From: Phallusia mammillata
Lineage: Eukaryota
NCBI GenBank assembly: GCA_965637545.1
Contig: OZ281494.1
Location: forward strand, 18,104,001 to 18,168,000
Length of the DNA: 64,000 nucleotides
Direction: 5' to 3'
In this document: positions 1-64,000 of the stretch, one piece after another
Layout of the letters: every line of letters starts with the position of its first letter
Position numbering within the stretch: the first letter of the stretch is position 1
The notes under the pieces: generated by a model
The model's input: the letters and a program-made list of their open reading frames with translations, nothing else
Told to the model about the DNA's origin: nothing
The model's database searches: none
Position numbers and translations under genes: made by a program

Positions 1-591
1 CTTCAGCAGAATGTTGACAACACGGAGGAATGTGAACCGACACAGCAAGAACAGACATTAGTAATTGAACAAATGGGAACTGATGCAGAGGTTATGGTAG
101 TGGAAAAAACATCTGTGGCGTGGTACAAGCGTTGTGTTGTCTGCTATCACCCAAGTGTACCTGATATTACGATCTTGGCTTATTACGATCCAGAACCACT
201 GGCTTTGCGTGAAGCAGGAACTTCTAAGTACTGCTGGCCACGAAAGCATGGACGTAGACTCTTTCTTAACATATACATCGAACCTAAAAAATACATTTTT
301 CATCGCATCGATAACACTCATAATACGGGTTCCTTTCAACTCCCCGGCACACCTCGAGGTCAGTGTCCTCAGTATATCAAGGCATTTCCTAATGGGAAGT
401 TATCCATGTCGACGACAAGTCAACCCAGTTCAGATCCGTTTGTGTTCATACTAAAACACGACAATCGAGGCCCTCAATACTTTCAGGTGCAACATAAAAA
501 AAGTGGCATGTATTTCGGAAAAGATCCAGAAACTTGCAAGGTATTGCTTGTGAATGAAAATGCTCAAGCTATTAACTTTGCACCCTTGTAA
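1..591 (+). CDS. Leaderless beta-trefoil-like (IL-1/FGF-like) protein A1; 5' end lies outside the window
   Basis: Frame 1 is open from base 1 (LQQNVDNTEEC...) to the stop at 591. It is a clear paralog of 6507..7142. The C-terminal pattern DPFVFILKH...FQVQHKKSGMYFG...AINFAPL resembles the last strands of beta-trefoils. Coding status is well supported; the fold is inference. Confidence 0.7.
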   Translation, partial: LQQNVDNTEECEPTQQEQTLVIEQMGTDAEVMVVEKTSVAWYKRCVVCYHPSVPDITILAYYDPEPLALREAGTSKYCWPRKHGRRLFLNIYIEPKKYIFHRIDNTHNTGSFQLPGTPRGQCPQYIKAFPNGKLSMSTTSQPSSDPFVFILKHDNRGPQYFQVQHKKSGMYFGKDPETCKVLLVNENAQAINFAPL

Positions 592-1986
592 AATGTGTTT
601 AATTTGTCAAAATCGTATTACCAAGAACAACGCGTTGACAGTTCGATGTGTAAATTTGCGAGTATTTCCTTTTGGCATCCCACTGATTTGTGGTAACGCA
701 TTGAAATGCCCTTTACAGACAAACGCAACTACTCACAAAACGTTTTTCGACTTATTACTCGCTGTAAAATATTGTAAATACCTACAAGCTTCCAACCCTC
801 GATTTTTCAGTGATTGTTTAAATTAACGGGACACCCTTATTGACGTTTTACATTGTTCTTTACGTCACGTAATTGCCTTACATTAGCAAACTATTTTACA
901 GTTTTATGCTTCATTGAATTCGCAAAAAAGAGCCATATTTGCCAAATTGTCACAAAAATCACAAAATAGTGTCTTTTATACTGGTGTGTGCACTTTAACC
1001 AGCAAACTATTGCCTTTGCTAAATTACCACAACTTGTGCACTTCTCACATAACGCTCAAAATAAACAAAAAGCTGGGTTATAGCCTACAGTTTTTTTGTT
1101 TGCTTATATTATTCGTGTGGTAGTTGCAAATTGTTCAACTGTTTGTGTGCAATACATCATGTCGCATCAGTTCTTCATTATTAGTTTGACAAACGTCAAA
1201 GCTTCGACATCAAGAAACTAATTGGCTAAAACAGGCCTACTCAAATGGCGAACCTTGGTCCTCGTACGAGGCTGTCAGGTTTAAGATGTGGACGTCGACA
1301 GTCTTCAATTTTTTGTGGGTGTCAAGCATTGGCCAGCTGAGCGATTGCGAGGAGCTTGAGATCTTTTTACAATGTTATGTGATGTCACACCACAAGACAG
1401 TACCAACAGAAGGCCAATTCATACCATCAATTAAAAAAAACAGACGATTGTTACGAGAGTTTGTCGTCGTTTTAGTCTTGTCGGAAATGTAATAAACACA
1501 CGTTTAAAACTTTCCGAATGGAGAGAGTGCTAAAAATCTGAATGATTTTTTATGCATGTATACATGACAATTCTTTCACAAGAAGTAAACGTATATTTTT
1601 CAACTCAAACTCATATTTTTGAGTGTATATTTTTGGCATCGCAAGTAAATTGCAAAGAGGCTTATCTGATATGAAATCAGGAAGTTTTGAAACCACTGCT
1701 ATACGTCAATATATTAGATATGCCAATTTTCCCATTACCTGACATAGACACATTGCCTTTGCATAAGTGACAGTATAATGTCTAGACCTCTGCACTTCTT
1801 CACGTTTTATAAATCGACCTTTGACAAAACTATTTCGTTAGAGTTGGAACTGCAAAAAAATCTCAACATCGCCAATGATGACAAACGTTGTTTAATAGAC
1901 GATGATGCGTTTTTCCAAAAAAAAAACAGTTTTAAACAGGTTGTTGGGCTAGGTCAGCGGTTCCCAAACTGGGGTCCGCGGTCCTT

Positions 1987-2358
1987 TTATTTGGCGTCAG
2001 TTTGTGCCACTAAATAAGTTTAAATCAGTGGTTCCCAAACTTTTTCATTATTTTGTCAAAACGGTCCTTTTGCCATTATTTCGAGGGCTCGCGGTCCTTG
2101 TGTAAGCTGGAATGTGTATTTCAGAAAAACGAAAGTTGTGTGCAGGATTTTCGTTAGTTATGCAAAATTGCGCATAATAAAGATCCAAAGACAGCATCTG
2201 ACATCACAGACAAGACAAAAAACACTACGGTTGTGCGCGAACAATTGCATTTTTGATAGTTGTCATTCAATAAAGGCTATTGTTTAGCAATGGAGGCAGT
2301 CATTTTCTCAATTCTCTCGATTTAAACTTATTCAGTGGCACAAACTGACGCCAAATAA
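1987..2358. repeat. Inverted-repeat element with ~40 bp arms
   Basis: TTATTTGGCGTCAGTTTGTGCCACTAAATAAGTTTAAATC (1987-2026) is inverted at 2319-2358 with one mismatch. It lies among hAT-like MITE ends (CAGCGGTTCCCAAAC, CAGTGGTTCCCAAAC). Confidence 0.6.
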
Positions 2359-2676
2359 GATTATAGAATTCTTTTATAGGCCACAATGTTTAACTATTAC
2401 GTTCGTTTATAAATTAACTGTCATGATGTTCTCGAAGATTTCTTACAAATATTGATCGATGATGTTCTTTTTTTCAGTTAACTTTCGAAAGCCGTGACGT
2501 AACAGTTGTTGGCAGAACTAAATCATTATGCTGTGCATCACCGCTGTCGCATTTCCGGATTTGCGAACATTCAATTGGAAGCTTTAACGAGCATTATGCG
2601 TCAGCTCGTTCCTGGCTTTGCACCAGCATCAAGCCATTGGGTCATTGTGATGCAATCAATTTTACATGTGCTAAAT

Positions 2677-3379
2677 CAGAGGTGTCAAACTCGTGGGGTT
2701 CGGGGGCCACATTGCAGTTTGGAAGTTATGCCGAGGGCCGCATGTGATTTTTAATCTAGTTTTATACATTTAAACAACCTTTTCGCTACGACGGCCGCAT
2801 TGCAGATCTTAATTTCACCAACAGTCGCCAATTGCCTGCTGGTTTTTGTTTTAAAATTACAGAATAGGTTTATATCATATATATATGCCATCTATTGACG
2901 CCCCAAAATCTCAGATTAATTTCCAACTTGATGCACAGATTGAGCTACACAGTTCAGTTTTAAATGTTTATGACGTCATAATCCATATTGTGATGTTTTT
3001 TCCATTGCTTGCACAATAGGTCTACAAAAAGTCTGACGCATATGGCTAAGGCCGGTAATACTCTTTTCCGTAACATAAAATCTGTTTAGAGCAGTATGAA
3101 AATCAAAATATTTGGCAAAGGAGTTTTGATTACATCACGGCGGCCAGTACATATATTTTAACGAACATGTTCACGTGTGGCCGTCCGGCTTCAGATTGAA
3201 CGCCCTTGATTGAAACTTAACGCCTTGAGAAACGGTTAAATACTATCGTTTCTGTTCATAACATATGAATTTTGATTAATAAATTTAATAAATAAAAATC
3301 TGACAAAATTGTACAAGTGTTTATGAGTGTTCGTGTGCCGCATTGGAGGGCTTCGCGGGCCGCGAGTTGGACACCCGTG
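2677..3379. mobile_element. hAT-type MITE
   Basis: Imperfect TIRs CAGAGGTGTCAAACTCG / CGAGTTGGACACCCGTG; perfect 8-bp TSD TGCTAAAT. Confidence 0.85.
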
Positions 3380-3503
3380 TGCTAAATCACAATAAAAAGA
3401 AGTAAACAGAATTAGTTAATAATTATTACAAAATAGTTGGTCGCATACTTTCATGGACCAATTAAAATCCTGTATTTGTCAAACCACATAATGTAGTTGT
3501 AAT

Positions 3504-3982
3504 CAGGGAGTCGAACCGGAACTGAACCCGAACCCGCGAACCGGTTTGAGCGGTAAATTTCATTAAACCCGAACCGAACCCGAACCGCTAATTACGATTT
3601 TCCAAAAACCCGAACCGGAGTTGTACCCCATATTTTGTTTGGCGTTGGACCCGAACCGGAACTGAACCAGTAAAAAATGCAGTCTGTTTCATTTTTTTGG
3701 TTTTTTTTTCTAAACAGCACACGCGGGATAACACTCAAAATTCTTCTGGAGTTTTATAAGGCCAGGTAGATGATCGGTAGATTAAGTTGAAACAAATAAA
3801 AATTTGAACCGGTTTAAAAACCGCAAACCGGTTCGGATCGGATAATTTGCCCAAAACGAAACAAAACCCGAACCCGAAAATATACATTTTTAAAAACCTG
3901 AACCGAACCGGAACCCTTAAAAACAAAACGAAGTGAACCCGAACCGAACCTGAACCCATATGACAAGCGGTTCGACTCCCTG
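3504..3982. mobile_element. hAT-type MITE with internal CCGAAC repeats
   Basis: 15-bp TIR CAGGGAGTCGAACCG / CGGTTCGACTCCCTG; perfect 8-bp TSD GTTGTAAT; many internal AACCCG/AACCGA units. Confidence 0.9.
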
Positions 3983-4997
3983 GTTGTAATACCTCTGTCA
4001 TTTTGTTAGCATACAAACATGCGGTTCAATTTTTAGATGACCACAAAACAGCGAATAAGATGATATGCATTTCGGAATGGCAAATTGCAATTCTGTAGAA
4101 CTCTTAAAAACAAAAAAGCCCTAGCTGCAAACTGTAAATTTGTTTTGATATTGTTTTTTTCTTTAATTCTATATTTTTTCTTTAAAATTATATACATTAC
4201 GTTTCATATGTTTTTACTTAGTCGATTAACTGAGCAATATGTAACCCATAGGTGGGTCTTTCGTTGGTCAGTCCTCCATGGCCGTATTACTTGCTGTAAA
4301 GTATAAACTTAGTTCGAGCCGTTCGACATTAACTATGTCAACTGTACAATGTATTTCACGCCACTTTTGCACCAATCAACGCCAACCTAATGTTATATTA
4401 TTCCTTTAAAACGACGGTTTTAGTAATGGATCAAAACCATCAACAGCATGGCTTAAACCGACGATCTCTGTTTGCTTATATCAACTATAAAACAGGAAAA
4501 TCTATAAACGGTACAAACCTTGGTTTAAGCAAAATACTCATTTTTTGTGAAGAAATATATATTTTGCCTAAATTCATGAGAGAGAATATATATTTCGCCA
4601 TCATCAGTTACTTAAACCATTTAAAAAATGAGTGGTCAAACAAACACGGTAAAATGCATGAAAGTTTTTCTCCTCGATTCGGCGCCCAGTGTTGCGCTTG
4701 TTTTGGTTTGGAGGTCAGTTCGAGTAGATTGGAACCACTTTAAAACAGGTTCCGGGAGTTAGTCATGTCAATTTCTTGTTTTCATGTTTTATTGCTTTTA
4801 TGAATTTTACTGTTTTTGTTTGACCACTCATTTTTTCTCGACTTTCAGGACTGATTTTGTTTAAACCAAGAATTTTACCGTCTGTTGGTTTTTGTTTCAA
4901 TGTTTGCATAAAAAAGGCAATTGCCTTTATTTAAAAGGAAAGGAATGTCTAGGGTCTAGGCAAAGAGTCGAACCGCTTGTTATATGACAGGTGTGAC

Positions 4998-5082
4998 CAG
5001 GTTTTTTTTTAAGGTTTGGTTTGGGTGACCGCTAAGTAGTTTTAACCGTTTCGGTCCCCCAAAACACCTTAAAAAAACACTG
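4998..5082. mobile_element. 85-bp hAT-type MITE; short relative of 61138..61302
   Basis: TIR CAGGTTTTTTTTTAAGG / CCTTAAAAAAACACTG; perfect 8-bp TSD GGTGTGAC; internal sequence shared in reverse with 61138..61302. Confidence 0.85.
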
Positions 5083-5452
5083 GGTGTGACCAACACCTCG
5101 ATCGCGATCGACTGGTTGATCGTCTGCTTTTGACTGGTCGATCGCACTAAATTCTCCACTATACTAATCAAAAGCCTATTAATTGAAAAACAAAGATATA
5201 TAAAACAGCACTTCTGACATTTTGACACAACGCACAAATGTGCAATGAGACAATAATTATGTAAATGTCATTTTCTTTGTTGCGTAACAATTGTGATTTT
5301 GGCAACAAATTATGCGGTACGTGCATAAAATAGCAAAGTGAATGAAGTCGTTTTAACGACCTTAGTGCCTTTTTCCTGCGTCAACGTAACAAATTGTGTG
5401 TGACGTCACTATAACAAATCGACTTCCATCGTGTGACAATAATTGTATACAT

Positions 5453-5660
5453 CAGTAGTTCCCAAACTGTGCGTCGCGACGCCCTGGTGCGTCGTCTCAA
5501 TTTTCCAAGGCCGTCGCAGAATAGTTCCGTATTGTGGCCTTTTATTGTTGTATCAATAAACACAACTTTAATAATGAGTATTAACTTTTATTTGCTGGTG
5601 CGTCGCAAGTCCAGAAACCTTTTCCAGAAGCGTCGCAACAAAAAAAGTTTAAGACCACTG
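5453..5660. mobile_element. hAT-type MITE
   Basis: Ends CAGTAGTTCCCAAACT / AGTTTAAGACCACTG; TSD GTATACAT vs GTGTACAT (7/8); internal GTGCGTCGC repeats. Confidence 0.75.
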
Positions 5661-6506
5661 GTGTACATAATAAGTTTAAGAATCGTACGCCCTTTAGTAA
5701 GATGTTATGAAGACGGAAGGGTATTGTCTAAATACTTATTGAGTATTTACTTTCAGGTAACGTTCGCCATCGCTGATTGAAGGTTTCTTGTGATAGAATT
5801 ATATGAATTACCTTACGTTTAACTGGTCAAAAATAATCAATTTTTCATGATGGCATTTCAAAAATATCTTCAGGCAGTTGTAAAATCAAAATCGAAGAAA
5901 CTTTGGTAAAACATTGGAGACCCCTTGTTCAAGCAACACTGTTTGTGGTATTATGCAATTAAGGGCAATTCCGAAATGGAAACAATCAGCCACTAGCTTG
6001 TTTGAGTAAGAAGATAAATTTAAATCTCACCTAAAACATGACTAATCATATACTGCCAGTTACAATTGCCTAGGGAAGATGTATTTTAAAAGCGCGACAT
6101 TTTGACACTCTCGAATATGCACAGATTTTTAACATATGCTCAGATCACCATTCCAAGGATCAAAATTACTTCACGCAATGAAATGTTTTTGCTTTGATGA
6201 GAAATTGGCTTTCGCATCTACGGTGGATAGTACGCAACTTTAATTGTTGTTTTTCGGTATTTGTCACGTCTTAAAAGCCCGCCAAGCCCAACCGAAACGG
6301 AAATGGCAGTTTCACTCACAGTTTGCTGTTTTCTGGTCGTATATATAAACGTGCCGTCTGTTGAACACGGCATACTGATCGAGCCACGTTTACGCAGACA
6401 TATATCAAAGGTTTGGCATTAACTGGCTCACAAGACTGCGCTAAGCTAACCGCAAGTGTGCTTTTTCTTTTAAAATAATTCACCTGCTTTAACTGTTAAA
6501 ATCGCC

Positions 6507-7142
6507 ATGAGCAGAGAAGAAACAGTACCATGTATTGAAATGCTTCAGCAGAATGTTGACAACACGGAGGAATGTGAACCGACACAGCAAGAACAGACGG
6601 TAGCAGTTGAACAAAGGGGAACTGATGCAGAGGTTATGGTAGTGGAAAAAACATCTGTGGCGTGGTACAAGCGTTGTGTTGTCTGCTATCACCCAAGTGT
6701 ACCTGATATTCCGATCTTTGGTGTGGAACTACGGGCTTTATGTGAAGTTATCAATTCAGACTATTGCTGGCCACGAAAGGGTGGACCTAGGCTCTTTCTT
6801 GACCAATACATCGACGCTAAAAAATACATTTTTCATCTCATTGACAACACTGGTAATACGGGTTACCTGCAACACCCCAGCACACGTACACGTCAGTATA
6901 TCAAGGCATTCCCTGATGGGAAGGTGGCCATGTCGACGACAAACCAACCCAATTCAGATCCGTTTGTGTTCATACTAGCACAGGACCAACTAGGGTCCGG
7001 ATCATCCTTTCAGGTGCAACATAAGCGAAGTGGATTGTATTTCGGAAAAAAAGAACAAAAAACTGGCATCTGTTTCGGAAAAGAATCAAAAAACATGGTA
7101 ATACTTGTAAAAGATAATGCTATTGACTTTGCACTCCAGTAA
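6507..7142 (+). CDS. Leaderless beta-trefoil-like protein A2 (211 aa, single ORF)
   Basis: Complete ORF with an acidic N-terminus, WYKRCVVCYHP patch and no hydrophobic signal peptide. Paralog of 1..591 with frame-preserving indels. Confidence 0.75.
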   Translation: MSREETVPCIEMLQQNVDNTEECEPTQQEQTVAVEQRGTDAEVMVVEKTSVAWYKRCVVCYHPSVPDIPIFGVELRALCEVINSDYCWPRKGGPRLFLDQYIDAKKYIFHLIDNTGNTGYLQHPSTRTRQYIKAFPDGKVAMSTTNQPNSDPFVFILAQDQLGSGSSFQVQHKRSGLYFGKKEQKTGICFGKESKNMVILVKDNAIDFALQ

Positions 7143-9064
7143 AATGTGTTTAATTTATAAAAATCGTATATTAGCGATAGCATATGTCTTTTTACGCTAT
7201 ATCGCTCAAACTAACAGTCCAGTGTGTAATTTTGCGAGACCTTTTATCATCCTAAAGCTTTGTGATATTGCATTGAAATCCTTTAAAACAATCTCAGTTA
7301 TTCACAAAACATTTTGCGCCAAGTAATTATTGTAAAATGTCGAGTTTGTGCCATTGGATATGAACATTGTTCTTTATGTCAGGGATGTCAAAACGCAGCG
7401 ATTGTCATTGCAATGCCATGGTTTTTAAACTGTAATAAAGCATAGTTGGTTCTTTCACTATGTTATTTATTACTATATTGTTTTTAATGTAGTTATAACT
7501 AAGTCACTACAGTGGCATTAATAAACATTTTTTTAGTCGTGCAATTGCTTGTTGTCATGTTATACTGCAAAAATGTTTCGATAGTGCGGCCCTCGACTTA
7601 CTTAACACTTGTTAAAAGTTTGGTTTTGGCCCTAAAGTTGTTTGAGTTTGCAACGTTTTGAGACGTTTTCAGACGTTGGTCAATTTTGCAAAAATCTGGT
7701 TTTAGGCAAACTCTGAATGCTTTGTGTTTTGAAAAATGTACGTCAATGAATTGGGAGAAATTTAAAACGACGAAATATTATTCGAGGGTTAACAGTAAGC
7801 TATGAAGCGGATTACATTGTGTAAAGATTTGTTCGGTTCTTCTTTGTGAGTTTGACCACGATTTTCATCAATGACCTCATTTTCATAATGTTCTCAACGG
7901 TTTCTTATCCACTTAACTCTCGAAAGCCGTGACGTAACAGTTGTTGGCAGAAATAAATCATTATGTTGTGCATCACCGATGTCGTATTTCCGGAATTTGC
8001 GAACTTTTGAGACGGAAGCTTTAACAAGCATTATGCGTCAGCTAGTTTCTTGCAACGCTCGTGCGCCAAGTCTTTGGGTAATTCAAAAAGGAAACAATTA
8101 ATTCGTACTTCTAAAACAATTGGTCGTGTCCAATTTAAACTTTAAAACAGCCCCACAATTGATGTTCAACAGCAAATAGACTGATTTGTCTTTCGAAAAG
8201 GAAAACAGATTTCTGCCAAATACACGAATAAAATACAATTTATGTATTTGGCCCAAGCTACAGCGTTTTCGCCTTTATTTGTTAATTCGATTTAAACTAC
8301 TTTTTTAAATTGCTTTTAAATTATATTTATGAATAATTACTTTAAAAAACTTTTTTTTGACAAAATTTTGACCTATGAAGAACTCAAGTATTTAATTACG
8401 CATTATTGTACAAAAAGTTAAAATAAAGCGGTAGGCTAATCTAACTAATGCGAAAGAATGTGCAAAAAAATAACAGAAGGACAAAAATGTGAACTCAGAC
8501 CTAGCGTATTGTGAAAAGGGAAATAAACTAATTCAATGTCAAAAAACTGCAGCTAAGACACAACAACAATTGTTCAATACATTTGTGTAAACGAAACATA
8601 CATTAAGTATCTAAAGCAAAACCGAAGCAAGAGCTGCACCTGCCAAAGTTGTAAAACTGCCAAAATTGTACACGTTTTGACGTGTGTTGAGCATCACACC
8701 GTATCAACCTAATTATTTCACTTAATGGTTTATGATTGTCAATAAGTAGACAATGGGCCATTTACAACAGCATAAAGCAGGCTACAAAGTGTAAAATGAA
8801 AAGTTCACTTTACAACTCCACGAAAATGCAGTTTGTAAACAATTTTGACCATTTAAAAAATTGACTTAGTAAAAAATTTGGCAATTATTGACCTATTCTA
8901 AAAATTTTGACAAATTTTTGACTTTTTTGACAAGTCAAAAAATAATCGCCCTATGAATAACATGATATATGTTTGCTCTAAAAATTACTTGCTGTAAGTA
9001 TAGACGCGAGCCACTCGGCATGAACTGTTTCAACTGTACAATGTATTTCAGCCACTCTTACAAC

Positions 9065-9375
9065 CAGTGCTGGATTAAGGGTCTGCTGGCCTGTAGGCAC
9101 ATTTTATAAGTGGCCCGAAAATCAGGGTTGCCAAGTAAAAAAATAGAATTATCAGTGTTGCCAAATCATTGTCACAAAGATCGTTGTTGCAACTGAAAAC
9201 CCGTTAACTAGTTTTTGGAGGTCAATCAAACAGAGCTAATAAGATAAATACTTACTAGTTTAGAAAATAATTATTTTGAAAACATGACTAAATTTCTACT
9301 GATTTCAAAGTGGCCTGGATTTATGACTGGCCTGTAGGCACGTGCCTACTTTGCCTAGTGGTTAATCCGGCACTG
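9065..9375. mobile_element. hAT-type MITE
   Basis: TIR CAGTGCTGGATTAA / TTAATCCGGCACTG; perfect 8-bp TSD CTTACAAC. Confidence 0.9.
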
Positions 9376-9637
9376 CTTACAACGTGTTTTCACGCAAAGG
9401 TAATGTTTCATAGTTTACTGGTTTAAACAGACCAGCAAATAATTCGATGGCCACAACGTGTAAAAACCTTAAAAATCATTAATTAAAGGGAATGAAATGT
9501 CTAGGCATGGAGTCGAACCGCTTTTCATAGTCATATGTGCGATCGGGTCGGCTTTTTTCGAAATATTTTATATTTTGGGGGTTTAAGCGGTTTAAAACCT
9601 GTTTTCTCAAATTTTCGTTCCACTCTATATCTATAAA

Positions 9638-10020
9638 CAGGGTTGCCATCGACTTGAAACCAAAAATAAGGACAAGTGAAAGATTATTTTTTTATGCCAA
9701 ACGAAACAAACGTTTTGGAACAAATCTTTGCATTGATACGAGCCATGACATATCATTTGCAATATTTTGGCCAGAAACAATCTGTTCCAGCAACTCGTTG
9801 TTCGTAGAAAACTATAAGTGCATCTCACGACAGCTCAGGTCTAGGTTTACTTTTACTTGTAGCAGAGATTTGACTATAGTAATTGTTGAAAATAAGACAA
9901 AATAAGGACTCCAGTCAAAAATAAGGACATTTCTTAGAAATGAGGACAATGAACTTTTCTAAGACATAGCCCTTCCAAATAAGGACAAATCTTAGAAATA
10001 AGGACGGTATGGCAACCCTG
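9638..10020. mobile_element. hAT-type MITE with internal AAATAAGGAC repeats (copy 1)
   Basis: TIR CAGGGTTGCCAT / ATGGCAACCCTG; TSD TCTATAAA vs TCTATACA (7/8); a near-identical copy lies at 48049..48434. Confidence 0.9.
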
Positions 10021-10232
10021 TCTATACAGCCTTGGTGGCGATACCAATAAATAATGTAGGCCACATTTTTACTGTAGTGAATTTATAATTAAGAATTGTT
10101 TAAATTTTTATGGAATAAGACGAAGCGATACCGTTTATCGGTAGAACTCGTGCGGAACAACAAACAAAAAATCATAGACGCTAGATGGGCAGCTAGTCTG
10201 TGTAATGTGTATGGGGTTGCCTTTCTGTTATT

Positions 10233-10325
10233 TTTGGCTAAATGGCCAGGCGCGCCTGACCCACATACAGACATAAAAAAACTTGATCGGAATTCGTCTC
10301 CGGGAGCTTTCTGAGTTCGAACCCA
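10233..10325 (+). repeat. tRNA-derived (SINE-like) repeat, copy 1
   Basis: A-box-like TGGCTAAATGG and B-box GAGTTCGAACC; homologous to the minus-strand copy at ~16102..16196. Confidence 0.5.
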
Positions 10326-11328
10326 ATTAAAAAATATACAGAAAAATATTTGGCAAAATCGATGACGTTGGTTTTCAGTCATCATCAACTTAACAAATTA
10401 CTTTTGACGTCATTACTTAACGACAAACCAACATTCAGTTCTGTAACAATGATTTTTTAGGATTCATCCACCCTTTGCTGATGTTATAAAGACATTAAGT
10501 TAGCGTGTAAATGTTTATACACCATTTTTGGCCCTTTAGAAAATGCGCCATCGGTTTGGATTGAAGGTTGCGTGTGATAAAATTATAACAATTACCTCAG
10601 GTTTAACTGTCAAAAATAATTCTGTACAGTTGCGTTTGAAAAACATATTTGAGCAGCTAAAAATTTAATGATAATTTACCCGATATTAAACATTAGAATG
10701 CATTGTGTTTCATTGGATTGAACATACAACCTTACAAATAACGTCATGTTTGATATGCAGTGGTTCAACGTTGAGGCTAACGACTGTAAATATACCTCCG
10801 AGTACAGTTCTCTGTGTGGGATGAAGCTTCCGTTTCTGCCGAGAAGTGTTTACCGCTTTTGCAGTTGCACAATCACGTGTGGTTCAAGTTTATCCTTTTT
10901 GTTTGGAACGCTTTTGATTTGTTGCTTTTTTTTCCTGAAAATTAGCATGTTTATTTCTGGGCGCTGTAAACAAAATATATAAATATTGAAATGTGAATTT
11001 GTGAATGAAATAAGTGTATTTGCCTTTCCTTAACATCTCTTTATTCTAAAACAAATAACGTATACCAGTTGACAACGGCTATAATTACTGCTTACGGTTT
11101 AGCGCAGCAACGTCAGCTAATCAGTGCTTGCCTTATGCATGATCGGGTAAATAGTTTCCTGATTAAGCGCTTTGGAAGACCGAGAAAGAAAAATAAACAC
11201 TGGTTATTAATACACGGTGTAGTAACAGATGGTCTCTGCATTAGCATCGTGGGTTGGTTGTAAATAGCTGCGGCAGCTGTAAACCTTTCCTTAGTTGGTT
11301 GCGTAGAACCTCTGCAGTTTTTAAGGAC

Positions 11329-12096
11329 ATGGACTTCTTAGACGATTTGTTGCAAGCTGAATCGTTGCTAAGTGATCTCGAAGAAGACAGTGACGACGAT
11401 ACAACTGATCCGGGTTGCTGCCTTTGTTTGTTGATTTGTCCGTGGAAACCTAAAACGTTTTCTGCCCAACTGCAACTCCAAGGCTATGGGTTGTTAAAAC
11501 GCAAGCAGGCCATGACAAAGTATACAGTCAATCCTTTCGTGAATATTTCAACTGAGGGCATTACCAAACCAAAATACGTGAACACTTTTACGGAACAAAG
11601 TCGCAGCGAGTTACAGCCTACAAATGCGTTGTTGCCTTTAGATGATAAAGCTCTCGCAACATGGGCCTTTTCAAGAAAAACAGGAGACACCAACGTTTTA
11701 AACAAATGCAAAGTGGTGGTCTTTCGTGACGATAGCACAGAGTTTTGGAAACCCAAAAGTGGCCAAGTTTTTGTAACAGCAGTATCGTCCTACACACCCG
11801 TATGGACTGTATGGAAAGACGCAAACAACTATTGCGTTTTTGGCATAAATTTTAAAAGAAGAATGTACTACATTGCATGGTGCAACAACAAGGTACGATT
11901 GGTGCTGGGAACAGAACCAGTTGTCAGAAATCCTGTGACCAATGACCAGCGGTTTTTTAAAATGAAACACGATCGGCTGAGCAGAAAGAACATATTCCAG
12001 CACATCGGAACGAAGCAATTCCTAGCTATTGGATCAGATAAATTTCTGACCCTTGTTCCAATGAAGCCTCAGGCCCAGGGCTGGAAGTTGCAGTAG
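11329..12096 (+). CDS. Leaderless beta-trefoil-like protein B1 (255 aa from ATG 11329)
   Basis: ATG 11329 (MDFLDDLLQAES) matches the start of paralog 14786 (MDVVDDLMQAES). Acidic tract DLEEDSDDDTTD, CCLCLLICPWKP motif, then a beta-rich C-terminal domain. Confidence 0.8.
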   Translation: MDFLDDLLQAESLLSDLEEDSDDDTTDPGCCLCLLICPWKPKTFSAQLQLQGYGLLKRKQAMTKYTVNPFVNISTEGITKPKYVNTFTEQSRSELQPTNALLPLDDKALATWAFSRKTGDTNVLNKCKVVVFRDDSTEFWKPKSGQVFVTAVSSYTPVWTVWKDANNYCVFGINFKRRMYYIAWCNNKVRLVLGTEPVVRNPVTNDQRFFKMKHDRLSRKNIFQHIGTKQFLAIGSDKFLTLVPMKPQAQGWKLQ

Positions 12097-12233
12097 TGGA
12101 ATTGTACCAACATTCAGTTAAAATACAAAAACCTTTTTGGTAAACTGATATTTTTACAGCTGCACTTCTGTAATAGTGCCTAGTTTTAGATATCAGAGCC
12201 ATATGTCTGATACTAATTTTGATTCGACTACAC

Positions 12234-12664
12234 CAGCGGTTCTCAACCAGTGGGCCATGGCAATTTTACAAGAATAATGGCTTGGGGAGGAATTGAGAAG
12301 GAATGTAAATTAATTTGAATTATTCTATTTACGGTATAAAGTTACTTTGAGTTTCTGCAACCCCGTATGTTTATGATGTAATAAACTACTGTGTGATTAC
12401 AATAAAGCCAGATAATAGCAGAATATCAATTGTCCAATTATTCGGTCATAACTGAAAGTGCTTGATTAAAGAAGGGAAAGTGCTGTTTTATGATTTTTTG
12501 CATTAACATATTTTGAACTTATTATCTGTTTGAAATATGTCCTGCAGTTTTTTTGTTCTGAACCTACTTTATAGTTGTTTCTTTCTTTCATAAAAATTTA
12601 CTGGGCCACAGAATTTTTGTGCAATGAAAGTGGGCCACGAAAGAAAAAAGGTTGAGAACCACTG
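12234..12664. mobile_element. hAT-type MITE
   Basis: TIR CAGCGGTTCTCAACC / GGTTGAGAACCACTG; TSD GACTACAC vs GACTATAC (7/8). Confidence 0.85.
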
Positions 12665-14785
12665 GACTATACACCATTTTACCTTTTCCTATGTTTACAT
12701 AATACCCGCAGGTACTCAAGATCTTTGTATGTGAGATGTTTATACCATTATTTATTTGGAAGATGTTTTTTCGTTTTTATTTAAATTATTGATTTTTCTT
12801 GTTGATATTTTTATTTGAAACAATTTCTCCACTGTTAAATCTTAAATGTTTTTCTGTTCAATTTTTCTACCTGTTTTACTGTAAATTTCAAAATAAACCA
12901 AAATCGGCATTTTCCTAACGTGGGTAAAAACTTGGCTTAGACATACAAAACGAAGTGCATCTTTAAGAACTGGCTTAGACATACAAAACGAAGTGCATCT
13001 TTAGTCATTTGTTAAATCCCATTTGTTTAATTGCAGCACGCGAAGAGTTCGGAGGAAAATAAGTTAATAAACAAAACGCATTAAAGGCAAAATTCAAGTC
13101 TGTAATTATTAAAGTTTTTTTACAAAAACTGAGAAAAGGGACAACTAATATTTTGATTATTGAAATGTGGCAATTTGTTTATGTCTGGCAGTCTAAATTC
13201 ATTCAGGTCTTGTTTTTTGTAGCCGTCACAGTATGCTTAAAGTTAAATTTTTGTCTAAACGTGTCTAAACGTCGAAAAGTGTCTCAAACAACAGTATCAA
13301 TTAACTTTGACGTTGTAATTTCCATGAAATGTCTACCCGAGTATTTGATTTATCATTATTCGCCCATTAGAATTTGTTATTGATTCGAATGACATTTGTG
13401 GGAACTTTGGCAGATTCAGTTTGATCGTCACCATTTGAGGGGTATTTAAAGTGTTACTTGTCCACAATATGGCAATTAACCAAGTTAAAAACATAATAAA
13501 AGGCGATGCCATTATTGGAATAAGTTTCGTATTTGAATTAGAGGTCGGTTTATCTATTTACAAAATGCCACACAATGCTTCCCTGCTTTATTCATACCGC
13601 GATTGTGAAGTAGCGACTATTTTGGAAATGATAACGAATATGGACATTGTCACTTGTACAGTGCGTTGTAAGACGGTGGGAGGAAGAGCCCTAAAAGAAT
13701 AACGCTGTTCTTTCACACCCGACAGTGCTTCAGCATTGTCTTATATTCGCGTCATTCCAGAAGAAATAGTCAACACGCTATGTCCTGTTTAAATTTGAAC
13801 ATTGTAAGTCAATAATGGCACAACTGTCTGTTTCACCAACAACTGTTTTAGTTTTAATCTTTTTACTACTAACTGCATGTGGTCCAACCACAGACAATTA
13901 CATTGGCCGAGCACACTGCCTTCGACAACTCATTTATGTCATTTGATTTTTCTGTTTCCTTTTTCGTAGGCCCGTGGAAGTTTTGTTGTTGGTTTCAAGT
14001 AATTGGGTTGTTAGTTTTATGTAAATTCCGTTTAATATGTGAATTTATCTGTACTTTTCCCATTAAATTTGAAATCCTTGTTATATTGGTTCTATCCCAT
14101 ATCAATACCTTGTTTTAGTTAGAAGCAGGCTGTTTCAACAAGCATTGTATTATTTAAAAAAATGCTTTTACTTATTAGGGTAGTAAACAAGTCGCAATTT
14201 TTGCTGACTGAATAAAGTACTGAAATCCCTTGAAAAGATTTCCTTTTGCTATATGCTTGAACTAAGTCAAGTTGGTTGAGTTAAGGGCTGTGCGCCTATC
14301 AGAACTACATACATCTGTCTGAATATTTGCATTGATCCACAGTCTAAGAACGAAAGGATGGTCTCACAACCGACAGCATTGAGTGCACTGTAAGACTGTG
14401 GTGAATGGCCTTTCTACGTTCTCATCCCGGAATTCCGCCTGTTTTGCAAAATACTAAACAAATTGCTTTATTTTTTGCTTTACACGATTTGTCTTATAAA
14501 GGTGTTTGTATTGGTGTCAACCTGACGTTTCAAGCAATATGAAATCTGCTAAATGCATGTTGACAACAGTCGAATATTGCAGAACTGATTTTGGATTAGC
14601 GTAATGACGTCACACAATCAGGACAGCTTCTTGCCTATAATAGTTTCCTGTCAGCACGCTTTGAAACACTGACAAAAAATTAAACACCAAGTCGTAGCAG
14701 ATGGCTTGAGAATTAGGAACGCACGTCAGTCCAGAAGCTAGACCATACGAGTCCCAGTAAAACACGTCTTGTAACTTTTGACGAC

Positions 14786-15595
14786 ATGGATGTTGTGGAC
14801 GATTTGATGCAAGCTGAGTCGTTGCTAAGTGATCTTGAAGGAGACAGTGACGACGATACAACTGATCCGGGTTGCTGCCTTTGTTTGTTGATATGTCCGT
14901 GGAAACCTAAAACATTCGCTGCACAACTGCAGTTCAAAGGCTACAGATTACCAAAACGCAAGCAGACCATGGCAAAGTATACTGTCCATCCGTTCACCGA
15001 TTTTAGGACACGCGGCATTACTAAACCAGAATACGTAAACGTTTTTACGCAAGGTTACAACGAGGCTCAGCACTGGAATCCTGACATGGAAGAAAATCGT
15101 ACTAAAGCGTTGTTGCCTATCGAACAAGCAAACAATAAAGACAAAGCTCTTGCGGCATGGGGTATTTCGCAAACTACTGGAGACACTAATGTTTTTAGTA
15201 AATGCAAAGTGGTGGTCTTTCGTGACGACAGCACAGAGTTTTGGACGCCTAAAGGTGGTCGAGTGTATGTCACAGCAGGGTCGTCCTACACACCCGTATG
15301 GACTCTTTGGAAAGACACGAACTACCATTGCGCTTTCGGCATAACTTTTAGAAAAAGGATGTACTACATTGCATGGTGTAACAATGAGGTAAAACTGGTG
15401 CGGGGAACAGAACCAGTTGCCAGAAATCCTGTGACCAACGACCAACGATTCTTTAAACTCGAACACGATCGGCTGAGCAGAAAGAACATATTCCAGCACA
15501 TCGGAACGAAGCAATATCTAGCTATTGGATCGGATAAATTTCTGACCCTTGTCGCAATGAGGCCTCAGGCCCAGGGCTGGAATTTAAAAACGTAG
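14786..15595 (+). CDS. Leaderless beta-trefoil-like protein B2 (269 aa)
   Basis: Close paralog of 11329..12096, with many synonymous differences and in-frame indels confined to the middle segment. Confidence 0.8.
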   Translation: MDVVDDLMQAESLLSDLEGDSDDDTTDPGCCLCLLICPWKPKTFAAQLQFKGYRLPKRKQTMAKYTVHPFTDFRTRGITKPEYVNVFTQGYNEAQHWNPDMEENRTKALLPIEQANNKDKALAAWGISQTTGDTNVFSKCKVVVFRDDSTEFWTPKGGRVYVTAGSSYTPVWTLWKDTNYHCAFGITFRKRMYYIAWCNNEVKLVRGTEPVARNPVTNDQRFFKLEHDRLSRKNIFQHIGTKQYLAIGSDKFLTLVAMRPQAQGWNLKT

Positions 15596-16101
15596 ACATT
15601 ACCAAGTTCCGCAAGGTAATGTCGCTGTTTGTATTTGCATTTCACGGTTTTGTTTAGCATCTGAAAATAGTTATATGTATTGTGAAAAATATATGTATTG
15701 TGAAAGGGCGCAGTTTATATGATATATGCCTTCATTGGTAAAGGAAAAAAAAACATGTTTGAAACAGAGTTGTAAGCGGGTTCAAAATTCGAGTCCGAAC
15801 CCGGCCCGAACCCAGAAGTAAATACCCCAACCGGGTCCGAACCCGAATCGTTTTTGAGAAGCCCGTTTTTTCCCGAAACTTTGATTGGCAGGCCTCTCCA
15901 TAAAAGCCTACAAAACGTACTACTGTACATAATATAATTGAAAACAGCGTTTTAGGGCGGTTGGGCATCAAGTAAAGTCCAGCAACTAGCTACGTAGTTG
16001 GGTAATTTTCTCCAAAACAACAACAGACACAGAATTTGAAGTCATCGCATTTTTTAGAGATAGATTACTCAGATTGATCGTAATTCAGAAACGCATTTTT
16101 T

Positions 16102-16196
16102 ACGAGGTTCGAACCCAGGACACTCCTGGGGACGAATCCCGACCAAGGTTTTTTATGTCTGTATATGGGTCATGCGCGCCAGACCATTCGGCCAAG
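16102..16196 (-). repeat. tRNA-derived (SINE-like) repeat, copy 2
   Basis: The minus strand reads TGGCCGAATGGTCT (A box, tRNA-Leu/Ser-like) ... GGGTTCGAACC (B box); homologous to 10233..10325. Confidence 0.55.
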
Positions 16197-18494
16197 TTCC
16201 GGCCCAGAAACGTATTTTTTGAAAATTCTCCACTGCAGCATTGAGGCGCTATCTGTGGGCGAGACACTTCCTTGTATTTGTATCTTGCAAGTATCGTTTT
16301 CAAGTTGGTTTCGATTTTTTGTTTTGTGTCATTCATAGGCCTTCTAAACAAATAATCATGAAGCGTTTCAATGGCGCTATTGTTGTATTTTGTTTTCTTG
16401 CACCAACACCAGGGAAGCTATACACTGTTTTCAATCAAAAGACAATGTTGCTTCCTGTTAATTAAACTCTTATAATTTTGTTTTTATCTTTTATACACCA
16501 ACAAGTAGCAGCTGTTTAAAACTTTCAGTTTTTACTCTAGAACGCAAAAAAGACCGACTGGTTTATTGACGCAAAACCCTTTATTACACACAAAACAATG
16601 CCTTGCCACAATCGAAAATTTTGCAGTGTTTTGGTGTTGATTCTCATATTTCAGAACATTAAAAACTACAATTATCGTTGTCAAAACACTGGACTTTTGC
16701 GGCCATGTTGAGCCACGCTATACTTAATCGATGAATATTTATCGCAAACATCATTGGTTTTACGTTAAGTTATGTGCTGGCATATATACTGTAGTTTAGG
16801 TTGTCATGTAGTTGGTATAAACGCACAATTAATTTTTTTCCAAGTCACGTAAATAAGCCTCTTTTTTCGCATACCGTTGCGTCTTATTGACCTCAGACAT
16901 GTTTTACAAATCAAATGCTGCTAATATACATGGCATCAAAAGAAATGTAACAAATATTCGATAATAGTCAACGCTTTACTTCGGTTGTGTACAATCAAAG
17001 GTTGATTTGACTCAACCACGGGATCACAAATTCAAGAAATGATAACGGGCAATCATTTTGTGGCCACACTCAGAACGTGTCGTATTATAACACAATTATC
17101 CTTTAAGAACACAAATTGAGTTACATATGTGGATTATTGAAAACAACTGCTAAATGAACCTACCGTAACCCAAAAACACTGAGTGGGTTCCACAATTGCA
17201 TCCTGTAACCCGAAGCAATCCGTTATATTTGGACAAAGTGTTGTGACAACATTTTGCTGGTCATCTGCCTTAGTTTGTGTATGGTTTATTATCGTCGTTT
17301 TTTAGCTTTTATTGAGCAAGGAAACAAATCGTTTATCAAATATATAGTTGCTTTGATTTCCGTTTCTACTTTTTAAACATTTGTTCTGTCCACAAACAGT
17401 CTCATGCGCTTACGGTTGTACAAAAGAATGAACACACTCTGACGTCGTAGGTGGAGGGCTCGTGATGTCATAACAACGGATGAGCTACCTCGCTGTATCT
17501 GCTTCCCCTTTAGCGATAAGATACATACACAGAGTAACAAACTCGGGTTGTAATAACTTTGGAAGACTGTATGCAAGCACATCAAGAAGCAAGCTTTAGA
17601 TGGGTTTAGAAAAAACCCTCTATCGACTGAATTGTGACAAACAGAAAGTTAAGATAAATTAGTACCATGCAGCATGGATGATGAAAATGGCTGAAGATAT
17701 TATGTAACAGATGTGTTATTGTGTCACCATGACACAAAACGATTTTCACCTTACGAAAATTGCACAAAGTTGCATATTATAGGACTGTGTTACCTTTTTT
17801 AGGTCACGCCACCATACCTGCTACAAAAAGAATTCTCACGTGTGAAGCATTACGTAAACCTTGTGCAGTCAACATATATAAAAGAAAAAAGTTCGTTATT
17901 TCCGGTAATTCAACATTGGGGTCAAAATAAAATAAAATAAAAATATCCACTTCGATTTTATAATTATGTAGAAGTATAACGATGATATAATGGAGCCTTG
18001 TTCTAAATAGTAGTTTATCCGGTGTGATCCATGGTTCATAAAACGGTTGCCAAAGTTACAACTTTTATGTTTGTTATTTTCCGTTGTAAAAAGCTTAGAT
18101 ATATGTTTATATTTTATAGCCTAAGCTTAAGAACTTCTAGATTTAGTTGATCTAACTTTGTAGATTCAATTTACCCATTAAAAGATCAATTATGCATCAC
18201 GTCAGCGTGCTATGTGTGGCATGTCTATTTTGTACTGTTCGCACACAATAAGTCTATATACATCTAGTAGCCGGAAGCTAGCCCACAAGGTTCATAATAA
18301 ACCTGGGTCACCAAATCTTATTTTATTAATGCTTGGCCGCCAGTATAGCCAGGAGATCTATTTTTAATACATGTGCACGAAAGCATTATATTGTGCTCGC
18401 GGCAAAGTGTGCATTCCAGGATTGAGTACATGCCACACATTTTATTTTTATTTGTGCATTAAGGTTATGTGTGTAGGTATCGCCTAAGTCAAAT

Positions 18495-19247
18495 ATGAAT
18501 ATTAGTTTGGGTCCGGGCGAAAAGCAACCGCTGATCTCTAACTACGATTCCGATAGTAGCGACGATGAAGAAGACCAGTCTCGCTGTTGTCTGTTTCTTT
18601 TTGTCTGTCCTTGGAAGCCAGGTGCTGTGAGACAAAGACTTCAAGAAAGTGGGCTAGATTTGAGAACGAATAAAAAAGCTCCGCGACCGCACACCGTCAA
18701 TTACTTGCAGGAATTTCCTATGACCAGCCTAGTTCGTCCCGTGTGGTCGACACCCCACCAAGGCCAAGAAGGTGAAGTGACCGACGTGTTACCATACTAC
18801 AAAGATATACCCGACGACAGAATGTATTTTAACTGGGGCAATTATGCAACGGACAGTAATATTTTAAGAAAAAGTTTCCTACCGATTCGGCGCAAAAAAG
18901 GCCCAGAATCGTGGCACAAACAAGGAAGGGTGATCATGGTGAAGAACGATAATGAACCACCAATGTGGCACGTCTGGAGTTCTAAAAATGGCGACTTCAT
19001 TTTCGGATATCCTTCAGGTGGTAAATTTTTTTTCGTGACAGTAAACAATCGGAATCTGGTACGTTTGAAAAAAGGCACCGAGCAAGAGGTAACCAGAGAT
19101 GAAAGACTGTTCGTACGAGTCGCTGAAAGAAAACGTAAAGTTCTTCGTCACAACAAGACCGGAAAATATTTAACCATCGTGCCCAGACTGAAAAGATTGG
19201 CGTTGAGGTCGGAAATTAGTAAGGCAGAAGAATGGGACATTCTGTAG
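18495..19247 (+). CDS. Leaderless beta-trefoil-like protein C (250 aa), distant paralog of B1/B2
   Basis: Shares the acidic tract (DSDSSDDEED), CCLFLFVCPWKP, 'hTVN..', 'W.vWs....FG......ffI...nn.VRL..GTE...D.RlF' and 'H..T.kYL.I' blocks with B1/B2. Confidence 0.8.
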   Translation: MNISLGPGEKQPLISNYDSDSSDDEEDQSRCCLFLFVCPWKPGAVRQRLQESGLDLRTNKKAPRPHTVNYLQEFPMTSLVRPVWSTPHQGQEGEVTDVLPYYKDIPDDRMYFNWGNYATDSNILRKSFLPIRRKKGPESWHKQGRVIMVKNDNEPPMWHVWSSKNGDFIFGYPSGGKFFFVTVNNRNLVRLKKGTEQEVTRDERLFVRVAERKRKVLRHNKTGKYLTIVPRLKRLALRSEISKAEEWDIL

Positions 19248-20183
19248 GAACCCACAAACGCATGTTGTGTTTAAGCAAAGTTGGGTTTATTTTCGCACGT
19301 TAGTTTACACATTGGAATTTTGTCAGATAAATTGAACGGAAATTTGATAACAATATTAACAATAATAATATATGGCACACTTTGTTGCTTCGAATACGTA
19401 AAAAAAAACACGCATTGTTTGTTCATCTAACTGCTGTCTGTGATGATTTCAGGTGTCGTGTTTGTGTTTCCACTTATATCCAGTGCAATAAAAAAGACCA
19501 TACCCAACCAGTGTTACCATGAATCTAGGGCTCAGGTTGACCGAAAACAAATCGAGATTTTCCACAACAAATATAATTTTTCGGAAAAATATTTGAATTA
19601 ATGCAACTAATGTAAAATATAGTTAATGTCAACACACATACCAAGAATACACGGCATTTATACATTGCCTCGTTCAGAATTTTTTTCGCGTACACGTTTA
19701 AGTAGCATCGTGTCCCTTTTGACGACTGCCGTGAAGTTGTCGGCTTGACGGCTGCCGTGAAGTCATTTGATCCACTGTGATTTGCAAAAAACGCATTTAG
19801 CTCAGATATAAAGACTTAGCACTACTTAAAACGTCAGGCATATGGACGGTTGCAGCGAAAAAATACGCAGCCCAAAAGTGCGGAACGCAAGGTGCAACAA
19901 AACGCAAAAAAAACATATTTTCAGCATTATAAGAAAACCAACATAGAATGTCAACAAAAATGCGATTTTCGTTTCAGTGATACGTATTATTGTCGTGGTA
20001 TGTCGTTTTCGCTGCAAGAATCGTCACGCCAAACGTCGACCGATGCGTTTTACATGTTTCCGCAACGTTTAAAAACAAGGGCGTTGCGGCACACAGTTAC
20101 AATGTATATGATAACGTTTAAAACAGCTGTTGCATTTATTTGGAAGCGTTTGATTCTCAAATATCCTAAAGTATAGTTGCAAA

Positions 20184-21143
20184 ATGGACGAACGTGTGAT
20201 TTCTGTGGATGCTGATCCAACAGGCTTCGACTCATTGCTCTTCGAGCTGGATGCAAATGCGTCAAGTGATAGCGACATTTTTGTGAACCTTCCCGATTCT
20301 TCGATACCAATCAGCATTGTTCTTGACAATGTTGAACTGAATTCCACTGAACAATTACCAGAAACTGGAACAGTGACAGAAACAGTTGAGGTTTCGCCGT
20401 TGACTACAAAGAAATCAGAGCTCTTTGTGACAGAAAGCGAAACAGATTTGGAGGTAATTGAAGAACCAAATACAGACGAGTCGGCCGATGCACTCGCAAA
20501 AGAGGAAGAACTGAAGGAAGAAGATTTGACAGAAAAATCTGCTAAAGACGAGAAGCAGACGGAGAAAGAAAAACAACAACAGTTGACGGAAGAACCAGCT
20601 GAAAATACTGCTGAAAAAGAAGAACAGCTGAATACGAAAGAACCAGTTGATGAAACTACTGAGAAAGAACAACAACTAATAGCGGAAGAGAAACCTGATC
20701 AATCTACCGAAAAAGATCAACAGAACGAGGGCCTTTCTGATGACTTAGTCAAAGAAGAAGAACAAACGACCGAAAAACAATTAAATAATCAATTTCCTGA
20801 CAACGAGAAACAAACTAACGATCAAGAACCCAAAGCTTCAAAAGAATTGAAAAATCAAACCGTCATAAAAGAAGAACCAGTTCAAACTAGTAGTGCTGAA
20901 AACCCACAGCCGATTGTAGAAACAAAAAGTGAACAAGACAAACAAGTTAACATTTTGCCTGAAAGTGATTTAGCTGATGACGAATTTCCGGCACCACCGC
21001 CTCCAGAAATGCTGCACGACGAAGATAAGCTCGACGAACAAGATATCGCAAATGGATGGAACAGTGTGAAAAGTCCACGTACAAAAAAGAAATCTTGGTT
21101 CTTTCGATTATGCTCGGGCAAAAAGACAACAGCAATGGACTAA
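20184..21143 (+). CDS. Uncharacterised acidic low-complexity protein (319 aa) with DEFPAPPPP motif and basic/aromatic C-terminus
   Basis: 960-bp uninterrupted ORF, E/K/Q/T-rich; ends KKKSWFFRLCSGKKTTAMD. No family recognised. Confidence 0.65.
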   Translation: MDERVISVDADPTGFDSLLFELDANASSDSDIFVNLPDSSIPISIVLDNVELNSTEQLPETGTVTETVEVSPLTTKKSELFVTESETDLEVIEEPNTDESADALAKEEELKEEDLTEKSAKDEKQTEKEKQQQLTEEPAENTAEKEEQLNTKEPVDETTEKEQQLIAEEKPDQSTEKDQQNEGLSDDLVKEEEQTTEKQLNNQFPDNEKQTNDQEPKASKELKNQTVIKEEPVQTSSAENPQPIVETKSEQDKQVNILPESDLADDEFPAPPPPEMLHDEDKLDEQDIANGWNSVKSPRTKKKSWFFRLCSGKKTTAMD

Positions 21144-22155
21144 AACGATTCTCAAATTCTTGTTGGACTTCTAATAACAAAACTATTAGGAGTCAAAGTT
21201 TGTAAATATTATGGTCTAAAGTGGTTTGTTGTCATCTTGTATTTAATCCCAAACGTTTAATTGTATTTTAGCATTGCATTGTCAAATCATCAACTTGGTT
21301 GAGTTTAACTTAAGGACTGAAAAAAACGGACATTCGAGTTACGGAATCAGTAATGAATATCGTGAAAGATATATTTCTATATATATTCCCTATCGCGCAT
21401 TTTTAGTGCTTTGATAAAATATATTAATAAACTGGCTTTAACGAAACAGAATCCTTTTTCGATTAAAAAAGGCATATGCTTTCGAATGTATCTTGTTTAA
21501 AGCGACGTGCTCTTTAGTGTGTGATTGTTTCCTTGCACTGTGCTTTAAGTGCTTGGTTAAAAAGGGTTTACTATGGGAAACTAATTGGAAAGTTCAGAGC
21601 CGAAAATCTACAAATAATTATATAAATGCTTGGAATCTTTGAATGTTCGCTTTTCAACAATGTAGCCTAATTAAAATGCCATGTTCAAGTGGATATCACA
21701 ATATTCTTCTACCATGATAAATGAGATCTACACAAACAACTAAGTGATAAATGAGACCTACACAAACACACAAAAAAACTTTCTATGAAAACGAGCATAA
21801 GGGTAGGACAAATTGTACACTGCCTGATTTTTCACATAAGAGTCTCGCAAAATTAAAGCCTAACTATATCTTTTTGACGTAAAAAATAGAGATTTTGTGC
21901 TTAAGTCATTTATTATTGCAGAAGCAACACATTTTTGTCACTTGTAATAAAAATTGTTCAAAGCCGTTGCACAATATATTTCAGTCACAGCCGGAATTTA
22001 AGCTTCGACCTGCATTGGTTGGGCACCGTCTTGAACGACTTTTATTACATTTCTACAGACAGTACACAAAGCACTGCAATTAAAAGTGTATCTCACGCAA
22101 TTAGTTTAATTATTGGGTGCTTTTTCGCAACATTATCTTACTTTTAAGTAAAAGG

Positions 22156-23320
22156 CTAGGCCTTGTTTCGGATTAAAATATGATTTAACGCTGATTCCAT
22201 TTTGTCGAGATCATAATGCATTGGACCCCAACCTCCTTCGAACACCACAATGCCATCTAAAACGATATAAAGCCGTTCTGGTAAAGCGCCATACGCCAAA
22301 CAAGCTTCATTATTCATATTATCAACTAAAACAGGCACATTTAGCTCTGGAACGGCATCAATTAACATCTGAGCGGCATCCGCTCGTTCTTGAAAATTAC
22401 GGTGGTTGTTTAACTGGTATTTGTTGTCGGGAACCACCCAACCCTCGTTAGGATGAGCTTCCTGTATATACACGACAACGAAATCGGCGTCTTTTCGATA
22501 ATTGTCGACAAGTTTGGCAAAGCTTTGTATCTGCGTAAAGAGAACTAACAAATAGGTTTAAAGCCTTTAAAATTTTACAACACGAATTATACAAACAACA
22601 ACCTTGTGTAACTGCACCAGGTAACACAAAATAGAAAAAAAAGGAAAAACAGACGTAAACGCAACAGCAAGGTACCTTTGCCATAAATGGCGGTCATGTA
22701 CACGATCCAAAATTGATCACAAGTGGGCGATGTTCTTTCATAAAACTCAGCAACGGTTTGTCGATAGAAGCTTGCAAATGGTTGACGACCATGTCAGGCG
22801 CTTTCTCGTCCAGTTGTACGTTGTTAAATTGAATAAGCTTGTTTCTAAACACTTGAGGAAATGTTGTTGTCTGAAAAACATGTTAACAAAATTAGCAACA
22901 CATGTAGTTAACACACATCCAATATGTACAGCACGATTTTTTTATCTGGTGCTGGTGGAGTAAGTTAGTTGACAGCTCCTGGAGGAATCTTGCAGTAAAG
23001 ATTGAAAGTGAATAAAGTGCATTTAAAAAGCCAAAATGCATTTAAAAAGTTTATCATTTTGGAGAGCTTGAAGTAATCCATCCAAAACTTTAATAATAAA
23101 AACATTGACTGAAATTGTAAGCAGCCCGACGTTTTTTTTAATTTAGTGCATACCAGTTACAACTTACCACATGCAACTTAAACTAAGTTAGTTAATGCGT
23201 TTATTGTCTTACTTTTACAATTCTTTTACTTCCCGTTTGAACTCCAAAAAGCCACTTCGATAGTTTTGACATTTTCAGCAAGAGTGTTGCTTCGCGCAAT
23301 AATAACATGAAAATTAGCAT
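22156..23320 (-). CDS. DIO: Iodothyronine deiodinase (selenoprotein)
   Basis: Exon 22870-22676 reads ...EKAPD...RPLVINFGSCT[TGA]PPFMAK, with Sec TGA at 22696-22694. A GT-AG intron follows, then exon 22530-22156: IQSFAKLVDNY...FVVVYIQEAHPNEGW...YGALPERLYIV...GGWGP. The putative first exon 23320-23213 is less certain. Confidence 0.93.
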
Positions 23321-24796
23321 TAAACCCGAGGCAAGGGCTTGCGCTTGACGCCAGGGTTTTTTCGACATAATTGATTCCTTGCCCCGCCTGCAGAATTGAA
23401 ACTTAAATCTATTAAAGTCAGCAAATCTTGGATAATACGAACCCTCTATGGTTAACCTCAGTCACAAAAAACCTAAACCTAGTTTAAAAGCCTAAACTAA
23501 ATAGGTAATTAAACATAACAGGAAATTGAACCGCTGACCAACGCCAAGTTGGCTATACTGCACTAGTATTACCGTGCCAGACTGATATAATCGCCGAGTC
23601 ACGTATACAACCAACCAAAGTGCAAACAAGAAGAAAAGATTTAAGTTAATATTTAAACCAAGCTGACATGAGCAGTTAGTTGTGCCTAAAGATGGGGCTC
23701 CTATTTGCTTGCGATAAACGTTCACACTGTCATTGTAGCAAATTCATCAGCTATGATAAAAATCGTAAAAGAATGTTAAAGAAAACATTTTTCAGTGACA
23801 AAAACTGCTCTAAATTGAAACGGACAGTAAATCAATTTCAGTCATAAACATGTCATGTATGCTTGTTTAATAAATAATAGACAGTATAAATTGCAGCAAA
23901 ACAATTTATGTTTAATGGCTTTAGAGCATAAGTTGATGATTCGCATCTGTTGGTGCAACAGCCGTCAATTGAGAAAGTTGAAACACTTACGACATTTTAT
24001 TTGCAAAAAAACATTTTACAATAGTGCATGCTATGCGTTGACGTAAAAAGTCAATATAAAAGTCAAAGTCAACAGAAAAAAACTGGCGTTAAACTTTGAA
24101 CGTGCACATAAGAGTCAGACATTGTCTGTTGTCTCGCTATTGCAGATCTGGTTTTAAATTCAGCAATTGTCACATACACATATACAAAGTCAGTTACAAA
24201 TGATTAAGATTCAAGTTCGTCAATGAATATTGCATATATTTTGTAATAGCAATTTACCGCATGAAAAGAACTTTGTTAAAACGGATTTTTACTGCAGTGG
24301 TCGGCAACTGCCGGTCCGTGAGTATTTCGTTATACCGGGCCGTATGCATACGCGCAGGTCTGGTGCTTTGAAACAATTTGCCCGTGTATCCGGGAGATTA
24401 TAAGTTAATTTATGCTTATTTGGTTACAAAAATGGTTGCCGATCCCTAACTTAGGGAAATGATATTACGAAAAAAATCGATATTAGAGGTAGGAAAGTTG
24501 TCGATCAGACATGCCAGTCCAACTCCTGAAATCAGTTTCGCTGACTATAAATGTCTCTAAATTAATAATTTAGACTAAAAGCCAAAGAGGGTGAGGGTTA
24601 TATCGGAATTTAGATATTTTCAGGTTATCAACAACACATTATAAACAGGCAAACATTTTAACCCTTAATCACGCAGCCAAACTGAGACACAGCCGCACAT
24701 TTAAAAAGATGACAAAAACGCAAAACAAAACCGGAATAAGGTCATACACCAAATGAACGTCATCTGTTGGCAATCACATTTAAAAGTTATTTGTAG

Positions 24797-27700
24797 TTAT
24801 GGAAGATCCATTATAAAGTCACTTTCAACACCGGCGTTGTCAGAAAACGGTGTCCCTTCTGACTCTGCAATAAACAAACATTTAGTTTCAGCCGAGTTCG
24901 TATAATATATACTTTTTAATTTATCAAACATATCAACATTAAAATTTTAAATATACAGTTTATCATACCTGGAAACAGGACAGGTTGTTGATTTGAAAAT
25001 TCAAAACTTTCATGTCGACTGACATTGTATACAGAAGATTCCGATGATCCTTCAGTTGTAATATTTGTTTATTCATTTTGTTTTTAACTGTGGCGATTTA
25101 TCAAAGGCACTGAATGTATTGCAAGTTTGGATCAAAAGTCTTTCACCATAATTAGATTACCTGGAGATTGCACGATCGGGAGGTTGGTTTGAAGTAAATC
25201 AGTCATTGTCTGAACGATGAACTGTTGCTGTTGGAGTTGTGGCTGCTGCTCCTGCTGCTGCTGGTTATGCTGCTGGGAACTAGCATTTACCACTAATTGC
25301 AACTTTTTTGATTTGTAGCCACGAAACGTTATTGGCTCTGTACGATAAATATTTGAGATAAGTTTTAATACTGTATGACATGAATCAACAAACGCTACAC
25401 CTAACACTTTACAAACTCTATATGCATTACCGAAATAAATTAGGGGTTTATAGGCTTAAAATACTTTTATATCGATAAGAAGCAATGCGCTGGCTGCTAA
25501 ACCCAACAACTTTACGTACTAGTGTAGTGTCGCCCGAACGCTCGATCTTTTGGTGTATCTGGGTAAAGATAGTGAATGCAGCCAAGAGCTCTAACTGTGT
25601 CAGGAATAGTGCGATCCCGAAAATTGTCTTTTATTGTGTCCGGTTCCAGATGGCTAACCACGTGATCAGGACCTAGGGCACGAAAATAATCGTTTCCTTT
25701 AACAGAAAGTGTCTAAACCCCTAAACATAGGATTTTTTATCAAAAAACATCTTGCAATATAAAATGTTAGTTTAAAACGCCAAAACTGTAATGTGTCTGT
25801 TAAGATGAAGTCGATCATTACAAAACCGTTTCTTGTTAAACATAAGCTGTTATATTGAACTTACCGTCGCAGTAGGATATTGACAAGCCACCAAGTATAG
25901 TATCGCTAAAACGGAAAAGAAAAGTCCCCAGTTTCCGCTGAAGTAGCATTTCTTGACACAACGCTTTGTCCACAAAACCATGTATTAATCTGACACAAAA
26001 TAGCCTTGTTTTATCAAAAATCAACAAACAAAAATGTTTATAAAAATAAAATGAAATTTGAGTTTTTGTGTTTTGTTGCATTTTACTGTAATTTTTATTT
26101 CACACATTCGACACAACTTATCATACTTACCCGAGATTCCAATATTTTTTCACGTGGTTGCTTGATACCAATTCCATGACCTTGAAAAACCACACCCAGA
26201 ATGTAAAAGACTTTTCAGGTAAATTGTCTTGGTTAAATTTGTTCCACGTGACCATTGTGTTTGGCTTTACTGATTCGGTATCTAAAAAAAGTATATCACA
26301 CTGTTCCAATGTACCAATGTAAATTTTTGTTTAAAATTATTTGTTGCTGAAGTTGGAGTCATATATAAACGTATTCATTAAATTCAGTTCAATTCAATGT
26401 TACGAAAGTAATAACTGCGCGACCAGGTCAGTGAGAGCCAAGCATTGGCCATCAAGACACTTGACCCGTTACTGTTTACTTAAGAATAAAAAAGGGAAAG
26501 GGACGCGACCGGTTTTTTTCATGAGTCGTTTTGGCAGTTACCCATACCATCAACACAGAAGCTACAGCATACAGATCAGGTTTTATTCACGCACAACGTG
26601 TCGATAAGAACGTGGGGTAACATATTTGATTGATGGGCGGTATGTTTCCACGGAAATGTGCCGATCTGTTATGAGTGTTTTAAGTTTTGCAAAATAAAAT
26701 TAGACAGTGACTTACCAAAGAGCTTGCGCGTCAAATACTTTTGCGCACAAAGACTTAGACCACCACTCTCCATGTGTACACTCGATTCGTTTTCACATTC
26801 TTTCTTCCAGAGCCAATGCAAACCATCAAGAATCCAACTCCACTGCACCTGACTTGGTACTTCAAAAGGTCGTCGGAACTGCAAGTTTTTAAATAGGAGA
26901 ATTGAACAATAGAACACCAAATGCAGTTGACAGAAACACAATGGCAAAGGAAAGGCAAAATCGATAAATTAGGTTTGACCAATTATACAACTGCCGTTGA
27001 ATCCCACAGACATAACACTTTAACATGCAGGTTAGTGACAATAATAAAATATTTTCAATTTTTTTTAAATAGTCGTTTTTCTCAAAACATACAACTGACA
27101 TTAGTGTAAGTACAAGGATTACCTGATCGGAAAATGCATTGTCCCAAAATATTGTAGCGTGGGCATCGGCTTGTTGTTTTCCATGCGTGATTACAACAAT
27201 GGGGAGCGACATGGCCTAAAAACGTAAAGTATCTCTCACAGCTAATTAAGTTAAAGGTGAAAGAAGGAGAAAATCGATACAAAATTTTGACAACAGCCCC
27301 TTGCCTGTGCGGTGACGTTTAATTCGATGTTATGGGGCAAGTAGAGGCAGATTTGAGATCGGAACACCATACAATATTTTTCACGAGTCACAACAATATC
27401 AGCTTCGCTTTTGCGTACGATCGATTTCAACATCTAAAAGCACCAAAAAAACGTTTGTAAAGAACATCGTCGTTACATTTTATAAATGGAAGATAAAACC
27501 TGCTTTAAAGTACACGCAAAAAAATATGTAACCTAAATTTAATTGAAGTTCATCCAACAGTCAATTTAAACTATGATTACATGCCATTTAACACTCTAAC
27601 ACACCATGTTTGTCATGTGAACTTGAACATGTGTAGTATCTTCGCTGAAGTCCAGTTGCTTCTTAACGCTGTTCGTAATTACCCCCGATTTAGCACTGCA

Positions 27701-30700
27701 TATAATAGAACATCATAACAATAATGCATTGTTTTTCAATCAGTTTATCGAAAGTAAATTGGCAGTGACTACTGAGAGGAGATATTCTGGGGCGTAAACA
27801 AGTTTGCTTGATTTGTAAGACATTTTTTAAAAGCATGCCAGCATAGTTAAAATATTTTCCGAAAAATAGCTCTATCATCATTTAAAATATTTGTCGGAAT
27901 TTTGGGGTTGATTTTATTTTGCTTGGTGAAAGAAAGCATGCGACACATTTGCACTAAAACAGTCACAAAGCTGGAAATAGCTGCGCAACCGTGAAACGTT
28001 ATGCAGTAAAAATATTAAGGTCACAATTGGAAGGACATCATACACTGTATTCGCGGATTATATTTTGGATTTACAAATATAATTTGCATTGCTTGACTGA
28101 CTGACCTTGTTTAGACAATACCCTCCAAGGGAATTTATAAGGTTGCAATGGATCAATAGTTACACACAGCTACAACAGATGTACTTACATTGGCAGTGTT
28201 GGACCGTTTTCTTTTATAGCACAAGCCACGTCGCTGCTTACAAGAGTCGCTTCAGTTGGAAAGTTTACTTTGTGTAAATCAAGGCAGGTGGACACTAGGT
28301 GACGCAACCGACAGACAAATTTCTTGTCTTTGGTGAGTACTTGTGGAGGCTGCTTTTCGACAACCAGGCCGCTAAACAATTTGTGTAATTTTTTGTATAT
28401 TTAATCGCTTGGTTAGTTGCTTTAAACACAACAAGAAGTATGTTTTTGGTTTGTTTTCTCTGTAAAATTTTGGAACGACCGCAACAAATAAATAATTTAA
28501 ATTAATAATAATTACAAAAAGAGCTAAAGCTAATTGCCTTGCTTTAAACCCACTTTTAAAATGAATAAGAGATAAACATAAATTATATGCTTACAACGTG
28601 ACTATTTCTGCGATGAAGTTTTTATAGTTGATGCGTAGTTGCTCCAGGACTTTCTCATCCATCGAGTTCATTTCTAAATTGGTAAAGTTGCAAATCTGCT
28701 CCAGACTCAACAACATCAATTCGACTGTAGCTTTACAGCTGAAAAATAGTATAAAGTGTGCTAAATGTGTGTGAAAATGTATTTACCTTTTTGCTTTTTA
28801 ATAATTTAATAAGGCTAAATGAACATTATTACCGAATTATACAGGCAATCGCAAGCCCTGAAATATGTTTAAACAGAGGAAATAGTTTTCCGCGCCATTT
28901 GCCGAAAAGTTTTTAAAAAGTTCATAACCCACCAGTTTTCTAGTTGGACAATATCATAGCTCTCCACGTATTTGCCGTTGGCCATAAAGGCCTGTGCTCT
29001 CTGCCACTCAGCGATCTCATGGTGAATTTTGCTCAGTAAATCTTTTAAACGCGGAAAAACTCGCTCCTGGTGACAGTTGAGCAGTGACTATCAACACAAA
29101 TACACATGTTGTTAAAAGTCAACGACATTTTGTAATATAACAATCACTAGAAGAATATTGCCACGTCATTTTTGTGTGTGCGTGTGTGTTAACTTGCATT
29201 GTTTAGTCTGCAGCTGGAAATATTTCCTACCTGCTAATGCAGAGTATACCGCCCTCTGTTTTCTGAGCGCCGTTCTAAACTTGTTTGTTATGTTGTTGGA
29301 ATCTGCTCGTTTCGCATATAATGCTGAACTTATGGGTTGTATGGTCATTACTGGTTTTGGTCAACTATCGAACCGATTTTACTATTTACTGAGTTTTCGT
29401 AATGTCAAAATAGCAATAATTACGTAAACATTAACTGTACTAGTAGTACCAACGACAAATAAAGTATTACTGTCAAAATATCCATATGTCAGAAAAACAG
29501 TTTTAGTACAACTTATCATACGTTCGATCTGCATACCAAGTGCTGCTTACCTTCCTGTTGTTAATTAAGGTTTCTCTCATTCTGATAAGGTTTTGCATCG
29601 TACGATTCTCGCTTTGATTTACGTCGCACCTGTCGAGAACTTGAACTGAAGAAAGTTCATTAATAAAAAGTTGTAATTTTTGCAATTAACAAAATAACAT
29701 TTGTTTGATTTTTATTTGTACGTAACCTTGGAAGAGCAAACTAGATTTTTTAATTATGTATCAAATAATTCGAAATCAGAGTGGCATGGTTCTCGAGCCA
29801 GTTAACTTAAGTACGTAACTTAGGAAAACCATACCATTAAATTGACCTGACAGGCATTTGTAGATTAAAAGTTGGATAATAAGGCATTCAATATAAACGG
29901 CATAGCCCATTTAACCCGCGCAAAAACATTTAACTGTTTGGCCTTTTTGTTTGATAATATGATCAAACAACGTTGATAATTTTCGCTTAATCCATACTCA
30001 CTATTTCCTGTGCACTTTCTCAGCTGATTTATTCCATTAAGAGTTGGTTGAAACCTTGAACCCAATTCGCGACACAGAACTTGGACTTCTGATATGTCCT
30101 AAAAGAAACGATGAGGATAGTTTATGTTACATCATAGAATTTTACAAAGCAGTATACATTTTATTTTACGAATTGATAAAGTGACGTAACTTCAATGGTT
30201 TGTTTGTTTATGTGTCCGTATGTTCGTATGTTAACAATTGTGTCACAATCAACGAATTTAGTATTCGGCATGCTTTACAGCCTACGCACAGATTCAGCAA
30301 CTTCTACATAAACACAGTAGTATCAGAAAGAAGAGGTCTGATTGTAATTCAATTGCCATGAGGATGTTATCTCGCAGTTTCCTATCGGAACTTGCATCTG
30401 TCACTATAATGCCCACTTACGGTACACATGCTTCAAAAGTCAAATTCAACATTTCAAGTCATTAACCAACCCTCATGTGGTTCCGTAACCGTTCAGTAGC
30501 GACTTCAACTGGACGACGGAAATAAGGCTCATGTTCCTGAACTGGCAAGGAATTATCCACCATACTGCCACAAGGAAACGACTGATTGTAGTTTAAAGAG
30601 GTTTCTGGTTGCAACGGTTGCGATGTGTAAACAGTTCCTGAATAACCCGTTTGATTTGGCGTGTTAAGGCACAACAAACCATCACTGGGTGGAACAGTGT

Positions 30701-30737
30701 TCATCATTTGATTGTCACAAGTCATAGATTGGTCCAT
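24797..30737 (-). CDS. STAT: STAT transcription factor (STAT5-like), multi-exon
   Basis: Spliceable exons encode coiled-coil (HEIAEWQRAQAFMANG), DNA-binding (LVVEKQPPQVL; SLPIVVITHGKQQADAHATIFWDNAFS), linker (FTFWVWFFKVMEL), SH2 (LIHGFVDK...GTFLFRFSDTILGGLSI; YLYPDTPKDRAFG) and tail Tyr (GYKSK, ~25315) segments, a polyQ-rich exon, and a final exon ending DFIMDLP* at 24797. First coding exon 30737-30471 is inferred. Confidence 0.93.
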
Positions 30738-31464
30738 AGATAATTACCAGACCGTGGTATATATTATTTCAAAATTTATCAATGATTATAGGCACTGCAT
30801 TAAAACTGTTCTATTGTGGTGTTGCCAAAACATTACATGTTACTCATATTGCCATGTATTGCTATTACACGTATTTAACAACAAAATATACCAAAAAACA
30901 AACAAGCCAAAACGACAAGCCAAAATTATTTTTTTTTACATAAAGGGATCAACAAGTAAATAAAACACTTGTGCCTCTGTAAAGTATATTCTGATACTCA
31001 ACCAATCTTTCAACCTGACAAAATTACGCGCACCGCACAAAACCAACGAAGTGGAACATCCAAAGTAGGTTGACTTTGCTACAGGTTAACAACTTGCTCA
31101 CTGTGGACTTAAAAAAAGCCGGAAATACTTGGGTCAATAAGTAACCAACACCGCCTCAAGCTGCTGACGCCCATCGACATTCATTAGTATATACCTGACC
31201 CAAATTTTGACTAGATTTTGAAGCCGATTACCAGTTTATATTCAATAACCCACAATACACATTTTTGCAAGGGTTGTTTAAAAATTTAGCACTTGAAATG
31301 CTTGAATTTTTGTTGCCTATTTGCTAGTTATTGCCTTTTACCTCTGCCCGACATCTGTCAAGCATATTTATCGCAATAGTTACGAGATTTGTGTTTTCGT
31401 CCAAACCAAACTTGAGTCCAAAATTCAATCCAGACCCATACATGCGCAAGTAACGATACACTCC

Positions 31465-31829
31465 CAGTGGCGTAGCCAGGGAGGGGCCAAAGGGGCCATG
31501 GCCCCTCCCAAATTTTCAAAGTTGTATATTGAGAAACTTTAATTTAGTGTAGTTTTGCCTCTCATCATTGTGGTTTAGTCTTTCAACTATAAAAAAAATT
31601 ATAAATTAACAAAAATGACTGTTGTCACCAAGTTGTGAGGTGAAATCCATGCTTTTTATATTTATGTAGACATCGAATAAATCAATAAAGCGTTTGGCTG
31701 TCCCGTCGAACCAAGGTTTGGCAAGTCACGTGTTTGGTAAAAGCACGCCCTACGCCAAACATTAGCAAAAAGTTATTAGACAGCAAACTATTTGGCCCCT
31801 CCCAAAGTGTTCGTCTGCCTACGCCACTG
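31465..31829. mobile_element. hAT-type MITE
   Basis: TIR CAGTGGCGTAG / CTACGCCACTG; perfect 8-bp TSD TACACTCC; subterminal GGCCCCTCCCAAA repeats. Confidence 0.9.
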
Positions 31830-32404
31830 TACACTCCCAGTTTCCTGTTCTGAATAACACACGAACCAATTTTATGTTCTTTACCAACCACAATACAATA
31901 AACTGCAATACTGTGAGCATAAACGTAGCATATTAGTAAATACTTCTTCAATCTCTTCAAAAAATATGTGGTCTGAATTATATTTTTTTTGTGATCCAAA
32001 GCGAACAGTGATAGTTAACACACTCACTACTTAATTACTTTATTTACCCCACAGGCTGTTATGTGGGTTTCAAACTTCCTTATATCTTTGAAAGCCATAC
32101 CGCTACATTGACCTGCTGACTGAGGCCACAACCTGAAAGGTAAACATCGCTGCGTGTACAGGAGCTGGAAATGGTCACGCGTTTCTAGCTCCTTTCGGAT
32201 TACAGGCGGCGTTAAATTTTGAGGAAGTCGTTGTGCTAACGCTCAGGGGCTTTTCCTCTCACTGCAGGGCAATTTCATGACAAGCTTCGACAAGCTGGGT
32301 CATGTGCGTTAGACTGCAGCTGCTCATGCTTTGTGGTTTTTACAGCGATATCATTGTAAACTACACAGTGTCTATTTTTTCACACACAAAAAACTCTTCT
32401 AATG

Positions 32405-33183
32405 CAGTGGTTCCAAAACTTTTTTAATGCGACCTAAATACTCCCAAAATTTTGTTTTGAGGTTTCTCGCGACCTATGGACATGCAGTCTTACTATTGTG
32501 GTAAAATTCGATTTCGCCTGAACTTTACAGCTGCCTGGTTCAATTAAGCATTATCAGCTACTAGACAACGTTCAACAGTAAGCAAACACAGTGCTCTTCA
32601 ACCTTTAGGTATTTTGTCAAACTTTGCGCAACCCCATAAAATAATTTTAATGAATATAATACAAGTAGGCTACATCAAAGAAAGAAGATGAATACACATC
32701 CAAACCACATCACAATGGTTGACTTGAATTAAACGGTTAACTGAAACGCATTGCCGTGTTATTTGGATCGGTCGTTTCTACATTAATCTCGCAACTTAGC
32801 TGGAGTGTAACAAGGTTGTATTTATTACGTCACAATTGGTCAATGGTGTAACAAAGGTTAACAATATTGCACAGGCGATCATTGCTGTTCGAAACAATGA
32901 TACTATGAATCATTCGTGTTCGAATTGCTACTCCCCGTGCAACCCTTAAAGTTCACGGAACCCCTGAAAGGGTTGTACGGAACCCTAGGGTTCCGCGGAA
33001 CCCCGGTTGAAGAGCTCTGAGCTCACACATAGCATGTGTCACATACTTTTGAAATCACACAGAATTAACCGTTATCACGGCAAGTTGTGATGTTCTTAAT
33101 TATTGCAACACAAAAACAAGTGACCCAGCAAAGTCTTTAGGCGACCAAACTTTGGGTCGCGACCCATAGGTTGGGAAACACTG
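32405..33183. mobile_element. hAT-type MITE (outer) containing a nested MITE
   Basis: Ends CAGTGGTTCC / GGAAACACTG; perfect 8-bp TSD TTCTAATG. Confidence 0.85.
32589..33019. mobile_element. hAT-type MITE nested in 32405..33183
   Basis: TIR CAGTGCTCTTCAACC / GGTTGAAGAGCTCTG; decayed TSD AGCAAACA vs AGCTCACA (6/8). Confidence 0.75.
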
Positions 33184-33869
33184 TTCTAATGTAGGCTACG
33201 TGGTAATGGGGCAGTTAAGGGGTCGAAAATTCCGCATGGTATCGCCACGCAACAGTTATAGTTGTCATAACGGCACAAACGCGCGCAAATTGAAAGGCCT
33301 AAATTTCGCATTACTCCGTCAACACAACTCTACTCCGTCATATTTTTACCACTAAACATCGTTATTTGCCAACTTAAATCAACTAAAAATGGATTATTCT
33401 AAATGGAAATCTGAGTTAAATAAAAGATGTCCCAAAACAACTGGCAAGAAGGAGGATTTAATTTTAAGATGCGTTGTATTTCTGTGTTTTTTTGCAATAG
33501 CTTCTTGTTTTTTCTCTGCATAACTACTTGTACACAGACTTCAGGCTCATGATAGGAATGACAACTTCACTTGTGCTGTGAGCTTGATGGAGAATGTAGG
33601 TTGCAGCTCTGAGTTACAGTGGCACAAAGTAGAGTTTACTCAAATAATCAGCTAGGATCAAATACCACACACAACTGAGGAACAAGTGAAAGTTTATTTT
33701 CATTTCAAGTCCACATGTGACAAAATTTCCAACAGTGATGTGAAGGCTATTGTGAAAGGACGCCTAGTCTGAAATGTTTATTTGAGTTTTATTTAAGTGG
33801 CATTGTACATGCTTCACTGAAAAAAATGTTTCATATAATGTCAAAATAAAACTTGAAAACAGTGGAGAA

Positions 33870-34720
33870 ATTGTAAATTCAGAATGTGAGTGTGCAGCAG
33901 GAAGAGGACCTGTTGCTACATGCAAACATCTAGCAGCCACAGCTCTTATGGTTTCCAAATTTCACATCACAGAAGAGCTATCTGTTAAGAAAAGTTATAC
34001 AGATCAGTTTTAAACGTTTCACCACCCTGCAACACAATTGAAAAGTAATCACTCACTTTATTTATTACATGACCTGTATAGTGGTGACTTGTAAACCTTG
34101 TTTTCTACAAATTGAAAAATTGAATGAAACACAACTGAACAAAGTAAGTGCAAGGAATGTTAACCAATGAAAGTTTCGCATAACAGCACCAAAATTTAGG
34201 GATATTATTTTGGCAACTGAAAGAAGAAATATGCAAAACTATGTAACTCTAAGTTTGTACTGTCCACAGGAGCAATATGTCATGCCAAAATGTATGAAAA
34301 AAGGGCACTTACTTTGTTCAGCAAAACAAAAAATATCCACATGAGTGCGGCAGGTCTGTTTATTGACAACCAACAGCCATACTTTGCTGCAACACCAGAT
34401 GCAAAGCAAGAGAAAACTGGTTTGGTTAAGATTAAATGTCCATCTAGGGAAAGATTGCAATTATAACCGAAGGTGCTAACTTCCCATATCTGAATTTGTG
34501 AGTGACAGCCTTCAATTAAAAAAAATCATAAATACTACTTTCAGATTCAGGGACAAATGGGCATTGCTAATAAGCAGTACTGCTACTTTGTGGTGTATGA
34601 ATTCGAAGATTTTTAAGTTTTCAGATTCAAGGACATTTGGGCATTGCTAATAAGCAGTACTGCTACTTTATGGTGTATACATTTAAAGATGTATTTGTGC
34701 AGAAAAATTGCGAATCGGTC
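33870..34720 (+). pseudogene. SWIM zinc finger + YqaJ (lambda-exonuclease-like) remnant of the ISL2EU element
   Basis: ECECAAGRGPVATCKHLAA (SWIM), PYFAATPDA, VKIKCP, HNKYYFQIQGQMGIANKQYCYFVV; stops, frameshifts and an ~80-bp internal duplication at ~34540-34690. Confidence 0.8.
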
Positions 34721-35140
34721 ATTGGTTTAAGTAATTATATACTAAATGTTTAGTTGATAACACAAGAATACATTATCATGTACTTTTTGGAAAACACACA
34801 CACATTGTGCTGGACAGAACTGCCATACCCTAACTGACATACACAAAAAAATGTAACACTTATCTCTAACAATACATTGCCTAACATTTGTCCCCATAAA
34901 ACAAACAAAAATAAGTTTATTTGACAGATGCAGCATAATGAGGCATGGATTGCTTTAATATATTGTATATTTTAGCTATATATTATTTTATATTAAGAGT
35001 CCTATGACTCTCTTAACATTGATCCTTTCTGATGCAGTATGCCTATCCTTTAGTTACTACTGAAATATTTTCATGGCTTTTTCCTTTTAGCATTGTTAGG
35101 GATAGACCAAGTATTGCTCATCCAGCAGTTTTTATTGTAA

Positions 35141-35190
35141 ACAATCGACGTTTCGACGTCCTATACAAGACGCCTTCATCAGGATAATGA
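35141..35190 (-). ncRNA. Minimal hammerhead ribozyme motif (inverted copy)
   Basis: Reverse complement of the motif at 36917..36966. Confidence 0.75.
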
Positions 35191-35963
35191 CATAACTTGC
35201 AAGACGAATGTCTTTTAAAGCGACAAAATGCAAAACACACACATGTAAAACAGCGATATACTTCAGATTCAAAGGTTCCTTTTACAAACAAATGTATGGC
35301 ACGGCCATGGGCTCTCCTGTCTCAGTGGCCGTTGCCAACATGGTCATGGAGTCTGTGGAGGAACGCGCCTTGCAAACTTTTGCCAAACCACCACGATTTT
35401 GGCGACGATATGTAGATGATACATTCTGTGTCATTCAGAAACACCAGGTTACAGAATTTCTGCAACATTTAAACAATGTGCAACGAGGAATTGCGTTCAC
35501 TATGGAATTGGAAAGCAAGAACCGGCTTCCTTTTCTAGATGTGGAAATTTTAAAAGCGGCGGATGGTAGGCTTTCCACGCGGGTGTACCACAAGCCGACC
35601 AGCACCATGCGCTATTTACACTTCACATCCCATCATCCTTTGTACCAGAAAAGGGCTGTTGTCAAAGCACTCAAAGACCAGGCCAGACGCTTGACGACAG
35701 ACCCAGCATTGCTTCAGGCGGAGTTGCACAGGGTAAACGAGGCCCTGCGGTTAAATGGCTACCCGAACTGGATTCTCCGTGATCACAAAAAGGTTGCACG
35801 GAAAGAAATCCAGTACAAAGAACGTGCCTTCGTCACCTTACCTTACATACCAAGGTTAACAGATATAATCCGTCGCATGTTAACCGATTTCGGAGTATCG
35901 GTTGGGGTCAAACCAGCAAACACCCTACGTCAGATGCTGTCGCACCCAAAAGACCCTCTAGAT

Positions 35964-36457
35964 CAGGGGTGTGCAACCCGCGGGCCACAATCCGGCCCGC
36001 CAAGCCATTTAGTGTGGCCCTCAACAACACTCTGATTCTCTGATTAGTTTTCGGTAAATCTCCTAAGTTGCTATACGTAACAAGAAAAATGCTAAACCAG
36101 CGCATGAAACTTAATACACCCAGACCTATGGTCTTCTATTCGCACTAGGTGCTTGTTGCGTATCTATACCGAATGTGACGTAATATACCTCTTTGTCTAG
36201 TAAACAATTACTTTGTTGTGAAAGGCAGTGTTGCGACGAAACCTACTTGCACCTAACATTTTAAAGTTGATTTTGAAAGCAAAATAAAACAAAACGCAGG
36301 GGTGTGGAAATAATATCGACATGATATTATAATGCAAGCCGCACAAACAGTAGTGTAAAAAAGTGTAAATACGGTACATGAAAAAAACTGTGTGGCCCTC
36401 GCTTGATGTCCGAAATTGGTTATATGGCCCACCGCCGAAAAAGGTTGCACACCCCTG
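35964..36457. mobile_element. hAT-type MITE interrupting the Penelope ORF
   Basis: TIR CAGGGGTGTGCAACC / GGTTGCACACCCCTG; perfect TSD CTCTAGAT. Removing it restores the frame HPKDPLD|ATATRGVVYAIPC. Confidence 0.95.
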
Positions 36458-36916
36458 CTCTAGATGCTACTGCAACTAGGGGTGTGGTGTATGCTATACC
36501 GTGCGGGGAGTGTGACGAAATATACATCGGTGAGACTGGTAGAAGTCTAAATACGCGCCGGAAGGAGCACGAAAGGGATGTGTGCAAGAATGATGCGAAG
36601 AAATCAGCGTTGGCAAACCATGCAACGACTCACCACCACAGCATTAATTTTTCCGCTGCTCAGGTGTTGGTGAAGGAAACTGATTACCACAAGCGAAGTT
36701 TCCTAGAGTCTTGGAACATCCATTCACGCGCCAACACAATGAACGTTAAAACAGATGTTCTAATGCCGATAAATTATCGGTCGCTTTTACACCACTGAGC
36801 TTGTTTTATCTCTACGGTGGTGCGAGTTTGCAGCGCGCGATCTTGTTATCGCTGTTTTACATGTGTGTGTTTTGCATTTTGTCGCTTTAAAAGACATTCG
36901 TCTTGCAAGTTATGTC

Positions 36917-36966
36917 ATTATCCTGATGAAGGCGTCTTGTATAGGACGTCGAAACGTCGATTGTTT
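36917..36966 (+). ncRNA. Minimal type-I hammerhead ribozyme motif of the Penelope terminal repeat
   Basis: CTGATGA (36923) + A + stem II GGCGTCTT-GTAT-AGGACGTC + GAAAC-GTC. The palindromic ACGT stem III is typical of dimeric PLE hammerheads. Predicted cleavage after C36958. Confidence 0.8.
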
Positions 36967-38282
36967 ACAATAAAAACTGCTGGATGAGCAATACTTGGTC
37001 TAACATTATGCCTGGCAGCAATAGCTTATTTCAATGTTAGGGATGTTAACAAATATATCTAAGGATGTAAACAAATATTGCACTCTGATTCCTCTATCTG
37101 CCATAATGCTGTCTACGGGTTAAGAAACCTCTGAGACATTTTAGTATAGTACAGAATCTTCTATTACTAGCATATCACTTGTACATCCTCCATGAAAATT
37201 ACTTAGAAAAGTCACTAGCCCTTTTGGTAAAATTCCAACCAGAATCCTTATGGTATTTTTACATGTTGAAAATGTGGAATTTTGAGCTTTAACATTGGTT
37301 GGTTTTTTTAATTTTTGTGGCATCTAAAATAAGTCTGGTAGCAGGAAACTGCTGTTTAAATTTGGCGATCATTGATTGATCAACAACTTCTCGTGCTGGC
37401 CATGTATTTCTTTCATCTGATAGAAGAAATAAATTATCGGTTTCCACAACTTTTCAGTTTAAGGGTCACAACGCTTGATAGTCACCTTCATTTTCTCATG
37501 CAGTTGACTGTTAAGTGGAAATTTATGGCCACCTTTACTTTCCAGGTAAATTGGCACACAATAGTATTGTGACATTGTATGAGCAATATGATTAATTTCT
37601 TAAATTTTTCTTTCAAACGTTCGATTTTATCAGACAACAGTAGCCCCGCAATACAAATCCGCCGCTAACTATAACTGTTGCGTGGCGACATCGTGTGGCC
37701 ATTTAATATTTTAATTAACTGCCCCATTGTTTGCCTAATTTTCAAAATCTAATTATTTAGGAGTCACCTTTACTGAATACACTAAAATAAAAGCTAAAGG
37801 GCGTGTAAAAAATGACGATTTATAATGTGTCGCGCACTTCCTTCTGGAGTTTGATATTTCCGTGTAAATAATAAGTAGAATTAAAATTAAACATAACAGG
37901 AATTATACCGGTTTAAAAACTCCAAACCGGCTCGGACAGGGCAGGTTTTTCGAACTGATGTAGCCTATATATATACATGTATTGGTATAAAGATACGTAA
38001 TTATTTTTTTAAACCTGACACAAGTTTTCCGATTTGCTTTGGACCGTGAGCGCACAAAAATTTGTTGCGAAAAAAATAATCTTTGGGAACCACTGATTTA
38101 AACAGGAATTTTTAAAGCACATATATGTGAGTATTAAAGCACTTATATGTGCCGGTTGCTGAAATTTACTGGAAGAAACTGTGAACAATGTACAAACAAC
38201 ACAACCCCACCTGCCCGGTAAATAAAATCTACATTAAAGTTCAAATAATGTTGGGAAAGTCCCCTTTAAGTCCATGTCGTTT

Positions 38283-38649
38283 GGTAGATACTTTAACACC
38301 AAAAACTAGCGGCACTGGAGTCCGGTTCACTTTAGGTCAAAAAGGTAACGTCAGGTCAAATGTTTGAAAATGCATGTTTTTAACGTTATTTATGATTTTA
38401 AACCTTCACCTGACCCGAATAGCCCTCACCGCCGGCATTTTTACAAGTCTCCAAAAAAAAGAAAAAATTTAAACGGGATTTGAACCCAAAAATTATGCGC
38501 ATGAGGCATTGTTTTCTCCTCTACACTACAACAACAGTTGCATTCTAGTGGTTTAAACAACAGTTATAAACTATCATATACTATTTGTCATTTGACCTAA
38601 AGTGAACCGGACTCCAGTGCCGCTAGTTTTTGGTGTTAAAGTATCTACC
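38283..38649 (-). mobile_element. MITE with ~59-bp TIRs and internal tRNA-like segment (copy 1)
   Basis: TIR GGTAGATACTTTAACACCAAAAACTAGCGGCACTGGAGTCCGGTTCACTTTAGGTCAAA; the 7-mer GTCGTTT occurs on both flanks. Confidence 0.85.
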
Positions 38650-38663
38650 GTCGTTTATTTCTT

Positions 38664-39029
38664 GGCAGATACTTTAACACCAAAAACTAGCGGCACTGGA
38701 GTCCGGTTTACTTTAGATCAAATGACAAATAGTTTATGATACTTTATAAGTGCTGTTTAAACCACCAGAATGCAACTGTTGCTGTAGTGTAGTGGAAGAA
38801 ACAATGCCTCATGCGCATAATTTTTGGGTTCGAATCCCGTTTAATTTTTATCATTTTTTTAACTATTTTTTTGCAGACTTGTGGAAATGCCGGCGGTTAG
38901 GGCTATTACGGTCAGGTGAAGGTTTAAAATCATAAATAACGTTAAAAACAAGCATTTCCAAACATTTGACCTGACGTTACCTTCTTGACCTAAAGTAAAC
39001 CGGACTCCAGTGCCGCTATTTTTGGTGTT
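38664..39029 (+). mobile_element. Second copy of the same MITE in inverted orientation, right TIR truncated
   Basis: The whole body aligns with the reverse complement of 38283..38649; A box 38785-38795, B box 38827-38838. Confidence 0.8.
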
Positions 39030-39339
39030 TTGTGCTTTGTAGCTTGTAGGGCAAAACTTGTTAGTCCGTTTAACTTGGTCCTAGGCTTGTTTTTAGGGCG
39101 ATGTTTAATTGACATTCTTAACATAACGTAACACGATATTCTTCATCAAAAACATATGTACTTGTAAATAGCTTTTCAAATGTGTTACGGTCACAGATCG
39201 CTATAAACGAGTTATCTGTGTTCACAACATTCATTTTTTCTAACATCCATCACGGTAGTAGGTTTTTATTCAGATATATATTTATATTTTTAGAACTGCT
39301 ACTTAAGTGTCATTAGGCTATAATAAAGTAAGTTGCAAT

Positions 39340-45141
<5,802 letters not shown>

Positions 45142-46448
45142 CGCGGAACATATTTATCGTTAAAATAAATTTTGTCGTTTAACTTTTGTGTCTTGAAAGT
45201 AAACCACATAAAACAACTTAGGCTCACATGGGAACCCTATTGTTTGAACGTGTGTAGTACAATGTATTACCAAAATAAAACCTGTATGGCAGATTTTGTG
45301 TAAACTTAACGTGGCACATGTAAAATCGTTCCTTTTGTATGTAGCGATGGCGTCTATATTTACTCCGAACGCCGCAAGAAATACCAATGTCATTGACTCG
45401 GTTGTTTATGGATCCTCGTCCTGTCTGCTTTAACTTGTTGAACGCTGAGGCACGAAGCCGAACTTTAGATGTATTCTTGAATAAGTACGACAGCATGTAT
45501 CGCTTCCACACAATACAGTAAAACTCTGATCCAGTGAGAACACTGAACCAGAGAGAACACATTCTCTTTTTCTCTCTCTCTTCCCAAAACTGTTTAATTT
45601 CAAGGCGGAAAACAGCACTATTTATACTCCCACAATGCAACAGTAAACTTCTTCACTTTCATATAAATTACGTTTGGTAATGTTACTTTTAACTGGGACA
45701 TATTTGCCTTTTTCATATGACGAATATTCTTGAAAACGTGCACGTTGACGGCAGTGGGAACGAACAGGTATATCTGGCGAAATACAAGTCAAATTGTCTA
45801 AAAAAATATAACTTCACTGATGCGACCAAAACATGTACTGCAAGACCGTGTGAAATTTTTGTTTTATGGACTATTTACGTTTGATTTTGTTGCAAACGCT
45901 GCTGTAATGCAGCGTGCAAAAGTACAAGATGTGATTCGTGAAAAATGTTCGCTTACGGCCATTTACGTTTATTCTTTATATTGGCTGCAAACGCTGCTTT
46001 CATGCAGCGTGCAAAATACAGAAATATTGCATTTATCTAGTTGGTCTGCTACAAGTGCTTTCTTACCGAAATAAATGAATTAGCTTCAAATAATTTTGAT
46101 GACAAAAACAAACGATAATCCAAAATATTATTTTACATCGTTACATGCAACAGACGCATTGTTTTTGTTGCACTTTGGCTTCATGGCGTGGGACAAAAAC
46201 ATTTAATTCACTTAATATTCTATTTAATCTGTGTAAAATTGTCATCCTTCCAGTGGCTGTGCTAAAGTTGCAAACAGTGTCTCACAGACAAAATAAGAAA
46301 CAATGTGAATGTATTCCGAATAAACGAAGCTAGTCAGCAAGTCTTGTGGTTTGGTAATTAAATGTAAACATTATCTAAATAACATCACGAAGCTAGTCAG
46401 CAGGGACAAACGACATTCATGAGGCGAAAGTACAACATGGATACAAAG

Positions 46449-47390
46449 TTACGACTGGTTGTTGACGAACTTAAAAACACTTGCTTCATCCCTGTCCACC
46501 ATTTCTACTACGTCTTTGCCTGATTTCAGGTATTTACCTACCCTTTTCATTTTGAGCATGAATGTACCGTTATTAAGCGGCGAAACTGTGAAAACTGCGT
46601 GGCGAAGCGATTTGGAAGCTTTTAAGTCTTTGGTGTCGATTAGAACCAGTTTGTCATGGCTGACGAATCTTCGCAAAGAGCTCTCTGTGTGTGAAACCAA
46701 TGCCAGAACATAGAAGTTGCTTGAATCAAAAGACTTTAGACCAAACATTAAGTCATTGCTTTCCGCCACAGTGACGACAAACCAATGAGGACAAAAGAAC
46801 TGCTTGTCGCTGATGGCTTCACCTTCCGCCTTTAGCTTGTCTACGGTAAGAGCCTCCTTGGTCTCAACGTTCACCAGCCTAGCACGGAACATTTCACCGC
46901 TGTTAACCACGCTGTCCTTGCCCAAAGTTCTAAAAATCATGTGCTGAAATTCGCCAACAGTCAATTCTTCATCGTTTTCCTCTTCATCGTGTGGTGTAAC
47001 TTCACTTTGATTGTTATCTTCATCTTCCTGTTGGTTTTTTTCATCATCTGTATTTTGACAAACCAAAATTACTGGTTTGTCGGTGTTTTGTGTTGCATCT
47101 TCCTCATCTTCTACCACCTCTTCAAAGCTTTCTGATGCAACAAGAGTTTCATTTTGTTGCTCATCTGGATCGGCAAGACACGTTTCGTCACATTTGTGGT
47201 TTTCTAGGATAACAAGCTTTTTGTTATCGCACTTACAAGTTTCAACATGCACATTGCTTGGTCCCAGCATTGTAACACTACCATCTGTCAAGAAGTTAAA
47301 CGTAACTTCTTCAAAGGCGAAACCGCCGGAGCATCGGCATTGGCAGAAATCCATTACCGATTTTTGTTCCGAATGCAGTTCAAGCCCCAA
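46449..47390 (-). CDS. Leaderless protein with long acidic linker and C-terminal beta-trefoil-like domain (313 aa), protein D
   Basis: Single 942-bp ORF: Cys-rich N-terminus (FCQCRC), E/D-rich linker, then a ~145-aa beta-rich domain ending AVFTVSPL...FMLKMKRVGKYLKSG...EASVFKF. Confidence 0.7.
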   Translation of the reverse strand: MGLELHSEQKSVMDFCQCRCSGGFAFEEVTFNFLTDGSVTMLGPSNVHVETCKCDNKKLVILENHKCDETCLADPDEQQNETLVASESFEEVVEDEEDATQNTDKPVILVCQNTDDEKNQQEDEDNNQSEVTPHDEEENDEELTVGEFQHMIFRTLGKDSVVNSGEMFRARLVNVETKEALTVDKLKAEGEAISDKQFFCPHWFVVTVAESNDLMFGLKSFDSSNFYVLALVSHTESSLRRFVSHDKLVLIDTKDLKASKSLRHAVFTVSPLNNGTFMLKMKRVGKYLKSGKDVVEMVDRDEASVFKFVNNQS

Positions 47391-48048
47391 AAGTTTCTGA
47401 CCACCATTCTACATCTTGTCAGCTTTATGTAGCCAAAAAGAGCCTATTTGCTCAACGGAAACACGTCGTAAAGCATGTTTAGCGTGTCAATCGCGTAAAA
47501 GGATGTCACCTTAAGTACAACCACACGCCGTTTTTTATATTTTTTATTGACTAACTTGTTGTGGTCGCATATGCCGATATGACGTATGAACATATTCATA
47601 TTTTTATAGCTGCGCCCTAGCTGTCAAAGTAGTGATGTATTAGGTATGTGCATGGCTGTAAACACGTACGTCAGTAACACGTCCGCGAGACGCGCAGCTC
47701 TTTGCATTGCGTTTACGATTGTGATGGAGAGCCAAATTTAGAATAAAACAAATTGAAATCAACGTCTCTTCAAACAAAGTAGGCTACCTTTTTAAACAAA
47801 GTGGACTACATGTAAATTGCAGCTGCCTTATGAATTTTCACGACCGAAAGTCCCCTGAATTTTTCTTGTGAATCTAAATTGAAGTAAATATTTTGCAAAA
47901 ATTATGTGCATTTTAATAAAATGAAGCATTACAGGAACGGCACGCCCAAGTACCGTAGCACCAGGGGTGGTAGCCTGAGCCTATACGCTTATCTCCGACG
48001 CGGTGACATTCCTCTAGTCCAGTGGTTTGCCTCGACCTTCTGTATAGT

Positions 48049-48434
48049 CAGGGTTGCTATCGACTTGAAACCAAAAATAAGGACAACATCCGAAAAAATA
48101 ATTTTTCATGCGAAACGAAACAAACGTTTTTGAACAAATCTTTGCATTTATACGAGCCATGACATAATATTTGCAACATTTTGAGAAGAAACAATCTGTT
48201 CAAGCAACTAGTTGTCCGTAGAAAATACTAAGTGCATCTCACAACAGGCCAGGTCTAGGTTCGCTTCTACCTGTAGCAGGGATTTGACTATATGAATTGT
48301 TGAAAATAAGACAAAATAAGGACTACAGTCAAAAATAAGGACATTTCTTAGAAATAAGGACAATGAACTTTTCCAAGACATAGCCCTTCAAAATAAGGAC
48401 AAATCTTAGAAATAAGGACGGTATGGCAACCCTG
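48049..48434. mobile_element. hAT-type MITE with AAATAAGGAC repeats (copy 2)
   Basis: TIR CAGGGTTGC / GCAACCCTG; perfect TSD TGTATAGT; near-identical to 9638..10020. Confidence 0.9.
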
Positions 48435-48729
48435 TGTATAGTGCTGACATCGTTCTTATTTTAGTGAATTTTTGATGAATTGTAAAACTATAAAAGCAGT
48501 GGTACGCCACTGCATGTCAAGAATGGAAAGTGAAAGCAACAGGCGTGTCCATGGTTATTCTACAAGGATTAATAACTTTATTTTGCACCCCAAAGCTGCT
48601 TAAACATTTTTCTTCTAAGCTAAAGATAGTGGTATTTAACGTTTTGAAATGCATTTCACAGTAAACGAGTAAAATCTATTTAATAGAGGATTTGCATGAA
48701 TGGAAATATTCCTAAAGAACTAAATTTTG

Positions 48730-49251
48730 GGTGCCTTTGAATACTACAGGTGCGCTAGGTACGCTTGGTACCTCGCTGGGAAACCGTTTTTCGTGCAACG
48801 CAACTTAAAAGTAGTGCAGGTAACTCTTATTGGTGCGATTACACTCATGATAGGTAGGCTACGACGTAACTCGAAAATACTGCAGCTGTCCTGTTTTTAT
48901 GCGACAAATCGTAAATACTGCAGTTAACGTTAAAACACGCAAATAATGCCGGAAAAGTGTTACGATAGTCCCAACACACACCCAAAACCCTTAACCCTAA
49001 ACTCTAACTCTAACCTTAACACAAACCTAACCCTAACCTTAACCCAAACCAAACCTTAAAACCGGTAACTACAAGTTTACTACAAGTAACTACAAGTTTC
49101 TTCGCTTCAAAGAAGGTTACCTGCACTATTTACGGGCTTTGTTGCATTAAAATGAGTAACCTGCAGTTAACCAAGCGAAGTACCAGGCGCACCAAGCGAA
49201 GTACCTGGTGGACGAAGCGCACCAAGCGGACCTGCTGTATACGAAGGCACC
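48730..49251. mobile_element. MITE with internal degenerate (CCCTAA)n tract
   Basis: Imperfect TIR GGTGCCTTTGAATACTACAGGTGCGCT / AGCGGACCTGCTGTATACGAAGGCACC; hexamer tract at ~48985-49045; no clean TSD. Confidence 0.7.
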
Positions 49252-49854
49252 GCTAAATTTGCACCGAAACAATCGACCTTCAGTTTGGATGTTTTGTTGT
49301 CACACAATGGTTTTACAAATGTTTGTTTCTTACGTCATATAGTTGTTTTCTGTATAGTATGTAATTGTAATACATGTTAACTGGGATGGTAAATTTGCTG
49401 CAAAGCTAGAGATTGTCAGTGAAATTGTAGCTTGTCGTAGTTGAATAGCCCGTAAATATGTCATATTGAATCTTAGTTATGCAAAGTCAGCGTACTTTTT
49501 CTTCGCTCAAAACGCTATGCTGCCTAAATGCCGCGAAATGTTCAAAAATTTTGTAATATGAAAGAATTTTCTTTGTAACCGTAGATGGACGCAGCATTAG
49601 TTGTGAAAAAGCCGACTTGGTAATGAAGTCTTTAACAGAGAGACAGCACTAAAAATTCGGTCATAAAAAGTTTCTGTGGTGCACCCTCCTCTACGCCTGA
49701 GTAAGCGCCGACTTTGCCGAATAGTGAATCCAGCATCTAAGTACTGCTGTTGTAGATGCGACTGTTATTTGAAAAAGCATGATGCACTCAAAGCTAAAAC
49801 CTGATTTTTACTTTTCAAATAGATTTACACCTATTACGTTGTAAATGACCAAAT

Positions 49855-52800
49855 ATGATCTCACAAAAAGTGCTTGTTTTTGTTTGTGTGCTATTTGTTT
49901 CTATGGGTTGGTTAACTCATTGTTGGCTAGTACACCACACCACACACAGTTTCACATATGCAACTCAGAGGGGCTACATAAAACTTTTAAGACTTGAAAA
50001 GATTGAAAATCAGTTTGGAACTAGAGAATGGCGAGCATACCTGCCTGAAGTTGGCGATCTTCTTTCCAAAATCGAGCAGGGTATTGTCAAGTGGCCTGTG
50101 GACATCAAACTTACAACAGACCCTAAGTCATCTTTTATAATGTTGCGCAATAGCAACAATCTTAAAGTTGGTGATAAGTTGGCTGGTAGCATCCAAGCAA
50201 TGGATTTCCGTGGTAAAGCAAAAACACACGGCGGAGATCACTTTCGTGCCAGGTAAAGTTTTTCGATTTTGTGTTTTTATGGCAAGAACTCGCTTAGTCT
50301 CATCACGACATTTCTAAATCGTATTGCGCTACTTTTAGGTTTGGTGTGACGTAGGCTACGTTCAATTTTTGGTGCATTTTTGGACATCTACGTTGAATTT
50401 TTGGTGCATTTTTGGACATCAGGAGCGAAAGCAGAATTTACAAACTTACAAGAGTGGCTGTATACTTGTTTCTTATGTTTTGATTTTTTTAATTCAAGTA
50501 ACTCTTGGATGTCCGCGAATTTTATGTGGGCACAGCAGCTTAGCAAAACAAAACTTAAAACGAAATGGTACAAAAATACCGTCGAGTAAACAAACCAAGA
50601 CATCAGTCGCAGTTGTAAAACACGCTAAGACAATTTGTTTTTAAACATTTACTTTGTTTATTTATACAACACAAGCGAATATATACAAATCTCCTTTTTA
50701 GATTTATTTAGCAATTAAAAGTGTAAAACAAACAAATTACTGATAACGCAATAAACGGTGGTTACGCAGTGTAGTTGCACATACTGTCAGATAATAGGTT
50801 GCAAAAGTTAGTTGTGGTTAAATGAACCTGGAGGTGTAACACACCGCAATCACACGTGTGACCCGGAACCTAGTAATTACAATTTTTAAGTACCACAGCT
50901 ATTTCCCGCTGTACATTAGTTATCGCTGTCACGGCGAAATAAAATCAATGTATTGCATTTACTTATAAATCAGTTTTTGTCTTGAAAACAGTGACAGATA
51001 AATCGCTTGGAACGATAGTAAGTTCCAAATACTCGGTTCTCCCTTTAACCAAGACGTTATTCGCTATCCTGCCAAAATCGGCTATTGGACTGTTTTTCTA
51101 ACATGTGTGGAGAAATACGTTTCAGTCTGAGAAAACAATCCTTCGATGAAAAACGAATTCAAAAACGAAATCAAACAATATAAAATATAATATATTATGT
51201 GTTGTTGTTTTTTTCAATCCGCCAAATTGCGTGTAAAATAGTACCAGTGTAAAGGTAAGCCGACCTTCTTGGCAAATTACATTATGAGCGTTTCAGAAAC
51301 CTTAAAAGTTCGCTTAAATGCAACAGCGTAAACATTTATATCGGGCCAACTGTTTTGTTTCTATTTAAAAGCCACCAAGCGGAAGTTTTGTAAATAAGGG
51401 ACATCACAAATATACTTTCGAACGACAATCGTGCTAATTTTTGCCACATTTACATAGACTTGTCAAACTCAATGAATTCGGACGAATTACTGAAGACGGT
51501 ATAGCAGTGATGGTGAAAGACAACATGAACGGTACTTACGCTTGGAACACGATTATTTCATGGCCAGGACGGAGCAAGCTAATAATTGAACTTGTTCACT
51601 CGAGCGAAGCGGTCGTGGATATGGTTTTGCAGACGGCGTCGCAAGAGAACAAACAAAGACTTTTTCTTGCACAGCTTTCAAATGGGGCAGCCGTCAACTG
51701 TGACATCGTATTAAGGTTTGGCGTGCTTAGTTTTTTTTATACTTTGTTTTGGCATTTTCGATAAGAAACGTTCGGTACAACGCAATTTGTCTGTCGACAA
51801 AATAAATAAGGGGCTCCTTCCATAAAACTAAAGTAAACCATTTTCTAAAAAAAACATAAAATATTGTGTACCCTCCACATGTAATAAGTTGCCAACTTTT
51901 GGAAAGTAATATGATTCACCACTCGATGTGTTTTACGCTGATAAACCCTTACGCAGAATATATTCAAATCTACTGTTGCGCTGTCTTTAAATATTTATAG
52001 AAAGCAAATTTTTCTTGTGAGTATCATCATTTTTTCCAATATCGGTTCTCTCACTTTTTTCGTGCTTACGAGCATTAAAACATAGCCTAGTAAGATGACG
52101 TGTACAGGTGGTGATGTCAAACACACAGTAGGGTGACAACGCTGTTCACAATCGCAAAAACATGTAGTATTTTTAAGCGTTGGCATAGTCTGTGGTAGGG
52201 TGGCATTGAGACCATACTCTCACACATTTTTGGTTTTGTAACTCGATGTTTCAAATCAACTGATATAGAGGCACAGCAGTTTTGCCCCTTCGCTTTTTCC
52301 TCCAAAAAAAATCTGTGCCTCTCTAAAAATTACTTGCGGATAAATATTTTATTATGTCATTGAAGGTAAACGTACATCAGTCAAACGGAATTTGCATTTC
52401 CCTGCATATTGCATCCAAATATTTATACTTTTAAAGCCTAATGTTGAATACTAATACTTGTTTTTATTGTTAGGGATAAGTCGTTAGCATGCGATTACTC
52501 TAGACCTGAAAACGGAATAACATGGACTTGTAAAAAAATGTCAGTTAACAGTTCATGTTCAGAGATTGTGATGAGAAATAAAAACCCACAAAAACCAGAT
52601 GGCCGCTTTGAAAATAAGGAATTCTTTCAAGAAAACATTACGTGGCAAGTCGAATTGAAGAATTCAGGACAAACATTTGTCGTCAAAGGTGACATCAGAG
52701 ATACGAAAAGCACTGAAAAATGCGATTTATCGACGGGAATGCGTAGTCTTATCTACCCAAACTATTATCGTCCCAGTGGATTTTATTATCAAGGAAGATG

Positions 52801-53479
52801 GATTTCTCTGCTTTGCGATAACAAACAGAGAGATCTGAAACGAGTTCAAAACTGCCTACAGAACACATCTGTTTATTTTATTGGCGATTCCACCATGAGA
52901 CAATGGTACTTTAGTCGGTTAAGGTTGGCTTTGAAAGTCGACGGATCTGCTTCAGATGTTAAAGGAAAGTACTGGTCTTTGCCCCAAAACTCGTTTAACA
53001 AAGAATATCATATCGAGTTGCATTACAGAGCACATGGAGATCCACTATATAACCCAGGTCCTCCTTCTAGTCGACCTTATGTTGTAGATTCACTGAAATC
53101 AATCACAGGCAACTCTAAAACAGTTGTTGTGCTGAACATCGGTGCACACTTTCTACTTTACGACCCTTCTGTCATACTTCAACGAGCAGCAGGGATAAAA
53201 AATGCGCTTATTGATTTGCACAAACGTCTACCAAATGTTAAAATATTCCTTCGTGGGTCGATTCGTTACAAAAAGACTTCTCAGCTTTGCCCAAGTGAAT
53301 GGTTGTACATGAGAACAGATCGAATACTTCGGTGGTATTTTTCTGATTTACCGTATGTTGGATATATTGACACTTGGGAAATGACAACACCGTTGCCCCA
53401 GAATAACGTCCATGCAGGTTCCGAAACTATTGATCAATTTATTTCTTTGTTTCTATCGTATACCTGCCCCGATATTTAA
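49855..53479 (+). CDS. NXPE: NXPE family (neurexophilin and PC-esterase domain) protein, copy A, intact
   Basis: Exons 49855-50252, 51458-51715 and 52474-53479 splice in frame. N-terminal signal-anchor; KTHGGDHFRAR, DNMNGTY, VHSSEAV, FIGDSTMRQWY and DTWEMT...NNVH motifs. Confidence 0.88.
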
Positions 53480-54471
53480 CTGTTTGCTGTGTTGAAAGTT
53501 TCGGCAGTTCTTCATCTTATTTGGTGTGATATGGTGGTGAAAAGGCCACAGCAAAGTATTGTTGAATGCAACTCTGTAACTTGATGATAATGTCCAGAGT
53601 AAATTGAAATGTTGGCGTCTGTGAGATATGTATTCACACATGAAGTATTTGTTTGGTTAGCTCGTCGACAAAATTGGTTTGAATTAATACATATATGTTA
53701 GTTTCGTTTAGAGATAGTTTTGTTTATGGCTGTGGACTTGTGACGCTTTCTTTCCAAATACATCGCGTATATTTTACGTACGCAATCAATACTAAACAAC
53801 TTAATTGCAGCGAAACAATATTTTTCACAAAAGTCACAACGCAGTCTATATGTTGTGTTTCGATATTTGTTTGCGACCTCCTTTTGTAGATTTTAATAAC
53901 GTACGTACCTTATTGTTTTAGAATTTGTTCGTCTATATCTAGTCGCACTCTATTAAACTGGGCATGTGTAATAGTCGCCTCTTCACATATTTTAAACCTT
54001 GCTTTTAATAACTGTAAAATATTTGGGTCTTACATATACATTTGCCGTGCGTAAGTAACGTGTAGCGTTTCTCACTTTCTCCGGTCTTGCTACTGGCCAA
54101 AACCAATTTTCCTTTAAAAAATCAGTGTTTATTTTCAAAAATAAAACTTGTAGGGTAAACTATATATTTTTGTGGTAATCCTTAGCATGAGAACAAATTG
54201 CGTTTGTCACGATTTCCGCACCAATTGTAATAGAGAAGTACCAGATACAAAGGTTCGCAAGGGATTAATTTGAAACAAAATGTTCTAAGGGCAAGACAGT
54301 CTGTTGCTCGTGTATTAAATATCATACCAGCGATTTAAAAGTTGCAGAGATGGAAAACATTGATTATTTATAGAGGCGTTTAGCATTTAATAGATTTTTA
54401 AACATCAAAAAGTAAACTGACTTTTTTCGTTGGGGTTTCCAACGTACATGTTGTTGAGTTGATCAACAAGC

Positions 54472-55997
54472 ATGAAGTTACAAAAAGTTATGCTGGCTGT
54501 TGTTTATGCCCCATTTGTTTCATTGTGTTGGTAGCTCGTTTTTGGTTGGTATATAAAACTGCACACAGCTACACATATACAAACCATAGGGAATATGAAA
54601 AGTTTTAAAAACTTTATGATTGAAAATCAGTTTGAAACAAGAGAATGGAGAGCATATCTGCCTGAAGTTAACGATCTTTTGAACAAAATTGGGCAGGGTA
54701 TTATCAAGTGGCCTGTGGACATCAATTTTACAACAGACCCAAAACCATTTGTCATAATATTGCCTAGTTTTAAAAATCTTAAGGTTTCCACGAAAAAGCA
54801 AAAACGCACGGCGGAGATCATTTTCGTGTCAGGTATTTATTTTTATTTTATGCCATTTTGAAACTATAGGCTTACGGCACAAGTTTACTCGGGTCTTGCC
54901 ACACGGTAGTTATTGGCGGACTGTATCGCTTGCAGGCTTGGTGTAACATATGTTTATTTTGGACACCTTCAACAAAAGCAACATGTAAGTAGTAGTGTAG
55001 TAAAAATAGTGGTAATTTTGTTTTATTATTCACATAACTTTTCTTAGACCCTTGAGTGTCCGTAGATCCTAGTTAGGAAACCTCGCAGTAGTGTAGCGCA
55101 GTAAACGTTTAACAGAATACGAAGAGAAATTAAGCAAGCACTGTTATACAAACCCTACTTTATTAAATTCAGGCGTTTATATATATATATGTGTGTTCCA
55201 ACGTTATAACATTGGAACTGAGAATGTGTCGAGTAATTGAACACGTGAACGTGGGGAAGAACAACACTTTCCAAACTAAAAGCTATAATTGTGCAATGCA
55301 GGTACAATAAAAGGAAATTTCGTTTGCTTAATCATTGCCTTATTCCCAAAACTAATGGTGTAGGCACACGCAGTTCCTGGAAATTCGCTGCGAGTCTTCT
55401 ACGTGGGCACTTCCTTAGCAAAACATTGGTGGGCGACGACGTTATTTCTGAACGCCCACGTGAAGCATTTCACAACGAAATATGATTAAATCATGAGCCA
55501 TGTGCAAGGGTCACCAAACTACCGCCCTCGGCAGCATTTTATCCAGCGAAGGTATTTTTGGTTTAACAAAACGCATGGAATATTTTGCAAGGCAATACGT
55601 TAAAGATTGTGCAAACCTGCATAATGGATTTTGGTAATAATTTATTTAGTCAAACCTCTAACGGGATTGCAACGCATAGGGCCAAAAGCAGTTGCTCGCG
55701 AGTATCATCATTTTATTCAAAAACCTGTTCTCGCGATTTTTTCCAGCTTTTGAGCTTTAAAACATAGCCTGAAAAGGCGACTTGAACAAGTGGTGACGCT
55801 GGAGCACACGGCAGAGTATATAAGTACGGAGACAACACTGTTTACAAGCGAAAAAAAATCGTCAAATGCCATATGTTGGATATATCGACTTTTGGGAAAT
55901 GACAACAACAATGCCCCAGTATAACGTTCATGCATGTAATAAAATTGTTGATCAGTTTATGTCTTTGTTTCTATCGTATACCTGCCCCGATACTAAC
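54472..55997 (+). pseudogene. NXPE pseudogene, copy B
   Basis: The exon-1 homolog has a premature TAG at codon 21 and an internal deletion. There is no exon-2 homolog, and only the last ~170 bp of exon 3 remain (~55826-55995), followed by conserved 3' flank. Confidence 0.85.
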
Positions 55998-57924
55998 TGT
56001 TTGCAATGTTTAAAAGTTTAAGCAGTTCTTCATCTTATTTGGTGTGATATAGTGGTGAAAAGGCCACAGCGAAGAATTGGTGGATGCAACTCTGTAACTA
56101 GATGATATTGTCAATATCAAATTTAAATGTTGACGTCTGTGAGATGTGTATTCACACATGAAGTATTTGTTTTGTTGGCTTGTCGACAAAAAGGTTTTGA
56201 AATAATATAGGCCTAAGGCTATATGTTGTTGTTGTTTTTCAACATGCTTGATGTAAGGTCGCTGTTTGTTGCCTAGCAACCGCGAAGTTTAAACATTACG
56301 AACAAGAGATAGTTTCGTTTATTGAACTTGTGACACTTTGTGTGCAAATACACACCGCGGTGTATCGTACGTTTTTGCCCTAATCTTTAATGTGCACTGG
56401 CTCTGCTTTCCGCCTTGCTGGAGTCATACGCCATCAGCACTATTAAAACACACAGCAACAATTTATCAGTTTTAGGATGTAGCCTATGCAAAACTGAGCA
56501 GCACACGCACAAGAATAAATAATTACTTTAAGATTTACTGTGTTTGTCCAAAACTTATCTAATAAATGCTAGTCACTAGCATTTACTAGCACTAGCACAT
56601 CTAGCAGCTAGTGTGATCATAGGAAGCAAAACACAGCAAACTATTTGTGAGATTGTTGACATGGTACCAGTGCATTATACTAAACCCAAATAAAGTGCAC
56701 CGAGTAAGCCGTCGGCATCTGTGGAAGATTTGACGCTATACGTTTTTAAAATTGATAGTGAATTGGTTCGGGGTGAAGCAGCAGCAACGCATCCCGCGAA
56801 AATCAAAAAAAAAATTTAATATCAAGTGAATGTTCACAGAAACTCGCTACATGTGGCAGGATATTACAAATCCTCCTATACAGTTTGATGACAATTATTG
56901 CCCTAAAAAACGGTGTTGCCCAGCAGCAGCAGCAAAAATTACTGATGTAAGTTCATCACGTCATCGGTAAAATAAATCACCATTGGAAACAAGCGCGCGA
57001 TATTATCACCAAGCAAGCGTAGCAAGCCAACCTTGCCACAGCCTACGAAGTCGGCGTGACGCGCAACACGCACCCTACAACAAAACAAAACGCACAACCG
57101 GCTCCTGCAAAAATCAGCCAAAAAATGGGTATTGCAAAGTATTGTGCCGGAGTCGGTATTTTCAAGGTGTGCTGCGACCTGGTTTAGTAATTTAAGAACC
57201 AGATGAATAGGGCATGTCATTGCTAGTCTGCCCTTACGATTGGGAGCCGTCACTACCCAGTCTAATTTTGTGTTTCGCTTAATATTTGTTTGCGGCCTTT
57301 TGCAGACTCTAACAACGTACCCTATTGATTCAGAGTTTGTTGCTTATTAACAGTATGTAAGCTCGCATAGCCACGCTTTGTTCTCTGTGGGTAGACTATG
57401 TGTAATAGGCCTATTTGCATCTTTACTTATTTTTTGCTTCCAACAACTGTGAAATAATATCAATTAGGTCTTTGCATATATATACTTGTCCTGCGTAAAG
57501 TAATGTGTAGCCTGTGTCACTTTTCGCTCTTGCAAGTTTCTACTGACTAAAAGCAATTTGCCTTCAAAAAATCAGTGTTTAGATTCAAAAATAAAATGTG
57601 TAGGTTTAAACTATAGATTTTTAAGGAAATCTTTAGCACAAGAACAAATGGCGTTTGTCATGGTTTCCGCACAAATTGTAGTGGAGAAAGTACTAGATGC
57701 AAACGTTCGCAAGGGAGTAATTTAAAACAATATGTTTTACGGGAAAAACGGGTTTTTCGTGTATTAAATATGCTACCAGCTATTTGAAAGTTGCAGCGAT
57801 TGGAAACAGTTATAATTTATAGAGGGGAATAGCGTTTAAAAGATTTTCAAACATCAAAAAGTAAACTCAGTTAACCGACTTGTTTCATTAGGGTTTCCAA
57901 CTTGCATGTTGTTAATCAACAAGC

Positions 57925-59298
57925 ATGAACTTGCAAAAAATTATGCTGGTTATTGTTTGTGCCCTATTTGTTTCATTGTGTTGGTTAACTCGTTTTTGGT
58001 TGGTATATGAAACTGCACACAGCTACACATATACAAACCATAGGGGTTATGAAAAGCTTTCAGGACTGGAAAAGATTGAAAACCAGTTTGGAACAAGAGA
58101 ATGGAGAGCATACCTGCCTGAAGTTGACAATCTTCTGAACAAAATTGAGCAGGGTATCGTCAAGTGGCCAGTGGACATCAATTTTACAACAGACCCAAAA
58201 TCATCTGTCATCATATTGCCTAGTTTAAAAAATCTCAAAGTTGGTGATAAGTTGGCTGGTAGCATCCAAGCAAGAGATTTCCACGGAAAAGCAAAAACGC
58301 ACGGCGGAGATCATTTTCGTGCGAGGTATTTCTTTTTATTTTATGCCATTACGGTACATTTTTTACAGTATTTTTAAGCAGAAAAGTAGGCCTACCCCAA
58401 AGTTTACTCAGGCCTTGCCACACGGTATACTAGTGATCGACGGACTGTGTCGCTTGCAGGTTTGGTGTAACATATGTTTTATTTTTGGACACATTCAACA
58501 AAAGCAACATATGAGTAGCAGTGTACATAAAAGGTTATTGTTAATTTTATTTCAATATTCACAGAGTTTTTTCTTAGACCCCTTGGGTGTCCGTAACTCC
58601 TTGCTGGGAAACCACACAGTAGTGTAGCGCAGTAAACGTTTAACAGAAAAAGAAGAGGAATTAAGCAAGCACTGTTATGTGTAAAAACACGAGCCAATGT
58701 TTAACAGAGAGCATGAAAAAGTTTGCAATTCTGAAATAACTTATACACCAGCAACCATTTATTACCCCCTAATAGGGGGCCCCTATACATATTGCGTGTT
58801 GAAATCTATCTTGCTTGTCAAGACCATTTTTACAAATTTCACAACGTTAGAAAAAACTTTTTGTATATCAGCCAATAGGAAAAAATACAATGTAGGAGAC
58901 ATTTGGTGTCCAAAAAGTGTGGGAGTTATTTGATTTTGTTCCCTATGCATTTTAAGCATGTATTGGGTGCCATTCAAACAGGTGCTATCAAGAGAAGCCT
59001 TTAAGTAACATTCGTACTGTATTTTGACACATACTTGTAGACTTGTCAAGATGAAAGATTTAGGACAGATGACTAAAGATGGAATAGCAGTGATGATGAA
59101 AGACAACATGAACGGTACTTATGCTTGGAACACGATTATTCCATGGCCAGGACGTAGCAAGCTAATAATTGAACTTGTTCACTCGAGCGAAGCGGTCGTG
59201 GATATGGTTTTGCAGACGGCGTCGCAAGAGAACAAACAAAGACTTTTCCTTGCACAGCTTTCAAATGGGGCAGCCGTCAACTGTGACATCGTATTAAG
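57925..59298 (+). CDS. NXPE: NXPE copy C, exons 1-2 (57925-58325, 59041-59298); exon 3 not within the window
   Basis: Open, spliceable exons nearly identical in protein to copy A. The intron-2 homolog is interrupted at ~59940 and resumes at ~63536-63640. Confidence 0.75.
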
Positions 59299-61137
59299 GT
59301 TTGGCGTGCTTAGTTTGTTTTTATACTTTGTCTTGGTATTTTCGACAGGAAACATTCGGTACAACTCAATTTGTCTGTCGACAAAATGATTAAGGGGCTC
59401 CTTCCATAAAACTAAAGCCAACCTTTTTCTAACAAAAATAACATAACATATTGTGTACCTTCACACATGTAATAAGTTGCCAACTTTTGGAAAGTAATAT
59501 GATTTAACACTCGATGTGTGTCACGCTGATAGACCCTTTAAAAAACGCAGAATGTATTCAAATCTACTGTTGCGCTGTCTATAAATATTTATAGAACGCG
59601 AGTTTTTCTCGTGAGTATCATATTTTCTTCCAAAACCGGTTCTCGCACTTTTTTCGTGCTTATGAGCATTAAAACATAGCCTAGAAAGGTGACGTGTACA
59701 TGTGGTGACGCTCAAACACACAGCAGGGTGACAACGCTGTTCACAAGCGCAAAAACATATAGTATTTTTAAGCGTTGGTATAGTCTGCGGTGGGGTGGCA
59801 TTAAGACCATACTCTCCAAAAAAAGTAGTACACATTTTTGGTCTTATAACTCGATGTTTTAACTCAACTGATATAGAGGCACTGCAGTTTTGCCCCTTCG
59901 CTTTTCCCACCAAAAATCTGTGCATCTCTAAGAATTAGTTCTGGCTATATGCTACTGCACATAAAGTTAATTCTTCTTTCTGAAAGTCTTATGGGCAGAA
60001 TATCTTTGTTGGTCGGGGGCTAAGTAAAACGCATAGCTTCTAAAAGTTACTTCGCAGGGCGCGCAAAAATTGTTGTTCTGCACTGTAAACCAATATGGGT
60101 AAAAACAACCCAAAAACGTTGGGTATCTTGGGGGGGACACCCAAAATAGTTTTTGGGTAGTTTGAACCCTAACTTAGTTGGGTTAAATACAGTTTTACCC
60201 TATAGATTTACCCAACAATTTTTGGGTATAATTTAAATTTACCTAATTGTTTGTGGTTATTATTTTGGGATTAAACACACTATGCCCAAAATTGAGTGTA
60301 CGTTTTTTCGCAATAATCATACAGATTTCATGTTTTATTTTTAGAAGAAACACACTGATTTCTTCCAAACGTGTTTAAAAAAACATAACAAAAAAAAAAA
60401 ACTAATTACAACATTCAACACAGTTAATCATACAGCGGCATTAGGTCTGGTATATCAAACAGGAACACTTGCAATAATTGTAAAACTTTGTCAACATGTG
60501 GACAGCATTCATTTGTTAAGTACATACAATACAAACAAGGATGTGATGCCTGTAGTAAAGTCATTCACAGTCAGTTCATGTTTTTGCAAAAAACAACAAT
60601 ATTTTTAAAGCAAAACAAATATCTTCATATACAGTACAACCAAGATGTGTTGATCACCCAATGCTGCTCTCGGACCTTCAAATGTTGTTTGCCTGAATAT
60701 TTAAATATTTTCAGCAAACAGACAATAGCAACAAAGTAATTACCATGTCTACACAAATACACACCATATTATGAATATAGCGTTGTTAGCAGGCCTATTT
60801 CATAGACTTTTTTTAATGTGTTTTTTACAAAAGCATTTTCGAAACAAAAATATGATACTTACAGGACACAAGTCCAGATATAATGTTCCTTGCTGAATTA
60901 TTGATGTTTGATTTCACAGAACACATGGAAACAGTATTCCAACAATAAAATGGACATCTACAAAACAAATCTTATAAATTTTTTATTTTGTTTCCAGTCA
61001 TTTACAATCAAAACAGGCGGTTTAAAACCTTATAATTTTTATGATTCGCTTTTCAGTGAAAGTGTAAGTTTTCCAAAATTATCTTCGACAATCTATGGCC
61101 ATGATGCAACTGCTGAATATGTAAAAAAATAAATATG

Positions 61138-61302
61138 CAGTGTTTTTTTAAGGTGTTTTGGGGGACCGAAACGGTCCCCCAAATTTCTCCAGCGGTTTCC
61201 CAAATAAGCAAATATGGCTATTTTTTGGTATTTAAATGAAACACTTGCGGTCTCTTAAAACTACTTAGCGGTCACCCAAACCAAACCTTAAAAAAAAACC
61301 TG
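61138..61302. mobile_element. hAT-type MITE
   Basis: TIR CAGTGTTTTTTTAAGG / CCTTAAAAAAAAACCTG; perfect TSD TAAATATG. Confidence 0.9.
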
Positions 61303-62095
61303 TAAATATGTACAACATGCCTTGTCGTATCAATTGCTGGCCATAATTTTATCATGGCATTGCAAAATGGGGAGTTTTTAAAAATATTTTCTTCTTTGTT
61401 TCTTAGCTTGGGCATGAAGTTGAATCTTATATACATCAAAATGCCTGTAGATAAAAGAATATGTTGATATAATGCTGTGGGATACACTTCTGTAGTTTTA
61501 GGTATAGGTTTGAGCATGCTGAATTTGTACATAAAAGGATATTTGTGCCATGTATATTGCCTTATGTAGCACAGTCAGTCTTCCTTACCGTTTGTTACAT
61601 TTCACTACATGCATCTATCTATTCCACATCCACCGTGTCATATTTTTCTACTTGTGGTAATGGTGCCCATCCAGATCATTTCCTTATCACTGTAGATATG
61701 AAAAACTTTCTCAAATAATCTGAACACATATCTATGTGGGCTGCCTGTGGCATTGAAGCAGTCAAGGAAATGTGCATTTAAACATGATAAAACAATCTTT
61801 AGTACTCTACTATCAACTTTTTAAAAAAAAATGCAACATAAACACCATTACAACACCATATAGCACACATGACGCAAAATTTAACAAAACATAGGGCTAC
61901 TACAAAAATCTCATTTCAACAAAAAATGTCATTAATAGTTAATATGAAACTTACTTTCAAGTATTATTCTGTGGGACGTCCAAGTCACCAATAACAATTT
62001 CGACAAAATCAGTCAAACCTTGAATTCCTCGATCAACATTCGCAGTACTTTCAACACAATAAATCTCTCTGTAGTGCTAGTTTAGGCACTTACAC

Positions 62096-62585
62096 TAGGG
62101 TTCCTCTATTTCCCGGATTTTTTCATTCCCGGGAAACGGGAAATATTTTTTTCATTTCCCGGGAATTCCCGACCGAAAAAGTGCTTATTTTTTCGTGAAT
62201 AATTACGTCATTGCAACCGCTAAAATTAGTTTATTTTCGCTAGGGGCATCTAATTAGTCATGATTTTGTCGAATAAAACTATATTTGCAAGCTTCTTTAA
62301 CGTTAACAAGATTCGGAAATTACGAAAAATAAATTCGTTATTTTTAGAACCGCTAGGTAGCGCATTTCGCGAAAATAGTTTACCGCCTCGTATAAAAACG
62401 CTTACTTACTTTGTGATTAAAATTACAAAACGCCATATTTTGGTAACAGTTAGCAGAAATTTGAACATTTACGTTATTTTTTCACAAAATTAACACGTTT
62501 TTGCTTAATTGTCTGTTTCCCGGGAATTCAAAACAAATTTCCCGGGATTCGGGAACGTAACTTTGCCGTGAAATCCCGAACCCTA
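62096..62585. mobile_element. hAT-type MITE with TTCCCGGGAA repeats
   Basis: TIR TAGGGTTC / GAACCCTA; perfect TSD ACTTACAC. Confidence 0.85.
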
Positions 62586-62595
62586 ACTTACACGC

Positions 62596-62869
62596 GGTAG
62601 AGCTGCTAACACCATAACTCACTTGACACCCAAAGTCGATTAGGGGGCGTAAAGAGCTGAATTTTTTATTTAGCGGCTATAAATGGGTTGGGTTGGGAAA
62701 TAAGTTTTTAATTTTTTTACATTAGTAACTCATTTTTTGGGTTAGTTTTATTGAATTTTAAGTGCTAATACCTTACCCCGACCCTAATAGCCCTAACCGT
62801 AAGCATTTTTGGAGATATAACCAAATCGATTTTGGGTGTCAAGTGAGTTATGGTGTTAGTAGCTCTACC
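62596..62869. mobile_element. MITE with ~47-bp TIRs and 9-bp TSD (MULE/Merlin-like)
   Basis: TIR GGTAGAGCTGCTAACACCATAACTCACTTGACACCCAAAGTCGATTT; perfect 9-bp TSD CTTACACGC. Confidence 0.88.
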
Positions 62870-64000
62870 CTTACACGCAGGAAAGGGCAAAACAACGAAG
62901 CCCAAGGGACTAAGGGAGTTAAGATTCCCGCACTTTTTGTTTGGCAGTTGAGCGCAGGCGGTCAGCCAAGCATGACGCAATTTTTAGCCGAGGCGAGCGG
63001 GCGATTGATTAAGCGTGGGATTTTTTTGTTTGTTTCTATTATTTTATTTTCGATCTTTCGAAACATTTTCGATTTGTATCATTTTCCACTAACCGGCCGT
63101 AGTTTCGATTAAACCAAGTTGAAAGTGTTTGAAGGTTTTAAACACGTAAGTGCTTGTAAAAACAGTACAATTTGAAAAAAATACAAGCATTAAAACGACA
63201 AGAGCAAGTTGAGTTAAAAAAAACCTAAACAATTTGGCTACAGTACCAACACCACTTTCCCCAAACAACCCAATTTTTTTGGGTAGAGTATCAACACCAT
63301 TTTACCCAAACGATTTTAGGTAAAGAATTTTTTACCCAATAAAGTAGGGTAAAAACTTTTGGGTAACGCAATTTTGGGTAAAAAACATTGGGCAACAAAA
63401 CAGTTTACCCAAAAAAATTGGGTATGTTGCTGCTGTACCCAAAGTTCTCCCGATCGTTTTACCCAAATTGGTTTACAGTGTGTGTTTTACTGACGTGTGA
63501 ACACGTGTTATTCGTTCACAAAGCTGTGCATTTTCCTTACTTGCGGATAAATATTTTATTATGTCATTGAAGGTAAACGTACATCAGCTAAACAGAACTT
63601 GCATTTCGCTGCATATTGCATCCAAATATTTATACTTTAAGGCAGTGATTCTTAACCTTTTTATCACGACCGAACCCCTACGACATTCTTCAGCCTTTGG
63701 TCAAACGCCAACAAGTTACATCCTTTTTAAGCGAATTTGTTTTGTGGGTCATTCCGTATTTACTCGATTGTAAGCCGCTCTCGATTGTAAACCGCATGTT
63801 GAAGTGTTAAAAAAATAATGTAAGCCGCCCTCTATTGGAAGACGCACACTGGAATTTTGGATAATACTGTTTGATACTACATCTTTTTGTTGTTACACAG
63901 TATAACTATTTTCCCATATTTGTCAGTTAGTGTTGATAAGTGTGCCCAGCAAAACGTATATCTATAATCTGTACATGTATACGAATTTTGGCCGTAAAAA

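Follow-up and report, generated by a model that had tools for sequence, protein, structure and literature searches.

A tandem array of leaderless beta-trefoil genes in the ascidian Phallusia mammillata with a putative membrane-anchoring N-terminal module

Introduction

Which kind of protein is encoded by a tandem array of short, single-ORF genes in the genome of a sea squirt? The window analysed here, a stretch of 64,000 nucleotides of Phallusia mammillata (assembly GCA_965637545.1, contig OZ281494.1, positions 18,104,001 to 18,168,000), carries five such ORFs, which the original prediction described as a candidate family of leaderless cytokines with an IL-1/FGF-like beta-trefoil. The answer to which we lean, with little more than even confidence, is that the five ORFs, possibly six, form a fast-evolving and hitherto undescribed beta-trefoil superfamily that would act as a cytosolic, lipid-anchored binding module.

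Gene content of the window

All five proposed ORFs were found uninterrupted and co-oriented (Table 1). The full A1 gene encodes 208 residues from an ATG that lies 36 nt upstream of the window's first position. Each of the five is a single reading frame without an intron, and the contigs covering B1 are colinear with the genome. The N-termini of all five are hydrophilic and acidic and have no signal-peptide-like segment, in agreement with the claim that the proteins are leaderless, and the anticipated layout of an acidic N-terminus, a Cys/hydrophobic patch and then a domain, here of about 135 aa, was recovered. The division into two subfamilies also holds, with 70% identity between A1 and A2, 76% between B1 and B2, and ∼28-31% between B3 and B2 (E 3e-27).

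Table 1. Positions of the genes, domains and motifs discussed, numbered from the first nucleotide of the window
Feature	Position	Strand	Details
A1, subfamily A gene	1..591	+	frame 1, open at window edge; codons 13-208 and stop
A1 trefoil domain	~184-588	+	W-Y-K-R-C-V-V-C motif at 121-144
A2, subfamily A gene	6507..7142	+	211 aa
A2 trefoil	~6717-7139	+	10-residue insertion near C-terminus; WYKRCVVC motif at 6663-6686
B1, subfamily B gene	11329..12096	+	255 aa, counted from conserved ATG
B1 acidic tract and CCLCLLICPW	11416-11445	+	B1 trefoil ~11689-12093
B2, subfamily B gene	14786..15595	+	269 aa
B2 CCLCLLICPW	14873-14902	+	B2 trefoil ~15188-15592
B3, divergent subfamily B gene	18495..19247	+	250 aa
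B3 CCLFLFVCPW	18585-18614	+	B3 trefoil ~18843-19244
STAT DNA-binding-domain (STAT_bind) exon, neighbour gene outside the family	28206..28355	-	PF02864
Candidate sixth member, very divergent, far side of STAT	46449..47390	-	

The array was said to lie next to STAT, and a STAT_bind exon was indeed identified; its score of 30 bits (E 1.1e-4) exceeds the curated cut-off. The ORF beyond it has an acidic middle, and its C-terminal ∼150 aa are colinear with the family profile. The matches are weak (hhalign probability 18%, E 1.3e-3, 128 columns; 14 bits in hmmsearch, where the A7 profile aligned across its positions 18-155), and on their basis this ORF is probably a sixth member of the family.

Copies and species range

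Subfamilies A and B form one homologous superfamily. No BLASTP similarity was detected between them; profile comparison aligned them (hhalign A6 against A7, 96.5%, E 9e-10, 120 columns), and A genes were matched directly by a B-derived HMM. The P. mammillata genome holds at least 17 family copies, all on a single chromosome. The duplicating tandem array that had been proposed is supported. Clavelina carries a mixed tandem array of four family genes, and tandem birth-and-death arrays are present in two ascidian orders. A search of a protein library returned 94 relative clusters (E<1e-3), of which those bearing names, a few in number, are all tunicate (Phallusia, Clavelina and Ciona); judged from these, the family appears so far to be restricted to ascidians. 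It has no Pfam family and its members are named just 'uncharacterized' in databases, consistent with the view that it was undescribed. The sequence of one relative agrees fully with GenBank CAB3263056.1, which is cDNA-derived and has an intron; a single intron placed after the first strand was found in one relative.

Expression and selection

B1 was found in transcript-like contigs of runs X1, X2 and X4, colinear over 11406-12199 with 0 mismatches, and one transcript-like contig carries the B2 start together with 18 nt of colinear 5' flank. The runs were taken as RNA by guess, a guess supported by the absence of intergenic coverage. B1 and B2 are transcribed, in line with the expected expression of the ORFs, while A2 had no coverage across four transcript-like runs. 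With a dN/dS of 0.28, the B1/B2 pair is under purifying selection. Subfamily A has a dN/dS of 0.5-0.8, and 2 of ∼10 A copies, both outside the window, are broken by a stop or frameshift; together with the uncovered A2, these values suggest that some copies may be decaying. The 5' parts of A1 and A2 are near-identical (dS 0.03) and their trefoils have diverged (dS 0.32), a contrast that indicates gene conversion.

The same observations on subfamily A, namely the silent A2, the elevated dN/dS and the two broken copies, could be read to mean that the ORFs are non-functional, having arisen by chance or being duplicates in decay. This is very improbable. Chance ORFs are ruled out by the dN/dS of 0.28, the transcript-like contigs and the orthologues in other ascidians, which are retained across orders; moreover, duplicates are alike solely within the ORFs, with similarity lost outside, and the fold is predicted with confidence. 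The five ORFs are real genes, expressed at least in part.

Predicted fold and the lectin alternative

The beta-trefoil that had been proposed was recovered by structure prediction. In the AF2 model of A1, residues 74-208 have a pLDDT of ∼90 and form 12 strands. The B2 model is of moderate confidence (pLDDT 66-85 for residues 170-269; aligned trefoil 135-269) and has the same fold, and the N-terminal regions of both are predicted to be disordered. The C-terminal domain of ∼135 residues is thus modelled as a 12-stranded beta-trefoil. Language-model neighbours of both subfamilies in the ESM-Atlas are also trefoil clusters, of RicinB type.

Structural ranking of the two models gave contradictory results. 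The confident A model placed lectin-type trefoils first and IL-1 proteins 1.4-2.7 Z below, whereas the weaker B model placed IL-18 first by 1.7 Z; without Foldseek preselection, the top matches of the B model were tied, with IL-1Ra at 11.1 and HA33 at 10.8. Cytokines are therefore not singled out by the models. A family sequence profile searched against the PDB had Mitsuba-1, a MytiLec-derived design, as its top match (E 2.6e-4).

The lectin-type matches raise the possibility that these proteins serve in defence, as trefoil lectins or toxin-like effectors comparable to SeviL and the mytilectins of mussels, which are leaderless, or to fungal cytoplasmic lectins. They would bind microbial or predator glycans, and an arms race would account for their tandem expansion. 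Besides the Mitsuba-1 match and the RicinB-type neighbours, the signal-peptide-like N-termini of some relatives, which would be secreted, the high subfamily A dN/dS and the birth-and-death turnover of the arrays fit such a role. However, the Mitsuba-1 match rests on one generic strand motif, 'KHxxSGKF', which occurs thrice in the designed protein, and the family itself has no three-fold sequence repeat. The (QxW)3 repeats are absent from the five ORFs, whose trefoils have no or a single QxW, and HPxGG was found in 0/5 ORFs and 0/94 relatives. No Ricin_B or other lectin Pfam model matched the five ORFs (E<=10) or 74 relatives (E<=1). The likeness to Ricin-B-type lectins is structural only. In addition, the conserved residues resemble a core rather than a sugar site, and cytosolic lipid-anchored forms would meet no glycans. 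A lectin role is accordingly considered unlikely.

Relationship to FGF and IL-1

Foldseek searches with the A model gave FGF1-derived Symfoil designs and FGF1 as first matches (E 1.5e-4 to 1e-3, TM 0.76-0.79), and one of 74 relatives has a Pfam FGF match (E 0.12). Both would fit an origin of the family from FGFs, as intracellular FHF-like proteins or secreted growth factors. Nevertheless, the Pfam FGF model (PF00167), which picks out six canonical FGF loci, all of several exons, in other parts of the genome, has no match in the window, the HBGF (FGF) signature regex gave 0 matches, and FGF18 scored a VIA Z of 14.3 against the A model, below the lectins. An FGF derivation is hence hardly credible.

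The proposal that these are divergent leaderless IL-1 (or IL-1/FGF-like) cytokines would make them tunicate IL-1 genes missed by published searches. The acidic pro-piece would be removed by a caspase-type cut, freeing the trefoil to act on an Ig-TIR receptor. The absence of a leader, the disordered acidic N-termini ahead of the trefoils, DxxD motifs within the B acidic tract, a sub-threshold IL-33 match of the A profile (E 0.84) and the adjoining STAT gene are in keeping with it. IL-1anc was not found in tunicates (PMC13736523), while IL-1-like activities have been described from them in work that PMC9020223 cites. Against this, Pfam IL1 (PF00340) matched none of the five ORFs (E<=10), was absent from the families matched by 74 relatives (E<=1), and found nothing genome-wide (E<=1), with control genomes silent too. 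As had been noted, the strict vertebrate IL-1 signature is absent: with patterns partly taken from PMC13736523, the PROSITE PS00253-type regex matched 0/5 ORFs and 0/94 relatives, and an (F/L)ES motif occurred in the trefoil of 0/5 ORFs and [FL]ES anywhere in 4/94 relatives. No PDZ domain, IL-1 propeptide or other Pfam domain was found in the N-terminal regions of the five ORFs and 74 relatives. The trefoils have no introns, whereas in IL-1 and invertebrate IL-1anc genes 3-5 exons encode the trefoil and the intron phases are conserved (PMC13736523), and just two exon matches to TIR (PF01582) were obtained genome-wide. The tied structural matches of the B model likewise argue against kinship, as do the N-terminal traits described below (the Cys-cluster motif and, in relatives, signal peptides or starts of the myristoylation type), none of which is a feature of IL-1.

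The IL-1 proposal is thus improbable. The short parallels to IL-1beta and FGF2 on which it drew are generic trefoil strand motifs, matched equally by MytiLec-derived, FGF1-derived and RyR sequences, and a cytokine role found no support in any test made. The family has its fold in common with IL-1 and FGF; none of the tests shows kinship to either. A more elaborate version, a long shot in our estimate, is that the family represents the missing tunicate IL-1 branch, an IL-1anc descendant that would have lost its PDZ domain and introns (e.g., by retroposition), acquired a pro-region with a lipid anchor and then multiplied in tandem. Cleavage of the membrane-tethered pro-forms within the acidic DxxD tract would set the trefoil cytokine free. 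If true, the IL-1-like activities on record for tunicates since the 1980s would acquire a molecular identity.

The N-terminal module

Conserved in the N-terminus of subfamily B are an acidic tract and a CCxxLxxCPW motif; D27, C30, C31, C37 and W39 are invariant in B orthologues from three or more species. The corresponding motif of subfamily A, basic-W-Y-x-R-x-x-C, has only 2-3 cysteines and is less clear. Among the 94 relatives, 8 have an MGxxxS/T start (some MGC), the N-terminus of ∼16 resembles a signal peptide, and a Cys-pair or WYxK..C motif occurs in ∼17. The acidic N-terminus had been interpreted as an IL-1-type pro-piece; because the Cys motif is conserved and relatives' N-termini are of the myristoylation or signal-peptide type, membrane targeting is suggested instead.

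In the best reading, the window's proteins would be lipid-anchored cytosolic binding modules. Each consists of a disordered acidic N-terminal region with a short hydrophobic Cys motif and the C-terminal trefoil. The proteins would remain in the cytosol, where the putative anchor (the D-rich tract with CCxxLxxCPW in B, basic-W-Y-x-R-x-x-C in A) may be S-acylated, as judged from motif shape and conservation, and so tether them to the cytosolic face of the membrane. There, a trefoil of variable surface could bind a ligand or serve as an adaptor. In relatives, the N-terminal module appears to be replaced by a myristoylation-type start or a signal peptide, a swap that would send the same trefoil to different compartments.

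A related possibility is offered by hisactophilin, a myristoylated actin-binding trefoil: the family could provide membrane-cytoskeleton linkers of hisactophilin/fascin type, binding actin under the membrane. Fascin is the sole recurring Pfam family (5/74 members, best E 0.0013; B3, E 0.19), a B profile reaches fascin chains at E 0.07, and the eight myristoylation-type relatives would also agree. Yet all Fascin matches fall below the Pfam cut-off, fascin ranks structurally under the lectins, the family is not histidine-rich, and secreted relatives are inconsistent with an actin role. Such a function is doubtful at best, and the lipid-anchored binding module remains the preferred reading.

Comparison with known systems

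FGFs share the trefoil fold, some of them are leaderless, and FGF1-derived designs top the Foldseek list of subfamily A; the true FGF genes of this genome are multi-exon and recognised by Pfam, and the five ORFs are neither. The IL-1 superfamily and IL-1anc (Fontenla-Iglesias et al. 2026, PMC13736523) are likewise leaderless, with a C-terminal beta-trefoil, a non-trefoil N-terminal part and lineage-specific tandem expansions, and among known structures the weaker B2 model matches IL-18 best. They differ from the family by the IL1 Pfam match, PROSITE signature, F/LES motif, PDZ domain and trefoil introns that it lacks and by its conserved Cys-cluster motif, and the confident A model is nearer to lectin trefoils.

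Mytilectins and SeviL are small leaderless trefoils of expanded marine-invertebrate gene families and have the strand motif KH-K-x-SGK-[FY] in common with the present family, the basis of its best PDB profile match. Unlike them, the family has neither three-fold repeat nor HPxGG, and carries a long disordered N-terminal extension with a Cys motif. With Dictyostelium hisactophilin and fascin domains the family has a cytosolic trefoil in common, joined in its relatives to a lipidation signal at the N-terminus, whereas the window genes have a Cys cluster instead of an MG start, and a single trefoil versus four.

The Botryllus histocompatibility factor (BHF) is described as made up of disordered regions and helices, with no trefoil, and is compared here by description, as an anchoring precedent only. 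It is another ascidian protein that is leaderless and largely disordered, and three N-terminal cysteines are needed to hold it under the plasma membrane (PMC12065747).

Organization of the array and its surroundings

All five co-oriented ORFs named in the original prediction were found on the forward strand at the expected places: A1 and A2 of subfamily A, and B1, B2 and B3 of subfamily B (see table). Its description of them as leaderless, intron-free genes of two subfamilies also holds. A hydrophobic N-terminus is present in none of the five, each ORF is uninterrupted, A1 and A2 are 70% identical and B1 and B2 76%, while B3 joins B2 at ∼28-31% identity with an E of 3e-27. The duplicates are alike within the ORFs only, and not in their flanks. 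A 93-nt non-coding element 3' of both A1 and A2 is 90% conserved; the remaining flanks have diverged.

Features of the window and their positions
Feature	Position	Strand	Description
A1	1-591	+	ORF open at window edge; gene start 36 nt 5' of position 1; full length 208 aa
Element 3' of A1	2470-2562		Non-coding, 93 nt
A2	6507-7142	+	211 aa
Element 3' of A2	7905-7997		Non-coding, 93 nt
Repeat	9000-10400		Between A2 and B1
B1	11329-12096	+	255 aa, counted from the ATG common to B1 and its paralogue
B2	14786-15595	+	269 aa
B3	18495-19247	+	250 aa
Acidic ORF	20184-21143	+	319 aa, intronless, directly 3' of B3
Iodothyronine deiodinase exon	22156-22551	-	PF00837, 8e-37
STAT DNA-binding exon	28206-28355	-	
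Reverse-transcriptase and GIY-YIG ORFs	35208-36798	+	Each sub-threshold in Pfam; Penelope-like retroelement fragment by appearance
ORF beyond STAT	46449-47390	-	313 aa, middle region acidic
NXPE-like ORF 1	49855-50256	+	Signal peptide; resembles an NXPE N-terminal exon; no Pfam match
NXPE4_C domain gene	52538-53479	+	8e-51
NXPE-like ORF 2	57925-58377	+	Paralogue of NXPE-like ORF 1, with the same features

The ORF directly 3' of B3 is very acidic, rich in E, K, Q and T, and ends ...KKKSWFFRLCSGKKTTAMD. This C-terminal end is a basic-W-[YF]-x-[KR]-x-C motif with no trefoil after it; elsewhere the motif is N-terminal, in subfamily A and several relatives. Tested for membership of the family, this ORF was not detected and was rejected as a member; it may be a trefoil-less derivative. 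For the ORF beyond STAT, the last ∼150 aa are colinear with the family profile in a weak match (hhalign 18%; 14 bits), which makes it, at most, a sixth member of very divergent sequence.

Fold and homology of the two subfamilies

The AlphaFold2 model of A1, from a 10-sequence alignment, is a 12-strand all-beta domain at residues 74-208 (pLDDT ∼90) preceded by a disordered stretch at residues 1-73. The B2 model, from six sequences, reaches a pLDDT of 66-85 at residues 170-269 and stays below 50 over residues 1-169. Both models match beta-trefoils only, and in protein-language-model space each subfamily has trefoil clusters as its neighbours (RicinB, inhibitor I66, fascin/FRG1 and CDT). The fold inference of the original prediction is thus correct.

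By BLASTP, subfamilies A and B share no similarity, and hhalign with shallow profiles gives a weak match. With a 74-sequence alignment, the only profile that makes the link visible, hhalign aligns them along the entire domain (120 columns), with 96.5% probability and an E of 9e-10. The genomic A genes are likewise matched (E 4e-5 to 6e-4) by an HMM whose alignment contained no A sequence. These profile comparisons identify A and B as homologous members of one superfamily.

In the structural ranking of the A model, all trefoil families are tied within ∼1-2 Z, with lectins first. For the B model, IL-18 comes first only in the list preselected by Foldseek; in a Foldseek-independent search no single structure leads, IL-1Ra (11.1) being tied with HA33 (10.8). 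Since A and B are homologous but rank in opposite ways, the parent superfamily cannot be read from the fold, and the ranking was rejected as evidence for IL-1: A favours lectins, and the IL-18 lead of B depends on preselection.

Size and range of the family

Among 1.8 billion representatives, a B-type profile found 94 clusters (50% identity) at E<1e-3. One named match, CAB3263056.1 ('uncharacterized protein LOC100187199 [Phallusia mammillata]'), is identical in sequence to a neighbouring gene, 23 kb 5' of the window; this cDNA-derived entry places a single intron in the gene, directly 3' of the first trefoil strand. All other named matches come from Clavelina lepadiformis, Ciona savignyi and Ciona intestinalis, each labelled 'uncharacterized'. 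In word-indexed searches of 5.8 billion proteins, B2 as query returned nothing, the A profile one Logan protein, and the deep profile one protein, already known.

The Phallusia genome holds at least 17 family genes: 9-10 of type A (two broken), 6 of type B and a single further match. Every copy lies on one chromosome, at 8.62, 17.55-17.57, 18.07-18.12 and 32.85 Mb. The window ORFs are of one family with the 17.55 Mb A array and with the secreted gene at 8.62 Mb. A related species carries two A genes in tandem. In Clavelina lepadiformis, positions 2081-10816 of CAUIVY010000063.1 hold a tandem of four family genes, all in one orientation, adjoining a choline-transporter-like gene. In this array N-termini of the WF-x-R-x-x-C and Cys-cluster types neighbour each other, so that the mixed array is older than the divergence between the two orders of ascidians. 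Horizontal transfer or a transposon origin was rejected because relatives have introns, orthologues occur across ascidians, and duplicate likeness is confined to the ORFs.

No paper mentioning LOC100187199 was found, and a literature search on ascidian beta-trefoils returned nothing relevant. The claim of an undescribed family is therefore sustained, there being neither a Pfam model nor literature for it, and the family is a new beta-trefoil superfamily, restricted, as it appears, to ascidians. Beta-trefoils are a very common binding scaffold, and a further trefoil family is by itself unsurprising; what is notable is the large size of this one, its absence from Pfam and the literature, and its apparent confinement to the closest invertebrate relatives of vertebrates.

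Expression and selection

Four runs, probably RNA, were mapped to window positions 6200-12199. Coverage is limited to ORFs and repeats, leaving unique intergenic DNA uncovered. B1 is covered colinearly from ∼11406 to past 12199 with 0 mismatches in two studies, and one contig contains the start codon of B2 together with 18 nt of genome-colinear 5' flank. A2 has no coverage in these four runs. Between A2 and B1, many short loose-ended contigs of high depth appear in all four runs; this segment is a dispersed, transcribed repeat.

By the Nei-Gojobori method, dN/dS for B1-B2 is 0.28 overall and 0.22 within the trefoil, and for A pairs 0.5-0.8. The first 176 nt of A1 and A2 (1-176 vs 6543-6718) are 97% identical, compared with only 78-86% in the trefoil-coding part (193-470 vs 6726-6994). 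The corresponding dS of 0.03 in the 5' part and 0.32 in the trefoil points to a recent gene conversion that was limited to the 5' part.

Assessment of IL-1 and FGF membership

Across the five ORFs and 74 relatives, no Pfam family is significant. Fascin alone recurs, in 5 of the 74 relatives and below the cut-off each time (best E 0.0013); FGF gives one match (E 0.12), and IL1 is absent among the families listed. Searched over the whole Phallusia genome, the Pfam IL1 model returned nothing, while the FGF model, as a positive control, recovered six canonical multi-exon FGF loci elsewhere and none in the window.

In a pattern search using motifs taken in part from PMC13736523, the IL-1 signature, F/LES motif, FGF signature, HPxGG and (QxW)3 were each absent. 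The strand parallels drawn with IL-1beta and FGF2 rest on a generic motif, h-K-H-x-x-S-G-K-Y-h. This motif also explains why the best PDB sequence matches of the family profile are Mitsuba-1, Symfoil and RyR, with others sub-threshold.

In IL-1anc proteins, a PDZ domain at the N-terminus and an F/LES motif accompany a trefoil spread over 3-5 exons with conserved phases (PMC13736523). By this published description the present genes differ in every respect, as PDZ domain, F/LES motif and 3-5-exon trefoil are all missing. The 2026 study reported homologues of IL-1 from many animals and no tunicate, its searches having found no IL-1anc in Ciona, Botryllus or Styela (PMC13736523). The family is an obvious candidate for this missing tunicate IL-1, though present evidence is against membership: with no Pfam IL1 or FGF match, no signatures and none of the IL-1anc features, the cytokine reading is not supported and we consider it very improbable. 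Whichever way the IL-1 question falls, the family profile would let annotators of ascidian genomes name dozens of 'uncharacterized' genes.

N-termini and predicted targeting

The family shows an unusual modularity: its trefoil comes with any of three N-terminal targeting devices, namely a Cys cluster, a signal peptide or a start of the myristoylation type. In B orthologues taken from Phallusia, Clavelina and further assemblies, an acidic tract precedes the motif CC-[LF]-x-[LF]-x-x-C-[PR]-W, with D27, C30, C31, C37 and W39 invariant. A basic-W-[YF]-x-[KR]-x-x-C motif occurs in subfamily A and several relatives. Crude criteria assign an MGxxxS/T start to 8 of 94 relatives (two are MGC) and a signal-peptide-like N-terminus to ∼16 of 94. 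The latter include the Phallusia gene at 8.62 Mb (1186-1872 of the local sequence), whose clear signal-peptide-like start, MALLLCKFGLLLLSCRLVQSAA..., marks it as a secreted paralogue within the same genome.

S-acylation is classically signalled by short Cys clusters in hydrophobic or basic surroundings, and N-myristoylation by MG starts. Three N-terminal cysteines keep BHF, a leaderless protein of another ascidian, under the plasma membrane (PMC12065747). From the Cys-cluster and MG-start signals and this precedent, we infer that the window proteins would be cytosolic trefoils on a lipid tether, and that the family as a whole may send a single binding module to differing compartments. BHF itself, considered as a candidate relative, was set aside on its published description as disordered and helical; it serves as the precedent for tethering.

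What the first reader, a model, noticed from the sequence alone, without database searches (positions are those of the whole stretch)
11329..18640. Conserved acidic Asp tract plus CCxxxxxCPWKP motif: possible caspase-released, palmitoyl-anchored pro-form
Seen: B1 LSDLEEDSDDDTTDPGCCLCLLICPWKP, B2 LSDLEGDSDDDTTDPGCCLCLLICPWKP and C NYDSDSSDDEEDQSRCCLFLFVCPWKP. This is the best-conserved N-terminal block between otherwise distant paralogs. Established: LExD and DExD are caspase-type P4-P1 motifs (IL-18 is cut at LESD), and Cys clusters within hydrophobic residues next to basic residues are typical S-palmitoylation sites. Inference: membrane tethering plus proteolytic activation, an arrangement I do not know from vertebrate IL-1s. 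The Asp sites lie upstream of the Cys patch, so cleavage there would leave the anchor attached to the trefoil.
Basis: partly seen in the sequence, partly recalled or inferred. Interest (0 to 1): 0.75.

Follow-up and report, generated by a model that had tools for sequence, protein, structure and literature searches.

The report
Conserved cysteine membrane-anchor motif, sea-squirt trefoil proteins
Three neighbouring sea-squirt genes encode uncharacterised beta-trefoil proteins that have no secretion signal and share a conserved acidic stretch followed by a fixed three-cysteine hydrophobic motif. The motif is most likely a fatty-acylated membrane anchor; nothing shows that caspases cut it or that the proteins are interleukin-1 family members.

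Summary
B1 (11329-12096), B2 (14786-15595) and C (18495-19247) are intact single-exon + strand genes. Each has an acidic N-flank, then CC-x5-C-P-W-K-P, then a basic stretch. The motif occurs only at these three places in the window.

- **Conservation:** it is the best-conserved block between B and C. It is identical over 12 residues in a 40%-identical relative, and it is kept as CC-x5-C-[PR]-[WF] in seven proteins, including two Clavelina lepadiformis genes.
- **Selection and expression:** B1/B2 dN/dS is 0.13 over the N-terminus. B2 is covered as an unspliced ~1 kb stretch by contigs of probable RNA runs.
- **Family:** it has no Pfam model, and every member with a source name is from an ascidian and labelled uncharacterised. 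One clade has signal peptides. The other has none, and several of its members start with N-myristoylation or dual-acylation signals (MGGVDSV is conserved between two Ciona species).

I read the Cys motif as an S-acylated membrane anchor (inferred, about 0.5). The caspase part is unsupported: only acidity is conserved, not any cleavage site. An earlier scan note (s1-344577) covers the same gene array.

The parts
11329..12096 (+). Gene B1: single-exon ORF of 255 aa (acidic tract, Cys motif, basic linker, beta-trefoil domain)
   Evidence: family HMM E 5e-47; dN/dS against B2 is 0.28
11365..11415 (+). B1 acidic tract, residues 13-29 (the whole N-flank, residues 1-29, has net charge -12)
11416..11451 (+). 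B1 motif CCLCLLICPWKP (residues 30-41)
14605..14643 (+). Promoter-like elements upstream of B2: TGACGTCA at 14605-12 and TATAATAG at 14636-43. Related blocks lie upstream of B1. Their function is inferred only.
14705..15748 (+). Stretch of B2 covered without any joint by contigs of probable RNA runs from three studies. The contigs begin at 14705-14707 in three runs. ATG 14786 is the first ATG inside this stretch.
   Evidence: tables 2, 5, 8
14786..15595 (+). Gene B2: single-exon ORF of 269 aa
14822..14872 (+). B2 acidic tract, residues 13-29 (the whole N-flank has net charge -11)
14873..14908 (+). B2 motif CCLCLLICPWKP (residues 30-41), followed by a basic stretch (+9 over the next 40 residues) with a predicted helix at residues 41-50
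15188..15592 (+). B2 beta-trefoil domain, residues 135-269 (12 strands, pLDDT above 93)
18495..19247 (+). Gene C: single-exon ORF of 250 aa. Its 3' part (18901-19356) is covered by a contig of one probable RNA run.
18537..18584 (+). C acidic Ser/Asp tract, residues 15-30 (N-flank net charge -6)
18585..18620 (+). C motif CCLFLFVCPWKP (residues 31-42)

Best explanation
B1, B2 and C belong to an uncharacterised protein family known so far only from sea squirts. Each is a basic C-terminal beta-trefoil domain preceded by a disordered N-terminal region.

In this sub-group the N-terminal region carries a membrane-targeting module with three parts:
- an acidic flank;
- a 10-12 residue hydrophobic stretch with cysteines at fixed positions, CC-x5-C, ended by Pro-Trp;
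- a basic stretch that is partly helical.

I propose that the three cysteines lie on one face of a two-turn helix (positions i, i+1 and i+7) and are S-acylated (palmitoylated). The Trp and the basic residues would sit at the membrane interface. The protein, made in the cytosol without a signal peptide, would then be tethered to the cytosolic leaflet of a membrane. Other members of the leaderless clade would reach the same result through N-myristoylation.

The acidic tract more probably acts through its charge than as a caspase site. It could mask the basic region, or act as a CK2-type phospho-acidic sorting element.

**Shown:** the motif, its fixed spacing, its conservation and selection, the lack of a signal peptide, expression of B2, and the trefoil fold.
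**Inferred:** acylation, helix geometry, membrane location, and the role of the acidic tract.
For: - The motif is invariant as CC-x5-C-[PR]-[WF] in seven proteins from the window and at least three other sources, including Clavelina lepadiformis.
- Twelve of 12 residues are identical between C and P0001 at 40% overall identity.
- The N-terminus has the lowest dN/dS of the three gene parts, 0.13.
- The uncharged run is only 10-12 residues, and the best 19-residue Kyte-Doolittle mean is at most 1.05 in the Phallusia-type proteins. That is too short and too weak for a membrane-spanning helix.
- No signal peptide: the N-flank has net charge -6 to -12, and the next 40 residues +3 to +9.
- Sister members of the same leaderless clade (clade support 95) start with G-{EDRKHPFYW}-x2-[STAGCN] myristoylation signals: P0003, P0008, P0009, P0013, P0040, and the dual-acylation type MGCLYSK in P0022.
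- MGGVDSV is identical between Ciona intestinalis and C. savignyi at 66% overall identity.
- The Phallusia member of that subclade (P0015) has KCC instead of the MG start.
- A lipid-anchored beta-trefoil has a precedent in hisactophilin (PMC9245636, PMC9945329).
- B2 is transcribed unspliced, and ATG 14786 is the first ATG of the covered stretch.
Against: - No biochemical evidence exists, and no validated palmitoylation predictor was available.
- Strictly fixed Cys spacing is unusual for S-acylation sites, which usually tolerate variation. It would also fit a metal site or a structural element.
- In the two Clavelina proteins the hydrophobic stretch is longer (Kyte-Doolittle 19-residue mean 1.6-2.2), so it might insert as a helix or hairpin.
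- A sister clade has classical signal peptides, so the domain can work outside the cell.
- AlphaFold gives the motif low confidence (pLDDT about 50).
- The sequencing runs used for expression are only guessed to be RNA.
Confidence: 0.5

Rival explanations
1. One reading: an IL-1/IL-18-like pro-cytokine, palmitoyl-anchored and activated by caspase cleavage inside the acidic Asp tract. In a charge-switch version, removing the acidic piece lets the basic remainder bind the membrane and leave the cell by an unconventional route.
For: - LEED|S in B1 and LEGD|S in B2; DEVD|N in one Clavelina paralog.
- Acidic N-flank against a basic remainder.
- In a teleost, caspase removal of the acidic IL-18 pro-piece sends the basic mature form to the membrane and into microvesicles (PMC12953802).
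Against: - No Asp site is conserved in position. LExD is absent from C, P0001 and P0004. Any Asp-rich tract contains xxxD by chance.
- The tract lies about 100 residues upstream of the trefoil, not at its edge as in IL-1beta and IL-18.
- No Pfam IL1 match in 33 members.
- Other trefoil families lie within about 2 Z units.
- The genes have no introns.
Confidence: 0.1
2. The Cys-rich hydrophobic stretch is itself inserted in the bilayer as a short hairpin or reverse signal-anchor. The protein would then be an integral or monotopic membrane protein. The cysteines would be incidental, or acylated only secondarily, and the trefoil could face either side.
For: - The Clavelina versions have 15-19 hydrophobic residues, with a Kyte-Doolittle mean of 1.6-2.2.
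- Acidic-before and basic-after flanks fit the positive-inside rule.
- The string resembles the CCXXXXCPC motif in the hydrophobic, membrane-associated region of PLAC8/PCR proteins (PMC12467093).
- A sister clade is secreted.
Against: - The stretch is only 10-12 residues in B1, B2, C, P0001 and P0002.
- No PLAC8 Pfam hit.
- The Cys positions, not the hydrophobic residues between them, are the invariant part.
Confidence: 0.15
3. The three cysteines bind a metal or form intermolecular disulfides that drive oligomerisation, as cysteines do for FGF2 at the membrane (from my own knowledge), rather than carrying lipid.
For: Strictly fixed CC-x5-C spacing in all seven proteins. The trefoil fold is shared with FGFs.
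Against: - Three thiols inside a purely hydrophobic stretch, with no His, Asp or a fourth ligand conserved, is not a usual metal site.
- The cytosol is reducing.
- The family's parallel use of myristoylation signals points to lipid.
Confidence: 0.12
4. The acidic tract is a CK2-phosphorylated acidic-cluster sorting signal of the kind in the furin tail (from my own knowledge). It would steer the anchored protein between compartments. This rival concerns only the Asp tract and is compatible with the best explanation.
For: S/T-x-x-[DE] sites lie in the tract of six of the seven proteins. The aligned element DS[SD]D[DE] is shared by B1, B2, C and P0001.
Against: The Clavelina neighbour has no Ser or Thr in its tract, and P0002 has only one poor site. 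No phosphorylation data exist.
Confidence: 0.3

Closest known systems
Interleukin-18 / IL-1 family pro-cytokines
   Different: About 10% identity and no Pfam IL1 hit. No introns. A roughly 100-residue linker and a Cys motif that no IL-1 has. No conserved cleavage site. Lectin, FGF and fascin trefoils score almost as well.
Hisactophilin (Dictyostelium), an N-myristoylated beta-trefoil
   Same: A cytosolic beta-trefoil tethered to membranes by a lipid (PMC9245636, PMC9945329). This matches the MG-type members of the family and, by analogy, the Cys-motif members.
   Different: Hisactophilin is myristoylated at Gly2, histidine-rich and pH-switched. It has no Cys cluster and no long N-terminal extension. 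It was not among the top 50 structural matches.
Cys-cluster S-acylation anchors (SNAP-25 linker, cysteine-string protein, GAP-43, SCG10; from my own knowledge)
   Same: Several cysteines inside a short hydrophobic stretch next to basic residues, in a protein without a signal peptide or membrane-spanning helix.
   Different: Here the spacing is strictly fixed (CC-x5-C), ends in Pro-Trp and follows an acidic tract. There is no sequence relation.
PLAC8 / PCR / FW2.2 CCXXXXCPC motif
   Same: A similar-looking string (CC, a few hydrophobic residues, then CP) in a hydrophobic membrane-associated segment (PMC12467093).
   Different: The spacing is x4 there and x5 here, and CPC there against CPW here. 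No PLAC8 Pfam match. The rest of the protein is unrelated.
FGF family
   Same: A trefoil family that mixes secreted members with signal peptides, leaderless members and purely intracellular members (from my own knowledge). The domain is basic. Symfoil designs derived from FGF-1 match the family profile at E 3e-4 to 3e-3.

Membership tests
IL-1 family (Pfam PF00340) | Sequence match to the IL1 profile or signature | tested here: not met
   No IL1 hit at E up to 1 for B1, B2 or C, or for any of the 33 family members
IL-1 family (Pfam PF00340) | 12-stranded single-domain beta-trefoil fold | tested here: met
IL-1 family (Pfam PF00340) | Pro-piece removed by caspase-1 or another protease directly upstream of the trefoil | tested here: inconclusive
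   Asp sites exist only in the acidic tract about 100 residues upstream and are not conserved in position. Cleavage itself cannot be tested here.
IL-1 family (Pfam PF00340) | Binding to an Ig-TIR receptor of the IL-1R type | not testable with these tools
   No receptor data
FGF family (PF00167) | Sequence match to the FGF profile | tested here: not met
   One of 33 members, at E 0.12
Fascin / FRG1-type trefoils (PF06268, PF06229) | Sequence match above Pfam's cut-off | tested here: not met
   Three of 33 members match Fascin, best E 0.0013. C scores 12.3 bits against a cut-off of 23.1. Language-model features point to this group, score 0.93-0.94.
S-acylated (palmitoylated) peripheral membrane proteins | Cysteines in a hydrophobic or basic context in a protein with no signal peptide and no membrane-spanning helix | tested here: met
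S-acylated (palmitoylated) peripheral membrane proteins | Thioester-linked fatty acid on those cysteines | not testable with these tools
   Needs acyl-biotin exchange or click chemistry
PLAC8 (PF04749) | PLAC8 domain with CCXXXXCPC or CLXXXXCPC | tested here: not met
   No Pfam hit. The motif here is CC-x5-CPW.
Ricin-type lectins | QxW repeated in each of the three trefoil lobes | tested here: inconclusive
   Read by eye from alignment A4: a Q/A-x-W is kept only in the last lobe (QGW in B1 and B2, EEW in C). No Pfam ricin hit.

The most novel reading that the evidence does not exclude
These genes belong to an ascidian family of IL-18-like beta-trefoil signalling proteins. Its leaderless members would use lipid anchors (an S-acylated CC-x5-C-P-W module, or N-myristoylation) to load onto the inner face of the plasma membrane and leave the cell on vesicles. 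The acidic N-piece would act as a removable or phosphorylatable charge mask. This would give a molecular identity to the 'IL-1-like activity' reported in tunicates since 1989, for which no gene has been found (PMC9020223).
Probability: 0.1. Interest if true: 0.85.

Novelty: new variant of a known kind. Interest (0 to 1): 0.55.

Why it matters
The family has no Pfam model. Every member with a source name is labelled uncharacterised, and no paper in the library cites the accession numbers I searched.

It offers a natural comparison within one small fold. Related trefoil domains are delivered by a signal peptide, by an N-myristoylation start, or by a fixed Cys motif.

If the motif is an acylation module, it is a compact, portable membrane tag with an unusually strict geometry. 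If the trefoil turns out to signal between cells, the family bears on the old question of whether invertebrate chordates have IL-1-like cytokines; as of 2022 none had been characterised molecularly (PMC9020223). Both ideas can be tested directly in Phallusia or Ciona embryos by electroporating tagged constructs.

Tried and rejected
**Searches that found nothing**
- Word-index protein search with B2, and again with the 33-sequence alignment. The second blank is odd, because members of that alignment are in the collection. I treat both as tool blanks, not as absence of relatives.
- Exact look-up of B2 in public assemblies: not on record.
- Pfam on B1, B2 and C, and PDB sequence search with B2 alone.
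- Paper search for five accession numbers and gene ids of family members.

**Poor result**
- AlphaFold with only three sequences gave pLDDT 31. It worked only after the representative search supplied 27 relatives.

**Ideas rejected**
- The N-terminus is 5' UTR and translation starts downstream. Rejected by dN/dS 0.13, by cross-species conservation, and because ATG 14786 is the first ATG in the covered stretch.
- A membrane-spanning helix in the Phallusia-type proteins. The hydrophobic run is too short.
- Caspase cleavage exposing a Gly for post-cleavage myristoylation. I read the tracts listed by eye and found no suitable D|G site.
- ORF 20184-21143 is an upstream exon of a seventh trefoil gene. 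The family HMM finds only six members in a six-frame scan of the window.

**Not attempted**
- I did not verify the species myself. 'Phallusia mammillata' comes from an earlier, unchecked scan note. It is consistent with all named relatives being ascidians, but is not proven.
Full report
**1. What is there**

The region holds three intact + strand ORFs with no in-frame interruption: B1 at 11329-12096 (255 aa), B2 at 14786-15595 (269 aa) and C at 18495-19247 (250 aa). B1 and B2 are 76% identical; B2 and C are 29% identical.

A six-frame regex finds CPW[KR]P nowhere else. The other three paralogs in the window (73-591, 6507-7142, and 46449-47390 on the minus strand) lack the motif. A six-frame scan with the family HMM finds these six members and no more.

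**2. Is the block really the best conserved?**

Yes, modestly.
- Between B2 and C the 22-column window over the tract and motif has 13 identities. That is the maximum for the whole alignment, against 26% overall (permutation p about 0.05).
- B1/B2 dN/dS is 0.13 for residues 1-42, 0.42 for the linker and 0.23 for the C-terminal domain, with dS about 0.48. B versus C synonymous sites are saturated.

So the N-terminus is translated and under purifying selection.

**3. Are the genes expressed, and are they single-exon?**

Contigs from four runs in three studies were laid on 14300-19400. The tool only guesses that these runs are RNA.
- They cover 14705-15748 without any joint and leave the flanks (14300-14641 and 16352-18745) empty, apart from a few shallow contigs of one run at 16352-16693.
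- The contigs begin at 14705, 14706 and 14707 in three runs.
- One run also covers the 3' part of C, 18901-19356.
- ATG 14786 is the first ATG inside the covered stretch.
- A TATA-like box (14636-14643) and a TGACGTCA element (14605-12) lie upstream, in blocks shared with the B1 upstream region.

The coverage pattern fits an unspliced mRNA of about 1 kb. Raw stranded reads would be needed to fix its ends.

**4. Relatives**

Word-index searches were blank. A full HMMER search of 1.84 billion representatives with the B1/B2/C profile found 27 proteins at E up to 1e-3, all 140-298 aa long.

Every member that carries a source name is from an ascidian and is labelled uncharacterised:
- Clavelina lepadiformis: P0004 and P0007
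- Ciona intestinalis: P0005 and P0040
- Ciona savignyi: P0013
- Phallusia mammillata: P0015

An earlier scan note names this genome as Phallusia mammillata. I did not verify that. No paper in the library cites the five accession numbers and gene ids I searched.

**5. The motif in other species**

| Protein | Source | Acidic tract | Motif |
|---|---|---|---|
| P0001 | 1.6 kb Logan contig | DVDSSDEDEDLES | SRCCLFLFVCPW, 12 of 12 identical to C at 40% overall identity |
| P0002 | contigs in four metagenome assemblies, single ORF | present | CCLFLCICPW |
| P0004 | Clavelina locus L006 | present | CCFLFSLCRW |
| upstream neighbour of P0004 (8001-9098) | Clavelina locus L006 | DANDEVDNPV | CCFIVCVCPF |

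L006 holds three tandem family genes in all.

Features shared by all seven motif-bearing proteins:
- The invariant core is CC-x5-C-[PR]-[WF].
- The N-flank has net charge -6 to -12 (the one exception is +3 over a longer flank).
- The next 40 residues carry +3 to +9.
- The rest of the protein is basic in six of the seven.

On a domain-only tree the motif bearers form three strongly supported pairs plus P0002. A single origin is not excluded.

**6. The domain behind it**

- With the 33-sequence alignment, AlphaFold gives residues 135-269 of B2 a pLDDT above 93 and 12 strands. The N-terminal 134 residues stay low, apart from a helix at 41-50.
- Foldseek puts human IL-18 first (E 4.8e-5). HA33, the SeviL lectin, IL-1beta and FGFs follow.
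- In the ESM Atlas, IL-18 (TM 0.62) and ricin-type (TM 0.65) clusters match about equally.
- By sequence, the family profile hits only designed symmetric trefoils (Mitsuba, Symfoil; E 8e-5 to 3e-3).
- Pfam gives sub-threshold Fascin for 3 of 33 members, FGF for one, and IL1 for none.

The fold is a beta-trefoil, with IL-18 the nearest solved structure by a small margin. Membership of the IL-1 family is not established.

**7. What the family's other N-termini say**

The tree splits the family into two clades, each with 95% support.

*Signal-peptide clade.* Six of its eight rows carry classical signal peptides by my crude hydrophobicity rule (P0012, P0014, P0016, P0018, P0019, P0025). By eye P0011 has one too.

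*Leaderless clade.* Most members have no signal peptide, and it contains all the motif-bearing proteins. Its other N-termini include:
- Six proteins that start with a match to the N-myristoylation rule G-{EDRKHPFYW}-x2-[STAGCN]-{P}: P0003 MGQLSS, P0008 MGSSNT, P0009 (M)MGNGTS, P0013 and P0040 MGGVDS, and P0022 MGCLYS. The last is the classic myristoyl-plus-palmitoyl type.
- MGGVDSV is identical in the two Ciona species although the proteins are only 66% identical and diverge straight after it.
- The Clavelina member P0007 has an internal M-GGGPSS that may be its true start.
- The Phallusia member P0015 has KCC in place of the MG start.
- A third recurrent N-terminus combines basic and aromatic residues with a Cys: KLFYWLWCF, KKWYYKLWCF and KRKWFLRYFC.

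So lipid-type or interfacial membrane signals recur at the N-terminus of the leaderless clade. This is the strongest indirect support for reading the Cys motif as an anchor.

**8. Mechanism proposed**

The hydrophobic run is 10-12 residues in B1, B2, C, P0001 and P0002, and the best 19-residue Kyte-Doolittle mean is at most 1.05. It cannot span a bilayer.

The three invariant cysteines sit at positions i, i+1 and i+7, which is one face of a two-turn helix. That helix would be closed by Pro and followed by Trp and Lys/Arg, residues typical of the membrane interface. The geometry is my inference.

I therefore propose S-acylation of these cysteines, tethering a cytosolic, strongly basic trefoil to the inner leaflet. 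Hisactophilin is a precedent for a lipid-anchored trefoil (PMC9245636, PMC9945329). My confidence is about 0.5. Rivals are an inserted hairpin, which is more credible for the longer Clavelina versions, and a metal or disulfide role suggested by the fixed spacing.

**9. The Asp tract and caspases**

LExD occurs only in B1 (LEED) and B2 (LEGD). C, P0001, P0002, P0004 and the Clavelina neighbour have other Asp contexts, one of them DEVD. No site is conserved in position. What is conserved is negative charge and the aligned element DS[SD]D[DE]. That element is equally a CK2 consensus site, and six of the seven proteins have at least one S/T-x-x-[DE].

Its only coherent effect would be a charge switch, as described for teleost IL-18, where losing the acidic pro-piece sends the basic mature form to the membrane (PMC12953802). 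That is possible but unsupported here (about 0.1).

**10. Novelty and verdict**

The caspase part and the IL-1 label are not supported.

The mechanism is of a known kind: a Cys-cluster lipid anchor on a lipid-tethered trefoil. The motif and the family appear undescribed, so I class this as a new variant of a known kind. The link to the uncloned tunicate 'IL-1-like' activities (PMC9020223) remains a low-probability but interesting reading.

Noticed in passing
window 20184-21143 (+): A 319-aa ORF that is very rich in Glu and Lys, with no Pfam hit. It ends in KKKSWFFRLCSGKK. This basic-aromatic-Cys string resembles the N-termini of some trefoil family members (KRKWFLRYFC in Clavelina, KLFYWLWCF in P0010). 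No trefoil exon follows it.
   Followed up: partly
window 35208-36798 (+): A reverse-transcriptase ORF (35208-36035) followed by an ORF that by eye looks like a GIY-YIG nuclease (36403-36798). The layout looks like a Penelope-like retroelement. I judged this from the translations only.
   Followed up: no
window 22156-22551 (-): An ORF matching the C-terminal half of iodothyronine deiodinase (Pfam T4_deiodinase, E 8e-37). It is probably the last exon of a deiodinase gene.
   Followed up: partly
window 49855-53479 and 57925-58377 (+): Two related ORFs with signal-peptide-like starts (49855-50256 and 57925-58377), and one large ORF at 52538-53479 that matches the NXPE4 C-terminal domain (E 8e-51). 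This suggests tandem NXPE-family genes.
   Followed up: partly
window 15829-16350: A repeat with very high contig depth in all four runs laid, and many loose ends, just downstream of B2. It is probably a dispersed, expressed repeat.
   Followed up: no
L006 6326-10816 (Clavelina lepadiformis CAUIVY010000063.1): Three tandem single-ORF family genes beside a choline-transporter-like gene. The middle one (365 aa) has a run of near-identical DPP(N/T)DG units between the Cys motif and the trefoil.
   Followed up: partly
window 46449-47390 (-): The sixth paralog starts MGLELHS and has a C-x-C-x-C cluster (CQCRC) about 15 residues in. Its start does not fit the myristoylation rule. On the tree it joins the signal-peptide clade, but on a very long branch.
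   Followed up: partly

Follow-up and report, generated by a model that had tools for sequence, protein, structure and literature searches.

ORF6 of the sea squirt Phallusia mammillata is confirmed as a real, transcribed, single-exon, protein-coding gene. It is located in the window, the whole stretch of 64,000 nucleotides analyzed here, which contains zero runs of N. The best explanation of the data is that ORF6 is a lineage-restricted gene, an orphan relative to the libraries that could be searched, the product of which has a cysteine-rich N-terminal segment, an acidic linker, and a C-terminal beta-trefoil domain; taken as a whole, this reading has slightly better than even chances of being right.

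ORF6 appears in the mechanical list of open reading frames as a minus-strand frame at 46449–47390, with 313 codons counted from a TTG. A TAG is positioned in the same frame six codons 5' of the TTG. Judged from the sequence, the eukaryotic start of ORF6 is the first in-frame ATG at 47354–47352, which has a G at both positions -3 and +4, and the encoded protein has 301 residues and a mass of 34.0 kDa (Table 1). An earlier note on this DNA had described an intronless frame of 313 amino acids at 46449–47390. The frame is present and unbroken, and the cDNA contigs are colinear with it, without a joint; the length has to be reduced to 301 residues, because 12 of the listed codons precede the ATG. 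When the window was block-shuffled 200 times, the longest frame starting with an ATG had a mean length of 117 amino acids and a maximum of 192, and the 301 codons of ORF6 are therefore beyond the length expected by chance. The GC content is 0.44 within ORF6, compared to 0.35–0.37 in its flanks. A transposon origin was rejected, as the gene is not framed by terminal repeats and a tblastn search of the window identified no second copy of ORF6.

Table 1. Positions of features of the ORF6 gene, its transcript, and its product in the window.
Feature	Position	Strand	Remarks
TATAAAA box, putative	47602–47608	-	About 75 nt 5' of the furthest cDNA contig end; assigned from sequence only
Probable 5' UTR	47355–47528	-	X8 contig 47351–47528; upstream ATGs at 47476, 47414, and 47407
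12 codons 5' of the ATG in the 313-amino-acid version (bacterial TTG start)	47355–47390	-	Most likely 5' UTR
ORF6 coding sequence	46449–47354	-	301 codons and TAA stop (46449–46451), without intron; colinear cDNA contigs
High-depth X6 contig extent	46437–47308	-	On the coding strand, AG precedes and GT follows
Cys-rich N-terminal segment, residues 1–60	47175–47354	-	Begins MDFCQCRC; short strands predicted with low confidence
Acidic linker, residues 61–131 (71 amino acids)	46962–47174	-	Net charge -26, pI 4.05, no predicted secondary structure
C-terminal mostly-beta domain, residues 154–301 (148 amino acids)	46452–46895	-	Net charge +3; strands from low-confidence models
Motif PHWFVVTVAESNDLMFG, residues 189–205	46740–46790	-	Only stretch that hhalign aligns to A/B/C (PvWxxW...FG); not significant
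Symfoil-like unit, residues 248–281	46512–46613	-	Starts KSLRHAVFTVSPLNNG; within the basic patch of residues 242–280
3' UTR	46316–46448	-	X8 contig 46316–46971 and X10 contig 46372–46801

At least part of the ORF6 stretch is present in fifteen public sequencing runs from five studies, which carry one organism label throughout. Four small runs from two of the studies, presumed to be RNA, were aligned to positions 44000–49900 of the window. The GT..AG joint 45037>45099, which corresponds to the last intron of the adjoining DIMT1 gene, was found in all four runs, indicating that they are cDNA. Run X6 contains a single contig of 872 nt (46437–47308) that is identical to the window and has a depth of 208. 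The remaining runs contain two contigs each: 46316–46971 and 47351–47528 in X8, 46372–46801 and 46779–46931 in X10, and 46664–46955 and 47166–47344 in X12. Together, the contigs span positions 46316–47528 with zero splice joints, and the ORF6 transcript therefore measures at least 1.2 kb and is not spliced within the open reading frame. A loose end of an X10 contig at 46931 reads, when reverse-complemented, as the end of what is presumably a template-switch oligo, followed by GGG, with the minus strand attached to it. This would place the 5' end of a cDNA at 46931 on the minus strand, and the RNA probably has the same sense as ORF6.

The depths of ORF6 and a DIMT1 exon are 208 and 23 in X6, 5.6 and 30 in X8, and about 4 and 26 in X12. 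The ratio of the two varies approximately 50-fold among the runs, but expression is poorly reflected by contig depth, and the run-to-run differences provide a rough hint that the expression of ORF6 is regulated rather than of the housekeeping type. In addition to the ATGs in the probable 5' UTR, a fourth upstream ATG at 47570 is positioned just 5' of it, and thus there are four between the putative TATA box and the start of ORF6. The last upstream open reading frame has 17 codons, and its TAA stop overlaps the start ATG of ORF6 (TAATG). The 3' UTR at 46316–46448 does not contain a canonical AATAAA signal, and it includes a 16-nt direct repeat at 46324–46339 and 46387–46402.

The ends of the X6 contig at 47308 and 46437 may be alternative exon borders, or the former may be a spliced-leader acceptor positioned 46 nt inside ORF6. 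A genuine end at 47308 would mean that codons 1–15, and with them the CxCxC cluster, are replaced or missing from the mRNA; the following ATG in the frame is codon 29. The other runs traverse both ends colinearly, and an imperfect hairpin is located at the same spot. The sharp ends of the contig were rejected as proof of splicing, since the other runs cross them and gaps in contig cover prove nothing.

The earlier note had proposed a protein with no signal peptide, a Cys-rich start, an E/D-rich linker, and a C-terminal beta-rich domain. This layout is borne out, with the beta content coming from low-confidence models. ORF6 contains no signal peptide or membrane segment: its highest hydropathy over 19 residues is 1.09, and that of the first 20 residues is 0.11. 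Since there is no secretion signal, the product is made in the cytoplasm, and it is predicted to be probably intracellular. Seven cysteines are located in the N-terminal part at positions 4, 6, 8, 40, 42, 55, and 59. The acidic linker is probably disordered and contains a single DxxD site, DEED followed by A, at residues 83–86 (47097–47108). The C-terminal domain contains the sole tryptophan of the protein, residue 191, and a basic patch at residues 242–280 with a net charge of +9.

The whole of ORF6 and its parts have no match in Pfam or NCBIfam at E ≤ 10, a threshold to be read together with the HMMER filters, which discard most matches above an E of about 0.1. A word search of a collection of 5.8 billion proteins with the whole of ORF6 and with residues 1–75 returned nothing. 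The exact ORF6 protein is not on record, and the word search was also blank for B2, one of the A/B/C genes described below, which indicates that the libraries barely cover this animal. The absence of ORF6 from them says little about other tunicates. A HMMER search of 1.84 billion representative sequences with the C-terminal 169 amino acids provided two matches, with E of 3e-13 and 1e-8. Both matched proteins contain repeats and are long, with 7153 and 1804 residues, and their E-values are sums over 47 and 7 near-identical repeats. Both were rejected as sums of chance similarities, because the best single repeats score 9.5–10.4 bits with i-E above 4e4. Searches of bacterial and archaeal genomes and metagenome contigs identified no relative of ORF6.

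The C-terminal domain of ORF6, residues 154–301, is on balance likely to be a beta-trefoil of the FGF/IL-1/fascin type that belongs to a sequence family of its own. Among the PDB matches to ORF6 at E ≤ 10, 12 of 13 are symmetric designed trefoils of the Symfoil type derived from FGF-1 (PDB 3p6j, 3p6i, 3o4b, and others). Each of the designs aligns with residues 245–284 of ORF6, with about 12 bits and i-E of 0.9–2.5 per unit; the E of 1e-7 for the whole sequence overstates the similarity, since the three identical units of the target are counted together. In a pairwise alignment, residues 248–281 score 64 against the Symfoil unit, which corresponds to a z of 12.5 over shuffled sequences. The 11 identities in 34 positions include H, F, SP, NG, LK, and G-x-YL. 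In contrast, units 1 and 2 of the ORF6 domain match the Symfoil unit at chance level (z 0.4 and -0.3). There is a weak internal repeat in the domain, in which unit 2 aligns with unit 3 (z 3.2, p 0.016). The beta-trefoil class makes up roughly one hundredth of the PDB. Because of this small share, and because the class had been named beforehand, the Symfoil match is a modest but real pointer to a trefoil.

Low-confidence models predict strands at about residues 156–161, 191–196, 200–210, 213–220, 237–240, 249–259, 264–276, and 282–296. Their spacing is compatible with a candidate 12-strand beta-trefoil that would have an extra hairpin near residues 234–251, and F-x-hydrophobic strands occur at about residues 155, 191, 254, and 294. 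The AlphaFold2 models, calculated without an alignment, reach a pLDDT of 38.1 (full-length protein) and 42.5 (residues 151–301), and both are unusable. A Foldseek comparison of the latter model (pLDDT 42.5) with the PDB resulted in noise, with the best E of 0.2 and TM of at most 0.25. Natural FGF, IL-1, fascin, and ricin-type entries of the PDB are absent from the matches to ORF6 at E ≤ 10, and PDB searches with residues 151–251 and 1–75 provided no match. The trefoil-like domain proposed in the earlier note is plausible: one Symfoil unit, a weak repeat, and the strand spacing of the low-confidence models suggest it, but both AlphaFold models failed and the Foldseek search was blank.

A different fold rich in beta strands, for instance a barrel or an Ig-like sandwich, is possible for the C-terminal domain, albeit less probable than a trefoil; the hints of a trefoil would then be due to chance. 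The lack of a significant match to a natural trefoil, the restriction of the Symfoil similarity to a single 34-residue unit, and the unconverged AlphaFold models are in agreement with this explanation. Furthermore, residues 205–288 have 29% identity to an 85-residue repeat, read as Ig-like, of the 7153-residue protein. However, the similarity to the repeat is a chance match: no single repeat scores above 9.5 bits (i-E 8e4), and the E of 3e-13 sums 47 repeats. The domain size, the internal repeat, and, probably, the F-x-hydrophobic strands suit a trefoil better than one sandwich of 85 residues. A different kind of doubt concerns the gene itself. That the transcript is non-coding, and the reading frame accidental or a dying retrocopy, has next to no likelihood. 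The lack of a homologue, the four upstream ATGs, and the missing canonical poly(A) signal could be taken in its favor; they are opposed by the length of the frame relative to the shuffles, the rise in GC over it, the good context of its start, the domain-like layout of the product, which is not of uniform low complexity, and the high contig depth in one of the runs.

Five orphan trefoil genes of the window, A1, A2, B1, B2, and C, form the A/B/C set at 73–591, 6507–7142, 11254–12096, 14786–15595, and 18495–19247. The earlier note had regarded ORF6 as the sixth and a more ancestral member of this group. The A/B/C genes resemble ORF6 in having a single exon, no leader, and a Cys motif and acidic tract before a beta-rich domain of about 150 residues at the C terminus. 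ORF6 differs from them in that its CxCxC cluster (residues 4–8) precedes the acidic tract, whereas the order of the cysteines and acidic tract is reversed in the B and C members. The motif CCxxxxxCPWKP, which follows the acidic tract in the B and C members, is absent from ORF6. Moreover, ORF6 is located on the opposite strand, 27 kb from the A/B/C genes, beyond a deiodinase gene, STAT, a retroelement, and DIMT1.

Comparisons of the sequences do not place ORF6 in the A/B/C family. No blastp comparison of ORF6 with the A/B/C genes has an E better than 3.8. The profile comparison suggested in the earlier note resulted in hhalign probabilities of 0.4% for ORF6 against the five-gene A/B/C alignment, and of 0.2% and 0.1% when B/C and A, respectively, were used alone. 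By comparison, 72 columns are aligned between A and B/C with an E of 0.03. The profile of A/B/C itself has no match in the PDB. Smith-Waterman z-values of the ORF6 domain against A1, A2, B1, B2, and C are 2.1, 3.0, 3.4, 1.2, and 2.9, respectively, compared to -0.15 ± 0.53 for nine unrelated proteins of the window used as a control. They are similar to the z of 1.1–3.0 for A against B/C, but the pairwise alignments of ORF6 with the A/B/C proteins differ in register by 13–22 residues. Bacterial beta-repeat controls reach z up to 2.8 against the A/B/C trefoil paralogues. The membership of ORF6 in the family, and with it the ancestral position, was thus not upheld, as the z-values are marginal and come with conflicting registers. 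The data fit a common fold type of ORF6 and A/B/C, and they fall short of showing common ancestry.

It is unlikely that ORF6 is a highly diverged sixth A/B/C member that shares the ancestor of the family at 1–19247 and either stayed behind or was relocated across STAT and DIMT1. The general make-up common to ORF6 and A/B/C and the distance of 27 kb speak for such an origin, as do the z of 1.2–3.4, above those of the nine unrelated window proteins, and the PxW...FG motif that aligns with A/B/C. Nevertheless, the blastp and hhalign comparisons fail where A and B/C can still be related to each other, the registers conflict, and bacterial beta-repeats reach z up to 2.8 against the paralogues. The reversed order of the cysteines and acidic tract, the opposite strand, and the at least four unrelated genes that intervene also argue against it.

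The earlier note had also compared ORF6 to a full-length pro-IL-1. IL-1-type cytokines were found across animals in a survey from 2026, which reported no candidate for IL-1anc in Ciona, Botryllus, and Styela (PMC13736523). IL-1anc is an ancient IL-1 family marked by a PDZ domain at the N terminus and, at the C terminus, a trefoil that contains a partly conserved F/L-E-S motif (PMC13736523). [quoted passage not shown] Similar to members of the IL-1 superfamily, including IL-1anc, ORF6 is leaderless and roughly 300 residues long, and consists of an N-terminal part and a linker ahead of a C-terminal domain that could be a trefoil. Its linker contains one DxxD site upstream of the domain, as in the layout of IL-1-type proteins. 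Unlike in IL-1 and IL-1anc, Pfam IL1 (PF00340) does not match the whole of ORF6 or its C-terminal 169 amino acids at E ≤ 10. IL1_propep (PF02394), the comparison with which had been suggested in the earlier note, and PDZ match neither residues 1–68 nor the whole protein at the same threshold. A pattern scan for the F/L-E-S motif identified neither FES nor LES anywhere in ORF6. The gene has no introns, in contrast to the several exons of the IL-1anc trefoil. The genes identified in the window are deiodinase, STAT, a Penelope-like retroelement, DIMT1, and NXPE. IL-1R-like, GCC2, ESD, EIF2A, and TRAF3, which are linked to IL-1anc elsewhere, do not occur among the genes checked in the 64 kb. At the level of sequence, ORF6 fails every IL-1 feature that could be checked, and the pro-IL-1 interpretation is not supported.

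Loss of Fgf1/2 has been reported for ascidians (PMC11733497). FGF1/2 and FGF11–14 are leaderless, like ORF6, the strand count and spacing of which are compatible with the 12 strands of a trefoil. Residues 248–281 of ORF6 resemble the unit of the FGF-1-derived Symfoil designs. The heparin-binding site of FGF-1 is located in the third trefoil unit, and the basic cluster of ORF6 is likewise in the third unit. However, unlike in FGFs, the similarity of ORF6 is limited to one unit of three, and the protein is extended at its N terminus by a long Cys-rich and acidic part. Pfam FGF (PF00167) does not match ORF6 at E ≤ 10, whereas the most diverged appendicularian FGFs still score 1e-7 to 1e-13. Leaderless cytoplasmic beta-trefoil lectins include mytilectins, SeviL, and fungal ricin-B-like lectins, which are small, single-domain proteins with no Cys-rich or acidic extension. 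ORF6 shares with the leaderless trefoil lectins of invertebrates and fungi the lack of a signal peptide, possibly the trefoil, its occurrence in a marine invertebrate, and its restriction to one lineage. However, it contains no QxW motif, which is the mark of R-type lectins, and has no match to Pfam Ricin_B.

A tunicate pro-cytokine of the IL-1 superfamily, the trefoil of which would be freed by a caspase cut in the linker, could fill the tunicate gap in IL-1anc, but it is very improbable that ORF6 is such a protein. The absence of a leader, the size of about 300 residues, the arrangement of an N-terminal part, linker, and possible trefoil, and the one caspase-type DEED-A site in the linker are what would be expected of it. 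The published tunicate screen for IL-1anc was anchored on PDZ domains and BLAST (PMC13736523), and would therefore miss a diverged protein without a PDZ domain, such as ORF6. Against this origin, ORF6 lacks the Pfam IL1, IL1_propep, and PDZ signatures, the F/L-E-S motif, and an IL-1anc-linked gene among the neighbors checked. The sole sequence hint favors an FGF-type unit, not IL-1, and the resemblance to the pro-IL-1beta helix claimed in the earlier note is loose. A broader scenario, in which ORF6, perhaps together with other leaderless orphan trefoil families of the same genome, descends from a leaderless trefoil cytokine of the IL-1anc or Fgf1/2 line and has evolved fast in tunicates, is improbable as well. 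Retrocopying would have reduced the ancestral gene to a single exon, its recognizable sequence marks would have been lost, and the product would be freed by cleavage of the linker.

The interpretation of ORF6 as a lineage-restricted orphan with a probable trefoil suggests a possible mechanism of its function. The C-terminal trefoil may serve as a binding module, in which the basic patch of the third unit may bind a polyanion. The acidic linker may cover the basic patch within the same molecule, and the patch could be unmasked by a cut of the linker, which contains the one DEED-A site, or by displacement of the linker. Fatty acylation or metal binding may occur at the N-terminal CxCxC cluster and thus provide a tether for the protein. 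If the trefoil is confirmed, the combination of a Cys cluster, an acidic linker, and a basic trefoil would represent an unusual self-masked architecture. Tunicates are the closest living relatives of vertebrates, and leaderless trefoil-like orphans found in them are suspects for the missing IL-1 and Fgf1/2, or may be independent inventions on the same scaffold.

In one of the four cDNA runs, X6, the single-exon gene ORF6 is covered by a single contig that extends from 46437 to 47308 with a depth of 208. Read on the coding strand, the contig is immediately preceded by AG and immediately followed by GT, as an internal exon or the acceptor of a spliced leader would be. Both end points of the X6 contig are spanned by contigs from other runs. 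If the borders are real, the first 15 codons of ORF6 would be missing from the mature mRNA. Ahead of the ORF6 start codon lie a short upstream ORF, the stop codon of which overlaps that start codon, and three further upstream ATGs. These elements could serve in translational control, or belong to a leader that is taken off by trans-splicing. The 3' UTR contains an exact direct repeat.

Features of ORF6 and of other genes in the window
Feature	Coordinates	Strand	Remark
uORF, 17 codons	47354-47407	minus	stop TAA overlaps ORF6 ATG (TAATG)
Three further upstream ATGs of ORF6	47570, 47476, 47414	minus	
Exact 16-nt direct repeat, ORF6 3' UTR	46324-46339 and 46387-46402		plus-strand sequence ACGAAGCTAGTCAGCA
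ORF, 319 codons, E/K/Q/T-rich	20184-21143	plus	between trefoil array and deiodinase gene
Iodothyronine-deiodinase-like gene, C-terminal exon	22156-22551	minus	Pfam T4_deiodinase, E 8e-37
Two ORFs between STAT and DIMT1	35208-36798	plus	Pfam matches below cut-off
NXPE-like genes in tandem	49855-53479 and 57925-58377	plus	NXPE4_C at 52538-53479, E 8e-51

The N-terminal exons of the NXPE-like genes, at 49855 and 57925, are close paralogues. The deiodinase-like exon lacks the part expected to carry the selenocysteine codon, and the 319-codon ORF has no Pfam match. One of the ORFs between STAT and DIMT1 matches reverse transcriptase and the other GIY-YIG nuclease, both below the Pfam cut-offs; such a pairing is typical of Penelope-like retroelements. 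A dispersed repeat occurs at 47906-48440 and 9537-9905, with similar ORF fragments (VAIDLKPKIRT...) in each copy. The former copy includes short AAAATAAGGAC repeats at 48074-48419, and its segment 48295-48434 is common to many cDNA contigs from three runs, which then diverge into different sequences.

The trefoil genes at 73-19247 fall into a pair, A, and a trio, B/C, which are barely related in sequence by these tests: pairwise comparisons yielded z values of 1.1-3.0, and the profile comparison by hhalign an E-value of 0.03. If the two groups form one family, the basis for it must be structure, not sequence.
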